A stretch of 64,000 nucleotides of DNA. Origin: Marsupella aquatica (Eukaryota; Plantae; Marchantiophyta). The stretch's first letter is position 1; every line of letters starts with the position of its first letter. A program made the position numbers and the translations under genes. Of the stretch, positions 1 to 64,000 are shown piece after piece. Where the stretch lies: the NCBI GenBank assembly GCA_973895155.1, contig OZ316893.1, positions 27,153,252 through 27,217,251 of the forward strand, given 5' to 3'. The notes beneath the pieces were generated by a model. It made no database searches. It saw only the letters and a list, made by a program, of their open reading frames with translations, and was not told the DNA's origin.

Positions 1-107
1 TGCATTCTTCAAGCTGCCCAAACTGACAAGTAAAATTGCAGGACAAGCGTCGAGAATTCAATACCCAGAGGGTACACACCGAGATGGTTGAAGATTCAGA
101 AATATAC

Positions 108-815
108 CTGACGGGCGAGCTTGCGGTAAGCAGTCTTAATCTCCTGTTTCGTTGCAGACTTAGAAACCCCAAGAGTACTATAAAAATCGGCAGCCATTGC
201 AACACTTAACTTCCCTCTCCTCGAGCTGCTCCTGCTGTAACTATTCAGACCTTGTGACTGTGACCTCCTTAGAGACCCCCAGGATGATCCAAAACCAGCG
301 AAAAAGGAGCCTTCTGTCTCAGAACTCATCAGCTTCTTGCTAAAACATTCTTGAAAACCTCTGTCGTTGTGGCTCATTCCCACACAAAACAAAGAGGCGG
401 ATGCAGAAACAACAGGCCTTTCAATTCCCCCAAAACCAAAATTACCCATTCCCGAAATACCATGTCTTCTGACGCTTCTCTCTGCAAAATGAACCGCCAG
501 TGCCCCTCCTACGCCTTCTACCACCATCATCCTAGATTTTTCAAATTCACTGTTATTACTTCTACTATTCCGCCTTCCCCTACTTTGTAAGCAACACGAA
601 GACTGAGTGCAAGCAATCGACACATTCCCTGCATTCCCCCAGACCGCCACGACAGATGGGCTGCTACCGCAGCAGCTCAAATGGACATTGCTGATGCCGT
701 GCACAGAGGGTGATGCTCGCCCCGATGTAGAACAGCACGCAGCACCACCACCACCACTTACTCGGTTGCTATGAAGGGCGCACATAATGTGTGCGGCAGG
801 GGCCCCCATTGCCAT
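108..815 (-). CDS. DnaJ/Hsp40 chaperone, probably plastid-targeted; first coding exon only (gene continues off the left edge)
   Basis: Long Ser/Gly-rich transit-peptide-like N-terminus followed by the J-domain start MAADFYSTLGVSKSATKQEIKTAYRKLARQ. A canonical CAG|GTATAT donor lies at 108/107. Confidence 0.88.
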
Positions 816-1291
816 CGGGTATGGGATCCCCCCTTCCCCTTCCGCCTTCCCCCCAACCCCGAATCTGCTCTCGCAGACTCCTCGTCTCCTGCACCTACCT
901 GTCTAACCTCCCATACGGTCTTGTGCCCACCTCGTCGAGCATTACGCGCTAGTCCTCCTTCAATTCAATCTCCGACTGCACGAAATCGTTTCGGAAATGT
1001 TGACAATAATTCTCATAATGCTCACGAGAAGATGCCGGTGAAAACCTTCCGTGAACCAAATCCCGTCCTCAATCCAGAATGAAAGAGCGAGTGAATACCA
1101 AGAGCCAGGCAGAGCGGCCAGCAGTTCGAGACTCTACTGCTTCCTTTGGGATAGCGTGGGAGGGAAAGCATGAGCTGGAGCTACAGATGAATACGTTCCT
1201 GAGAAGTCAGGAACGACCTCCGCCATAGCTGCCTGCTGGTGCTTCCCTGGCCTTCCTACTGAGCCATGCCCATGAGAGAATTGCCCTCCTC

Positions 1292-2014
1292 GTCAGGAAC
1301 GGGAGCTAAAACCCTACAGTAGAAACAATAAACTTGAAATTTAGAGGTGCTCTAAAGAAAACCATAGTAGTCGTCTCACCTAGTGATCCTCAATTAGTTT
1401 CAAGCTGCTGAGAAGAGAAGAGAAGTGAAGTGAAGAGCAGCCAGGTTTAACTAGAGTTGTCCATCACCACGTCCTTAGTTTTGGGCATAATTATGCTTTT
1501 CTTTCGGTGCACTCTCTCCACCCACTCCTCTCTCTATTTACTTTTTGTAGGAGCTCCTCATTGCCCTTGCACACCCAAGATTCTTTCCCCAAAACACATG
1601 TGGTACACCCCTTGCTTGCTTTTTATGTTACCTATACCAGTGTAACAGCCTCCTCGCCTTCCGCCCCCCCCCCCCCCCCCCCCTTGTCAGGAACGGGAGC
1701 TAAAACCCTATGGTGGAAACAATAAATTTGAAATTTAGAGGTACCTGAAGAAAAATATAGTAGTCATCTCAACTAGTGATCCTCAATTAGTTCAAGCTGC
1801 TGAGAAGAGAAGAGAAGAGAAGAGAAGAGAAGAGAAGAGAAGAGAAGCCAGGTTTAACTAAAGTTGTCCATCACCACTTCCTTACTTTTGGGCATAATTA
1901 TGTTTTTCTTTTGGCGCACTCTGTCCGCCCACTCCTATCCTTAATCTACTTTTTGTAGGAGCTCCTCATTGCCCTTGCATAGCACATCCAAGATTCTTTT
2001 CCCAAACACACATG
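1292..2014. repeat. Tandem duplication, period about 394 bp, with an AGAAG microsatellite and a poly-C run
   Basis: GTCAGGAACGGGAGCTAAAACCCTA...GTTGTCCATCACCAC...GGAGCTCCTCATTGCCCTTGCA starts at 1292 and again at 1686. (AGAAG)n is expanded in copy 2 (about 1803-1847). Confidence 0.9.
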
Positions 2015-4833
2015 AAATAGATAAACTCATGATCTACTTAATACCTGACAAAACAATGTGAGGCTCTTTGAAAAGCTTGAAAACTTCAAAACTCATGATC
2101 TCTTCAATGCTTGACAAAATCTGTCAATGTAGACTCATTGGAAAGCTAGACCAGCTAATACTGATGAAAAATCAGTGGATGAGTTATGGCTAGAGGTGAG
2201 ATACCTCTCAACCCCTGAGCTGTAGTTCACCCCTAAATGCGTTGAGACTCAACAATTGTTCAATTGTTCCCCTGTAGAAAACTGTAAACTATTACGATTT
2301 TATAATCACATAGCTTAAACAAAATTTATTTTTTGTATAATTTTTCCAGCCCTATATGATTTTTCAAGACACTGGTAAGGTATGATTCACCAGTAAAATA
2401 GATATTTCATAAAAAAAAGTTAATTTTTTGGAAAACACTTATTTTTTCAAAATTTCACTCAAAAACTTGTAATTTTTCTTGTAGTCACCTATTTCATTGG
2501 ATAAAAGAACCTAATGATTTAGACTCTTTGCATAGTTTGAGATCTTTAGAACAAAGTAATAGAAAAAGAGGAATATACAAAAATTCATGATGTCCTTAAT
2601 ACTTGACAATTTGCCAATGTAAGTCTCAATGAAAAGTTATTTCTTAGACGTGTCCAAGTCTCTAAACACAAAAGGTTTCATTTTGAGATGAGTGCAAAAA
2701 CTAATGTGAAATAGTTCTTGTTGAGGACAAAGCTAGCTCCTTGTGGAGCAATTGGATGAAGTACAAGCAAGGCCCACTGCCAAGGCCAAAGGATGTCCAC
2801 TTTTGCCATCTTTGTTGTGAAAATACTCATACATGGCTCCAACATGTGCAACACATACCACAAGAATTATAGACACTCATGGGTGGTCAGGTTCTTGCAT
2901 ACTTTTAGGATACAGCCTTTATTGTTATCATAATTTGAGTCAAAGCAGGAAGACTGGTAGTTTGGCTGAAGGAGAGAGTCAGGCCCTAGAGGCTGGTGCA
3001 CTCCGATGCCTTGTCTAAGTTGCAGATAATCTCCACCATGTTCATGACTTTATAGCAGCACCTATATACACCACTTAATTTCAGGAATGAGGGGCTCTTG
3101 GCCTGGGGAAGACAAAGAGCCTCCTAAGGGTGAGACACATGAGTCGGAACTCAGAATTTCTCCTAATTGCGGAGTGAATTGGATATTTAATTGCTTTGGG
3201 AGTCCAAAGTTCAGGAAGATTCCTAGGTCTCCAAAATGTCAAATCTTTGGGCATGATTATCTATTGCCTGACTCGATTAGACTAAATGAGAAGACTGTCG
3301 GGATCCAAAGGACATTGACACTATCTACTGAGAATGCACAAAGGAAATTGCAGCAAGAATCTTTTGCCTCTTAAAGCGCCACTGTAAAACCTGGTTACAC
3401 CAGGTTTCACCATTTTTAGTATACTTTTCTTGAAATTGTGGAGCAAAGTCTCATGCTAGAGGAGAGAAATGTGAAAAAGTGAAGAGTCTTGGACACTTCT
3501 CCTTTTATATGGACAGTGGTGGTTTAAGGAAGATGGAGGAAGATCTTAACCAAGAGCTTCACTGGGACAAGACGTTCTATACAATTTATTTTGGTGTGTG
3601 ACTGTCACAAACGGCCCCATGGTATGTTCAATGGCAGTAAAGCGTTGCAGCAAAATCTACTAGACCCGTGCTAGGCAAGATAATGTATGCTAAAGAGAAC
3701 CCAATGTTCAGTTTGAGTCAAGTAATGATTTGAGGTAAAAGGAAAAACAAAAAGTAAAACAAAAACTGTTCGCAAATAAATTTTTTATTAGCAATGCAAA
3801 TAGATTATTGTAAGTGAGGGAGCTAACAATGACAATTATCCTTTCAACAAATACAAATTGTACATTTAAGGTTGCAAAAATTGCAAATGATGTTGCTTCA
3901 TGTGAGTTAAAAATCTACTAATAATGTGAGCAAGTTTTTGCTTTTTTCTCATTTAGTTAAATACCTGGATCAATTTATTGAAAGTTCTTCTTGATTGATT
4001 TTGTATTCATATTGGGAGGCTGATTGGGATTAATGGAAGCACATGAAATGGACCATTTCTCTTCATTCAATGAGAGTGTATTGCTTCCACTTTTATTAAA
4101 TGAAGATTGACTGATACTTTTCTTTAAATTAAAACATTGCTATCCCTCTTCTATAAATTTTCAAATCACCAAAAAGTAAACTATTAAATAATCCATTAGA
4201 CTTATAATCAACATAAGCCATCAAAACATGGCTCGACGTGTCAAGAAAATATGCACCTTTACTAATTTGTGCATCATATGAAAAAGCCAACATATCGATC
4301 TGATGAGTTACTTATGTCATAGCAAAATTATGGTAGAAATATCACTGGCAACCTTGCTAACAATATTTAATATATCATGAATAAGAACCTGCATAAAAAT
4401 GCATATGTTTAGGCTATTAATCAAAGCATTCAATGTTGATCACAAATTTTTCCAAGGATGAAGGACCTAATTTTTTGTGATCCTACAACATTGAGTAATA
4501 ATAAAACTACTTTTTAAAGGAATTATCATTTTAGTATCATTTTAGCAACTATGCTAGCAATATTATTATTCCAAATCAACAAAACAACTTCCTGCCATTA
4601 TTGAGTAATTTTGTTAGCCATACTCCTACAAATATTGATCAATAGCCAAAATCAACATAAATTATAAACTAGCATTGAGTCATAACTCCTTTTCAGAGGC
4701 ATCATCACTCTATAGTGTCAGCAACCTAGGTAATTATGTTCATATTCAAAATGTTCAGCATAGACTGATCTATTGATATTTAGTGATGATCATTCCTTAA
4801 ATTCATTATTGTTTTATGATTATTATCATTGAC

Positions 4834-7800
4834 TGTGATGCCTAGCCAGGAATCACTAGGCCAGTTAAAATGGTAAAATCGGAAGTGTACCCTGAAAACA
4901 CCTTAGTATAGTAACAAAACAAGGACAATATAAACAATTAAGGGTAACTATGGAACCCAAGCCAAGGCCGGAAGTAAGAACGCCACGGCAGGGAACGCGA
5001 TTAGGTATGGGCGCGCTAAGTGCCGGCGGCTATGGGTAACCAACGGGAAGGGAGACCAGGCAAGGGGGGTAAGGACCGATCACAATGAATGGTGGCTCAT
5101 TTGTGAGCACAAACCAAGCAGACGATTACGAGAAGCCAACTGCTGTCAGTTGCTTAGGCACTATGGGCGGGAGTAGATACCGACTATCAACTCAAGGAGG
5201 GCATGAGCAACGTCAATCAAGCTGCTCATTTCTGGGGATGCCTGTTCGAACGGGCAACTGAGTACATTGGGACCTACGAGGACGAAGAATTAGAAAGGGC
5301 AGCTCGAGAACGGCAGGAGCTCGCTCGACTGTGGGAACTGCAAAAGTCTGCCTTCCTAGGAGGAGAACTTATCAAGGCCGAGTTCTTGTGGACTCAAACT
5401 GCCAATCAGCTCGACGACCTTCTGTTTTGTGAGAACAGAATCGTAGGCATTTGGGAAGCCATCAACCGTTGCAACGACATACATTGGGACCTAAAGGGTA
5501 GCATGAAGGTGTGGACAAAGGCAACCGTGCTTGGAGAAACATCCACAGCAGCCGCCATGAAGAGGAAAGGGTCCAACAACGAAGAGGCCACCCCCGCAAA
5601 GAGAACAAGGTCGGCAACACCAAAGAAGCCAGCCGAGCAAGGGAGGAGGAGGCAGGGGGAAGCTGAAGAAGAGGAGGTCGACCCAATCAATGTCGTTCCA
5701 ACGAGGGATGACACCTGGAGGGGTTGGGCGTCGACCCTCCCAGAGGAAGTGCAATTATACTTTGCATGAGAGGAGGATGCATGCTTTACGGCTATGCAGA
5801 CTCGGAAATACCAGGGCTTCATGGCCGGATCCGGCTTGGAAGCCTTCGTGAAATTACCATGGCTGAAGCCGGAGGTGCCGGATTCTGACTTATTAGAATT
5901 CGTGGGATCATGGGATTCCGAGACAATTCCACAAGGGTGTATGGGAAGGATTTTTATCTCACTTCCCAGGTGATTGCCGAAGTGTTTGGCTTGCCGATGG
6001 GCAATAAGACCAAAGTAGATACTCGGAAGACCTTGCCAGACAAGGAGTTCAGATCATTCCCAAGGCCATCGACAAAGAACGGCTTCTTCCGGAACATCTG
6101 CACCAGCCCGCACATTGGTGAGATGATCGATTTCTTGCGGGTAACCATGCCTGCAACTTGCCGAGGCCAGAGATTGGCAAGGCACAGGTCTACCTAGCGG
6201 AGAGGTCAGACCCAAGTCGGGACTCCAACGGGTACCTCCTCACCCAACTAAAAAAGATCTTGAAGGAGGAACAACAGGTGATCGGTCATGGAAGCGTATC
6301 TGGGCTTGGCTATCACATACCGTTGTTGTGCCGGTATGCCTGGAGTCAGATTTTTGCCCCAGTACTTCCCCTACAGGCAAGGGCACCAGAAGAGGTTCGG
6401 AACAGAGGCCGGCAGCAGAGAAACCCAACCAGCCCGACAGTCCTACGATCGAGCAAGTGTTTAGGCCGAGGACGGAAAACTTGTCGATGCAGCAACCAGG
6501 CATGCAGAATCTTCTGAAATTGCTGGAGAAGGAAAAGAAGGCTACGACGGCGACGGCAACGGCACCGGTACAGGACACTGCTCAAGAGGCAGGCCTAAAG
6601 CGACTCACAAGGGAAAACCCCTTTACCAAAGCCAAGGAAAGAAGGAGGCCGGAACACGAGCCGGGGGTTTGGATGTATGTGGAAGCCGCGAGTCCAAAAA
6701 CCAATGGAGAGCAACCCAAAGCTCCTGGTCGCGATGAAGAGAAGGAGAGGACAACCTGGAAGCTGGAGGAGGAACCAGGACCCGTGAGCTGTGTTCGGCA
6801 AGAGGCCGTGTTCACAGCAAGACCAGGAGAGCAACGGGGGGAGCCGGTAGTCCAAGCCGAGGAGGAGGTGGTGGAGGACTATGGCAATGACGACTCCGGC
6901 TACGGGTCAAACCATCATGTCCCAGGAGTGAGGACATGTGGCCGCTTCATCCCCACGCTTCCTAGAGTAGTTCGAGGAGACCCCAACCACCAGAGGTTGC
7001 TCCCCCGAGATTTGACGGGATAAAACAGACGGCACAAGAGTTGCAAGAGCAACTCAGGGAAGAAGAGGAGGCAGCCCTGGCCAAGGAGAAGGATTTACCT
7101 TGGGGAGAATGGCCAGAGGACATCCGGCGGCTTGCAGAAAAATGAAGCAGCCCTCCACCCACGTTAGAAGAGGTCCGAAAGGCGGCTTGGGAACAAAGGC
7201 CGCGGTGGGTGATGTCGATGACTACTACCCACTCCACATATGCGCAAGACAGAGCCATGGAGTACGGGGAGATGTGTGGGGAACTTGCGCTCAGCATCTT
7301 TGGGGAGGAGTTGGAGCAAGGACCTTTTTTCCAGAGAGAGATGTTGGAAAAAAGCCGATTGGAGGAAGCGGTGGCTTTGGAAAGGATGAAGAAGGACGAG
7401 GTCATCCGATGGCTTAGGGAGAAGGAAGCCGAGGCAGAGGACCTGAAGGCGGCCAAGAAAGCCCAAGATGAGCTACGGATTAAGCGACATGAGCTCAACA
7501 TCATGCAGGGGAAACTGGATACCGCTTAGTCTGATAATCAGATTATCAAAGATAAACTGACTCAGACTCAAGGGGAGTTGGCCGACGCGGTCAAGGAGAA
7601 GGAGAGGGCGCCAAAGAGGGAGCTCGAGGATCTCCGTAGAGCCCTTGAGCAGAAGGAGGCCAAGTTAGGGACATGTTATCAAGGGATTATTGTGCTACAA
7701 CAGGAGCTTGCATCCTTGACGGCCAGCTTGAAGGCCGACATGCGTGAGAAGGATGATATGCTCGATCAGACTTACGCCAAGATGAACCAGATGGAGTTTG

Positions 7801-9428
7801 AGGTCGTCCGAGAGCTCGACAAGGAACTGAGAGCAACCCAGGAAGAGAGGGCTGCCTTGCAGAAGGAATTGGAGGAAGTGCAGAAAGAGCTAGAGAAGGT
7901 GCGCGGGGACCTGGACAGAACGCTGGAAGAGTTGGAGGAAAGCACGCGGAAGCTGGAGAACTTACAACGGCGAGCCGACAACCAAACGAAGCGGCTGAAG
8001 AAACAAGCCGCAATATTTAAGTGCTTGGCCTCATCAGTTCAAGCTCCAGTTGTGGCAACAAGGTTGCTAGGGGTAGTACTAGCCGAGGGACAAGCCGCGG
8101 CACTCGCACCGGTGCCGGAGGTAGGTGGCAAGGGGAAGGGACCAGCTGCCAAACCAGGGAAGAAAAAGAAGCGGAAACCTTCTGGGTCATGGAGCAGCGC
8201 GGCTTCTCAAGCCACCATGACCAAGGAGGAGAACACGGCACCAACCTCAGGCAAGGTCATGGCATAGGATTCAATTGTCCTAGAAGGCGGGGATGGCAAG
8301 GCCGAGGCCGGGACGATCGTTGATGAAGCCAGGGTAGCGGATCCATCACTAGAGCAGGCCAAAGCTGAGACCAAAGCCGAGGGTGGACCCGGTCAGGCCA
8401 CGGGAGAGTTGACTCGGTCTGGGGCACGTAATCTGTCAGAAGACGGACCTACGGTAGTGGCTACGGAGGAAACATTGGGGGCGTCTGGCATTGAGGATCA
8501 GCCACCGCTACCATGACGGTGGTGGAGGGCCGCTCCTTTTAAGGAGGGAGGACATGGAGGGAGGAGGCGTGAGTGGGCAGGGCGAGCACAAATCTCCAAG
8601 TTTAGAATTAGGATCAGGACCAAGAGACGGCCCTAACACTTAGATTAGTGGGATTGCGGATCCGCTGGTAATAGCAACACTTGTGCTCTTGCCTCGCTGT
8701 ACATAGGTAGATTATAAATATGATAGATTAGGCTTACGCTGCAAGGAATTAGGAGGATCCACTGCCAGGATAAGTACCTGGGCAGCGGGGAGTTTTGGGC
8801 CTTTTTCTTTAGCAATTTTTTAGTGCACCAGCAGAGCTGGGATCAAGTAGTAAAAGAAGCTCTCGATTAGTTATCGGGTTAGTTATACAGTGACCCTTGT
8901 GTATATTCATGTTTCCTCATGCCTAAGAGATGAATAGAGTTGGCCTCACGGCTTAGTTCGCAAATCTTGTGTATGAGAAGTACTGTTTGTATGGCAAGTG
9001 CATGGTATAACTCAGTCAGAAGGAGTCATTTTGCTATTTGTGTGTCGTATTAACTTGTTTGAAGATTGCCCACATCACCCAAGAGAGAAGGGAAGTAAGC
9101 AAGGTAGTAAGAGTTGGATGTGTCGAGCTGAGAGAGGTCTTAGCGGCTAACCCAAGCCAATTGGGGATCATTCCGGCGGTGGAATCCAAACATACCTAAA
9201 GGGAGACCAGGAGAGGAAGACAAAGGAAGGCATAGATTAGGCCGGCTACTTATCTCATGACCCGATGAAGGATCTGTCCAGTATATGTGTGTAAAATGTT
9301 AGTAGAAGAGAGTTAGCAGTGTCCCATGCCGATAAGCCGCGGAACCGGCCTTGCCGAGAGATGAAACCTACGGGAATTGGCTTGTGCAAGGGGGTTCTTG
9401 GGTTTAGGGAGCCATGGGACGCACCACA
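4834..9428 (+). mobile_element. Element A: 4.6-kb solo-LTR-like unit with TG...CA termini carrying a decayed protein-coding gene
   Basis: Starts TGTGATGC and ends GCACCACA (7/8 inverted match). Flanks are TTGAC (4829-4833) and CTGAC (9429-9433), a 5-bp TSD with 1 mismatch. GC content shifts abruptly against the AT-rich flanks. No RT, integrase or transposase motifs. Confidence 0.8.
5203..8516 (+). pseudogene. Element A ORF: PMD/plant-transposon-protein-like domain, low-complexity linker and long coiled coil (stops and frameshifts)
   Basis: Reading through TGA at 5767 gives GLEAFVKLPW...LLEFVGSWDSET, then after a frameshift NSTRVYGKDFYLTSQVIAEVFGLPMG...KNGFF. ORFs 7209 and 7578 are in the same frame, separated by a TAG, and are heptad/EK-rich. 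The protein is similar to the element B ORF. Confidence 0.65.
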
Positions 9429-10578
9429 CTGACCAAGTTAACAATATTGACAATCACAATTTACATAAAAATCTTTCACAAACATTGAATTACTATCACT
9501 TTTTAAAGGTACTGCCCTTTATTGTTAGTGACCTCTTTGACACTATTGACATTTCATCAAAAATGTATCTCTTGTGAAGTCTCTAACAATCAATTGAGTC
9601 AACTTTGAGAATCAGAGTTCAAAACTTTATGTTGTCAATATTAGCAACATATTTGACAACAAAAACAACCAATCTAACAATCATATCTTATTTTCTCAAG
9701 GGTTTGTTAGATTATTGAGATTAGAGTCACAAGCCCTAATATTTGAAAATTCAGTTAGCTAGTCCCATGTATGAAGCAAATGTAGTTCACGTGAAAATCC
9801 ATCTTTCATTAGCCACTTGTATATCGTCAATAATATGATTGTCTAACTCATATTTGAGCCCTTGTTACTTGTGAACTTGTAAAATGTATGTGCACTAGTC
9901 AGCCTAGGGTCCAGAATAGTGTCATATGGACCATGCATTAATTAATAATTGCAGTTCCTCTCTAGCTTACCAATCCAGACACTCAACTTTTTGGTGGTCG
10001 CTATTCGTGCTCTGTGATTGTTGCTTCGTGCCCAGTGATGTTTCGGCATTTGGACTTGATTTTGGCATTAGAGTTAGCTGCTTGGACTTTTTGAGGTTTT
10101 GGGCCTTGCTGCTCTATGCTCAGTTCGGTGCTCGGCATCACTACTTACTGTGGCGTCACTACTTACTGCTTGGTTTTTTCAGTTTGTGCTGCTCTTGGCT
10201 GCAGCTGCTCTGTGCTCCCTCTCTCGTGGCTGTTGTGCATATGGTCACTCTGGGTGTTTTGGCCCAGGTGCTGCTCTCACTCTCTGGTGGTGGCGCTCGT
10301 GCACTCATGGTGCTGCTCTTGCTGGTTGTGCCTCGGTTGCCTGTGCTCTTCATTTATTGCCCCCGGCTGTGCTCTCATTGCTGAACTGTTTTCAGTGTCA
10401 GCTGTGCTGTGGTGCTATCAGTTCAGCCTCAGCTGTGTGTTCGACAATGAGATGGACTATGCAAAGTGGGAGACAAACAACTCTGACTTCTGATAAAGTG
10501 GTGTGGTGGCCAGGAAAGCGGGCATATGGTTGTCCAATGTGTGGCAGAAGGTGGCATCCTATCTATACTAGCCCAATA

Positions 10579-10945
10579 CCTGTGTGTTGCACAAAAAAAT
10601 GTTGAGGTGAGAAAAGATATCGAGGTGAGAAAAAGATGTTGCGATGAAATAAAATGCCCATCAGAGAAAAATTATGGAGGTGAGGAAAAGAGGTCAAAGT
10701 GAGAAAAATAGGGCGATGAGGGAAAAGATGGTGAGGTGAGAAAAACATGTAAAGATGAGGAAAAGATGTTGAGGAGAGAAAAGATATTGAGGTTGAGGGA
10801 ATGATGTTGTGGTAAGAGGAAGATGCCAAAGTCAAAAAAACATAAGATGTCAAGGTGACACAAATTATCAAGGAGAGAAAAAATGCCAAGGGTGAGAAAA
10901 AATGTCAAGTGAGAATAAAATATAGTGGTAAGATAAAGATGTCAA
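10579..10945. repeat. Degenerate minisatellite with a roughly 20-bp unit (GAGGTGAGAAAAAGATGT-like), dispersed family
   Basis: Many GAGGTGAG/AAAAGATGT units. The head CCTGTGTGTTGCACAAAA recurs as CCTGTGCGTTGCACAAAA at about 58266. Confidence 0.8.
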
Positions 10946-11217
10946 ATTAGTTCACACTTTTTTATTAAGGATAGGGTATTATAGTGGTAAAAAATAATAG
11001 AGGGAGTAACACTTCATGTAGGGATGGCTTACTATGCATGGATGGTACCAAAAGGACTCTAGTTGACAGCCCACTTTTTTTGCTTGGAAAAGAGCACCAC
11101 CTTTTCCCTTCACACTAAATGTAATTAAATTTTTGTCTATTCCTTCTCTTTGTCAGCCCCTGCAAATGCAAATGACCATCACTCTATAAAACAGCAGGGC
11201 GTTGTATTATAGTTCTT

Positions 11218-11650
11218 GATAACTAATCTTGATGAAAAGCTAATCCTTATGAAAAGCTGGAATTGGGGTCTACTGTAGGTGTTTAGAGTGAAACCTCTAG
11301 ACACACCTCTAGACACTACTATCTATATAACTAATCTTGATGAGAAACTAAAGTGAAAGCTTCTAGAGTGAAACCTCATATAAGATAATCTTGATGAGAA
11401 ACAAAAGTGAAAGTTTCTAGAGTGAAGCCTCTAGACAAAGACTCTAGGGGCCATCCAAATTTATGCAGATGGAAAAATAGAAAGATGTCATATATGTCAA
11501 ATTGATATCATGCATGATGAGTTTTTATCATGATTTTTTTTGACATGATAAATTATATGCATCAAAATGATGATCATATTTTTGACATGATAAATTATAT
11601 GCATCAAAATGATGATCATATTGACATGAGATATTATGTATGTCAAAATG
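11218..11650. repeat. Cluster of short imperfect direct repeats
   Basis: TAATCTTGATGA(G)AA and TAGAGTGAAACCTCTAGACA recur three or more times. A 43-bp unit TTTTGACATGATAAATTATATGCATCAAAATGATGATCATATT occurs twice at about 11538-11622. Confidence 0.75.
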
Positions 11651-12917
11651 CTCGTGTCAATAGAGGTGAAGATCTTAATTTAGGGGTAGGAGAATCTCTA
11701 TAATCAATTGTAATTTATTCATGATTCATGATCGCGGTTCTTTGTAGATATACTTCAAGTAGATATGATCCATAAGGCTTTTGAATAAATAATCAATAGT
11801 CACTGCTCCATTGTGGAAAGTGAAACGATCTTGCAAGGGGGGCTCGATCCGCTCATTTGTTTCATCGCCTCTCGAAGTGCAGCGTGCAGCTATTTATGAC
11901 ATTTTGAGTAAGCAATGAAGAGTATGATTTAGTATAGATGTTAAATGAATTTTAAAACATTCACGAAGATGTATTGGTCAGATTGCAAAAGCTGTTGCCT
12001 CAAGGTTTTCATATGTTGGGTTGGACCAAACGGATGAAATACCGAAAAATGTCAATACTACTGACCGATTAGATGGCGCTTGCAGCTGTTTGCCATGTTG
12101 CCTCTCCTGAGGCACATCACAATATCATTCCACTATGACAGCAATGAAATTCCATACCTAGCCAGAAGTTTGAAGTAACATGGTGGGGTAGGGTTAAACC
12201 CTAAACCCCAAACTCTTGCATAAGAAACTGGACCACCAGGCTTTGAAAAGCTCCAGGCGCATACTTATGACATTGAGACAGTACGTACCCTTAGTGCTTG
12301 AATCACACATCTTCAGATTCTTTGCCAATTACAACGTGAGGGGACTAGGAGGGCGAATCGAAAATACTCTAAAACTAAAACGTTTCCCACACTTGAGCCT
12401 TCACAAGAAACACTAATCTCGATTTCGTAGTAACTGTCTTAAACTTATTACGAGACATATCGAAAAATTGTTCAATGGCGAAGGTTTCAGTAATGCTAGT
12501 CCCGCACCATTCTGAACACCAACAGAACATATATCAGGATTAGTTAGTTGGCCCGAGTACTGTTTACCAGCTGTACAATTCAGTTTTAAAGATGAAAGAA
12601 ATAATATCCCCACGAATGCATCCATCAGAATGTTCTGAGAAGGCAGTTGGGCAGCACATCACTTCCGCATCAGCTCCAAATACAAGAAGGGAAAGTAACT
12701 GCAGTTTTATCAAAGTTGACTAAGCAACGGTGATTACCTTGAAAAACATGAAGTTTATTTGGTGTGCCCATCCCAGAACTCGATCGTTGACACGCTAAAC
12801 AGTGAGAGCAATTGTGGCTTGTACCAACTTCTCCAGACTTTGCAGTACACAAAATCTCACTTCTGTCAAAAGATCAGAAGGCCCATAAACTCGTACCCGG
12901 AATTTTTCAGAAATCTT

Positions 12918-14911
12918 TTACGTAGCCGCAGCTACCTCTGGAACCTTTTGAGGCTTTCTATTCAGGTAACGAATGACAGCATCCTCCACCCTGCACAAAA
13001 AGGATTCCGACCATGACATGAATGTTACAACTCAAACGCAATCAGCTGATAAACAACACGAGAGAAAACGAGCTAATTGTAAAACGGCAGTCTCATTCAT
13101 TCACAAGGGAGAAGTAGAAATGATGAGAGGTCATATCGACCACAACTTTTCAGCAACTATACACTTGACCGGACCGACTAGGAAACTAGTGTAGTCCTCT
13201 GTAAATTCCCTTAAGGTCTAACAAACGATGAATTAATGCCCGGGAAAGCTGCGGCAAGGACTTGCTTCCACGAACAGACACAGCATTGAATTGACGTGAT
13301 TTTAGATCCAACTGACTGTAATGGGCCAGGAGACACACACAGTGTGGCAGCGGTTAATAGAGAAACCAAAAGCCAACCCTGAAGTACCAACGGAGAGAGA
13401 AGAAGAGGATACCAAGGTTGATTGTAAAAGTCGGAGCGGCGCTCCTTTTCAGCATTCCGGCTCCCTTGACCGGCAACCATCTTGAGATCCCGGCTTTGAG
13501 ACGCAATGAGTCCGTTGATGAAATCAACTGGGGAGTGACTGAAGCCCAGGAAGAAGGCTCGTCGCTTCCGATGCTCGTTTATCTTGGCAATGGAACTACA
13601 TATGGACTCGTCGTACATGTCGATGTCACGGTGCTTCTCGACATTCTGCAGAAATGCGTTCATTTCTTTTTGAAGGGGGGCAGGGATGTCGACCTGGACG
13701 TCATAGCACGCATTGCCGACAGGCATCTTACCAGACAATTTGACGGTGTGCTCAAGCACTATCGGTGGAGGGGGTGACAAATGGTGATGGAGCTTCTGCG
13801 AAACGAATGAAAACTTTATCCTGTCTTCGCCTAAGATTTTGTGGAGAGTAGGATCACAATTGATGATCGTAGGATCCGACGGGTTCTGCAGCTTCTTGGC
13901 TTTGATATATTGCCACAGAGCTGCGATAATTCTGGGCCTCGTATCCACTTCAATACCCAGCATCTCAGACAGAGATGCAGAAAGTTTGTACCTCTCCGGT
14001 GAGTAGTTCATTTCAAGCCGGATGTAGACCTTGAACTCTTGGTCCCCTTTCCTCTTTATCTCGAACCCTTCCACGTGTGACTGTGCCCTTGCCACATCCC
14101 AGACTATGGTCTGATTGTCTGGATACAAATTGCGATCTAGTTGGAATGTAATTCTTTTGAAAAACGACGAGAACTTGGGGGTATTCGATGGCTGGAGAAG
14201 CTGCTGCTGCGGCTGCTGAATTGCCGCTCCATGGAGCGCTTCCGACTCTGCGTCGTCCTCCAGAATCTTGCCCATGATACGGAGAGTCCAAGATGGTGGG
14301 TCCGCCATGTATTGTTGCAAATGCTGGGCTTGCTGGGCGGACATCTCCTTGTGGATTTGATTGTTGTAGGTGTTGAAAACATATATCCGCAGAGTCTTTA
14401 ACAGCCGAGCTGGCGCACGAACAGCATCCTGAATGTCGAGCTTTTTCCTTTGCAAGGCTGCGTCCACCCTTTTCTCGAACTCCAGCAGCTGCGTGTACAG
14501 AGCTGACTCGGGGAGCAGCGCTGCAACCCTGTCCGGTATCTGCTTCTCGGGTGCCTTTCGCTTCTTTCTGCGGGCCGATGGGGCGGCTTCACCGATCTTG
14601 TATGAAGAGCCTCCAACTCCACCGATACTCCCACCACCACTTCCTCCTCCTCCTCCTCCTCCGGAATTTGGTACTGGCCTCCCTCTCCCTCGCTTCCCCA
14701 CTCCGCCTCCTCCACTTCCTCCTCCACTTCCAGGAGTACCTATACTAGCTGCCACTGCTGCGGCTCCTACAGCACTAGGCCCTCCCGCTCCAATCGCTCC
14801 TCCCGGTCCCCCACCTGCTGGGCTCATAAACTGTGCTCCCACGCCATCCCCTCTTCCCCCTCCTATTACACCACCTCCTCCAGGTCCACTACCTCCCCCT
14901 CCTCCTTGCAT
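12918..14911 (-). CDS. SWP73: SWI/SNF complex subunit SWP73/BAF60 (SWIB/MDM2 domain); exons 14911-13413 and 12990-12918
   Basis: Contains LPESALYTQLLEFE...LRIYVFNT, the SWIB core DTRPRIIAALWQYIK..KLQ and RRAFFLGFS.SP..FI. A TG|GT donor at 13413 splices to cag|G at 12990, giving QPWVEDAVIRYLNRK...*. Confidence 0.95.
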
Positions 14912-15990
14912 CCCTCTATCCTGACTGACTGCCCTACAAACCCTAATGTACTATTCGCTCGATAGAGTCGAAGCAGGCCCGCTCGTAAGGTCAAATCGCA
15001 AGACCTCAGCAGGCTAAACACCGTAACCCACCGATAAAACGACCACCGCGCAAGCCTCCAAACTCAATCACACTACGATTCCCCAACCAGCGCGTCGACG
15101 GATAGGGATTCAACAATGTCAAAAACCACACACACTCAACCTCCGCCCATGCGACACCGAACCACCCAACGGCACCCGAACGCATCAAGCAATCAATCGC
15201 ATGCCGCCGATAACCTCAGGAGCACGAACCGGTGAATTTCCGCGTCAGGCGATATATATGTCACGACAACGCCTTGCCCAGCCTCACCAGGCCTCGGCGA
15301 AAATGACGATGATGGACAGCATTGTACGAGAAAACAGCACACAACAGCAAAAATACCACAACCCCAACAAGCACCACCACTGAAATCAATCGCCTCAAAA
15401 CCCTTCCGATGCTTGATTCGGCATTTCGTTCTATTCCTCCTTCTCCGCCACTTCTTCTTCCCTGCCACCACGTCCCTAAAGCCTTTTCTTGATGACTTTC
15501 TCGAGACAATCTCCACCTCTCCGGCCTCACTCACTCTCGAATACTCATATCACACGTCCAAGTTCTTCGAGCTTCGAGACAAACACAGGTCCAAGCTCTT
15601 CGAGCTTCGAGACAAAGGATACTACTACTCTGCCTCGCCCTTCGTGCTTCGATGTTATTATTAGCCGCTCCCTCGATGTTGGACGCGACCAAGCCACCCC
15701 GAGGCGGTTCACCCTAATTAGCCTTATCTCCTAATTAGTTTAAGTCTCTAATTGATGTTGGTAGTCCTAGAGTGAGAATTTGAATAAAAATAACATTAAG
15801 TGCGGTAGGTTTATAGGCTAAGATTATTCAGGGTTAGAATGCCCTCAACTTTGTTGCCCCACTCTTGATTTGTGTTTACTTTTCTGGCAAATATTGTAGT
15901 CCTCTTGAAGCTACTTTCCCTATTTTTTTACACTATTGATCTTGGGTGTATGAAAGACGCTTTGTTCTCTATGTGTCAGACATTTATTCT

Positions 15991-16330
15991 TAGGGTTAGA
16001 GTTACGATTGCAACCATAATTAGGCTAACCTCAGCTGCAAACTAGGTTAAGTTAGTTGTGTTGCACACTAAATAGACAAGCAAGTTGTTGCTTTTGAGAA
16101 AGGACTCAGGCTCGTTGTTATCAAGTAAGTTTAGAGATAGGGATAACTTGTATTGTGGAGACTAGATATACCCAATGGGCCTAGAATGCAGTGCAGCTCT
16201 TGTCGGTTCATGTGAATGTAACCTTAGCTGAAGTGAACCCCATATTTCTCCGTGTCGACTATTTGTTCATTGAACGTTCATGGGCATATCGTTGTGAATG
16301 TTGTACTTGGTCGTTCGAGTCCCTAGCTGT
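15991..16330 (+). repeat. Dispersed non-coding repeat, homologous to about 58807-59130
   Basis: GTTACGAT..AACCATA.TTAGGCTAACC...GGTTA.GTTA..T.G..TGCACACTA...GACTC/CTC.TTGTTA is shared in the same order by both loci. Confidence 0.65.
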
Positions 16331-16755
16331 CAAAGGTGAGAGAGCAATGCCTTTCCAAATGTGCAATAGAACCCTCTTACTATTGCTTGTATGAAGTAGT
16401 AGTCTTTGGAAAGTGATCTCCTAATAGTTCTATGTACAGGTGGAATTAGTAGTATCCTTACTCTCCAAATAGTGTTATGCACAAAGAAAATTAGTTTTAC
16501 ATTAATGTTACTTAATGTATGCACTATTAGTGTTAGTCCATATTAACATTGGTAATGGTAATTGAAGAGTAAACCCAAAAATGTTAGGTTACATAAATAG
16601 GGTTACCAAGACTAATTGAAGTGAAGAGTGTAGAGCTCTAATTGCACAGTGGAGAGCTCTGGACAGATTGCAAAGTTTGCAGGGGCTGTATATTCAGTTA
16701 GACGGGCTGGGTGTAAGGGCATTGCGGGTACACATTATTCAATTGGGGGGATAAA

Positions 16756-17029
16756 TGTATACAAGGACCTGGGATATTCCTTATTAATGGGATAAGAAAT
16801 GCCTCCCAATGATACGGTCTCCTTGCGCAAGAGTATATTTGTGAGGGCCTCCCCATGTACGTGGGGAGACAAACATGTTATTGTGAGTCCAAGGCCAGGG
16901 ATGGATCGTATATGTCAGTGGAGAGGGGAGCAATAACGAAAATAGTTTTAAATTGAGTCTTTGTCATCACGACAAGCAAGCAAACAAAAATCACAATCTT
17001 TTTCGTCCCCTCCTTTGTCTGGTGTTACA
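16756..17029 (+). mobile_element. Possible LTR relic preceded by a polypurine tract
   Basis: GGGGGGATAAA at 16745-16755 is followed by TGTATACA...GTGTTACA. No partner LTR or coding region was seen. Confidence 0.3.
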
Positions 17030-19106
17030 TATGTATCTCATGTTGGAGTTTGGGAACTTGGTGATGTGATATTGTGATAGTTTGGGGCTGACTTCTACTA
17101 GGCTCTTCAGTTTACAGATAAATAGGGTTTAGGGTTTTGTTTCTTTGGCTTTTCTTGCCTTGGGCTTCTGCCCTGGTCTTTCTGGATTTTTGGCCTTTTT
17201 CATATTTGTCCCTTGATTGAGGTGTTTTGCTTCTGGGATCATGTCTCCCGGATGGGAGCTTTTTGTTTCTCGGCAGTTCGATAGATACATAGATTCACAG
17301 CATAAAAAACATTCAACAGAAATCCTCACTCAGAATCATTGAGAAATCATCCCATACAATCACATTATTGGAATTGTCTCGTGGCATGCTGGTGACCAAT
17401 TCGATCAGCATACACAGTTGTGTAGGATGGAATTCTGAATTTCAGTTTTCCCTTTAAGATACTCTAATTTCAAGTGTGCAGTGACACAAGAGGCATATCT
17501 GTTTTCTTTCCACACATGGTAAGACTCAGGCTAGGCAATGGTGAGTTCAGCTTCGTTTGTTATGTTAGCATGCATGCAAGGTAGAGGTGACGAAGTCTTC
17601 CACCCATCTTCAACTCTCACATCGTTGAGGGAGAACTTTGGTCAACATGCAACAAGGCCCTGGCTGGGAGGAAACGAACAAGGTCAGGCAAGCCGAAGAT
17701 GATCTTTAGGGCTCTAGTGGGATGCACCTGCGGTTGTAGCACTTGCTGTTTGCGGAGAAAATCATGCACCTCTTAAGATCCGGGGAGCAGCATACTGTCA
17801 TGGAGATTCACTAATTGACCAACCGACCTTGCAGCAGAGAGATGAAAAAATGCAGAATTCCTCAACAACTGTACCAAATGGAGCATCGGGTGGCACGCAC
17901 ACTCCACAACACCAGTTCGTAACAAAATTGGAAAGGAATTGAACAGAAAGCAAAATCAAACGAACAGAACCGCACTGGGGCAGACGTTTCATTTCTGGAA
18001 TCCCAACATTGCGCAATGTAGATCCACAAGCTAGATCAAAAGTAAACACGATATCCACAATTTTATCCATTGACATGACCGCACATTATATTTTGGTAAC
18101 TAAAGTAACTAAACCAAATATCTCGTTGACACCATTAGTTTGTCGTGATTATCCACGACAAACTAAATTCTTCACAGTTAATTATAGTTATTGGGCTAGT
18201 TTACAACTCCACTAACTTTGGTTGGGGGACCCTTTGTCGACTACTGTAGTTAGTCCAGGCAATCTTCTTTTAACAGAGTCAATTGGTAATGTAAAATGTA
18301 AGATTAATATCGAAATTAAGGCAGAGGGGGCTGAAACCATTCAAGGAAAGGGAAGGCCCCAGGACCACGCAATTGAACAAACATCTGAATGACACCCAAT
18401 AACCAACTACAGACTGGAAAGCAGCTGCTTGGATATAAGCTCATGCTGCCTTAGTCGTTGCCCACCAGTGGCTCATCCGCATCCAAGAGACTTCAGGAAA
18501 GAGAATTTCTGGGAAAGCCCTACATGTGCCCTTTTTGAGATATTTCGTTCCCGTCCATGATTGGTCGAAAGCTCCTTATAGTGGTGTTCAAGAAAGCATT
18601 GGGAAGGAAATTTCTACTATCCACGGTTGCTCTAATAACATTTTATCTGCTGGCAACCTGTAAATGGCCTGTGCGAAAATTGTACCTCTCACCTCACGTT
18701 ACGACAAAAAAACCCGAGTCGAGGATTCCAGATGCAATGTTTTCCGTTGACACTTAAAATTCTGCTCAATTTTAAATTGTCTCCAGTAATCGACCAGAAA
18801 GGTATATGAGGTAGCAAACCCAGCCTTGACTCAGTTGGCAAATGATTACAGGCAGTTTTTTATATTTGAGGATGGCTGGAATAGGAGTGTGTAGTAAGCT
18901 CTCTATCTTTTTCAAAGAAACTCCCGTGCAAACTGATCTCTGCCGCTTTTCAACCAACACCTTGACCGGAACATTCTGTGAGCATAACGTGGCACATGCC
19001 TGGATCAGGCCTTACTCTCACAGTAGAATGTTTGACTGTAATGCGTATTCAAACATTCTTGATATTGCAAAACTGAAGTGACAATTCACACATTGTCTAC
19101 TCAACC

Positions 19107-22100
19107 TTAGTCAACCTGCTCAAAACCATAGGAGATCACCTCTTCCTCAATGTTCAAAATCTCCTCTACTTCTACTTCTTCAGCCTCATAATCTTCCTCC
19201 TCGTCGCTGGGCTCACCGTCCCTCAACTCTTGGCGGTAAGGTTTCTCCTCCTCGTGCAGGGCCTTCCACTGGTTCGTCCAGCTCTTCCATTCATCCATCA
19301 ATTTCCGCCTATTTTCCAAGTCTTGTGCCCCTTGGTAGTTCGACATTTCCTGATCTTCGACCTCGTACTTCTTGCTGTATTTTCTCAAGTTCTTGGCAAT
19401 CTCAGCGTCCTCCTCAGCGCTGAGCAGTGAAGGCGGCCGCGGGCGCCACAAAAACTGCCAAAAAAACGCACTCAGTACATTTGTAGGTATTCGATGTGCC
19501 AGAAGGTTCAAGAAGAACATCTGATACAATGTTTACAATGTCAGTATTTGAAATCAAAAGTTCTCGGTCAATGTAAGTTCATAGTGTTACCTGGAAAAAA
19601 CGCTCCCTTGGTAGCCGGTACAAGAGCTTCCCATTGAATGACCAGATGTTGAACCCATTTTCCATCTGGTGCACTGAGGTCACGGATGTAGAAACAAATC
19701 TGCGCAAATCAAAAGCTTCAGGTCAGTCTAAAATGAAGTTTTCCGTGTAAGCGGAATCTTGCAAAACGATAGGGGGAAAGAAGACAGAAGCATTTCCATT
19801 CCAACCGTGCTACAAAGGCATCAAACCAGAAAGTAACTTGCCTGCCAGTGGGATCCCAGTCAACATCTGTAGCCATGAAGTGCTCAGCAGTTGCCATGGT
19901 CTCCAGCTCGTCGACATTGTAAAACTCAAGCTGTCCATTGTAAGCTTTCAAGCCAGCTAGAACAATGAATCTGCCAATAGGAGACCAATACAGAGCATTG
20001 GCCTGCTTGCCCTTGAGGGTAGTTAGCTTAGTCACCCGCCCAACATTATTAGGACTTCTCATAGAGTAAAAGCTGATGTCGGGTCGTGGACCGTCCCCAT
20101 GAATGATCGCGAATCTGTGTCCCTTCGGCTCCCAAGAGAAAGCGACAATCTTGTCATTCTTGTTCTCAAGTTCTAATACCTCAATTGGGATATCCCTTTC
20201 TTTGATATGGAACAACTCGAAACCAGTGTACGTGCTCTTCTTGGTTTTGGTGTAACGATCGACCTTGACTGCAAGGTAATCGCCATTGCTTTGCCAGTAC
20301 ATCTTGCAGTCACTAACAGAGAACAGATTTTTCTGCCTGAGCTCTTCCCTGCTTGGGATCGAGACTAAACTAACCTGTTACAGATACAAACAGAAAATAA
20401 GAACGTTGATTGCAGTGAAGATTGATAGATGGTTACGAGGGTTAGATGAATATCTGCACCCAAGACAGGACTTCCTGCAGTTGTGTCAGCGCGTCGAGGC
20501 TGAAGGGCCTCTCAATGTGTAATGGCTTACTCAAAACCACTCGTACAAATTCCACATACTTCTCTCTCGATGAGATTGAACCAATTCCCGACAAAACTAC
20601 AATCACGAGGGGAACAAATAAGCAAAAAATCAAAACTACCCTTATCACGATATGAAATGCACAGCTTACCCTAGCAGGCTGATTTCCACCACCGCCCTCA
20701 GGGACAAAGAGAGACAAGAGAGGGTCTGTAGGAGACCACTGGAAATCAAGAACATTGTCAACCTTGAGACTCTTCTTCTCAAGTAGCCCCATTGTTTCGG
20801 TCTCGTAGACACTGATAGCATTCTTTCCAATTCGAGCGAAGTACTTGTCCTCACGACCCCCAGCCCATCTGCAAAGTCACGCAAGCATCAGGAGTTGCAC
20901 AATTTAACCTTGAAATTAATCTCTTGAAAATCTAAATCAAAAACCCTCCACCCCAACAGTTCAGAATTCCTGTGATCAAGGGCAGATCCAGCAAATAACT
21001 TGACTGGAGAAGAAGATGTTCGACAGAAGATTCGAAAGATGCCCCAACATCACAACAGGATTGGAAACCAACCTAAAGACGGGCCAAGACACTCCTGCCG
21101 CACCACCAGTTCCACCTGTGGCAAAATCATCCGCACTTCCCTTGAACTCTCTGAGAACCTTTCCACTTCGGACATCAAAGATATTCAAGGTCACCCTCTG
21201 CAATGAGATTCACAGTTTAAATCTCAGATACAATTCTCTCCAATGTCAAAACCTCCATCACGCCCCGTTCAGTAACAGAGCTCAAATTCATCACTCTCGC
21301 AACCATCATCGTGCTAATCAACTCATACTTCCTTTAAAGCCCTAATTTGAAGGAGTGCCTCGTGACTTCCACCTTCGAGTAAAGTTCAACCGCGTAAGTG
21401 AGGAGGACTAAACTAAGTACCTGGGTGTCTCTAGGATTACTGGGTTCGTGACTGCTGTACGTGACCATATATTTCTCTCCAGGAGAAAAATCGATCAATT
21501 TCACCTGCCGATAATTGCAACGTTAATATCCAACCTCAAAATCGTAAGCCAAAACCTAGATAACAATTTTGGCCATAATGCTCGGTGCATTGATGCATCA
21601 CAGATGGGTGTAAATAGACAGTACAGACACTAGAGCCCCGGATTAGTACTTCAGAGCTTCAATTAACCCTTGCAATGACGATGATTGATTTCCGATCGCT
21701 TGACTGATTTAGAGCAGGACAGACGTCTTTCTTTCTTGTCTTGTGAGGTGTTCTCGAAGCTCACACTGACACACATGCTGACATACATTGTAACAACTGT
21801 AGACAAAAACATCAAATAGGTGGGAGAGTGCGCCAAAAATGTAATGCAGACCTGGGGATGAATGTATCGCATGAGTCGGTTAAAAGTTTGCGCACCTCCC
21901 CACACGGCAGCTCCCTGCCTATGAATAGTAGCCAAGTAGGTACCCAAGGGTGACCACTGGACAAAGCTTTCCGTCCAAAACTGCATAAAAGAGAACATTG
22001 AATCAAGACCCAAACGAAGGGGAAATGGAATCAGCTTGTAGGTATTTCACAAGATCAGCAAGATTACCAGAAACACAGGAAATTATCCCATGCAGGGGCA

Positions 22101-23613
22101 CACGTGATGCTCTACAAATGAAAGAAGCCACTGGGTGAGGCCAATATGCAGACAATGCACACAGATCCCTCGTCGCTTTACGTTCACCCAGCTCGAACAA
22201 AGTCCACGCGCAATTTTGATAAAGAACAGCCATCACTCTTCTGCCTGGCACCCAAAACAGAGATCCGAGGACAGAAGGTAACTGCAACCGAAACAAAGAG
22301 GCCTAAGTTACCTGGCGCTGGTACACAGGGTCAGGTTTTCCCTGACGATGATCATTCCAGTACACCTCGGTATCGGATCCGAAACGGACAACGAACTGAT
22401 CGCGACCACGGTCGTCGGTAAGCCATGCCAGCATATTTTCCTGTCCATAGTATCGAAGTAATATTGTGCGTCAGAATCGACAACTCTCTCCTCTTGTCAA
22501 GCAATGACAACTCTGAACATCGGCAGTTCAAGGCGTAATTGGAGGGAGCTCATTGGAAACGAGAGATAACGAGAGACAACCAGACGTGCCACTGGGAGCT
22601 GAATATTTGCTTACCCCTGGCGCGTAAGGCTTGCTCTCTGGGGGAACCCATACATCAGGGACTCTCATGTACTTGTCAAAGTCGTCAAACATGTTCACAC
22701 CGAACACGTGCGCCTTATCAAGCTTGTAGCCATTGGTCTGCTCTCGGGCAGTCTGAGCCTCCTGGGGAGTTGTATACTCGATGAAAGCGTAACCTTTCGT
22801 TGTCCCATTTCCATCGTCTTCCCTGGGCATCCACAGCCCATGCTCTCGGATGACGCCTATCTGACCAAAAATTTTGCGGATAACGCCTTCTAATTTCTCA
22901 AACTTCTCCGGTGCCACCACGGGTAGATTGTCCACCACGATGACATTACCAAATCCGGTGTTCGTCTCCAAGATTTCCTCCTCGAAGTCGTCATCGTCAC
23001 TGACATCCAGGAAACCCACATCTCAAGCTTGGCACGAGAGCCCAGAACTGACAGAGAGACACCCTAATGAAAAAATCGAATGACAGGGGGGTACTGAGAA
23101 CAGCCAGGGAGGAAACCCTGGATATTGAACGGAAGACACCTCAATAAGTAAAACGAGGGGATCTACAGAACCAGGGCGGACGAGAGGAACAAATGCAATA
23201 CGCTAAACAACTGCAGATTGACCGGAGCCACCCAATGGCCAAATCAAGAGGATGTTGAAATTTCCGTAAGGGGAGGAAAGTAACACCAGGCCACAAACTC
23301 CTCGTCGATCTTGGGGAGTCTGTAACGCAGAGGCCACCGACGCCGATCACGACATAAGCTACCCTCACCTCATCCCAGGACAGAGGGTACGAGCTCAATG
23401 GAACACGATGAGAACAAATACCGTAAAAAATAGAAAAACCCTAATTGAACACCTACCTTACCTCTTGATGCCGAAGTCTTCTCCCTCCGGCACCTCGATG
23501 GAATCCAAATCCACCTGCGACCAGTCGATGTTCACTTGCACTCTGGGCTCCTCGCGCATGTCCGGGGCGAGGAGATTGTGCGGCGCCACAGGCGCCTCGG
23601 CCACATCCGCCAT
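19107..23613 (-). CDS. eIF3b: Eukaryotic translation initiation factor 3 subunit B; 10 exons: 23613-23462, 22999-22615, 22440-22312, 21980-21852, 21504-21421, 21197-21073, 20868-20670, 20374-19842, 19699-19591, 19454-19107
   Basis: RRM (VVDNLPVV...KGYAFIEY), beta-propeller motifs (WTESFVQWSPLGTYLAT, WEPKGHRFAIIHG, WDPTGR) and the C-terminal FLWRPRPPSLL. All junctions were checked for phase and are consistent. Confidence 0.96.
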
Positions 23614-23934
23614 GTTTGCAAAATCTCTTCCTCCTAGGAAGAAAAACTCGGGACGAAAATCAGCACTCGACGCAACAGCAGCTGCGGCATAGAAATTCCC
23701 GAGTGAAGTCTCTCCCGGACATACGCAAGGAGTCTTCCAGTCCAGAGGTGACTCAATTTTTCGCACTGTGTCCAGTTGAATGAAATGCTCAATTTGTTCA
23801 ATTCATGATCAATCTCCACACATTGTACTGAAGGTGTGAGAGCCCTTCTGTTGTAAGGAATGTAATTGCTTTCGTGCCCGGAGACTGTGTACGAATGAAT
23901 TGTTGGAACGCTACTCACTCACACTAGAGAAGGC

Positions 23935-24157
23935 TCTTTCTCTATACTACATTCTTTGCATTCTTTACAGTATTTAGTCTCACTTCTCTATACTACACTC
24001 TTTAGAGTAGTCTCACACACTCTAATTACTGTTTAGTCTCACTTCTCTATACTAGAATAGTCTCACTCTTTAGAGTAGTCTCACACACTCTAATTACTGT
24101 TTAGTCTCAATTCTCTATACTACACTCTTTAGAGTAGTCTCACACACTCTAATTACT
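23935..24157. repeat. Tandem repeat with a 59-68 bp unit upstream of eIF3b
   Basis: TTTAGAGTAGTCTCACACACTCTAATTACT occurs three times, with linker TTTAGTCTCACTTCTCTATACTA. Confidence 0.85.
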
Positions 24158-24673
24158 CTGACACGTTATATTTGAGGTAAGTGACGGTAATTAGGGTGTG
24201 TGACACTAATATAGTATGACACTCATTCTGGTCACAATACAAATAGTGTCACATACACTTAAGTTAAAAAATATATAATGAACAATTCTAGTCAAAATTT
24301 GCTTATATTTTTTTTTTTAATATGCACAATATTTAATTATAGTTTACAAAATTTACTACTCAAACATTGAGAAAACTTCAGAAACTGATAATTCCTTCCA
24401 TATACTACCCAAACATTGAGCAAACTTCAAAAATTTATAACTCCTTCTCACATAACACAAAATTGCAGTTCGGGTATTCACCCACACCGAGCAAACAAGA
24501 TTTGTTTGATTCATTTCTATCAACTACAAATAACATATGCTATCTCACATAAGCTACAAACTAACATCCTTTTTACTCTCTTATAACCTGTCCCTTGTGT
24601 CTCATCCTTGCAAGACGGCATATAGCCCCAAGAGAAGCGGGTTGAGTTGGCTCTTCACCTGGTTCACCAACAT

Positions 24674-24899
24674 CAAGGAATCCACGTTACACAAGCGGAG
24701 CTCACAGCCACCATAGCCACACTCGAGCTTCTCTCTCTCCAAGGCTCAACATCAAAAGATGACCTTTTGATGCCTCATAAGGGAGAACTACTCTCCCACA
24801 CAAACCTAATGGAACCCTATCGGCTCCAATAGCACACATACAAAATGTACATACTCAACTAGCACTATATACTACAACAACATCTAGAATGGTGTGACA
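24674..24899 (-). mobile_element. LTR fragment related to the DNMT-Gypsy LTR, inverted orientation
   Basis: The reverse complement TGTCACACCATTCTAG...AAAGGTCATCTTT...GTGGCTATGGTGGCT.TGAGCTCCGCTTGTGTAACGTG.ATTCCTTGA aligns to 31866-32090. Confidence 0.8.
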
Positions 24900-25666
24900 G
24901 GCAGCCTTGCCTCACTCCCCTTTCCAACTGAATGGGTTCTGTTCACCCGACTTTTGTGTTCCGCTTTAGCCTCTTCCCTAGTTCTGTCCTCAATCCTGCC
25001 AAGCTCGCCTAACTGAGACTTAGATGGATTATCCCCCAACTCAGTTCTAAGCTGGTTTGGCGCATCCCTAGATGCACAATGTTCCTATTTGTCGCTCTCT
25101 TTTGCTTCTCCCCAATAAATATCACTTCTATAAATCATAGCAGGCTCAGCACCAAGCCCTGCAAAATGCCTTTGTCACCTATGACCTGACCGGAAGTAGG
25201 ATCCTTGTAACCCACACGGAGAGCCTAGCAATATACACACTAGTACAATTTTCAATCACTCATTTTTTGCGACTCCTTAGCAATGTTAATTGGGGAGTTC
25301 AAGGTTGTCCATGCACCTTGTAAGTGGATGTGCTGCAAACATCCCATCATAAGTAAAAGGGCTTGTCCACTATCCAAGTTGAATGTCTTAGTGCTAAGTT
25401 ACATTAGGTGCCCCTTCATGTCCACCATGATGACATTGAGCCACGTTCAAACCTCACATGTCTTCCCCTTGCCAAATGTGATAGCCCCTTACATGTGTGA
25501 CACACCAAGTCACCACTGCCCCTTCCCAAAGCTAAAGAGCCCCTTAGATGTGACACATTCAGGACTAATTGTACACTGCCTAACATTCACTAGACCATGT
25601 ACCAATCGATTAGGCCTTATGAGCGAGAAGAATGAAAAGGGAATGGATGGGGTATGACATGCATGA

Positions 25667-26115
25667 CAGTAAACAGGAAACAGGTTTCTGGTACCAGCAA
25701 AAATTTACTGTTACCAGAAAAATGACAATGTAAAAATGTTTCCTAAAAAATCACATTTATAAAATAAAAAATTGTCGACAACTTTTTTTGGCTAGCTTTG
25801 GGCGTTAGCAAAAAAATATTTTCGACCAAAAAGAAAAAAATTCAAAAAAAATTCAAAAAAAATTCAAAAAAAATTATCACTCATTTTCCTGTTACCAGTT
25901 TTTGTTTCCTGTTAATGTTTGCTATTTCCTGTCGTTTGTAAATATCATAAATACCCCAAATGGATGTCTTGTGCCTTACACTCACAATATGCACAACAAC
26001 ACTCACAATCCCCATCGTCATTGTTTGCTGTTTCCTGTCGTTTATAAATACCCCAAATGGATGTCTTGTGCCTTACACTCACAATGTGCACAACAACACT
26101 CACAATCCCCATGGT
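25667..26115. repeat. MITE-like AT-rich element with imperfect inverted ends, followed by a tandem duplication of about 105 bp
   Basis: AACAGGAAACA....CTGGTA (about 25671) is inverted relative to TACCAG....TGTTTCCTGTT (about 25894-25913). TACCCCAAATGGATGTCTTGTGCCTTACACTCACAAT.TGCACAACAACACTCACAATCCCCAT occurs twice. Confidence 0.55.
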
Positions 26116-27340
26116 CGCATGGTCTGTAACTTTGTGTCTTTCATGGGCAAAGGTTTAGGGTGCTACTTCATTGCAACAACATTGGAGCGACCAAGGTTGT
26201 GAGCGTTTAAGGAAGTGGGTGTGACCAAGGCTGTTTGAGCTGCGATGCTTGAGCGCCAATTCTTGTTCAGTCTCATTCGTGCTAGTTCTTGTTCAGTCTC
26301 ATTCTTGCTAGTTCTCGTTCAGTCTTGTTCATTGAGAGTTGTAACGCATTGTTCTTTCTTGGGCGGAGGTGTGTTGCAATACTAGAGCGGGCGACATTGG
26401 ATGGTCTTGACTCTTCTCAACTGAAGTGCGGGGTTTAGGGTGTCAACTCCTCTCAACTGATCTTTGGGCGGTGGGGGGTGCGGCTGGTGTTGACTCATCG
26501 GTGTGAGAGTCCCATGCAATGCTGTGTGGTGCTTCATTGTGCTTCATAGTGTCTCTTTGGCACTTCAGGTAGGACTATAAGTGCCATCGTAAGTACTTTG
26601 AATTCTCACTGTTATTGTAAAGGGCAACATCGCTCCTCTTGCGATGATCCCCAGCCCCCTAAGCACTTTAGGGCTTTTCTGTAAGGCCAACCTCTTTATA
26701 TGCTTCCCATCCTCTGAGGATGATTGAATGTTGGTTCAGTAGAATAGGCTCATAGTTTGGCTCTCTTGCTCAATTATCTCCTTGTTGTCACTTGCTCTTT
26801 GTGTCTCTCTCCAATTTGTTTATACTTTGTTTGTTCATCTTAACTCTCCATCTTCTCTCTCCTGCTCAATGCTTTCCTCAGCTCTGTTGGTCTCTCTGCC
26901 TCTCCTCTCTTCAAGAGTTCACTATTTGGTCGTCCTATTCTCCTCTCTTGCTCAATTCTCTCCTTTCTCTCTCTCGCTCTGTGTGTCTCACTCCGTCTTG
27001 CTCTTCCATCGTCTCCGCTCTCCATTGTCCTCTCTCTTGCACAATTCTCTCTCTCGCTCCTCAAGTACAAAAATCTCTCCCTCTCGTATGCATGCCCATT
27101 GATCACTATAGCAATCTCAGGTCGGGCCGGGATCGAACTTGGATTTCACTATGGAAGTGTAGATGGGATCATAGTATATTGTTGGCGCTTACATTCTACT
27201 TTGGTTGTGAAGCTTCAATTGCTCTAATGCTATACACTAGTATTCTAGTCTATGGAAGTGTTGTGCAAACTAAGGTGGGGTGCGGGGGGTTTTTCTTTGC
27301 CTCTAGTGAGCTGCAATTTCAATTGTAGAGTGCTTATTTT

Positions 27341-28252
27341 CTTCAGGCAGAAATTCCTGTGCGTCGTTATTTGTATGTGGAGACAGATGAGACAGCACGG
27401 AGGGTCTCATTGCGACATGTGGCTATGTTGGTGGATAGATATCCACAATTGCTGCTAGTGGATGTTGTTTGTGGTTATCAGCATGCACTACCTGTTGATA
27501 TTTCATTGTTGGGGGCGGATCATCTACATCGTGTTGGCCCCATTGATTTGGTGATTGCTGGTTGACCATGTCAGGGCCAATCTAGAGCTGGCGTTGGGCA
27601 TGGACTTCATGATCCACGCTCTGCATTATTTTGGGAGATGTTATGGGTGCTGCGTCATCTCTAGCTACATCAGACACAGTCTCCAACATACATTTTGGAG
27701 AATGTGCCATTGTTAGGTGATGATCGTAGTCGGATTGTTGCCAGTGTTCACCAGGTGAGGTCTTGGATTGGACCTGCTATGTTATTGGATACTACATGTG
27801 TGGATTCTCGTGCACATCGTCCACGCTTGTGGTGGACTAATTTGATCCCATGTGAGGTGCTGAAGCGCGCATTTGACAGCATTCCACGCTCACCCGCCTT
27901 AGTGGTGGATGCTATTTTGGATCTAGGGCGTCGTGCATAGGGTGTGACCCAACCTGATAGACCTCCATTGGCAATGGTCAATGCAGTTGGGCGCCCACGT
28001 TGTGCATTACCCACTCTTGTAAGCCACTCTACTTCATATGCATTCAGAGCAGGTGGCCCTGGACTTGTGTGGGACACAGCTCTCCAGCAGTTAGTGGAAC
28101 CTACTGCTGATGAGAGAGAGCGTGCTATGGGATTTTTGACTGGCACCACTGTAGTTGCCTCTGTGTCAGAGGGTTTGCGGCGCCAGGTTCTTGGTCAAGC
28201 AATGGATCTGAATTGTTTGACTTGGATTATCAGCTTGGGAGTAGCTGAATAG
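27341..28252 (+). pseudogene. DNMT3-like C5 cytosine methyltransferase domain of the Gypsy polyprotein (motif I lost, in-frame stops)
   Basis: One frame contains motif II YLYVE, motif IV DLVIAG*PCQGQSRAG...GLHDPRSALF, motif VI YILENV, motif VIII AHRPRLWWTNL, motif IX ERERAMGF and motif X RRQVLGQAMD. ORFs 27359, 27695, 27944 and the RT-proximal ORF 28508 all share this frame. Confidence 0.9.
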
Positions 28253-31200
28253 TTGCGGATGCGCTCTGCTGGAATTACTGATTGTCCCTTGGTGAGCTTG
28301 CGGTCCACTGAGACAGTACTGACCACAGTTGGGGGCGAGCAGATAGTCCATGGACCTATGGCAGGATTGGCCAAGGCTGGACAGATTGTTGAGCAGGAAG
28401 GGACTGCTCAATCTACTACTAAATAGCAATCATTGGCTATCTCTTCTACCCTACAAAGAGATATTAGGGATTTGGTGGAGAGTTGGGAACCATAGCTTGG
28501 CCTTAAGTTGACAGGGGAGGAGAGACGTTGCATGCATCGATTCCCGAAGAGTTACTGGAATTGTTTTGCATTTAGCATGAAGGATTTGGGGACATTAAAG
28601 GGTCCTGGTATTCAGATTGAATTGGCTAGTGATGCGCCAATCTTTCGTAGGCCATATCATTACAGTGACATGGAAAAGAGCTTTGATTCAAAGCATAACT
28701 CAAGATTTGTTGGAGGCTGGATTGGTGGAGATTTCATATGGGGAGTATGCATCTACCACAGTGATGCCAGCCAAGAAGGATGTGCATGGCAATTACACAG
28801 ATAGGCGCATGTGTGGTGATTACAAACCCATTAATCGCCAGACAAAATCTGATAGATATGCCATGCCCACACCTGAGGAGATCTTTGATGCTGTGGGACA
28901 TGCAAAGGTTTTCAGTTCATTGGATCTGAGGGTAGGGTACCATCAGCTTCCAATTAGGCATGCTGACTGGTCCAAGATAGTATTCTGGGGGATTGATTCT
29001 TATGGCAAAGATCGTTTGTATCAGTGGTATTCTTACCATTTGGGTTGAAGAATGCACCAGCTGAGTTCCAGAGAGTCATGGATCGAATCCTTGTAGGTTT
29101 GGATTTTGTCAGATGTTATATTGATGATATTTTGGTTTATTCTTCTATTGTGGAAGAACATCAGCAGCACTTGTAGATTGTGTTGGAGAGATTGAGAGCA
29201 CATGGGTTGAAGCTCCATCCTAGCAAGTGTAAGTTCTTCCAAGACCAAATTGAGTATTTGGGCCACGCTATATACCCAGGGGGATTGGGTGTACAGCAGA
29301 CTAAAGTGGAGGCCATTACACAGATTCCTTGTCCTACTGATGTGAGTAGAGTTCATGCATTCTTGGGATTGGCGAGCTACTAAAGGAGGTATGTTAAAGG
29401 ATTTAGCCAGCTTGCTAAACCTTTGACCATACTCACTAAGTTGGATCAGGAATGGATTTGGGATGATGACCAAGAGCATGCCTTTCAGGAGTTGAAGCAA
29501 AGGTTGGCACCATCCCCTATTTTGAGAAGACCCATTTCAGGCAGACCATTTCAACTACACACTGATTGGAGTGGAGTAGGACTTGGAGCAGTGCTGACTC
29601 AGAAGGATGATGAGGGGAATGAGTTTGTTGTGGCTTATGCCAGTAGATCAAACAATTCAGCAGAGGCTAAGTATAGCTCTTATGAGGGAGAGTGTTTGGC
29701 AGCAGTGACTGTGGGCTGTTGCACATTTTCGTTGCTACTTGTTTGGTAACCCCTTCACCTTGATCATTGATCATCAACCTCTTAAGTGGTTAATGGAGTT
29801 TGACAAGCTTACAGGGAAGCTTGCACGATGGGCGTTGTTACAGGAGTATGATTTCCAGGTGGTGCATAGGCCTGGAAAAGTGAACTTGGATGCAGATGGA
29901 TTAAACCGCAATCCATGTACCAGTCAGCAAGATGAGACTGGAGCCAGATGGCATGATGAGTCAGATAAGGAGATGGTGCCAGGATGGCATGCATCTGCCT
30001 TTCTTTGTTGGGTGCCAGCATATAGTGGATCCGTGGACTCTACCTCATTGGATGGAGTGAATGAGGAGTCTTCAGATGTGGATGTTGGTGAGGTAACTTC
30101 TGGACAACAAGATATTCACAATGATGTGAGAGTGTTGGAATATCTGCGTAGTGGTTCTATTGTTGGCAGTGTTGATGCCAAAGAACGTGACAGGGTCCTA
30201 CAGAGAGCCAAGAGGTTTCGATGGGAGGGAAACCATCTTTTGAGAGTATTGCATGATGGTAGGGTGTTGGTGGTACCAAAACCATCACAACAAGTACATT
30301 TGGTGCGACATGCACACGAGGAGTTGGGGCACTTTGGTGTGAAGCACACTTATAGCTTGCTACAGACACAGTATTGGTGGCATGGTATGCACATTCATGT
30401 CCAGCAGTTGATAGCTAAGTGTGTGGTATGTGATAGAGTGAGAGCATCATTTAATGCTCCCACTCCCCAGTTGCACCCGTTGCCGATCATGGGTTTGGGA
30501 TATCATTGGAGTTTGGATTTTGCTGGTCCATTACCTCTTACCCAACGTCATAATCGGTATGTTTTGGTCATGGTGGAGCACTTCTCCAAATGGATTGAGC
30601 TAGTGGGATTACCCGATAAAGCTAGTGGAGGAGTTGCTACTACATTTTTGGATTGTGTACTCAGTCATTTTGGAGCACCAGCTGAGGTGTTGACTGATCA
30701 GGGAACTGAGTTCCGTGGAGAGTTTGAGAGTTTGTGTGAACAAGCTCTGATTGATCATCGTACTACCTCTCGTGATCATCCTGAGGCAGATGGATTAGCT
30801 GAGAGAGTTGTGCAAACTGTGAAGAGAGGATTGCGTAAGTATGGCTTGCAGGTTAGTCATTTGGGAGATTGAGATCTCGAGCTACATTGGTTAGCTATGG
30901 GCTACCATTTCAGTCGGCAAGCATCACTTGCATCCTTCTCACCTTACTTTTTGCTCTATGGTAGAGAGCTAGATTTGCCAGCAGCTATTCGTCGTGATGC
31001 TGCACCAGTTGTGAACTTGGATGATCTTGATGTTTGGATCAAGGTGTGTTCAGAGAGAGCACGGGTATTTCAGAGAGTGATGCCCATGGATTTTGACAAC
31101 CTTGCCATTGCCCAACATCATGATACTTTGAGGTATGCCACTATTCGTGGAGGAGGTTACCGTGCAAGCATTCGACAATTTCATCCTGGTGATTATGTTT

Positions 31201-31412
31201 ATTTGCAGCAGACAGCACCCACAACACTTGATGTGACCGCAGGCCAGACAATCTTACGTGTCCGTGAAGTGTTGCCTTCTGGTGTCTTGATGTTGGAGGG
31301 ACGCGATGGTATGGTTTGGAAGGATCATGTGCGCAATTGTGCACCATGTCACCTTCCCAACATTGATGGTACAGTAGAGCCAAGCTTGGCACATGTTCGT
31401 GTTGGCTTGAAA

Positions 31413-31549
31413 TGTATATTGTGTGGATTTGCTCAGGGAGCAGCTACTATGTTGATTTGTGATAAGTGTTCTTGAGGATGGCACATGTCGTGTTTGACAC
31501 CACCATGCAGGTGATTCCTAGTGGATCATGGTTGTGTCCTCAGTGTCGG
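31413..31549 (+). pseudogene. PHD finger at the integrase C-terminus
   Basis: CILCGFAQGAATMLICDKCS*GWHMSCLTPP, then after a frameshift IPSGSWLCPQC: a C4HC3 pattern with the conserved Trp. Confidence 0.85.
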
Positions 31550-31727
31550 TGAAGCCGACTAGTTATCATTTGTGTTCTCTTGGCAGATATGGATTGCAGG
31601 TAGGTGATCAATGGGGCTCACTTGCACCCGGCCCCCTGATCTTCACACCTAAAAAGGTGTATATCAACCTTGTAGAACTCACGGCTAGCTAGAGTTAGGG
31701 GACCTTACTCCCAGCTAGGGGGGCAAT

Positions 31728-32334
31728 TGTGGGTTTTGGACATGTGTGGACATGAGTTCCACTTTTATTCCATTCTCTTGTGTTTGTGATTTGGCAGTGT
31801 GACTATGTCTGGATGTATGTGACAAGCGATGTATGTTGTGTAGCGATGTGTATGCGCACGACAGCTGTCACACCATTCTAGGTAGTGTTAGAGTGTATCG
31901 TACTATCTAGATCCGTATGTTTGGTATGTGTGCTCTATGAGCCAATAAGGTTCCGTCCGGTTTGTGTGAGAGGGTACTTCTCACTTGTGAGGCATTGAAA
32001 GGTCATCTTTCAATGTTGAGGCTTGGAGAGAGAGGAGCTTGAGTGGCTATGGTGGCTATGAGCTCCGCTTGTGTAACGTGCATTCCTTGAGTAGTGCAAG
32101 GTGCATTGGCTTGACATACGTGTGTGATCGGATTGGTGCGAGATCGATGGGGTATTGTTGACCGGGATCGTTGTGCCGATTGTTGAGGAGATTATTGTGG
32201 GTTTTGGACATGTGTGGACATGAGTTCCACTTTTATTCCATTCTCTTGTGTTTGTGATGTGGCAGTGTGACTATGTCTGGATGTATGTGACAAGCAATGT
32301 ATGTTGTGTAGTGATGTGTATGCGCACGACAACA
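31728..32334 (+). repeat. Gypsy 3' LTR region with an A-B-A internal direct repeat
   Basis: A block of about 136 bp, TGTGGGTTTTGGACATGTGTGG...GCGCACGACA, lies at 31728-31863 and 32196-32331 and flanks a core starting TGTCACACC at 31866. Confidence 0.85.
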
Positions 32335-32857
32335 TCCATATAGTGAGACCCCTAAGTGTTTTCCCTAGCTCTTTTGGCTTCCACCATGGCAAACAAGAAT
32401 TTTGATGGCTCATCCCCCTATCCAAGCTAATTAATCCTAGCAATACTCTTATTATGATGAGCTTCTTCTAGTTCCCTTTCTCTTACATTCTGTGACGTCG
32501 CCGGTACGGTGGCTAATAAATGATTCGGCCTAACCACGCTTAACACGCGCAGTAGAGGTATCTTAGGCCGTAATTATTAGCATAACGACAGTATTTAGGT
32601 AGCCATTATGAGTAGAAAATCATTAGTCAATAAGGGGCATTCATGTTCGGGCTGGTGGCGGGTTGCCATTCGCATGCCCGGGTTGCGAGCGTGTAATGGG
32701 CCCTCCCCTTTCCCCCTCGGGTCTGTATAACAAACTTTGGGAGGTGGCCACTGACACGCGCTGACCCAGACTGGTGGAGTGGCCGGTACACTGCAAGCGT
32801 GAAAGGCTCGGCATATAAGCGATGAGGAAGCGACGGGCGATCAATGAGCTCTCAGGG

Positions 32858-32870
32858 TATAAAAAGGGGG
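32858..32870 (+). promoter_or_regulatory. Candidate TATA box of element B
   Basis: TATAAAAAGGGGG about 370 bp inside the left end, followed by a CT-rich leader and an ATG at 32996. Confidence 0.5.
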
Positions 32871-32995
32871 TCGATCCTTTGCAGTGCACCAATTCTTCAG
32901 TCCACGCGCCAGCTTCGACCCTAGTTCTCTCGCTTATCTTTAGTCGCCTTCCATCTCCTTTGAATGTCGCACACGATCCTTTCCAGTTTGGCCAT

Positions 32996-35642
32996 ATGAT
33001 TCTGGACGCAGTTCCTGTCTATTGGAGGGCACTTGGCCGACTCGTTGAAACACGCCAACCCGTGACAATACGAGATTGAACGCGAGTACAAGAGAGCCAT
33101 CCGCCTAGCAGGCCTCCATCACTATCTCCTTAACTTTGATTACCCGTCCCAGAGCGAGCTTTACCAACCCGAAGAAATATCAGGGTACTTCTTCAACGGA
33201 GGCAAATATATCGGCTTCTGGGAGACATTGCTTTGGCTCCCGGACAAGGTCTTCAATATCCCGGGCACGATCGACTTACAACGGCACCACTTTGACCATA
33301 TCCCCGCTCGGGTCCAAGACATCATCAACAGCAAGTCCAGTGCTACCCGATCTACAAGGGCGTCTACACTTGCATCAGAAAACCTCTACCGGCACCTACA
33401 AAATTTCATGGCAACTACACCATCGATCACCGGTGCCAGCCCAGCCATGCTCGTACCCGCACCAGTCCAGGCTCAGGCTCAGTCTCAGCCTCAACCTCAA
33501 CCTCAACCTAGCCGATCCCCACCGCCGGTCGCCCCGCCAGTACAAGTACACTTCGTCGTCAACGTTGTGGACCTCAACGACGATGAAGACGATACCTTGC
33601 CCCTGCTCAGGCAGCCTAGAGGAGCAAGCACCCAGGGAGCCGGCACTACATTGGCCCTTCCCCAGACCCGGACTCGAGTAGCAGCTCCAGCGGATAACAC
33701 GGTGACCGTAGCCTCCCCGGCCCCAATACTAACGGCGGTGGCACTACCCATACCCGATTGGGAGGATGGGGAGGTGTCACCCTCCCCAAGCCATCACGGG
33801 AGCCAATCTCGGGGAAAGAAGAGGAAGGAACCCGCAGCTGTATCCGGGCTACCCATGGCCACGGTAGCCGCGGCCAAGGTAACAATGCACCGCATGGGGG
33901 AAAACGTGCATAAGAACATCCTCCACCCAAACATGCGGTGTACTTGAAGACTCGGGGGTTCGAGCACCTCGCCTCTCTCCCCTGGAACACCTACAGATAC
34001 TATAGGGAGGACATGACAAAGTTCATCAAGAATTATGACGACGTCCGTCAACATACTCGGCTGCGGGGAAGGAATATGTCCCTCATAGAGGAGCGGCTCA
34101 AGATGATCTTTGGGCTACCCGAGGGCGATCACCGAGTCGAATCACGGGCTCTCGGGGGCAAGGGAGCCAAGTACCAATCATTGAGTTTTCCCTCTGAGGG
34201 GTCAGTGGACAACGGGTTCGTGATGAGGACCTGCCTCATCCTCGAGATAGCTGAGCGGCTGGAGTTCCAGAGGTATGCCCTCCACATGATGGAACCCCGG
34301 GGCGAGATCTCCGCTGCCCAGGTTATCTAGGTTGAGACCTATCAACCTAGGAAGTGGGCTTTGTACTTCGCTAAGAAGTTCCATGAAGAGATGGAGCGGA
34401 AAAGGAAGTCGCTATACATCGGCAGGAAGACGTATTTCGCGAGCCACATCGAGATCATTCTCGAGTGGTACACCCGGTTTGATCAACAAACCCTTCCCCA
34501 GGTCAACGTAACTAAGTTGGTCCCGACTAAGTGGATCTTCCCGGCCTTGGAGAGACGGCCTCAACCCGAGGCCCAAAGTTTGGCGGCAACGCAAGCCCCA
34601 CCCATCCAACCTCCACAGGTAGCGATAGTCATGGCCGAAGAAGTACCAGAAGAGGCAGTGATCGCAACCTTAGACGCGATCAACCAGGTCAGGCCTGGTG
34701 CAGAAGTCGGGGCGGTGGAGGCCTTGCCCGAGCCTGAGGGTCCAGAAGACCCACTAGTGGCTATTCCACAGGACAGGCCGATGGTGGAGGAGGACACTCC
34801 AACCCCTTCCAACACTACATCCCCAGGGCTGGATGTCACTACCCCGGCTCCCACGCGAGTTAACGTCTGCCCGTGCCCAACTCCAGACGGGCATAACCTG
34901 GACCACTCGGAACTCTTCGTACCGGGTACATTTCTAAATGGGCTTTTGGGAGATTTCTCCCAACAAATAGCCTGGGATACCGAGGAGTCCATGGCTCGGA
35001 AGGTAGCCTACTTCTTCAATCAAGAGTTGGTTACCGCAGTAAAGGCAGATCAGGCTCAATCGGAGGCCCTTCAGCGGATAGAGCGGTACTGGGTTGAGTC
35101 CGTGTACCTAAAGGATGAAGTTGCGGCTCAAGAGGCGGAGCTTCTGCAACTACGACCCAAGGTTGCAGCCGCCGATGAGTTGTTAGCAAATGCGCATGCC
35201 CTTACCGCCTTAGCCGAATAGGCCAAAGCCGGGAAGGAGGCCAAGATTGCACGGCTTCGGACCCAGGTTGACGTACAATTTGAAGAACCAAACTGTCATC
35301 TGGCACAAAGACCTAGAGGAGGCCAAAGAGCGGGCCCAGCGTGACACTGCAGAGATTGCCACTTTGCAGGCCGAAGTGGCATGGCTTCAAGCCGAAGCCG
35401 AGAAACAGACCCAGGTGGTGGATAAGCTGAAGAGCAACGCCCAGCAACTGGAAGAGGCATACCAGGAGGCAGCTGAGGAGACGGACGCGGCAAAGCAAGA
35501 AAATGAATCTCTGCTGGACCAAGTCCAGCTCCTCAAGGCGGCAACGATAGACTCCGTAGGCAACGGGATGGCTGCTCCCACTCGGACGGCTCTGGCAAGC
35601 GCACCAGATATTAGCGGAGGGTTAGGCTTAAAATACACTTAG
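32996..35642 (+). pseudogene. Element B ORF: N-terminal domain, Pro/Gln-rich linker, PMD/plant-transposon-protein-like domain and coiled coil
   Basis: GFEHLASLPW...MTKFIKNYDDVRQHTRLRGRNMSLIEERLKMIFGLPEG...DNGF...EISAAQV parallels element A (LPW...FGLP.G...NGF...EIGKAQV). The C-terminal heptad-rich region spans about 35050-35540. Confidence 0.7.
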
Positions 35643-38600
35643 GAGTAGCTAAAACAGGCTGGTAGGACAAGTGCCGGCCAAAAGATAGCGGCGCTGACAC
35701 ATTAGCCAGCCTGTGTAGAATAGGTTAGACTAATAGGACAAGCAGGCACCAGCTTAGCAAGGATATAAGTTAGCGTAGATTCTGGCACGAGGCCAGATCG
35801 GTCCTCAGCCCTTAGTATTTTGCGGCCCCCCAGTAGAGGTTAGGGAAGGGGAATTTTAGACTCAGAGGTTGGCCATTCGCAGTACGCGCGGGGAGTCCCA
35901 AACTCGGTGAAGTATCGGAGTGCCAAGAGGAGGGTATACGACTAAGCTCGTTGGGCAAGTGCGGAGCTGGGCTCCGTTGTAGTGTATACTCCTTGGCCTT
36001 GGGCCCGTTCGTTCATGAGGTGTCGGGTCAACCAATCGTAAAGTGTATGATCATAAATGAATGAAATCCTTTCTCCTTAATTCCTTCGTGTAAATCAAGA
36101 TTTTTGTTATGTATGAATGCATGTATGAGTCTCGTGTGCAAGTATCAACGTCGGGCCGAACACGTTATGCCAACCGTGCACGGGGTGCCGGATACGGGTA
36201 TGGGGTTGCGAGCCCGGGTTGAGCCCTTGTACTAATGGATCCGGATCGAAGGCGATAACATGAAGGCTTAGAAGTCTGTGAGCCGGGATCGACCCCATGT
36301 CGACTAAGGTACGTTCCGGCAGCGGAACACAAACTATACCTAGGAGGTGTCTATACATAATAGTAAGCGCACTTAGCGCTAGTTTACGTGAGTTAGGAGC
36401 ATTCTATGCGTCCCTCCCTACCCGAACCCTCATATTTATGAAAATTGTGCCTGTCTAAGCCAAAGCCCGGGGTAAGGCCTAGGCAGACGACGTGACACAT
36501 TTTGTTCAGTGAGGTGAAATCTTGAATTGTGTCTTCAAAATAATCTTCCATGATAGCAATCTTCAAAAGAAAAAGTTTAGTCCTTAGCCTAATCATCTCT
36601 TCATCCTAGGGTACCGGGGAGTATTGGAGTTCCATGTAGCACCGTCAAAGTCTTTGGACAACATCTGCAAATCTCAAATGAGGATCAATCGATCCACCAC
36701 TTCCAACTTTCCAAGCTTCTGGCAATGAATTGATATTTGCTTTGTTCCTAAGAATAGCCAAGTTTGCCTTGAAGTAGTTAGCTCTACGTACATCTATAGC
36801 AGTAGTGCTTCAAGGAGTCATCCAAAAGAGATAATGATAGGTCCATGATCCGATAGAGCTGAGGATCCATCGTGTTTGAGGTCCATCACCTCCGCCATCC
36901 ATTGCCCCTTTTCACTTAGGTAAAAGCAGTCTAATCGGGACTGAACCAATTTGCCATTTCTTACCATTCGCCATGTGAAATGTGATCCGGTAACCTGTCC
37001 CAAAATTTTTGGGCATCTTGTAAGTTGAATCATAGTTTTGGTAAATGCCAAATGTCTAGCTTCCTTCCACGAATTTTGGGAAATAGGCTAGTAGAATCTT
37101 CTTGTTTTTCCGTCATATTAAAGTCACCACTTATTATTCATTTCCCCTGGGTAAAGTGTTCAGCAAATCATTCCACAATAGGGTACGTTCACTCATTGAG
37201 TTAGGTGCATAGATGCTAATCAATCCATATATTTCATTATCTGATTGTAATGTAATCCAAACATCTTGTTCTTTATCTAGAATGTGTTAGACTCTACCCA
37301 TTGACCGGACCAACCGGTCACCCGGCACACCTATATGTACCATGACCCTACTCATTCTATTGACAGTTACTATTCATTATCCTATCATACGTTATCAGCA
37401 CGACTCACCCAGCTTAGAGCACAGGAGAGCGAAAAGCTATGGCAGGAGAGAGAAGAGAAATACCAATGACAGAAAAAAGGGAGCACCGAGCCAGGTCCGT
37501 CAAAGTTGGCTCACCAAGGAGATGTCCAGTTTTTATCCTCCGACAATGAATTTCAGGAACTGAGGAAGGTGAATTAAGATTGAGGTGACTGGATTAAATT
37601 CATTATGAAGATTCAAAGCAATTTGTTACAATCACGGACTCTCCACTGTCCAACTCGAGATTCGGTTATCCAGGGCGATGTACAAAGAGTTTGCTGGTGA
37701 AATGAGAAATCTACAACAAAGTTATCATTCTACCGCATATGGAGAGTCACCAATGGACAGACTCTTTCAATCAGACTGCAGACCATCAGAAGACGATTCC
37801 TCCCAAGAACCAATCAATCAAACAGAAGAAACGATCAATCAATCGAGTTTGAGAGCAAATCGAGTTTGTAAGCAATTGAGAAGTAGACTCAAAACATAGA
37901 AGAAGTAGACCTATTGAAACAAGAACCAGAGAACGCGGCTCAGATGGACGAAGATACGCAAATAGAGAGGAAATTGACCACTCAAGCAAAATTGAACCAG
38001 ATATCCGGATGACATTGAGCTTTTCCTCATCGGAGTGTAGCTCGTGAGATCAACAATTGATAAGGACATAGAGAACACAAAGAACAAGAGAGCAGAAAAG
38101 AAAGGATCGGTTAGACAAGGGATCCGAGGCTGCTTGATGAGAAGGATCCCTATGCATATTTCGTTGTTGAAAAGGGCTGCATGAACAAAACTTGAGATCT
38201 TGTCGAAGAAGACTGAGAGAAATAGAAGCAGATAGGAAGCAAATTGCAAATAGAAGCACAAAAAGCAAGTTGAAGAATCGAAGGAGAGCCAATTGACCGA
38301 GATTCGAAACAACACCTGAAGGACGAGGTAAGGAGGCGAGAACGGGGCTGTTCGAAGGGAAAGAACAACATTGCTGAACACCCATTGACAAAATGTCGAG
38401 ATAAAGCCCCTAACCACTTCACCCTCCTTAAGTGCAAATTTCAACAAGGCAATCTTGTTTTCCGTGTATTCATGTGCACTTAACAACTTAAGTGCATCCC
38501 TTCATAACTGCACACCATAAAAAGGAAACTTAACTTACAAAGCCGCACGTGCACTTAACCAGGGTATGAGTAACTAATCACCCATAATTGCACAAACTGA

Positions 38601-38858
38601 AAAAATCCATTACTGCACAATATAACAAAGGAAACAACACATACAAAGAAAACTTTGCAATTAACCAAATAACAAGGAAAACCTAAATCCTAAGTGCAAA
38701 CCCTAAAACTGAATTCCAAATTTGCATGCTCTCTGCACCAAGTCCCACTTTGCATGCCGCATAAATGTGCTTTGTCGACTTTTACTTATGGCTATTACTC
38801 TATAAGCCCTAATTACTATCAAAAACGAGCTTAGAAAATAGTGCCATAGCAACCCTAA

Positions 38859-41800
38859 ATGGCCAACCTGGAGAAATTGACTTTCCCACCTTTAGAAATT
38901 GATGGTAACAATTACCTCGAGTGGTCCATGAACCTCAAGGAGAACCTGACCTCTTTAACCCTACTCCCAGCTATAGGGATAGCTCAACCCATACTAGACC
39001 CGTTAACCAAGGTCAATGAATCAAAGGCCCTAGTATTTCTCCGACGTCATATCCATAGGTTCTTGCAAAGACAATACATGCACCTAACCACCCCTCGCAA
39101 GCTATGGACAACGCTTAAGACCCGATTTGACCACCAGAAATTGGTCGAACTACATAGAGCCCACCAAGAATGGCTAAACTTACGGGTCCAGGATTTTACA
39201 TCCATCTCAACCTACAATAGTGAGCTATTCAGAATCACCTCAACCCTTGCACTCTGTGGCGAGCCAGTCATAGACAAGGACTTGCTAGAAAAAACCTTGT
39301 CCACGTTCCACTCTTCAAACGTACTACTATCAACCCAGTACCGGAATATGAAGTTCGGACAATACTCAGAGCTCATCGCCCACCTCCTAGTAACAGAAAG
39401 GAACCAAGAGCTCCTTTTAGTTAACTCTAGGAAACGTCCTACGAGCACACTACCCCCAAGACCAGAGAGAGAAACCCATCACATCGACAACGCTGGACCC
39501 TCTCATCAAGGCAGGATGACAAGCGCGCCAAGAATGGTAATAGGAGAAACACCCTCAACAGGGGAGTTTCTTCAACCAACACCAACAACGCGGCGCCTTT
39601 CGACGGGCCTTTTGAGGTTGCCCAAACGGGCACCCACAACAACAGAGTTTTTGAAACAACTTCACACACGGCCGAGGACGCGGACAAGGTCGAAGGAGAT
39701 ACCAGAATGACCGCCAAAGTGATCGGCCTCAACCTCGACCACAGCGAGAATGACCAAGATGCCACGAATGTGGCATGACCAACCATCTGGACCGCAACTA
39801 TAGGATTCCACAATACCTTAGAGATTTATACCAACAATCCCTACAAGATGGCCAAAACCCTAGGGCACCACCCCGTGAGACCCACGGGGCGTTTATGGAA
39901 TCCAGAGACTTATTTCAAGATTTTTCAGACACACCTACGCAACTTGAGGCACATTTAGTGGCGAGTAGCTCCACAACCCCAGACCTAAATAGTCCTAGCA
40001 CATGCATTATTGGTAGCACGACTACTCATACTATCCTTCGAGATAGAACTCTTTTCCACAAGATCACACCTTCAAGTAGATCACTGACCACTATCAATGG
40101 TCCTAGCCAGATAGAAGAGGGCTTTGGCCCAACTTCTATTTGACTTCCATAGGGTACAGAAATCCAGATAGAATCAGCTATTTTTGCCCCGAATGCAACC
40201 CGTAATGTCCTAAGCTTTAGGGATATACGAGCAAATGGACTCCACGTCCAAATAGAGGATACAAAAGATCATGAAGTAATCTATTTGGTTGAAAATACCC
40301 CTATGGGGAAAATCATTAAAGAGACTCTTTTCTCGTACCCATGCGGGTTTTACGTAACTCAAATTGAATGTTTGCATAACAATGCACAACCAAGTGAATT
40401 GCCCACGCTTTGGCATGCACGCCTTGGCCACCCTGGCAAACTAATAACAAGGCCCACGACATCAAAATTGCCAACCAAGATACCAAAATTCTTGGACATC
40501 ATACATGCGGATGTCTGCGGGCCAATTAACCCACCGAGCGAACCATTCTGCTACTTTATGGTATTGATCGATGCATCAACCAAATGGTCAAATGTGACCT
40601 TGCTTTCGACGCGGAACATGGTTATGCCTCGCATCTTGGCGCAAATCTTGCGCGTGAACGCACAATTTCCCGATCACCCCATTAAGACACTAAGGGTGGA
40701 CAATGCAGGGGAATTCACATCTGAAACATTTTGACGATTTCTGGACACCACTAGGTATCGATGTACAGTATCTTGTACCCCATGTGCATTTCCAGAATGG
40801 ATTAGCTGAAGCTGTCATTAAACACCTTCAGCTAATTGCACACCCACTACTAATGCAATCAAAACTCCCCGTCTCACCATGGGGACATGCCATATTACAG
40901 GCTAACGCATTAATTCAATACCGCCCATCAGCTTTTAATACTTATAGCCCATACCAAATTGCTAACGGTATCAAACCCGATCTATCCCACCTTTGTTCAT
41001 TTGGATGTCAAGTGATGGTCCCCATTACTCCACCCAAACGAACCAAGATGGGACCCCAACGACAGTTGGGGATATACATCGAATTTGACTCACCGTCCAT
41101 AATCAGATATATGGAGCCTACAACAGGCGACGTTTTTAAAGTCAATTTTTTAGATTGCCATTTTGATGAGCATATTTATCCACCATTAATAACCCCTGAA
41201 CACCCACTACCACCTTTGGAGTGGGAGAGACATTCGTCATTTTGGCAAGACCTTAGAACAAATCAGGGGGAGAAAGAAGTTCAACGAATTTTGCAACTCC
41301 ACAAGATTGTGGAAGAATTTCCCGACACTTTTGTCGATACATCACAAGTTACCCACTCACATATTCCAGCTGCGAGAGCATCCGCTCGCATCGAATTATC
41401 AAGAGAGCCAGCAAGTACATCCCAACCTCGTGCCAAACATGGCAGACCCTTGGGATCAAAAGATAAACAACCAAGAAGGCATGGTTCATCTATCCCTCCT
41501 TCACCTGACGTAGATCATACTGACTCCATAACTCATGAAGAGATCTCTATCCACTACGCACACACCGGTGCGATGTGGGATGGAATTACTACTTCAATAG
41601 ATGATGCTTTTGCATTAATGGTGGCAACACATATCAATGATGATACACTTGAACCAATTTCCATATTAGAATGCCAAAACAGACCAGATTGGCCTGAATG
41701 GCAAAAAGCTATCAATGGCAAATTAGATTTCCTACTAAGCAGACATACTTTTGGCCCAGTTGAGCCAACACCAAGAGACGTACACCTCATTGGCTACAAG

Positions 41801-43398
41801 TGGACCTTTGTCCGCAAAAAAATTGATAAAGGCCAGGTTGTACGCTACAAAGCACGTCTGGTAGGGAAAGGATTCACCCAACAATCGAGAATCCATTATG
41901 ATGAAATTTACTCACTGGTTATGGACAGCACAACATTTCGATACCTTATCGGATTTGTCATTTTCCATAAACTTAAGATGCGACAACTGGATGTCGCAAC
42001 CGCATATCTATATGGAACTTTAGACACTTGTCTATACATGCGATCACCTCCCAAGTTGGAGGAACGTCGTCAAGCTTTAGCTCAAGGCGCTACATTGCAT
42101 ATTCCATATTTACATAAGATTATCAACCGAACACATCAAGTTACACCTCATATGTCATCTACACATGTAACTCATCAAAATGATACCCCTGTGTCAGCCA
42201 TACGGCATACTCGCTATCTGCGTGTTGAAGGCATTATATGGCCTGAAACAAAGTGGCAGAGTATGACATCAAAGATTCACTGATGAGATGATTTCCATGA
42301 GTTTTTCCCGTGATGTAATTACTCCATGTTTATTTATTAAACATGTGGATGATGAATATGTCATCGTCTCTATTTATGTTGACGACTTAAACATATTTGG
42401 GACACCCCAAATTACAAAAGATACTATTACCCATCTCAAAACAACATTTGAGATGAAAGACCTTGGTCATACAAACTTTTGTTTAGGTTTACAATTGGAG
42501 ATCTTGCCTACTGGCATGATGCTCCATCAGACAACACAAACTGAAAAGATCCTAAAACAGTTCAATATGAACTTAGCACACCCATTAACGTCTCCAATGG
42601 TGGTACGTTCATTAGAAAACACTACTGATATTTTTCGTAAGCGCAAAGAACACAAACCACTATTAGTACCGGAAACTCCATATCTTTCTGCGATAGGAGC
42701 ATTAATGTATTTAGCAAATCAGACCCGACCAGACATTGCATTTGCAGTTAACTTACTAGCTAGGCACAGTGCAACTCTCACAGCCAGACACTGGAACGGA
42801 GTTAAGCACGTATTTAGGTACCTGCGTGGCACCACTGATACCGGGTTATTTTACCCATTCGGTGCAAACCACGAACTCACAAGATATGCGGATGCCGGAT
42901 ATCTTTCCGACATTGACACCGCAAAATCCCAAATCGGATATATTTTTACTATAGGGGGTACCACTTTTTCTTGGAAAAGCGTGAAACAGACCCTAACAGC
43001 AACCTCATCGAATCACTCAGAGATTTTAGCTCTACATGAGGCTAGTCGCGAAGCCGTTTGGTTATGATTTTTTATAAATCACATCAATACTAAATGCGGC
43101 CTACCAACACTAACGAAGCCTACTAATATCTTTGAATGAGGATAACGCAGCATGTATACAACAGATCACGAAAGGATTCATCAAAGGCGATCGAGTGAAG
43201 CACATAGCTCCAAAGTTCTTCTACATCCATGAGTTATATGGAACAAAGATCAACATTTTACAGATTTTAAGTGCAGACAACTGTGCAGATCTCTTCACCA
43301 AATCACTATCGCCGGTCATTCATCACCGACACTGCCAGGCGATTGGACTACGGAGCGTACGATGCATGATGACCATGAAGGATGCTGCTACACCATGA
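38859..43398 (+). pseudogene. Copia gag-pol, frameshifted
   Basis: ORF fragments 38859, 39775, 40285, 40703, 42288 and 43132 follow Copia order gag-PR-INT-RT-RH. LWHARLGHPG runs directly into KLITRP, so the CxxC half of the integrase zinc finger is deleted. Confidence 0.9.
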
Positions 43399-43609
43399 CT
43401 GATGATACTGACGACTTACTGTTGAGACAAATGTTGAAACTAGATTTACTATAGCATCTGACTTTATATAATATTGATACTTATTACGATGAGGACTGTT
43501 AGGGTGCACTCTTTTTCCTTTAGCACTCAAACTTTTTCTCTGCTACACCTGTAGAGTTTTTATTTAACTAGAGTTGATAAAGGTTTTTTAACGAGGTAGT
43601 CTACCTCAC

Positions 43610-43754
43610 TTGTACTCATATCATGTATACTCTATTAACATGGTATGATAGGTCTAGTCTATATTGTCTACATAGTTGTCAATTGTACTCATATCATGTA
43701 TACTCTATTAACATGGTATGATAGGTCTAGTCTATATTGTCTACATAGTTGTCA
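43610..43754. repeat. 73-bp-period tandem duplication in the Copia 3' UTR
   Basis: TTGTACTCATATCATGTATACTCTATTAACATGG...CATAGTTGTCA starts at 43610 and 43683; the copies are identical by eye. Confidence 0.92.
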
Positions 43755-46160
43755 CTATATAGACAAGGGGGAGTGTTAGACTCTACCCATTGACCGGACC
43801 AACCAGTCACCCGGCACACCTATATGTATCATGACCTTACTCATTCTATTGACAGTTACTATGAATCATTATCCTATCATAAAATGTTGGTTTTCAGTAT
43901 CACAAAAGACGGGTGGATTCAAATTGCAGTGCCTCCCCTTCCATCATTTGGAGGCGAATAGAAATACTAAAAGGATGGTAAAATAGCTCAAAGAGCATTT
44001 TCAAGTCTAAAGGCATCTACTTTAACCTCTTGTAAAGCCATATAAGCAATGGGTAGGTGAATTGAAGCTGTCATTTGAGGACAACATTTTGGTGGTCAGG
44101 GTCATGATGCAAATTGCAAAATTTTAATTGCTTGCCAATATTACTCAGCCCATTCCCCCCCTTCTTGATGGGGCCACTTTCAAATATCACATCATAGTGC
44201 GTTGTCTTGGACAATCTCTGGACTCCTCATTTCAAGATTCAACACCGGGTCATTCAGACTTGCCAAAGGTGGATCATCCTTCCAATCCTTTTGAAGCACT
44301 TTGCTATTCTCCTTTGTGCTTCTTGTCTAACGTAGACCATCCCTCTGCATCCTGCATCTTAGCATTCAAAGAAAAATGTAAGGAATGTTGATTTTGTGCT
44401 TTCTTTTTCATCTTTTCCTTCTTTTTTTCCTTAGGGGAGATCTTCTAGCTAGCTTCTGAGCACCTTCTCTCTTGAGTTCTATTCTTGCAATATACCCTTT
44501 GAATTTAGACAATTATATGTCAAAATGGGGTTTAGAGATAGAGATTCACTCTTTGTCTCCATCCTTCGATGTTAAAACCGGTTCAATTGCAATGTTTCAT
44601 TTGGAGTTTGTGTTGCACGGATATGTGATCCGGTAGGTCATTGCCTCCTTCTATCGTAGCAATAAAGGGGAGTACTACTGTCTCTTGAAAATTGCGTATT
44701 ACCTTGGGGATCACATCATCATGTGAAAGAACAAAGGATGAGTGGTCCCTGACCTCTACTGACCTTGCTAAATTGCCCATTCTCTGCCAGTGGTCATCGG
44801 GTGGGTATTCACCTCATTCACCGGAGAGACGTACTGCCCAAACATGATCTGTGGTTCAATCCCACCAGCAACTGGAATGGCGTCTCCTTAGGTAGGAGTG
44901 GCACCACACTGATTTCCAAGACATGTGTATTCTCTCCATCCAAAATAATGGCCGCTAGCGGAACCTGAGGTGCCATGTTGTCAACAATAGGGGCCACCAT
45001 GATATCTGGCTAAGTGTATTATCTGCTGTAGTTTGAGGAGGTACTATCACCTCCGAGTCCTCAATTGTACTGCAAACTCAAGCCAAATGCCCCTTCTTAC
45101 CACACCTAAAGTAGTGAAATGGTATGTTTTTAAACATCATCGGTTGCCATATCGATAGTCCTTCCTGAATTTCCACTTTTACAATCAGTGGCACCTCCCT
45201 CTAAGTATCCCAAAGGATACAAGCATGATCATGCGGGTAAGAGCTTAGATCATCTCCCTGAATGTAATAAAGAGTATCTCCTAAGGAGGTAGCTAACTTC
45301 CTCTGACAGGGTTCAAGAATCAAAGCTCTAAGTAGAATTTCTATCCATATTGGAAACATTATATAGGATTTACTCCTAATGTCAAAGAAGGGGTCCCATG
45401 GGAATGTGAAGATGAATTTTGATCCAAAAACCAAGGGGCACTTGCTAATGCAAAGTCCCTGTGCACAGGATCCTTGAAGGTGAGCAAACTCTACCCCACA
45501 AGTTTCACCTAAGTCACTGGCCAATTCATTTTGTGCACAAAAGTCTTGTTCACCCAAAATTTGAAGATAGGCAACATTGGAGTCCTGTCAGCGAAGTAGC
45601 ACATCATTGTGTAGTTAAAATGCTTTGTTATCGTCTCAACCGCTTCTTTCAGGGACCACTAGATCTTGTGTGAAGTTCCAAAGGCCATTCTTGAATAGAG
45701 AGGTCGGAAATTCTTTTGAGAATTGGAATACAGGCAACAATTTCCTTCTCAACTTACACTCGATCAGATCTCAGGTTATTGTTATTCTCAGTAGACCTGG
45801 CCTCAAACTTGCTTCTATCCCCGATGTCATCCTTGAAGTGTTCCAAGGTAGGCTCACTTGAAGCGAGACTCAACACTATGCAACAAAGAGAACAAGGGAG
45901 AAAAATGATATATTTTCATAGACACACGTCGCAAAGTCCTCCCTAATGTTCCAAGTTCAAAGGCATCTTTCCAATTTCAATCATTTCTCTCCACTGAGCC
46001 GAGCTGGACCTTGCAATTGTGCAAATCTTCTGTTGGAAGCATTTGAAGGCTTTCATGTGTAAAGCCTTTGGCGAGCAAGATGAGGGAGGGCCGTAATGTT
46101 GCAAGGCATGACGCAAGAGAGAAGTCAAGAAGAGGTAGTTGGGTATATTTTGGTCATACA

Positions 46161-46436
46161 CTCGGGGGGTTGACTATAAAAAATCTTAGGAACCACGTGC
46201 AATCCAAAATAGGTATTTTTGGCAAATTTTATCTAAATTTTTAAAAAGCGTAGGAGGCAAAAGAAGGTATTATAAACTCATGTTTATAGAATTTTCTTTA
46301 ATATATACCCTTTATAAAGTAAAATAGGTTATTAACATTGAAAATAGAGAATATTCTCTTTATAAAATATGTCTATTTTTATTAGGCTAGGATCGCACGT
46401 GGTACCCCAAAATATACACTTAGTTAACCCCCCGAG
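46161..46436. mobile_element. MITE (276 bp) with an 8-bp TSD, hAT-like
   Basis: TIRs CTCGGGGGGTTGACTA / TAGTTAACCCCCCGAG match 15/16. Subterminal inverted motif GGAACCACGTGCAATCC / GGATCGCACGTGGTACC. Perfect TSD GTCATACA at 46153-46160 and 46437-46444. Confidence 0.9.
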
Positions 46437-47924
46437 GTCATACAAAGGAAGGGAAGGAAGGGCAGGCCTGAGGGCAGCCAATCCGTGCCAAAGACAACAA
46501 ACTCAGGGATAGCCAAGTGCGAGATCAAGGGCAACACACACTCTTTGATGGTGAATGGGGCACAGGGATGACACTAGATGTGTCAAGTAGATCATAACAT
46601 ATGTCTCTTTTCTTAATTCACCCAAAAATAGGTGATAAAGTGATAAATAAAATTAATAGGGTAAAGATGTATGTACATAGTATGGATAAGAGAGGAACAT
46701 TCTAGTCATTTATCCAATAGTGTTAAGATTGTGTTTTATTTGCCCCACTTTCAGGCCCACCCCCATTTTGCACCTCACTCCAATATATATTGTTGGAGCA
46801 AATCACAGTCATTTGTGACTTTGGGGGTCACCCTTCAATAAGTGTTGCAATCAAAAGATAGATTAAGCTTTTCTATTTGAATTTTCAGCCCCTTCTAACC
46901 GATACAGGTAGTTTCATCAAGAATCTTGACAAATATCTCTTTCTTATATATTCTTTGCTGTCTACCACTAATGAGCTTTATTTTTTGTGGGGCGACAAAA
47001 TCTCTCAACACTCAGATTCAAGAATGATAGAACCAAAAGAAAAACTTTGATATCATGCATAATACGTTTGCAAGACTCCAAAAATCAATCGCATTGATAG
47101 TTGGGCTTTGTTGAGAGAAGACATATATTTTGTCTTTGATACTTGATTGGTTTCGCCAAGTATTTTTGTTGATCAAGATGTCAAACAAGTTAGCTCTAGG
47201 GTGATTCTAGTATGCGCTGAAATTTTACAATCAGATATTTGAGGAGGTGCTAAATTTGCAAGGTTGGAGTGAATGATCGGATGCAATCCTCTTATGGTTA
47301 ATTTTTGTCCTTTGAAATGTACATTAATAGATTTTTTCACACCTTGAGTTAATACTAATCGATAGCTTAGCAACACAACAGCAAACGCACTTTGTTCATG
47401 GGGAAGTATAAACATGACTAGTCCATTGTAAAGCAGCGCAAACACACTCAATATGAGGAAGATTGGAGCAAACTTGGCTGGAACCATGGTTCTATCCTTG
47501 AGAAATATTTTGGATATTTTTGTCTCAGCTTAAAACTAGCCCAACACTTTCAAACTTGAACCCAACAAAGAGATTCACACTAGTAGGATGTAAAACACTC
47601 AACCATCTGCCTTGATAAAGATACAAAGCTCATGAGCTGCAACCATCTTGGAAACAGTCCCACCTTTTGTTTTCACATACATCTTTTTTGGGATGAATCA
47701 CCTGGACTATGTTTGGATAGAATTAGTTTAGGGTTTAGGCCTTCACAACAACAAGAAATTCCCATGGGTTCCTTGTGCATGTTACATTCCATGTACTCAT
47801 TCTCATTTCCTCAATGTATCAACCTGGAAGCTCAAACAGGGTTAGAGTGAACATTCATAATTAGTCACTGTAGCAATTTTCAATATTAAACTAAAGAAAG
47901 CCCAAAGTTATTTAAGTATGCTAC

Positions 47925-48243
47925 CTTGGGGAAGGGTCACTATATGAAGGGCCATACATTGTGAGCAACATTTAGGGTTTGACCCCTTAACTTATAAGTG
48001 AAATTTTTTGCAACACCCTTTCATTCTTGAAATTTTGCCACTTTTTACTTAAAAGCCCCTAAAAGTTGTAATAAATTATTTTTACAATTAAATAGACCTA
48101 TTTTTCTTTAAACCTGACCAATCAATAAAACATGGCCTATTTATTATTCCCCAAAACCCTGGAAGTCTTTAGCCACACCCATTTAAATGGGCCTATACTT
48201 TGTCACACGTGACATGCCACTTTCGTGAAAGTGACCCCCCGAG
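47925..48243. mobile_element. Possible older MITE related to 46161-46436
   Basis: The right end GTGACCCCCCGAG resembles the MITE TIR. The left end CTTGGGGAAGGGTCAC is a degenerate inverse. The core is AT-rich and the TSD is unclear. Confidence 0.4.
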
Positions 48244-51200
48244 TTACTACCTGTGATGTGGCAAGATAGGAACATAGTTGTTGGGGCAATTCACAAAAGA
48301 CATCATCCAATAAATGCAATTTCTTAGCAATAGAATGAAATGAAATCAATGAATTATTCTATGAAAACCATGGAGCTTGATAAGGCCTTAAACAGGCTGA
48401 CACAACTATGATATTATAGATTAGCTAAAAAAAAGTGATCAATTTGGAAGATGACCCCTTGTAGCATAATTTTCACAAAACATTATCTTTGCTTGAGAAC
48501 TCAATGCAGTCAAAATCATTGCACAAGGATAAAACCATAAAAGTAAACCCAAGTCCAACAAACTCTTGACTCGCACAAAGGTGGGGTTTAGGGTTTACCC
48601 TAAACCCATGAAATACATCCCGATGACAAGAACAGTGGCCAACTTGCTACTTGTCGACCCATTGAAACATTTTAGAGACGCAACAGACCCATGTAATCCT
48701 AATACAAAACAATGATTAGTATATCTCTGAATGAGCAAAGTTTAATTCCTAAATAAGTTGTATCTCTATTGGCTCTGGTGCAAGCTCTGGTGAGGTTCCT
48801 CCCAATCATTTATATACTTTTTCTCATTGATTCCATTGGGCATTAATTTCCCTCTACAAAGATTCATTCTCAATGTGTGTTTTTATTTCATTTGTGAACC
48901 CTAGTTGTTTGTAATTTCACTCTCCAAAGAGTGCTCCAAAAACTTCTTCCAACAAACACTAGCACAAATGTCACTATTAATGCCCAAAGAGTCATGACTT
49001 TGTGGTAGCTCACCTGAGTAGAGATTGATAGGTCTTTGGTTCAACTATTGAGGTTGACTCTTCCCTTTCTGTGAGGTTTCACAGATTTTCCCTGAAAAAT
49101 TAAAAAAAATAATATAAAAATATCACTGTTAATGTGAAACAAAGACTCCATTGATCTTCTAGCTTTTCTTCAAAAAGGCACTTGAGACTAACCGTAAATT
49201 GAACCATGTATTGTGCATGGACATATCTACAAGAACACAAGTAAAATCCTTCTATGCGTACTCAAAATCATTTAGAGTAGAAGACCATGACGCAATTGAG
49301 AATTACTGCACAAAAAACTCTCAAGTAGAACAATGGGACGCAATTGAGAACTAGTGCACAAAAAAATCTGAAGAGTCTTCCAAAATTGCATGATACATGA
49401 AATCTGCGCAGTCACATTATGAGATCCACATGAACAACAAAACACTATCATGGAAAAACACAACATTTGACTCCAAGCACAAGCAACACATTTTTTGTGA
49501 AGTAGAATAAAATTGTGTCCAATAAAACGGAGTGAACTGTTTGGCCTTAGAACCCTAGACGTGATCATAGAAAATAAACCTACAGTAGAATTAATGCTCA
49601 ATTGGGGTTGGAACTCCTGTTGGAAATTTCAAGACAGAAATACAAGGAGCATTTAACTCAAGATTTGTGCTAAACGCTAGCCTTGGTCTCTCAACTAAAG
49701 GTGAATCACATCTATATGATTGCTCAACTTGAGATCTGTAGAATTTATGGACTCATGCACTCAATTAAATAAGAAAGAGATATAGCAAAGAAGGCCGTGG
49801 GGACTACAAATGTAGCAAATCGAGAGGCTCATTCCAAGAAGGATATGACAGAGAAATGCAGTGCAGGCCATGGGGTCGTTTTGCTGCTGAGATTTGTCAT
49901 CCAAATATGCCTTGCTCACGACTACTCTGGCTTGTGTCTCTATCTCCAAAATTTCACCAATCAAACCAATAATTTCTTGTCTTCAGAACATACACTGGCA
50001 CTGAGCAACAGAACTCTGCATGAGGGAACGAAGTACAAAGGCCCAAAGTCTTGGCCCAGTTGAGAAAAGCGAGAAGGTGCCGGTGTATCCCGAGTGACCC
50101 TCGTGTGGAGTCGGTATACCCTGACCTCAAAACCTGCTTTAGGGGGGGTGTATGAGTAATGAAGATGGAACCCAAAGGTATTAAAAGGGTGGGATCGCCA
50201 AGCATGGGGAGTACAAAGGGGGTTTGGCATGCTCAAAGGCGAATGGAACACATCACTCATAAACCCAAACAAAAGGCCAATATCGTTTTCTGGGATTTTA
50301 TTGGGGGGAGACGCTAAGGTAGTACACTAGTACCCCCTTTCCAAAAACTGTAGATGATGAAAGCCCAAATGTGCGGACACTTCGTCCCCAAGAACTGCCG
50401 TCCCACCTTCACAATGATGACCACTTTGGCTCTCCATAAATGCGCTTCATAGCTTCATAGCGTGGACATAGAGTGCCCAATCATTTCAGTCTAGGCAGAG
50501 AACACGTGTTGGCTTTCTGAATGCGTCCTGTGATTCTTCCGAGGCTTTTTTGCGATTATCTGTTCGGGACTTCGGGGTGTGTACAGTGCTTGGCCCAAGA
50601 AAAATCGGGGGAGGGACTTGTTTGCGTTCCTGCTACTGTACTTCGTCAGACTATCCGTTTCCATTCTTCAGAATGATGCGATGCTCCTAGGTTCTAGCAC
50701 TTTTGCACTTCTCCTAAGCGCTCGAGATGGGTCGGGGCATGCGTGTCAATCTGTGCATGTGCTGCATTGTTTCTGCCTCCGCTTTCGACTCACCCACGTG
50801 TGCTTGATTTGATTTGGTTTCGATTCAAATCATCGACGGACTTCCTGTAGTTGGCGGAGTGAGGTCAGCGAGGGAGCGAAATCATGTGACAGGCTTGGCT
50901 TCGACTGGGAACACAAGCACTCTAGCAGCGGGTGACTGGACAAAGAGAGAGTGTTTGAACACGGGAAGACAGAAAGATCCTAGAAACGGCGTTGCAAGGG
51001 AGCTGGTAGTGTGGGAGTGATTTATCAGACGGGTTGAATTCGAATGCGGAAAAAAAGGAGCAGCGAGGCCGCACCGCTAGCAATTACGGCGGGACTGTGT
51101 CCTAGACACGTTGGAGAAAACTGTACCTCACTTTGAGGTCAGGGAATACAGGGAATTATTGAGATTTGTGGGCACGAAGGTCAGACTTGGTGATGTGTTG

Positions 51201-51436
51201 TTGCGAATCTAGCTAGGGTCAGGGATACTGAGCAAATTTGGAGTGGAAAGAGGAGAGGGAAGTTTACTGACCCTAAACCTGCCGCCGTCATAGAACCTTT
51301 GCTTGCTTTTCCAGCTAGAGGGGCAATGGTAGCTTCTGTCCAAATCTAAAATTGCTTGGAATTGAATCCAAGCAAGAGGACAACAGGACGGAGAGGAGGA
51401 GCAGAAGAGCGTGTGGTATCGAGGAGAGCAGTAGCC

Positions 51437-54400
51437 ATGGTGTTGGCAGCCCAATTTCGGGCGGCTCAATGTGGGCACGGAGGAGTAGCAGCAGAATTTG
51501 TAGCAGCTGTGCCCTCCAATTCTTCTTTTTCCTCCTGTGTGTCCCCCAAACGATTCCATGGCGGCAGGGCGCAATATCCATCTGCGCGAATATTATCCAC
51601 CTGCCATGATGGTAATCACGCATTGCAACTCATATGAATTTTGTCGTAGTAGGGCACACAAATGCTTGCATGCGTTTTATTGAATATTCTTTGCTTTTCC
51701 CAGGTTGAAGTCTCCTGAGCATTCTGGAAATCTTAGGCCTGAGTCAAAACTCATGACTGGAATTTTGTATGTCGATAGTGTTGTCCAGGTCGTGCAGGCC
51801 CATCAATCGCTTGAAAGCTCTCTGTATGAGGGAAACTGGGAGCGACGAAGGTAGAGTTTCAGGTATGTAGGAGTTTACAGATTGACTACAACTTCTCGGC
51901 ACAAGCGTTTTCGAGAAGAATCCTTCAATACGTTGAAATGATTTTAGAGATCGTAGCAAAGCATCATTTACGTAAATAGGACCTCTGTGAAAGATGGAAG
52001 TTCGGAAATAATAATTTAAATCCTCTGCATCCATATATTAACCACATGAAAGGTAGTTGCCTATTCGATTTCAGTTTCAACCGAGGATGACAGAAATGTG
52101 AAAGATGAAGAGGCGGTATCACAGCTTAATGGACGCAGTGGAGGCTTGATGCATGACCCGCAAGAGAACACCAAGGCGGATAGCTATTTAGACTTTGGAC
52201 ACGACGAGAATGAGTCTTCGCAAAATGTAGAAAACTCCAGTAACGGGGGGATTGTTGTCGAGGAAACATTATCACAGCTTGAAGAGACATTAGGTGCCGC
52301 CGTGGCGGAGGCAACAGTAAAGGTCGTAGAGGTTGCAAGCTCAAGTATTGAAGTTGTTGCTGAGACAGTGGACGTGGCAGCACGAACCGTCTCTAATGTT
52401 GGTGAGATTGAACCTCCATTACTGACTGAAGAACAGTCTGTCGTGGATAAAGCTGCTGCCCTGAAGACAGTGGCTTTTTGGGTAAGCACATGAGCGAAAG
52501 GATACTCATCACAGCTGACAAAAACGTTTTACATGTGATGCTCCCAAAATTTCAAGCTTAAGATTGTGATAATCAGGTGAAATTTGAATTTTAAAGGTGT
52601 CAATGTGGAGGAATGAAAGTTCAAGTCTGACAATGTCACTGTGGAGTATTTAACCGTACCCTCTTTCTTGTCAATTCCAAAATGTGCCCCTGGAATAATT
52701 AAATTAAGTTCTCTAAAGTCCGTATTGTTGCCATGTTTCAAGGCGTTCTTGTGTCACCACAGTAAAAAACCAAACTGGGACCCTGTCCAAGGCATGATAG
52801 ACTTATTTTCTCTAAAAGATTTGAACTCTAACCAGTGGCACCGTCGACGGCTTCAAGTCTGAGAACGAAATGGCGTTTAAACAAATGAAAGCATGGCACT
52901 TCCGGAGATTTTCCTGGAAGGCTGATCACTGAAAACTCCAAAATTTGAGAACTCATTTCTCCCTTCATGGGTGTAGGTAGGTGCAGCTGTGACATTTGGA
53001 GGTCTGGTGGGATTTAGAGAAGGGACTGGCAAGGCATCTGAATTTTTCGCTGGGTAAGTTCGATCCTCATCGTTTTCTCGTCCAATTCTCGTCTAGTTTA
53101 CGTTCAGAACCGTTGAAAGTGCTTTATGAAGCATTGATTTTTGCCTTTGACAGTCTTTGTTGATGTGGAGTTGTTTTAATTGCAGATATCTCCTTGAGCA
53201 AAGTTTATCGGTAGACAATCTGTTTGTTTTCGTACTTATCTTCAACTACTTCAAAGTCCCTTCTCCATACCAGGTTTTATCTTCTTTCCCTTTCCCAACG
53301 ACTTTTGGAAGAGAACTTTGCAATTGTCCATAAGTGTTACCCTGTTGACACTTCAAAGTTTTTAGTCGAGTGCGACGGAGACAATCTTAATTTTTTTACT
53401 GCATACACATTAAAGCGAGCTGAATGCTCTGGCTGATTTGTAAAATATACGCAGAGTCGAGTGCTTACATACGGAATCGCTGGAGCAGTTGTGTTCCGGG
53501 CTGTGATGATTGGCCTTGGTATTGCATCCCTCCAGGTGTGTCTCATTTCTCTCAAACTTGGAAAACGCGTGTCTTTTTGGTCTCTTGGTAGTAAGCCTAT
53601 TCGTTTCAAAAGTTGTCTTGGCATTCGTCTGTTAAACCTTGCCGTGAGAGAGTGTCTGGAAAGCCTTTTCACAGTTAGCTTCTTAATTATTATGCAACGA
53701 GGGTATCTCAAGGGTATACTCTTTTCTTGCACCGGTTCTGTGTCGTTCCCAGTTGTCAATTTGAGGATGGCATCTGACCGATTTTCTCCTTACCCTTTTG
53801 TCTTGTTGCAGAAATTCGAAGGGTTAAATCTAATCTTTGCAGCTATCTTAGTTTTTTCATCGTTTAAGGTAAAATTTCCTTTTTCTCACAAACATATAGC
53901 CACCTAGTTTAAGTGTCAGCTCGATCTTTACATAAATCTTTGGAAGGGTAGCATATTCACTTGAAAAACATCAGCCACAGAAATCGTCGTTGGTCCGTCT
54001 TCTTCATTTTCTCGAGGTTCATTTAAGCAGACAAGAGAAGTGACTGGGACTGAATAGTCCTTTGACATAGCTGTCACATTTTGTTTTAAGAGTATGTCAC
54101 CTAATTTGGTAATTCAAGGTCTGCTGAGGATGTGGGAAGCAATAGATGACCCGCGTACAGACACCCTCGTGGATAATCAAAAAGAATTTTGTGAGCAAAC
54201 TATTATATACAACTGAATTGGACGACTAATAATACTAGTGGGCTGTGGTTTTCTCTGCAGCTTGTTTCTGGAGATGGTGATGGAGAAGAGGATCTGTCAG
54301 ACAACTTTATTGTCAACCTGTGTCGAAAATTCATTCCAGTGACCTGTAAATTATTTTGACCGTCTTATTGAATTCGTGATGTCTAAAGTTCAAACAGAAA

Positions 54401-57123
54401 TTCTCCCAGCGGGACTCAAAGTTTGGTACATCTATTTTGCGCATGCTTATGTCTCTTTAGTATAGACTTCTAGACAACCAATCAATTAAACTTATCGGAA
54501 ATCTTGTGGTAGTCCCCTTGCTTTGCTTCAAATGGGGGGTCTGTGTGCATTATATGGAAGCATTGTACGTATGAAGAAGTTAATGATACGGTTAAAGGTA
54601 CCCTGAAGGTGTTAATGTAATGGAGAGCCTGTTTATGTGTCTTGCAGCAACTTATGATGGTAGTAATTTCCTGACAACTGTTGGTGGTGTGAAAAAGGTG
54701 AGCCTCCAAAGTTTTGAGGTTTTGGGGGTTTTCTAATGTGGACAGTTTTTCATCCAGTTTTACCAACAACGTGAGCAGCAAATAGGAATCTTATGCCAGA
54801 TTTCTTTATTTCCGTTGAGTGATAAATTTATGGATCCTTCTGACACTCTAAATCAGCTTACTGTTTGTGTTTTGTGGGATATCTTAGAACTAGGTCTCTA
54901 TTAGTTTATGCAAATGATTTAGCTAGCAAACTATCGCACAAATTTGACGAAGATTGGTCCCGTTTTCCAGGCAACACCGTTGCTCCTCACTCTTGTCGTC
55001 GTTGAACTCAGTGACATTGCATTTGCGGTAAAAAACTCTCACCCTCTCTTATGGGATTTGTTCCCTTGGGGACCTCTTCCCTGCACCTCTTCTATTCCCG
55101 TAGTGGTCATAAATGAGTATTTCAAGTCCACCAGAGAGAAGAAAAAACCCCAAAAGTTGGAGCTGCTCTTGTTTCCGAAATGGAAAGTAACTGTAGAGAT
55201 TGTTTTTTTTTTGTTTTCGGTTTTCAAACGGTTCTGGTTTTGGGGGGACCGTGATGGGCGTTTCACACTTGGCTCAGCTTTCAGGCCGGGTTGATTCTGT
55301 TTGTCAGTGCTAGAAAGCAGCTACGATCAGTGAAACTAGTGGATTTATAGGAAATTGCCACAATTCAGGTTTTCTTTTCTGACATGCAAATTCTCAGGCG
55401 TCTTTAGTACACATGTCATTGCAATTTGGGAAAAAAGTTGGCTTGGTATGGAGACTATCTGAAAAGTTTGGTGACATTGGCAATGCCACTTCTCTCCACT
55501 TTAATGAAGAATTTAAACTTTCATGCTGCACTTGTTTGTTTCAGGTGGATTCCATTCCTGCTGTTTTCGGAGTGACCAGGGATCCTTTGATTGTGTACTC
55601 TTCAAATATTTTTGCTATTCTCGGTAAGCCAGGATCACTTTCGAATGAATATCAGATTGTTTCCTCGCATGATCATAGCTTTTTCTATCTGAATAGAGAG
55701 GAATGATTCACTGCACCTGTGTTTGCCCTTTTTTGTGCAGGTCTTAGGTCTCTATACACATTAATTTCTGGGAATATGGGTGAGCTCGAGTATTTGCAGG
55801 TATTTAATAGTTCTTGTACATGTGCTCTCTGCCTTGTCATATATGGTTTATCTTGGACTCTGTTAAAAATGAGATTGGATTTCATGTATATACAATTTCT
55901 GGTGAATATTGTTCTGCCGCAGTGATAAAGTGCTTTGTGAAGAAAAGTGCTAGAGTCTGTGTCGTGCTCAAGAACATTACACTAAACTTGGGCTGAGATG
56001 TTCGGTCATAGCGTAAACAGTCTCGAATGTAAATATAAACAGTATTCTACATTTAGAAGAATAATGCTCATAAGCAGTATGGCTTTGTCGGCACTTGGTT
56101 TTGGTGATTACAATAAGTTCTTGGGTAATGAAATGCATTTGAATTCTTGATTTGTTAGCCAAATGTAATTGTCGCCTCTACAGTTTTAGATCAATTCCAA
56201 CGCCGTTTGTCGTCTATGTGGTCTAGTTACAGTGAAATTTCACCACCATATTGTGTTTGATGGAAGCTTCCCTTTCAATATCAACTCCAGAAATTTTATG
56301 GATAGCAGTGAAAGGAAAAATCCGGCGGGGTAGGAATGAATGCCTTCACAAGTCGCATAGTTCGTGATATGTGTCTTTCTTTTCCCAAGCCATTCTGTAA
56401 TTCACACATGTTTTAAAGTGTCCAACTTTGAAACATGGAGCGTTAGAATTGGCCTCATGTTGCAATGAGCTGTACTTAGAGTTGAGTTCAATCTCTACTT
56501 GTCGAAGGATGGATTGTCACGCTGGAACAGAAAAATACTTGAAAAAGGCTGTACGTCGTTGGAAACTAACGGCCGTTTATTTACATGTTGGAATGGAACA
56601 GCCATCTGTAGGTATCGTATTGGGCTTCATTGGCGCTAAAATGATTGGAGAATTTTTCGGTAAGGAATACTTTTCTGTTATTGAGGTTTATGAGCTTAGT
56701 CTTCGAAGAAATTTAAGCAGACGAGCATGTTCTCAGGCTATGCTAATGGTACATATGATCAGATAAGGATCTTGTAGAATGCGAGAAGTTGAGGTCTATC
56801 CTTAGGATGGAGGTCAATTGTCAATTGTCAGTTTTTAAGTCTTTTTGTTCTTTAGTGTCTCTGTGTCACAACCTGGAGCACAAGCCAGGATATGATTTTC
56901 TAGCTCTCATTTAAGAGACCTACTAGTTTTGCGTTGAGATACATCCATTGTTCTTGTATGCTTATTCTTCCATTTGCAATACTCATGACAGATTTTTGTT
57001 GTGTGTGTGCAATGGACAGGTTTTCATGTACCAACCGAGGTTTCATTAGGTGTGGTAGCTGTAGTCCTTGGTACTGGTGTAGGTTTGAGTCTTTTGCAAC
57101 GGTCCAAGAACAGGAAAGACTAA
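51437..57123 (+). CDS. TERC: Thylakoid membrane protein TerC; about 14 exons (51437-51611, 51779-51862, 52075-52481, 52977-53053, 53186-53273, 53455-53535, 53812-53868, 54261-54345, 54648-54697, 54971-55027, 55545-55623, 55741-55799, 56602-56659, 57020-57123)
   Basis: The spliced product contains the TerC motifs [63 protein letters not shown] and [13 protein letters not shown]. The first two (transit peptide) exons are less certain. Confidence 0.92.
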
Positions 57124-58265
57124 AGAATATTAGAACTATACTAGTGGTCTTTCCCATTGGGGTGACAAAGCACCATAACACCTTCAACCATGGGGACAAG
57201 AAGCAGACCTTGTATAGTAACTCCAAATACGGACTCATCACAGGTCCAGCGCATCCCTTTTGGTAGTTGATTTGTTCCCCTCGTGATCCATATCTTAGTT
57301 TAGAAGGATTTATGTGCAACAGATGATGGATTGATCGGATGAGAAAGTGAGACACTGGAGGTGTTGCCTTGCTATTCACACTGTGCAGCTACCAGCTTCA
57401 GGTGGTATTTTGCAGGCTTGTGTATACATATCAGTCCTATCAGATTGCAATAATTCAGTGCACTGTACGACGTTTCCGGAAGTTAATATGGGAGTTGCAC
57501 TCGCAAGAAATCTAGCTCCAAGCAGCTTTGTCTTTTGCTTTGGAAGTAAGGAGAACTTTTCAGTTTACATCTGTTTTGGTCGAGGCTGTTGATCTTGAAA
57601 TTCAAATGTATAAGTGAGTGAAGTAGAGTTTCATGTAGTAGGAGAATCTATACAACTTTTTCACGGATCTTGAGTCCCTTTTCCCTCATCGTGTCTAGGG
57701 CCTAGGCTATTATGTCTTGCTTACTCTTTCCCCCTTTGCCTTCTATCCAGATGCTTTGAATTAACATTTGATTTCTCAATATCCAGTTCCATTTGGCTCG
57801 TTTTGCAATTAGTTTGGGGTATTGGCAAATAGAACATCACATATCGCAAATAGAAGGTCGCGCAATGCTTCAGCTTTCATTTGTCCTGAGTTAGAGGATG
57901 AAAATAAATTTCATCCCAAATTGATGTATAAACTATCTGTTCATGAAGAGCTCGACATTTTCATCTTGTCTCCATTTGCAATTATACCAATTGGCATCCA
58001 TTTGATGCCGTAATTGCCTCCTTCCCTTTGCCCTTCAGTTGAGATGCTTTGAGTTGGCAGTTGGTCCCCTAATGCAATTCCTTTTGGCTCCTTAGTCCTG
58101 GTGATTCCTGTTGATTCCTTTTTGAGTCGTTTTGGAACTAGCCCTTGTGATGTGGGTGTGTTGGTCCAGGTGTTCCAAAAATGGAAACATACCAGTAGGT
58201 TTGTCACTACTGGTTGTATCTTGTGGCTTCATTCGTCAACTCTTTATCCATTCATTAGCCTGATG

Positions 58266-59260
58266 CCTGTGCGTTGCACAAAAGATATTGAGATGAGGAA
58301 AAAATGTTGAGATGAAAAAAGATGTTGATGAGAGAAAAAAATATAGAGGTGAGAAAAAGTGTTGAGATCAAAAAAGTTGTCGATGAGAAAAAAAAATGTT
58401 GAGGTAAGTGTTGAGATCAAAAAATGTCAAGATGAGAAAAAGATGGTGATATAAGAAAAAGATAAGTCATCAAGGTGAAAAAATGATGTCAAGGTGAGGA
58501 AAAGGTGTAGAGATGTTAAAAGATGTCAAGGTGAGAAAAAGAAATAAAGGTGAGAAAAAGAAGTCAAGACGAGGAAAAGATGTTGAGGAAAGAAAAAAAT
58601 GTCAAGGGTGAAGAAAAAATGTAGTGGTGAGAAAAAGACATCAAGGTGAGAAAGAAATGATGATATTAAAAAAATGTTGAGGTGAGGAAAAGATGTCAAG
58701 GTGAGAAAAGGTCTCGAGGAGAGAAGAAGATGTCGAGGGGAAAAAAAATATCAAGTGAGGAAAAATGTCATGTTGAGGTAAATTGTTAAGTATTTACTCA
58801 AGGTCTAGGGTTACGATATGTAACCATAGTTAGGCTAACCATAGTCAAGGACATGGTTAGGTTAACTAGGATGCACACTATATGTCAAATGATGTTTGCT
58901 TGGATAAATGGAACTAAGACTCATTGTTACAAAGTCACTTGAGAGGTGAAGAGAACTTACACTTTGGAGATTTGGTATGGCTGATTAACTTAGAGTTCAG
59001 TAAAATTCTCTTGTGTGTTCATGTGGAAGTAGTTTCGAGAAAGTGAACCATATATTTTTTGTATTGAGTACTTGCGTGTTGGATGCGTCATGTGCTTACC
59101 GTTTCGATTGTCGTCTATGTTCAACATAAAGATGTGAATGTGAGAAAAAGATGGAAAAATGAGAAGAAAATGTCAAGGCAAGGAAAAGATGCTTACGAAC
59201 AATAAACATGTGAAGATGAGAAAATTAAAGATGCTAAGGTGAGGCATATAAAAGAGTTTT
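58266..59260. repeat. GAGGTGAGAAAAAGATGT minisatellite interrupted by a copy of the 16-kb dispersed repeat (about 58790-59130)
   Basis: Same unit and head sequence as 10579-10945. The array resumes after about 59130. Confidence 0.75.
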
Positions 59261-60438
59261 GCCATGTAGTTGTCGAGGTATGTTGTGTGCGATCTGACCA
59301 TATAGTTGTTGTGGCAGTGTTTGTTGTGGTTGTGTTCTGTAACTCGTGTTGCACATAAAAATTGGAGACGTAAGATAATGGCCACCGCTCATAGAGTCTA
59401 ACCGAGTGACAGGAAAAAATATGTTTTCTTTAAGTTTTAAATTTTCAAAGAAAATTCTATTAAAAAAATATCAGAGTTTTTCCCCCATTTTTCTAAATAT
59501 AAATACAGTTGACTATTTAAAATTAAGTTTGCATCTTGGGCAGGCTAAAATTGTAGCTTGGGTACATATTTATTTTAAATGGTGTGTATGGATAGATCTT
59601 ACATATAAAAAATAATGTTTTGATAAAAGTCTAAGATCGATTCACATTTTTTATGAGTTTGGAAAAGAACAATCTTTTTGGTGGGATAGGGTATTATATG
59701 GGAGACACTCCTTCCCCCCTTTCATTACCTCAAAGATACATTGAAAGGAAAATCAAATTCTAGCTTTTAGAGAAAGAATAAAAAACAAAACTATAGAAAT
59801 TCTCTTTCCATTGGTAAATATATTGTTCAAAATTATATACACCCATTTTATTTGGAGAGTATTACTAAATATACATCTACTTCTTTCCAATAATAGAAAC
59901 GCCTTTAGCATGTAATGATTGAGTACCCTATTCAATATTCATTTGTGACAAACATATTCTGATGTTCCTTAACTTGTACAAGCTAGGTGCTCACTCCCAA
60001 TTATTATCAGCTGGGTACCATTTAGGTACCTTATTGTCTTGTTTCCTTTGGATACACTCATTTATAACTCAAAGGTGTGAATACATAAATAAATTAAAAC
60101 ATAAATCCAATGGTAAGCCACCAAATCTCATTTTGTAAACATACTTTTGTTGTTCATTTATTCATCACGTTCCAGGAGAGCCTGACCATGACAACTTTGG
60201 CAGTTAAAAAATGTACTTTATACGGGGGATGGAGTTCCCAATTATTCAGGCTAGAGTACAGTGTCTGCGCCCATGGGCCTTGCTGTGATCCATTTTGATC
60301 TCTGCACTCTTTTGGCCCTTGCTTTTCAGGGGAAGATAAGACGGTGGGGCACCCACAAAAGTCCAGCCCTGTCTCTTTGCCGTTTGGAGGACAGGACATC
60401 GTTGTAATGAAGTTGAAGTAGAAGTAGAAGTGTGGAGA

Positions 60439-62691
60439 ATGCAACGCAGCGCAATTCCGAGGACTCTGCATCGGTGCACCCACTTTCTTCACGGCTATTC
60501 ATTCCAGTCGTCGGATGTTCCCATGTTTCCAGCATTTAGCCTTCTGCAAAGAAGCTCGAAATGGGTCGGTGGCGTCACCTTCGAATCGGAATCATTTTCC
60601 GTTCGTAGCACAGCCCCATTGCTCTTCTCTCGTGAAAACCAACGATTCTGTCCAACAAGTGAAAGCTCGCTTCCTCTCGTCAAGGAAGAAGGTTTCCCCA
60701 AAGATTGCAGCCAACGACGACCGCCCCCGAAGCCTACCAACCGCACTCTTACATTAGAGAGTGAGTTGTGCTTATCGAGTCAAGCGCCCTCGAGAAGATG
60801 CGCTCCCGTTTTCTTCGCAACAAAGGATGCGGGGGTAGAAGTGATTGGAACCCCATGTCAAGGATCACTGGTGTTTGAGCTTGAGAAGCGCTATTATTCC
60901 ATGGACCTGATTCGACCTGCATCACCCTCAGCGGCAGTAGCAGTAGCAGAAGCGGTGGCGAAGGCGGAGCCTGCAACTGAGCTTGCTAGATGGTTCTGGG
61001 AAGGGACTCAGAAGGAGGCTTATTGCGCTCTCTACGATCCATTCGTGGTGGCTCTCGCAGCGGGAACTCTGCACATCAGCGCCTTCAAGAGGTACATTGG
61101 GCAAGACATCTACTTTTTGGCAGCTTTTGCTGAGGCTTATGGACTAGCAATTGAGAACACTGACGATCCGGAAGCCAAGGCTGTTCTGCAAGTACTGAAG
61201 CTCGGTGTCCAGGATGAGCTCAATCAAGTGCACTCGTCTGTAGTCTCTTTAGGGGAGGCTGTGACAGAAATCCATCCTAATGCTGCCACTTCTGCCTATA
61301 CGGATTTTCTGTTTGGGGTCGCAAGTGGGAATGACGATGATACAAAGTTTGAGGTTAACAAGGGGGGTCGTGCTGATGAAACTGCTGCTCTTCAATGGAG
61401 AAGAAGGAGAGCAGCCTGCACAATTGCTGCCATGACTCCTTGCAATCGGTTGTACGCATTCTTAGGGCAGGAGATTAAAAAAGCTCTCAAGGGAGACACG
61501 AGTTCGAGTGCTTATGCTCAGTGGATTGACACATATGCATCCACGGATTTTCGATCCACTGCTATTCGGAGTGAGCAGCTGGTGCATGGACTTGCCATGC
61601 CATTCCCTGGGGAAATTGACGTGGCCGCCATGGAGAGGCTGTATCGTCGTGCGATGGACCTGGAAGTGGGGTTTTTTGCTGCCCAGGAACAGCCTCCCCT
61701 ATCTCCTGTCTTTGTCCCAATATTTCGTAGAGGGCTGGCTTCCAATTCTCATTTCGTCCTCATGTCAGACTTCGATTCAACATGCACGGTGTCCGATTCG
61801 TGTCCAGTATTGGCAGATTTATCCGTAGCCACCAGAGAAAAGGAGATTGCGACTGGAGGAGGAGTAGCAATTTCTTCTGCAGAGTCCTTAAGGAGTCGGT
61901 GGGATTCATTAGTTGGTTTGTACACACAAGAATTCACCGAGTTGCTTGACCTTTTACTGTCTGACAAGGAGCTCGGCCCTCGAGGGTCACAGCAGGAAAG
62001 GGCTTACAATCCAGGGACAGCACGGCAGGTTTTAGAGGCACTTGCAGAGTTTGAGATCGCTGCCAATAAAAGGGTGGTAGATGCCAGTGTCCTGTCGGGC
62101 CTGAGTATAGAAGATGTGAAACAGGCGGGAGGGAGCATTCCACTCCGTGAAGGGTGCCGTGATTTGCTGAAGCGAATTTCTGGAGACAGTTTGCCAATAG
62201 ATTTTCAAATATTGTCCGTCTGTTGGAGCCGTTCCATTATCGAAGGCTCTTTTTCTGGGAATGGCCTACAATTCGGCGAAGTTCATTCTAACGAGCTCGA
62301 GTTTGATAACAAGGGCGTAAGTACGGGAAATATGTTGAGAACAGTTCAAACAGCTGTGGACAAGGAGAACTGCTTCATCGAGATTATGAATCGAACTAGA
62401 GAAAAGCTGGAAGGCAAATTGAGTTCGAAAACTCCCTTCGCCGTATACGTCGGAGACAGCCTCACGGATCTCCTTTGTTTGCTGAGGGCCGACATTGGAA
62501 TTGTAGTAGGTGACAGCAGTAGCCTTAAAAGGGTGGCCGAGGCAGCTGGAATCACCCTCCTTCCTCTCTACAGTGGGTTATTGCAACAGCAGGAAGAAGC
62601 TACCCAGGTTGATACTTGGACAAAAGTGAATGGAGTCTTGTATCGAATCTCTAATTGGCATGAATTGCATGCTTTCCTGCTAGGCAGTTGA
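60439..62691 (+). CDS. TH2: Bifunctional TenA-HAD protein TH2 (thiamin salvage hydrolase / thiamin monophosphate phosphatase), single exon
   Basis: TenA: PFVVALAAG, YIGQDIYFL..FA.AY, AMTPC.RLY.FLG, Y..WI.TY, LE..FF. HAD: SDFDSTCT, ILSVCWS, YVGDSLTDLLCLLRADIGI. In-frame ATGs at 60439, 60523 and 60901; the true start is uncertain. Confidence 0.92.
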   Translation: MQRSAIPRTLHRCTHFLHGYSFQSSDVPMFPAFSLLQRSSKWVGGVTFESESFSVRSTAPLLFSRENQRFCPTSESSLPLVKEEGFPKDCSQRRPPPKPTNRTLTLESELCLSSQAPSRRCAPVFFATKDAGVEVIGTPCQGSLVFELEKRYYSMDLIRPASPSAAVAVAEAVAKAEPATELARWFWEGTQKEAYCALYDPFVVALAAGTLHISAFKRYIGQDIYFLAAFAEAYGLAIENTDDPEAKAVLQVLKLGVQDELNQVHSSVVSLGEAVTEIHPNAATSAYTDFLFGVASGNDDDTKFEVNKGGRADETAALQWRRRRAACTIAAMTPCNRLYAFLGQEIKKALKGDTSSSAYAQWIDTYASTDFRSTAIRSEQLVHGLAMPFPGEIDVAAMERLYRRAMDLEVGFFAAQEQPPLSPVFVPIFRRGLASNSHFVLMSDFDSTCTVSDSCPVLADLSVATREKEIATGGGVAISSAESLRSRWDSLVGLYTQEFTELLDLLLSDKELGPRGSQQERAYNPGTARQVLEALAEFEIAANKRVVDASVLSGLSIEDVKQAGGSIPLREGCRDLLKRISGDSLPIDFQILSVCWSRSIIEGSFSGNGLQFGEVHSNELEFDNKGVSTGNMLRTVQTAVDKENCFIEIMNRTREKLEGKLSSKTPFAVYVGDSLTDLLCLLRADIGIVVGDSSSLKRVAEAAGITLLPLYSGLLQQQEEATQVDTWTKVNGVLYRISNWHELHAFLLGS

Positions 62692-64000
62692 TTGTGCCCC
62701 CTCGTCGGCCTTCTACCTGGCTCTCCGCCCTTACTCCGGTGTAATTCCAGCAAGCAGACATACCTTGCTCGTGCATGACTGCAGGCTAGAAAAAAAATCA
62801 GGTTGCCTTCCATTCCGTTCTTGCCTGGAAATTTGCAGCAACTGGGAAATCAGCTGCTCGTTTGAGGTTGTCAATTTTAACATTGCAGAAAACCTTGGGT
62901 TGAAGAACGTAAAAGCTATGTAATTATGAACTCATTAAGCGTCAGTCTTGATGGTACCATCTTACATATGTATCTTGATGGTTCAGATTCGCCAGGATAA
63001 GGTTACTACCAAGTTATGCTATAAATGATAAAATCAAATGAATGATGTCTCTCACAGTGAAAAAACCCTTTCAAACATTAAATCCCTTACAAGATACACA
63101 AAAGGTACAAATTCGTCCCATCCAAGGCACGAAGATTGACAGAGAACGAACAGCAGGTCACAGAACAAATTGACTAAAATATTTACAGTGACAAGACGAC
63201 GTTGCCATGATAAGACAAGAAGGCAAATACTGTGGAACCTGTAGTGCATTGCCAAATCTAGTATTGTATACATTCCCTACGGCAGGGCTCACTCCCACCG
63301 ATTTCAAGCTTCACGGGAGCTTGGTATCTTTATCTGGTTTATTATTTTTACAGGTGTAAAAGCATGGGGGGTTGAATACTTTGAGTGAGGAAGTCATGAT
63401 CCCCACCTGTACTTTCAATGCCTCAGTTAGAGATCAGGGAAGCAAAAAAAGAAGACTTATACCAAGATGTCCCTTGAAGCAAAATCTGATTGCTTAGAGC
63501 ACCCTAAGATTCAAGCCTTCAGTTTCCAATCACAAATGATTCCGATAAATGTAAGTTATTTGCTAAGCAGGTAAATATGTTAGCAACAGATGCTGTGATT
63601 GGATTCTGACTGAAAGAAACCCTCGACTAGACCTTGAGACTTTGGACAGGAGCACCTCATTTGCAGCTTCCAACTACAGTCGATCACGTCACCTGGCACT
63701 TTTCTACAGGAGTTACAATTACAAGGACACTCTTACATCTTGCGTTATCAATGTGCCCAGTTTATGGAGAAACTGATGCAACTAGGACCTCTGGAAGTAC
63801 ACACCCAACACATTGAGGAAGAGTTTCTGGAGGACCTTCGCGAAACACCCTCATATAACAAACTGTCGAGGTCCGCAGATAAGAACAGCCTGCCAGGTTA
63901 AGTCACGAGGTTGAGGCACGAGCTTCGACTGAGGACTCGGCCACTGACAGAGATTTTAGAAAATCCAGCCGAACCCTGACCAGACAGTCCATAGCGCAGA

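Follow-up and report, generated by a model that had tools for sequence, protein, structure and literature searches.

A decayed, multi-copy TG...CA unit of the liverwort Marsupella aquatica, probably a solo LTR, carries a gene with a predicted VANC21-like core

Solo LTRs of the rice retrotransposons Retrosat2, RIRE3 and RIRE8 are described as multi-kilobase, high-copy sequences with TG...CA ends and imperfect inverted repeats of about 10 bp, in families with an extra ORF, and in the available part of this account solo LTRs of Retrosat2/RIRE8 outnumber full copies (PMC3485330). These traits recur in element A, a TG...CA unit in the 64,000-nucleotide stretch of Marsupella aquatica DNA analysed here (the window; Table 1). 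The extra rice ORF, ORF0, is located upstream of gag-pol, while in A a whole gene of ~1,100 codons lies inside the unit; the Retrosat2/RIRE8 LTR ends TGTCACACCC...GGGCGTGACA resemble those of element B, another unit in the window (PMC3485330). Extra ORFs of Ogre, Retand and Athila, as far as these sources describe them, share with A a globular domain, low-complexity linkers, a coiled coil, the lack of a transmembrane stretch and an own promoter, which in A is putative (PMC6317226, PMC7264820, PMC11963269). They carry PMD (PF10536), Transposase_28 (PF04195), ATHILA ORF-1 (PF03078) and SMC-like coils and, unlike the gene of A, are found internally, in most cases between pol and the 3' LTR; Retand is reported in flowering plants only (PMC6317226, PMC7264820, PMC11963269). 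The protein of A has no Pfam match. A gene contained in an LTR is known from MMTV, whose superantigen gene lies complete within U3 and is duplicated along with the LTR, as would apply to the gene of A; MMTV, however, is an animal retrovirus, its gene encodes an unrelated membrane protein, and its LTR is much shorter than A.

In predicted fold, the core of the protein resembles VANC21, likewise transposon-borne, from the Mutator-like element VANDAL21 of Arabidopsis (PDB 9LNK/9LNJ). A coiled coil is described for VANC21 too, as in the protein of A, and the available accounts present VANC as dicot-specific (PMC5735166, PMC13547354). No repeated target motif like that of VANDAL elements was found in A or B. 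Element A is not a Mutator element, as it has no long TIR, 9-bp TSD or transposase. The host PMD proteins MAIN, MAIL1 and MAIL2 would fall into the same fold group through the published similarity of PMD to the DUF1985 of VANC, but in these sources they are host genes surveyed in angiosperms, and the protein of A gives no PF10536 match (PMC5418596; bioRxiv 2024.09.27.615353).

Table 1. Features of elements A, B and C, in window coordinates
Feature	Position	Strand	Remarks
Element A, TG...CA unit, likely solo LTR	4834..9428	+	4,595 bp; ends, TSD, depth borders, GC steps
Left TSD copy TTGAC	4829..4833	+	
Right TSD copy CTGAC	9429..9433	+	one transition relative to the left copy
Leader, putative promoter of the accessory gene	4834..5202	+	369 bp
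Decayed gene	5203..8516	+	~1,095 codons; 4 frameshifts, 4 internal stops; codon-position bias
N-terminal helical domain	5203..5560	+	probably homologous (weak) to N-termini of B and full-length homologues
Conserved core domain, predicted VANC21/PMD-like fold	5686..6355	+	~185 residues
Helical and coiled-coil region, then basic patch	7146..8264	+	KKKKRK at 8160
Trailer, putative end of U3, R and U5	8517..9428	+	912 bp
Element B	32491..36497	+	4,007 bp; TSD CATTC/CATTT; homologous decayed gene
Element C	2651..3569	-	919-bp TG...CA unit; exact TSD AGACG; decayed core domain

The initial annotation delimited element A by TGTGA... and ...CA ends and a 5-bp TSD with one transition. Both stand: the termini are TGTGATGCC at 4834 and GCACCACA at 9428, the duplication is TTGAC/CTGAC, and the junction at 9401-9470 is present without any difference in contigs of runs X1, X2 and X4. 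By itself, the signature of TG...CA ends and TSD is no better than chance; with TSDs of ≤1 mismatch and a terminal match of ≥7/8, 59 such pairs were counted in the window and 30-44 in five shuffles. It is because of read depth that the borders of A can be regarded as real. Public runs cover related sequence roughly a thousand times more deeply within the limits of A than outside them, in agreement with the abundance proposed for this class. In run X1, depth amounts to 1.7e5-6e5 in most bins inside A and ~80 in the flanks; the depth ratios (6,900-13,800 raw, 220-440 counting each position 31 times) are bounds and give no copy number. At the right border, depth falls from 457,000 (9425-9429) to 7,500, 450 and 137 in successive 5-bp bins, while the left border is resolved to one 257-bp bin only. 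At the left border GC content rises from 0.28 to 0.51; at the right one it drops from 0.48 to 0.32.

The sequence of A belongs to a family of many dispersed copies that share its ends; joints of A nested in A also occur. Its flanks are single-copy, with no paralogue within the window, and no element-skipping joint indicative of an empty site appears among 15 joints listed of 324. Contigs continuing past 9428 enter unrelated flanks (agreement 0.36-0.39 in 45, 30, 16 and 13 contigs); related copies end at this position, as had been claimed, and not beyond it. A continuation shared by ≥30% of contigs beyond 9428 is excluded, by a test largely blind to identical, collapsed continuations.

The terminal inverted repeat of A is imperfect and extends over ~9 bp only. 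Apart from these last ~9 bp, the element was found to contain within it neither direct nor inverted terminal repeats, and the first 600 bp aligned with the last 1000 bp score 26, the shuffle maximum being 29. Since A has no direct terminal repeats within it, a two-LTR element, complete or non-autonomous (LARD, TRIM, TR-GAG), can be rejected. A leader of ~370 bp had been attributed to both A and B, which is right for A (369 bp) and not for B (~505 bp); the ~900-bp trailer of A measures 912 bp. The only promoter-like motif of the A leader is TATAAA at 4929. In the A trailer, TATAAATA is located at 8713, 716 bp before the right end; TATA-like boxes at 716 bp (A) and 734 bp (B, TATAAG) from the right ends occur on the + strand, and the minus strand of A and B contains none. 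Rfam gave no match in window positions 1-40,000.

About three quarters of A is made up of a broken gene. One long ORF had been reported here, and in its place we find a dead pseudogene in five frame segments, with frameshifts near 5935, 6155, 6397 and 6985, internal stops at 5767, 7143, 7527 and 8265, and a final stop at 8514. In the read-through frames no open stretch reaches 300 codons, and no introns are needed for reading the gene. The frames of the core are confirmed by three colinear matches to a homologue, P0002 (E 3.4e-31). Third-position variants account for 14 of 27 listed coding variants (P 0.036), and the synonymous excess (11 of 27 vs 7.2 expected, P 0.08; 27 of ~1,870 listed sites) is not significant. 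Together, homologues, shared domain order and third-position variants argue that this was a real gene. It contains no gag, protease, RT or integrase motif. No transmembrane stretch was detected in the protein (top 19-residue hydropathy 1.54; core ≤1.13), and an env-like ORF of plant LTR elements, for which a transmembrane segment is diagnostic, was discarded. The coiled-coil region gives many weak matches to coiled-coil families, every one under the curated cut-offs. Basic patches are also present in the protein and are no proof of nuclear import.

A domain of ~185 residues is common to A, B and C. As had been proposed, A and B share protein motifs without nucleotide-level similarity: their proteins align significantly (Smith-Waterman 135, shuffle maximum 58, 0/2000; tblastn E 2e-12, 25% over 183 aa), while the best blastn match has an E of 0.19, and their leaders and trailers align no better than shuffles. 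For the N-terminal domain, the direct A-B alignment is not significant (78/1000 shuffles); a profile of three homologue N-termini, searched among 1,301 segments, matches B with E 5e-5 and A with E 0.067. Element C is related at the protein level to B (E 1.3e-9, 36% over 64 aa) and to homologue P0022 (E 4e-12), has high depth in the bin 3300-3556, and, being without coil and trailer, is probably internally deleted.

Homologues were disclosed only by the full HMMER profile search, as word-indexed protein searches gave none. It returned 20 hits, 18 of them true homologues; the named ones are from the liverwort Calypogeia fissa. The other two hits, P0004 (an insect repeat protein) and P0018 (an ankyrin protein), are due to repeats and were excluded. 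Intact homologues of 906 and 787 aa have the same domain order as A, and the window matches of 30 of 35 homologue sequences fall exclusively inside A, B or C. The shared core corresponds to no Pfam family; in particular, PMD (PF10536), DUF1985, DUF287, ATHILA ORF-1 (PF03078) and Transposase_28 (PF04195) were absent from window pieces and from 23 distinct homologues. No relative of A was found in viral and metagenome scans with peptide patterns or in viral contigs with a terminal DNA pattern, and scanning viral and metagenome sequences with a motif pattern retrieved 1 + 10 loci, all by chance. A PDB sequence search gave no match.

The fold was modelled on P0002, the homologue closest to A (36-41% identical over 226 residues), and not on A itself. 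An initial model from a 3-row alignment was unusable (pLDDT 42); of five P0002 models, the best reached a mean pLDDT of 69.8 and is the only confident one, the rest having 42-56. Compared with 48,161 chains, this model matched VANC21 alone at Z ≥5 (Z 9.8, rmsd 3.6 Å, 216 residues, 10% identity; Z 10.1 on re-alignment), a value to be read with the reservation that in helical proteins Z below ~13 possibly indicates a common arrangement. The second-best match had Z 3.7. Foldseek also placed VANC21 first, with an E of 0.087 that is not significant (probability 0.82, TM 0.37), and Atlas neighbours at 0.88 included clusters in which 13% of members are DUF1985 and 20% PMD. No match was obtained among viral structures. 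The similarity to a VANC21-like DNA-binding fold is of moderate strength, as judged on P0002, and a VANC/PMD-like fold of the core domain is likely. This predicted fold is the main addition to what had been observed before.

We consider element A to be probably a solo LTR of a retrotransposon. Pointing to this are TG...CA ends, the ~9-bp inverted repeat, the 5-bp TSD and the absence of an LTR pair and of a transposase or integrase inside A. Against it, neither a two-LTR parent nor a PBS or PPT came to light in the sequences analysed. In plant LTR elements, as described in the relevant part of the source, TSDs are of 5 bp in 93.4%, LTRs extend up to about 5 kb, and accessory ORFs of Ogre/Retand/Athila typically combine a domain with an SMC-like coil (PMC6317226). 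The parent retrotransposon would have been inserted by an integrase of the retroviral type, leaving the 5-bp duplication next to the TG...CA ends, and recombination between two 4.6-kb LTRs would then have removed gag-pol and left one LTR. The gene would sit in an expanded U3, with its own promoter in the leader and its end at the LTR poly(A) region. Located inside U3, it would be copied into both LTRs in each round and would survive in every solo LTR. The copy in the window decayed afterwards.

Another, rather unlikely, explanation takes A, B and C for non-autonomous units in their own right that have no two-LTR parent, with an integrase-like enzyme supplied in trans moving the DNA by its TG...CA ends and the VANC-like gene as sole cargo. 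In its favour, all three domain copies in the window reside in single units with their own TSDs and no adjoining gag-pol, unit sizes (4.6, 4.0 and 0.9 kb) vary as in deletion derivatives, and contigs past the right end of A are mutually unrelated. Integrase-related DNA transposons with TG...CA ends are known, and GingerRoot is present in bryophytes; however, in the available account GingerRoot has inverted repeats of 100-150 bp and 6-bp TSDs, and Ginger TSDs of 4 or 6 bp, compared with ~9 bp and 5 bp in A (PMC6839031). In addition, solo LTRs readily arise from long LTRs. Ginger/GingerRoot itself was rejected as a candidate, as A has neither long TIRs, nor a 4- or 6-bp TSD, nor a DDE integrase-like transposase, although the missing transposase would still be compatible with a non-autonomous member. 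The claimed class of gene-carrying units is in this respect upheld as recurrent and conserved, but it more likely consists of retrotransposon solo LTRs than of a self-standing kind of element, and the ORF in A is broken.

For the solo LTR, the order of the N-terminal domain, VANC/PMD-like core and coiled coil is apparent from the sequence, and the fold is predicted. In the nucleus, the protein would form oligomers and bind to DNA, and that of intact copies would likely shield its own family against host silencing. Given the VANC/PMD fold, we lean towards such an anti-silencing function. It is less probable that the gene in the solo LTR serves in regulation of element transcription, integration guidance or as a coiled-coil particle scaffold. 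A shared fold does not show function, and in the available accounts no role is known for plant accessory ORFs (PMC7264820), and a requirement for silencing was the first role described for the host PMD proteins MAIN/MAIL1 (PMC5418596). A and B also lack a VANC-type target array: no repeated short motif was found in their leaders and trailers (12 tests, best 3/40 shuffles), at the low power afforded by single decayed copies. Against such other roles, VANC is described as a chromatin-acting protein that works at short DNA motifs to oppose silencing (PMC5735166), and MAIL1/MAIL2 as acting at short DNA motifs against Polycomb (bioRxiv 2024.09.27.615353). The frequency of TG...CA and TSD pairs by chance and the broken ORF would also suit capture of a host gene, or a chance pair around a pseudogene, with no conserved mobile architecture, a notion to which we give hardly any credence, as it is already contradicted by the thousandfold depth over single-copy flanks and the base-sharp right end, and three independent units and a gene readable without introns speak against it as well.

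On balance, we favour reading the locus as a decayed high-copy solo LTR whose gene, with its predicted VANC21-like core, would if intact likely encode a DNA-binding anti-silencing protein. The class is not a one-off rearrangement, as had been stated, because it is abundant, has a third member, C, in the window, and its domain order is repeated in intact homologues elsewhere. Divergence between the proteins of A and B does not alone prove the supposed old age of the class, since high divergence is general among accessory ORFs of LTR elements according to the available account (PMC6317226). Our literature search, outside the scope of which lie the 2022 EMBO J VANC survey, the VANC21 structure paper and REXdb files 1 and 3, listed no paper on a bryophyte gene of the VANC/PMD fold situated within an LTR; the literature, as far as available, places VANC in dicot Mutator elements and surveys PMD in angiosperms.

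Solo LTRs are regarded as scars that encode nothing; in element A, a large gene takes up most of the scar. The value of this dead copy lies in a second and third family showing the conserved design. Tentatively, and with more doubt than the reading above, liverwort retrotransposons may carry a complete VANC-fold anti-silencing gene in each LTR, with solo LTRs that stay transcribed as trans-acting counter-silencers once the rest of the element is gone, at least three diverged families (A, B and C) each having evolved their own version, and the fold being a transposon weapon older than angiosperms. If true, a VANC-like fold in unannotated liverwort retroelements would date the appearance of the fold on transposons back towards the base of land plants, would bear on whether PMD passed from transposon to host or in reverse, and would make it possible to test directly if retrotransposons code for anti-silencing factors.

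Element A begins with TGTGATGCC and ends with GCACCACA, and its initial annotation as a unit with TG...CA ends and a 5 bp duplication was upheld. Such signatures are common by chance: 59 TG...CA pairs with duplications were counted in the window, compared with 30-44 in five shuffles. Steps in GC content and in sequencing depth establish the borders of A independently of this chance-prone signature. GC content rises from 0.28 to 0.51 at the left border; at the right border it drops from 0.48 to 0.32. For depth, contigs from four public sequencing runs (X1, X3, X5 and X6) were placed at 80% likeness and their depths summed; in X1 the sum is mostly 1.7e5-6e5 within A and about 80 outside, and a corresponding step is present in X3, X5 and X6. 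The right end annotated at 9428 is likewise supported, since X1 depth in 5 bp bins drops from 457,000 at 9425-9429 to 7,500, 450 and 137, with the same drop in X2, X4 and X6 at 5 bp resolution. The exact right junction is present in X1, X2 and X4; these runs come from two studies and carry two different species labels, and one of the labels may be that of the source of the window itself.

The ratio of depth in A to that in its flanks is 6,900-13,800 raw and 220-440 under the strongest correction; depth is not equivalent to copy number, and the ratio indicates hundreds to thousands of A-family copies, in agreement with the abundance proposed for this class. Divergence between A and the longest contigs matching it is roughly 10-20%, transitions predominating. 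No empty site of A was found among the joints listed (15 of 324). In X1 and X3 contigs compared with window positions 3300-11000, joints 8213 to 4830 and 9429 to 6945 occur at 2-5 times single-copy depth, and represent A-family copies nested in other A-family copies.

Features in the window and their positions
Feature	Position	Strand	Description
TRIM-like pair	about 1284-2010		~300-bp direct repeat in two copies (85-90%), about 100 bp between
Element C	2651-3569	-	919 bp; exact AGACG duplication; decayed core (E 1.3e-9); TG...CA ends
Element A	4834-9428		4,595 bp; flanks TTGAC / CTGAC
Overlapping open frames	9920-10605	+	strongly G/T-rich, GC 0.5; just 5' of 19-bp array
Degenerate 19-bp tandem repeat	10594-10940 and 58280-59215		sites 47 kb apart; multi-copy in runs
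Gypsy terminal-repeat pieces	24673-24900 and 31726-32331		copy in inverted orientation 7 kb upstream; direct duplication of 138 bp (98%)
Decayed gypsy polyprotein	about 27300-31600	+	protein motifs
Element B	32491-36497		flanks CATTC / CATTT
Copia element	about 37284-43869	+	gag, integrase, RT

Overall, the earlier observation on A was confirmed in part and its interpretation was supported in part. The "one long ORF" attributed to A is a pseudogene, which starts with ATG at 5203 and comprises five frame segments and 1,095 codons up to the last stop at 8514, interrupted by four frameshifts and four internal stops. The last internal stop is not family-wide, because most aligned copies differ from A there. 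Variants in coding positions of the A family give a hint only, as the list covers 27 out of some 1,870 sites: third positions account for 14 of them (P 0.036), and 11 are synonymous, against 7.2 expected (P 0.08).

As stated initially, A and B share no similarity at the DNA level (best E 0.19), while their proteins, compared by reading through the genes with X placed at breaks, align significantly. Their central domains align with a score of 135, where shuffles reach 58 at most (0/2000), and with a tblastn E value of 2e-12 with 25% across 183 residues. The helix preceding the coil also aligns (0/1000 shuffles reach its score) and the coil does so weakly (1/1000); direct alignment of the N-termini did not exceed shuffles (78/1000). 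The same search disclosed the smaller element C. Its TATA box lies 59 bp in from the start; the element lacks coil and trailer, and carries, 76 bp inside its left end, an inverted near copy of the right-end sequence (12/13 bases).

Word-indexed protein searches found no homologue of the A/B protein. When a 3-row A/B profile was used in a full HMMER search, 20 matches were obtained, of which 18 are homologues and two were dropped as repeat proteins. Six of the 18 homologue clusters are named as the liverwort Calypogeia fissa; the others carry no organism. Since every homologue with a name comes from this liverwort, the host of the element is likely a liverwort too. Intact homologues of 906 and 787 residues are composed of an N-terminal domain, linker, core, linker and coiled coil. 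Among 35 homologue sequences, 30 match the window, exclusively inside A (14), B (27) or C (2); both A and B are matched by 11 of them. Because the homologues came from the A/B profile, these matches are bridging and not independent discovery. The homologue P0002 matches three colinear stretches of A (36-41%, E 3.4e-31), which confirms the reading frames. A profile of the 18 homologue cores detects the pieces of A at E 1e-17, 2e-11 and 4e-5, and an N-terminal profile detects B at 5e-5 and A weakly, at 0.067 (1,301 segments in both). The C. fissa homologues P0017 and P0039-P0041 lie on a single contig as pairs of adjacent accessions (CAM6101869/70 and CAM6101879/80); they are almost identical and separated by about ten gene numbers, a pattern that would result from the two LTRs of a single element.

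With regard to the kind of element, A contains neither an LTR pair nor a long inverted repeat, and its gene encodes neither a transmembrane stretch nor any motif of gag, protease, RT or integrase. Ginger and GingerRoot differ from A in repeat length and duplication length, as given in the accessible part of PMC6839031. The TG...CA ends, short imperfect repeat and 5 bp duplication fit a retroviral-type integrase. Plant LTR elements have 5 bp duplications in 93.4% of cases and LTRs of up to about 5 kb (PMC6317226, available text), and Retrosat2 has LTRs longer than 3.2 kb, similar termini, and more solo than full copies (available text of PMC3485330). TATA-like boxes lie 716 bp (A) and 734 bp (B) from the right ends, on the + strand only, a placement that a gene occupying U3 would lead one to expect. 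Contigs passing 9428 enter mutually unrelated DNA (agreement 0.36-0.39), and simulation excluded a common continuation in at least 30% of them; the test is compatible with full-length elements, since shared continuations collapse into few contigs. A is a defunct member of an abundant family and is likely a solo LTR. Known accessory ORFs differ in being located in the internal region (PMC7264820; PMC11963269 in its accessible part), and the portion available of a paper on Physcomitrium TEs (PMC7466625) describes nothing resembling the arrangement of A.

The window as a whole is land-plant DNA that bears genes, among them one with a SWIB domain and one of the TENA/THI-4 type; a gypsy and a copia element also lie in it. 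In the gypsy element, a cytosine-methyltransferase-like segment (motifs at 27545 and 27698) precedes RT, and a PHD-like cysteine pattern lies 3' of integrase; B is inserted directly downstream of the terminal-repeat pieces. A 97-bp repeat (94%) marks both LTR starts of the copia element, with a purine tract 5' of the second. The GAGAA microsatellite is expanded in copy 2 of the TRIM-like pair, and depth over the open frames is single-copy as far as 10495.

Pfam and NCBIfam gave only weak coiled-coil matches, all below cut-off. A fold model was made for P0002, not for A itself, from a 27-row alignment; the best model has a mean pLDDT of 69.8 (core mostly 70-93; the remaining four, 42-56). Among 48,161 solved chains, DNA-bound VANC21, the Arabidopsis VANDAL21 anti-silencing protein (9LNK), is the sole match with Z of at least 5 (Z 9.8, rmsd 3.6 A, 216 residues, 10% identity; next match Z 3.7), and re-alignment gave Z 10.1. 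Foldseek also ranked VANC21 first, without significance (E 0.087, probability 0.82, TM 0.37), and no viral structure matched the model. For another homologue, P0013, the Atlas neighbours comprise streptophyte clusters without a name; at 0.88 they also include clusters containing DUF1985 (13%) and plant mobile domain (PMD, 20%), a lead only. These clusters and the VANC21 match are tied together by published similarities, in the text available, of the MAIL1 PMD to the DUF1985 of VANC (bioRxiv 2024.09.27.615353) and of VANC, termed dicot-specific, to MAIN (PMC13547354). PMDs have been surveyed in angiosperms, where one clade sits on gypsy elements (PMC5418596, accessible part). A is distinguished from VANC itself, not being a Mutator and having neither a Pfam match nor a target array; it carries an unannotated accessory gene whose core is predicted to be VANC/PMD-like.

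VANC binds 9-base motifs repeated across the non-coding parts of its element and strips methylation (PMC5735166, available portion). Twelve tests revealed no over-represented motif in the leader or trailer of either element, A or B, which weakens the transfer of this function to A. Judging from the modelled fold, the A-family protein would likely act like VANC.

Follow-up and report, generated by a model that had tools for sequence, protein, structure and literature searches.

A 4,007-bp insertion, here termed element B, interrupts a LINE ORF2 remnant at positions 32491 to 36497 of a 64,000-nucleotide stretch of the Marsupella aquatica genome (referred to below as the window). As B is a multi-copy sequence that contains a single decayed gene, the locus raises the question of what manner of mobile unit this is, and of what its protein might do. 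A preliminary description had taken B for an insertion of integrase type made up of essentially a single gene. This characterization is upheld by the 3' terminus common to its copies, by a genuine protein family that includes intact members, and by a second family, represented by element A, of like layout. We consider B to be a solo LTR of a Ty3/Gypsy-type retrotransposon, with a probability of about 0.55-0.6. The joint proposal, namely, a solo LTR bearing a VANC/PMD-fold gene that acts against silencing, is offered more tentatively, at somewhat under even odds. The features considered are listed in Table 1.

Table 1. Features of element B, its target DNA and related units, in window coordinates.
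Feature	Position	Strand	Basis
LINE ORF2 remnant (target DNA), downstream of insertion	32335..32490	-	frame continuity
Left TSD copy, CATTC	32486..32490	.	4/5 match to right copy
Left terminus, TGTGACGTCG, att-like end	32491..32500	+	sequence; depth step in 4/4 runs
Small TTAG cluster, 4 copies, 5' non-coding part of B	32563..32626	+	not significant alone
TATA-like box TATAAAA, then pyrimidine-rich leader	32858..32864	+	motif match only
Decayed ORF, ~892 codons, six lesions (4 premature stops, 2 frameshifts)	32964..35642	+	start ATG at 32964
N-terminal helical domain, ~120 aa	32964..33330	+	common to P0031, P0039, P0040 and P0046; without Pfam match
KKRK basic patch before core, possible nuclear localisation signal	33816..33827	+	sequence
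Conserved core domain, ~190 aa, predicted VANC21/PMD-like fold	33926..34474	+	family HMM iE 4e-57; homologue models
C-terminal coiled coil, approximate limits	34990..35550	+	sub-threshold coiled-coil Pfam matches; helices 694-884 in P0031 model
TTAG cluster with 10 copies in 250 bp, the highest density in the window, candidate binding-site array	35611..35859	+	
Overlapping AATGAA hexamers (36056, 36060), then T/GT-rich tract, poly(A)-signal-like	36056..36065	+	motif match only
Right terminus, CGACGTGACA, common to other copies	36488..36497	+	sequence; copy contigs
Right TSD copy, CATTT	36498..36502	.	sequence
LINE ORF2 remnant (target DNA), upstream of insertion	36503..37283	-	GDFN, SRLD and DHGP motifs
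Element A, second family: TG...CA, TSD TTGAC/CTGAC, one decayed ORF	4834..9428	+	
Fragment C, strongly decayed third core-domain copy	2771..3087	-	tblastn E 1.5e-10 with P0031; HMM iE 1.6e-5

Boundaries and content of the insertion

The two termini of B are complementary at 9 of 10 positions, confirming the TG...CA ends and imperfect 10-bp inverted repeat noted earlier. The reported 5-bp target site duplication likewise stands in length, although the two copies agree at only four of five positions, a point absent from the preliminary description. Such an end signature (inverted repeat of at least 9/10 and TSD of at least 4/5) was reached by 15 of the 1,885,459 TG..CA pairs lying 2-8 kb apart within the window and, taken alone, is within chance expectation. 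Support for the boundaries comes from independent evidence. At the left end, summed contig depth rose from 45-318 to 16,566-88,680 in all four runs, and dropped back at the right end, again in all four. Of 89 contigs lying on the right end, 17 part from the window sequence exactly behind position 36497 and 24 do so at 36497-36504, such that B copies in each of the four runs present a common 3' terminal base followed by differing DNA. That other copies share these termini is thus borne out, at the 3' end by contigs and at the 5' end by the depth step only. Finally, the LINE reading frame runs on through the empty site of B with one TSD copy kept, in agreement with the earlier claim that ORF2 sequence rejoins across the insertion. 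The motifs in the upstream LINE remnant are presumably endonuclease-type motifs of ORF2; neither remnant flanking B gave a relevant Pfam or PDB match, and no empty-site joint was seen among the 15 joints listed of 53. Farther upstream in the LINE direction, a weak DUF4283 match lies at 45204-45587.

These observations bear on the possibility that B derives from a conventional element, as an internal fragment of it or through deletion, with its end signature arising by chance. The 15 chance occurrences and the imperfect TSD are in keeping with such a reading, yet the depth steps at both ends, the 17 contigs that cease matching at a single base, the rejoined LINE frame and the repetition of the same layout in element A all argue against it. 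The reading is accordingly held to be highly improbable and largely ruled out.

Within B, gag, reverse transcriptase, integrase and transposase were sought by Pfam scanning of four ORF pieces, with no match obtained. When the first and last 800 bp were compared, a score of 23 was obtained (shuffled sequences: mean, 21; maximum, 29), and self-BLAST of the window revealed no terminal direct repeats in B. Nor did inspection of the flanks of this copy reveal an adjoining PBS or PPT. The absences listed in the preliminary description hold in these searches, as do the TATA box and the AATGAA-type poly(A) signal region, the latter two as motif matches only. Given the lack of terminal direct repeats, a complete TRIM or LARD was rejected. 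The neighboring DNMT-Gypsy or Copia elements were also rejected as the internal region of B, as these have repeats of their own and no copy of B lies on the far side; an rve match was found in the neighboring Gypsy element and none in B.

The gene of element B and its family

The ORF, which occupies two thirds of the LTR-like unit (~890 codons), had been estimated at 850-900 codons, an estimate that is retained and now given precise limits (Table 1). It is interrupted by stops at 32997, 33063, 34328 and 35219 and by frameshifts near 33925 and 35271. With these six lesions, the window copy is dead and lends no support to the suggestion that every solo LTR would leave an expressible gene behind; other B copies differ from it at three or more of the six positions in all four runs. 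The sequence is collinear with an intact 906-residue protein, P0031, over 33000-35272 (E 1.3e-63), and a full HMMER search returned 28 matches at E<=1e-3, or 27 once P0027 was excluded from the family count as a tandem-repeat artefact. Because of these family matches and the collinear intact P0031, the ORF is considered a real gene and a member of a conserved protein family. Word-based protein searches with the B core gave no matches. Intact family members comprise 787-906 residues; the family is without annotation, and its named members all come from the liverwort Calypogeia fissa.

The protein is organized as an N-terminal domain, a disordered stretch, the core, a second disordered stretch and the coiled coil. 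Net charge of the B core is +8 and that of the core is positive in 14 of 16 family rows. Summed depth was greater in the domain-coding parts than in the linkers, contig depth being a measure that cannot rank parts of a gene and that is taken here neither as a sign of selection nor as a copy number. In Pfam, the B protein and the family gave only sub-threshold coiled-coil matches, with no match to the core among the 28 hits at E<=1e-3. None of 31 members reached the cut-off for PMD (PF10536) or Transposase_32 (PF20167), the latter being touched by one of the 31 (E 0.059). Two longer homologues (809 and 642 residues) have no precomputed Pfam domain and, therefore, no gag/pol fusion. One C. fissa contig carries a pair of copies, 98% identical to each other, in mirrored gene order, suggesting, from accession order alone, a pair that is inverted rather than direct, which weighs against LTR pairing. 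A search of viral and metagenome contigs revealed no family locus with DNA context, and no description of the family, or of a plant LTR-internal protein gene, was found in the literature covered, which excluded most subscription papers.

Element A repeats the layout of B, with an ORF containing the same core, a coiled coil and a TTAG cluster, while presenting no DNA similarity to B. These two are the complete units in the window and each is single. The two densest TTAG clusters of the window directly follow the ORFs of B and A. When the 3' regions of A and B, picked post hoc, were taken jointly, TTAG ranked first among 4-mers (26 occurrences vs. 11.7 expected; FWER p 0.009); it was not significant in B alone (B5 plus B3; FWER p 0.23).

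To address the core, structure models of homologues of B, rather than of B itself, were considered. VANC21 was the top Foldseek match for both models (probability 1.00, E 0.035; and probability 0.90, TMq 0.46, E 0.14), with neither match reaching E<=0.001. Comparison of a homologue model with VANC21 using VIA gave Z 8.0 (rmsd 4.4, 210 residues aligned), and comparison against 48,161 solved chains gave Z 7.0 (rmsd 4.3, 188 aligned), values of Z 7-8 being described as common by the comparison tool. Only two of the 48,161 chains reached Z>=2, namely, VANC21 and one other at 2.1. Identity to VANC21 in the structural alignments was 8-11%; a profile search of PDB sequences with family profile A5 returned no VANC21 chain, and the viral fold library gave no match at E<=0.001. 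The family core is, accordingly, predicted to adopt a VANC21/PMD-like fold.

VANC and MAIN (PMD) are described as structurally homologous, with VANC21 predicted to self-associate via a coiled coil (PMC13547354); PMD-A is reported to be borne by Gypsy elements (PMC5418596), and VANC21 to bind short motifs located in the non-coding DNA of its own element (PMC5735166). On the basis of the fold, a DNA-binding, anti-silencing role for the B-family protein may be proposed at roughly even odds. A shared fold does not show function; MAIN and MAIL1, which have the same fold, entered the literature as factors that promote silencing (PMC5418596). It is also conceivable, if unlikely, that B is a solo LTR or LTR-like unit whose protein serves a different accessory function, such as integration targeting or RNA or particle handling, in the manner of the proteins encoded by the eORFs of Ogre, Athila and Retand. 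The low structural scores, the heterogeneity of plant eORFs, described as mostly uncharacterised (PMC6317226), the lone contact with Transposase_32, and a long coiled coil and N-terminal domain without assigned role would fit this reading. Against it, the core is basic, and VANC21, VANC6, MAIN, MAIL1 and MAIL2 are described as acting on chromatin at specific DNA motifs (PMC13547354, PMC5735166).

Nature of the unit

LTR integrases are reported to generate TSDs of 4 or 5 bp, with LTRs reaching ~5 kb in non-chromoviruses (PMC6317226). The ends and TSD length of B are those of LTR integrases, which argues for a solo LTR. Retrosat2 LTR ends likewise finish in GTGACA (PMC3485330), and long LTRs are described as more prone to solo-LTR formation (PMC7251063).

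If B is a solo LTR, then a full-length element, of LTR-internal-LTR structure and either autonomous or possessing only a short internal part, would have integrated, with LTR-LTR recombination reducing it to one LTR and the 5-bp duplication being kept. Transcription from the TATA box and ending near 36060 would yield a short LTR-internal transcript. The encoded protein may enter the nucleus, oligomerise through its coiled coil and bind a short motif array, for which the cluster with a TTAG core that follows the stop codon is the candidate; such binding could hold family copies transcriptionally open in trans and oppose host silencing.

The standard LTR copying route requires an LTR pair, a PBS and a PPT. 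As it stands, B has none of these and, therefore, could not be copied in this manner, a point in favor of a solo LTR. On the opposing side, neither a paired LTR, PBS or PPT nor a gag-pol partner of B was seen in the window or in short-read contigs, which cannot show pairs. When the loose ends that follow the 3' end of B were pooled into five consensuses, none presented a PBS in what is a low-power test. Three of these consensuses agreed to the degree expected of unrelated flanks (0.54, 0.47 and 0.65 vs. expected values of 0.54, 0.46 and 0.63), while two exceeded the expected agreement (0.65, n=4; 0.68, n=3), and hence at most a minority of copies would share a continuation.

Alternatively, the 4-kb unit could be whole, that is, a stand-alone, non-autonomous, gene-carrying element whose TG...CA ends are recognised by an integrase-like DDE enzyme acting in trans, with the VANC-fold protein supplied in return. 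This we deem rather unlikely; no means by which a solitary LTR-like unit would be amplified is known to us, which counts against it. In its favor, the DNA-unrelated families A and B appear only as single units, each with its own TSD, copies continue behind the 3' end into mostly unrelated DNA, the unit has the appearance of a complete gene, with promoter, ORF and poly(A)-like signal, the two longer homologues lack a gag/pol fusion, and integrase-type DNA transposons are known in non-seed plants, as described for GingerRoot (PMC6839031). However, the contig test is blind to shared continuations that overlap the end by only ~30 bases, the shortest piece listed being 39 bp, and is compatible with a high solo-to-full ratio. 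The inverted repeat is 10 bp long and imperfect, and the TSD comprises 5 bp, as opposed to the 100-150 bp and 6 bp, respectively, described in GingerRoot (PMC6839031).

Should B be an LTR, solo-LTR formation, normally a means of element removal, would leave behind an intact gene cassette; should it stand alone, it would represent a mobile element of an undescribed kind. Because such units contain neither gag/pol nor a Pfam match, current annotation would label them host genes, as seems to be the case in C. fissa. In the broadest reading, several liverwort families of 4-5 kb integrase-type units, whether giant LTRs or a new stand-alone class, would serve as self-contained anti-silencing cassettes, each combining a VANC-fold DNA-binding gene with a motif array, and the fold would be an ancient weapon of land-plant retroelements, predating angiosperm MAIN and VANC. 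We consider this unlikely; were it true, solo copies would remain a source of a factor that lifts silencing of the family in trans. VANC is described as probably captured from host MAIN-like genes (PMC13547354), and the ancestry of Gypsy-borne vs. genic PMD has been called fully open (PMC5418596), a question on which a diverse, TE-borne liverwort family with a predicted VANC/PMD fold bears directly. What is new here is that the family core models match only VANC21 among the 48,161 solved chains.

Comparison with known systems

Mouse mammary tumor virus (MMTV) sag resembles the B gene in being a protein-coding ORF inside an LTR; it differs in belonging to a vertebrate retrovirus, in its location within U3, where it precedes the main promoter, and in encoding an unrelated protein. 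In Ogre, the PMD eORF is found in the internal region and not in the LTR. More generally, Ogre, Retand, Athila and Retrosat2/RIRE3 resemble B in LTR length (2-6.5 kb), TG...CA ends and a 4-5-bp TSD, and are described as having abundant solo LTRs and extra ORFs without assigned function (PMC6317226, PMC3485330, PMC6431247). In those accounts, the extra ORFs of long-LTR Ty3/Gypsy elements are internal, up- or downstream of gag-pol, and the LTRs are treated as non-coding, whereas the gene of B lies inside the LTR-like unit, for which no internal region was found. Ginger/GingerRoot elements, as described, may also have TG...CA ends and gene-carrying copies and occur in non-seed plants (PMC6839031). 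Such an identity was nonetheless rejected, since TIRs of 100-150 bp, a 6-bp (Ginger1: 4-bp) TSD and a DDE transposase are expected, while B has a 10-bp repeat, a 5-bp TSD and a single ORF belonging wholly to a non-DDE family.

PMD proteins, whether Gypsy-borne PMD-A or host MAIN, MAIL1 and MAIL2 (PMC5418596; bioRxiv 10.1101/2024.09.27.615353), are placed in the same fold group as B via VANC-MAIN homology only, and share a Ty3/Gypsy association and, in the host proteins, motif-directed chromatin activity. The 31 members of the B family, by contrast, gave no PMD Pfam match, and PMD is described from angiosperms (PMC5418596). VANC21 and VANC6 of VANDAL (Mutator-like) transposons (PDB 9LNJ, 9LNK; PMC5735166, PMC13547354) differ in that 8-11% identity is seen without a sequence-level match, in being carried by VANDAL/Mutator elements with a transposase, as opposed to a transposase-free unit that has LTR-type TG...CA ends and a 5-bp TSD, and in being described as dicot-specific (PMC13547354), the B family being bryophyte. 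Still, they resemble B in predicted core fold (Z 7-8 over 188-210 aligned residues), coiled coil, status as a TE-encoded accessory gene and a short motif clustered in non-coding DNA, for which TTAG is the candidate in B.

Boundaries and surroundings of element B

Element B, a 4-kb insertion carrying one decayed ORF, begins and ends with TG...CA within the 10-bp imperfect inverted repeat that had been ascribed to it (TGTGACGTCG at 32491 and CGACGTGACA at 36497, nine of ten positions complementary). The 5-bp TSD likewise claimed in the preliminary description has that length, but its two copies agree in only four of five bases (CATTC on the left, CATTT on the right), rendering it imperfect. By itself, this end signature is not rare, being reached by 15 of the 1,885,459 TG...CA pairs spaced 2-8 kb apart in the whole window. 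The ends of B are nevertheless real. When B and one duplication are removed, the minus-strand LINE frame is continuous across the junction, corroborating the rejoining of LINE sequence proposed earlier. On entering B from the left, summed contig depth increases by two to three orders of magnitude in each of four runs, and it falls at the right end, although these runs are not independent, since they represent at most two studies and possibly include the source of the window. Of the 89 contigs aligned there, 17 diverge from the window exactly behind 36497, and 24 diverge inside 36497-36504. As such, that B is a fragment bounded by chance, as the frequency of its end signature might suggest, is highly improbable.

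On the basis of its endonuclease motifs, we take the flank of B to be a LINE. A weak DUF4283 match upstream further supports this identity of the target, and searches of Pfam and the PDB with the flank of B itself gave no relevant match. Within B, the TATA box reported at 32858 is present, as are AATGAA hexamers at 36056 and 36060. Also as described, a terminal direct repeat was looked for in B and not found, and neither PBS nor PPT adjoins this copy. A second TATA-like stretch lies at 36352-36362, some 140 bp from the 3' end of B; were this the main promoter, the entire gene would sit within a giant U3.

Features of the window surrounding element B
Feature	Position	Strand	Characteristics
Core-domain fragment, third copy	2771-3087	minus	Core match; strongly decayed
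Element A	4834-9428		TG...CA; TSD TTGAC/CTGAC; family core inside
Tandem repeat	10593-10945		Purine-rich, degenerate
Ty3/Gypsy element	24673-32331		Decayed
Methyltransferase ORF of Ty3/Gypsy element	27329-28249		C5 cytosine methyltransferase; PF00145, E 9.8e-9
Inverted repeat of Ty3/Gypsy element	24673-24900 / 31865-32090		
Direct repeat of Ty3/Gypsy element	31726-31863 / 32194-32331		
Element B	32491-36497		
Copia element	37284-43881		Short LTRs (about 106 bp), 94.5% identical
Tandem repeat	58279-59215		Purine-rich, degenerate

Other elements are found nearby. In the Ty3/Gypsy element, the methyltransferase ORF is followed by RT, RNase H, integrase and a PHD-like finger, the inverted and direct repeats replace the normal LTR pair, and the terminal repeat is high-copy. 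This element is similar to KnitGypsy-Dnmt3, with its DIRS-like repeats, as outlined in PMC5890265, although the latter is from Klebsormidium whereas the present element lies in a probable land plant. The Copia element and B are both inserted in one LINE, and the two tandem repeats are related and distant from each other.

The gene of B and its protein family

The decayed ORF of B, put at roughly 850-900 codons in the preliminary description, extends from an ATG at 32964 to 35642 (about 892 codons) and is interrupted by four premature stops and by two frameshifts. Other copies differ from B at three of the six lesion sites in all four runs (among the rows shown), with differences between B and other copies being mostly transitions. 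A Pfam scan of the ORF gave sub-threshold coiled-coil matches and nothing else. Run against 1.84 billion representatives, a two-sequence profile of the conserved core domains of B and A matched 28 proteins at E<=1e-3, one being a tandem-repeat artefact. Of the 20 looked up, six are assigned to Calypogeia fissa and no organism is recorded for the others; two longer Calypogeia fissa homologues were found additionally. The host would accordingly be a bryophyte, probably a liverwort. One homologue, P0031 (intact, 906 aa), is collinear with B across 33000-35272 (E 1.3e-63); P0039 and P0046 are further intact homologues. B is thus an insertion containing a gene that belongs to a protein family. From the N terminus, the family layout consists of a helical domain, a linker that is disordered, the core, another linker and a long coiled coil. 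The core (about 200 aa, pLDDT about 90) carries a net positive charge in 14 of 16 alignment rows and contains conserved K/R columns, with R416, R449, R454, R463 and K488 of P0031 among the conserved basic positions.

Element A represents a second family organized in the manner of B; comparison of A and B revealed no DNA similarity, and no termini were found for the third core copy. The likely start codon of A (about 5085) follows its TATA-like box (about 4927) at a distance of only about 160 bp. Four homologues (P0005, P0022, P0026 and P0029) form a shorter subgroup of 174-489 aa, with the core and a short coiled coil, that is fixed in length across several runs and possibly corresponds to domesticated host genes. 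The annotation of Calypogeia fissa lists many members of the family as host genes.

AlphaFold2 models of two homologues, P0031 (whole) and P0010 (mostly core), both gave DNA-bound VANC21, a plant anti-silencing protein of VANDAL transposons, as top PDB match in Foldseek (E 0.035, probability 1.00; E 0.14, probability 0.90), neither at E<=0.001. With VIA-align, residues 322-539 of P0031 were matched to VANC21 with a Z of 8.0 (rmsd 4.4, 210 aligned), while coiled-coil chains outranked VANC21 for the helical tail of that model. In an unbiased search of 48,161 chains, VANC21 was recovered with a Z of 7.0 (rmsd 4.3, 188 aligned), and only one other chain had a Z>=2 (2.1). For these models, the VANC21 match is modest in score, yet stands alone and spans the whole domain; a profile search of PDB sequences returned no sequence-level match of the core to VANC21. 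The family core is accordingly predicted to adopt a VANC21-like fold.

The densest TTAG cluster of the 64-kb window (10 in 250 bp) is found at the end of the B ORF, and the second densest (8) behind the A ORF. When the 3' regions of A and B are joined, TTAG ranks first among their 4-mers (26 vs 11.7 expected, FWER p 0.009), these regions having been picked after inspection and B alone not being significant. Besides being a candidate binding site, TTAG could serve as an RNA-level signal.

Solo LTR or stand-alone unit

A protein-coding ORF within an LTR is exemplified by MMTV sag. With a probability of roughly 0.55-0.6, B is itself a solo LTR, as supported by its integrase-type ends and 5-bp TSD. 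The length of B fits the range given for plant non-chromovirus LTRs (PMC6317226, PMC6431247, PMC3485330), and an excess of solo LTRs is known where LTRs are long (PMC7251063). GingerRoot, as characterized in PMC6839031, did not fit B.

Less probably, B is instead a stand-alone unit, given that both complete units of the window, A and B, are single and that no PBS appears in the loose ends pooled from behind the 3' end of B. Loose-end agreements of 0.65, 0.54, 0.47, 0.68 and 0.65 (n = 4, 4, 7, 3 and 2) are near the unrelated-flank values of the same sets (0.54, 0.54, 0.46, 0.57 and 0.63), with two exceeding the 97.5% bound. This test has little power, since any shared continuation overlapping the end by about 30 bases would probably have escaped it. 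In Calypogeia fissa, CAM6101869/70 and CAM6101879/80 (P0043, P0020, P0044 and P0042) represent two family copies on one contig, eight accessions apart, that are 98% identical, share breaks and show mirrored gene order; these may reflect an inverted duplication.

Most likely, a Ty3/Gypsy-type element with an accessory gene within its LTR integrated into the LINE and was cut down to one LTR, with the B copy subsequently decaying. Active copies, we infer, would express the gene from a short transcript internal to the LTR, and its product would attach to motif arrays in the DNA of the family and hold that DNA open, in what would be an anti-silencing role.

Relation to known systems

A literature search at the record level returned no description of the B family or of a plant LTR enclosing a whole protein gene. 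Liverwort Tat, Phygy and Selgy elements have been reported, with no B-like ORF being mentioned in the accessible portion of that report (PMC12885004). VANC21 is described as binding a short motif in the non-coding parts of its transposon, leading to methylation loss (PMC5735166), and as predicted to self-associate through a coiled coil, with VANC being considered dicot-specific and structurally homologous to MAIN (PMC13547354). Angiosperm Gypsy elements carry PMD-A, a form of the plant mobile domain (PMD) of MAIN/MAIL proteins, with PMD ancestry being presented as open (PMC5418596), and MAIN/MAIL proteins have been linked to association with DNA motifs and opposition to Polycomb (10.1101/2024.09.27.615353). 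Having neither a Mutator host nor a sequence match, the B protein falls outside the VANC family in its current definition; judging from the predicted fold, proteins of the B family nonetheless probably act like a VANC or PMD factor.
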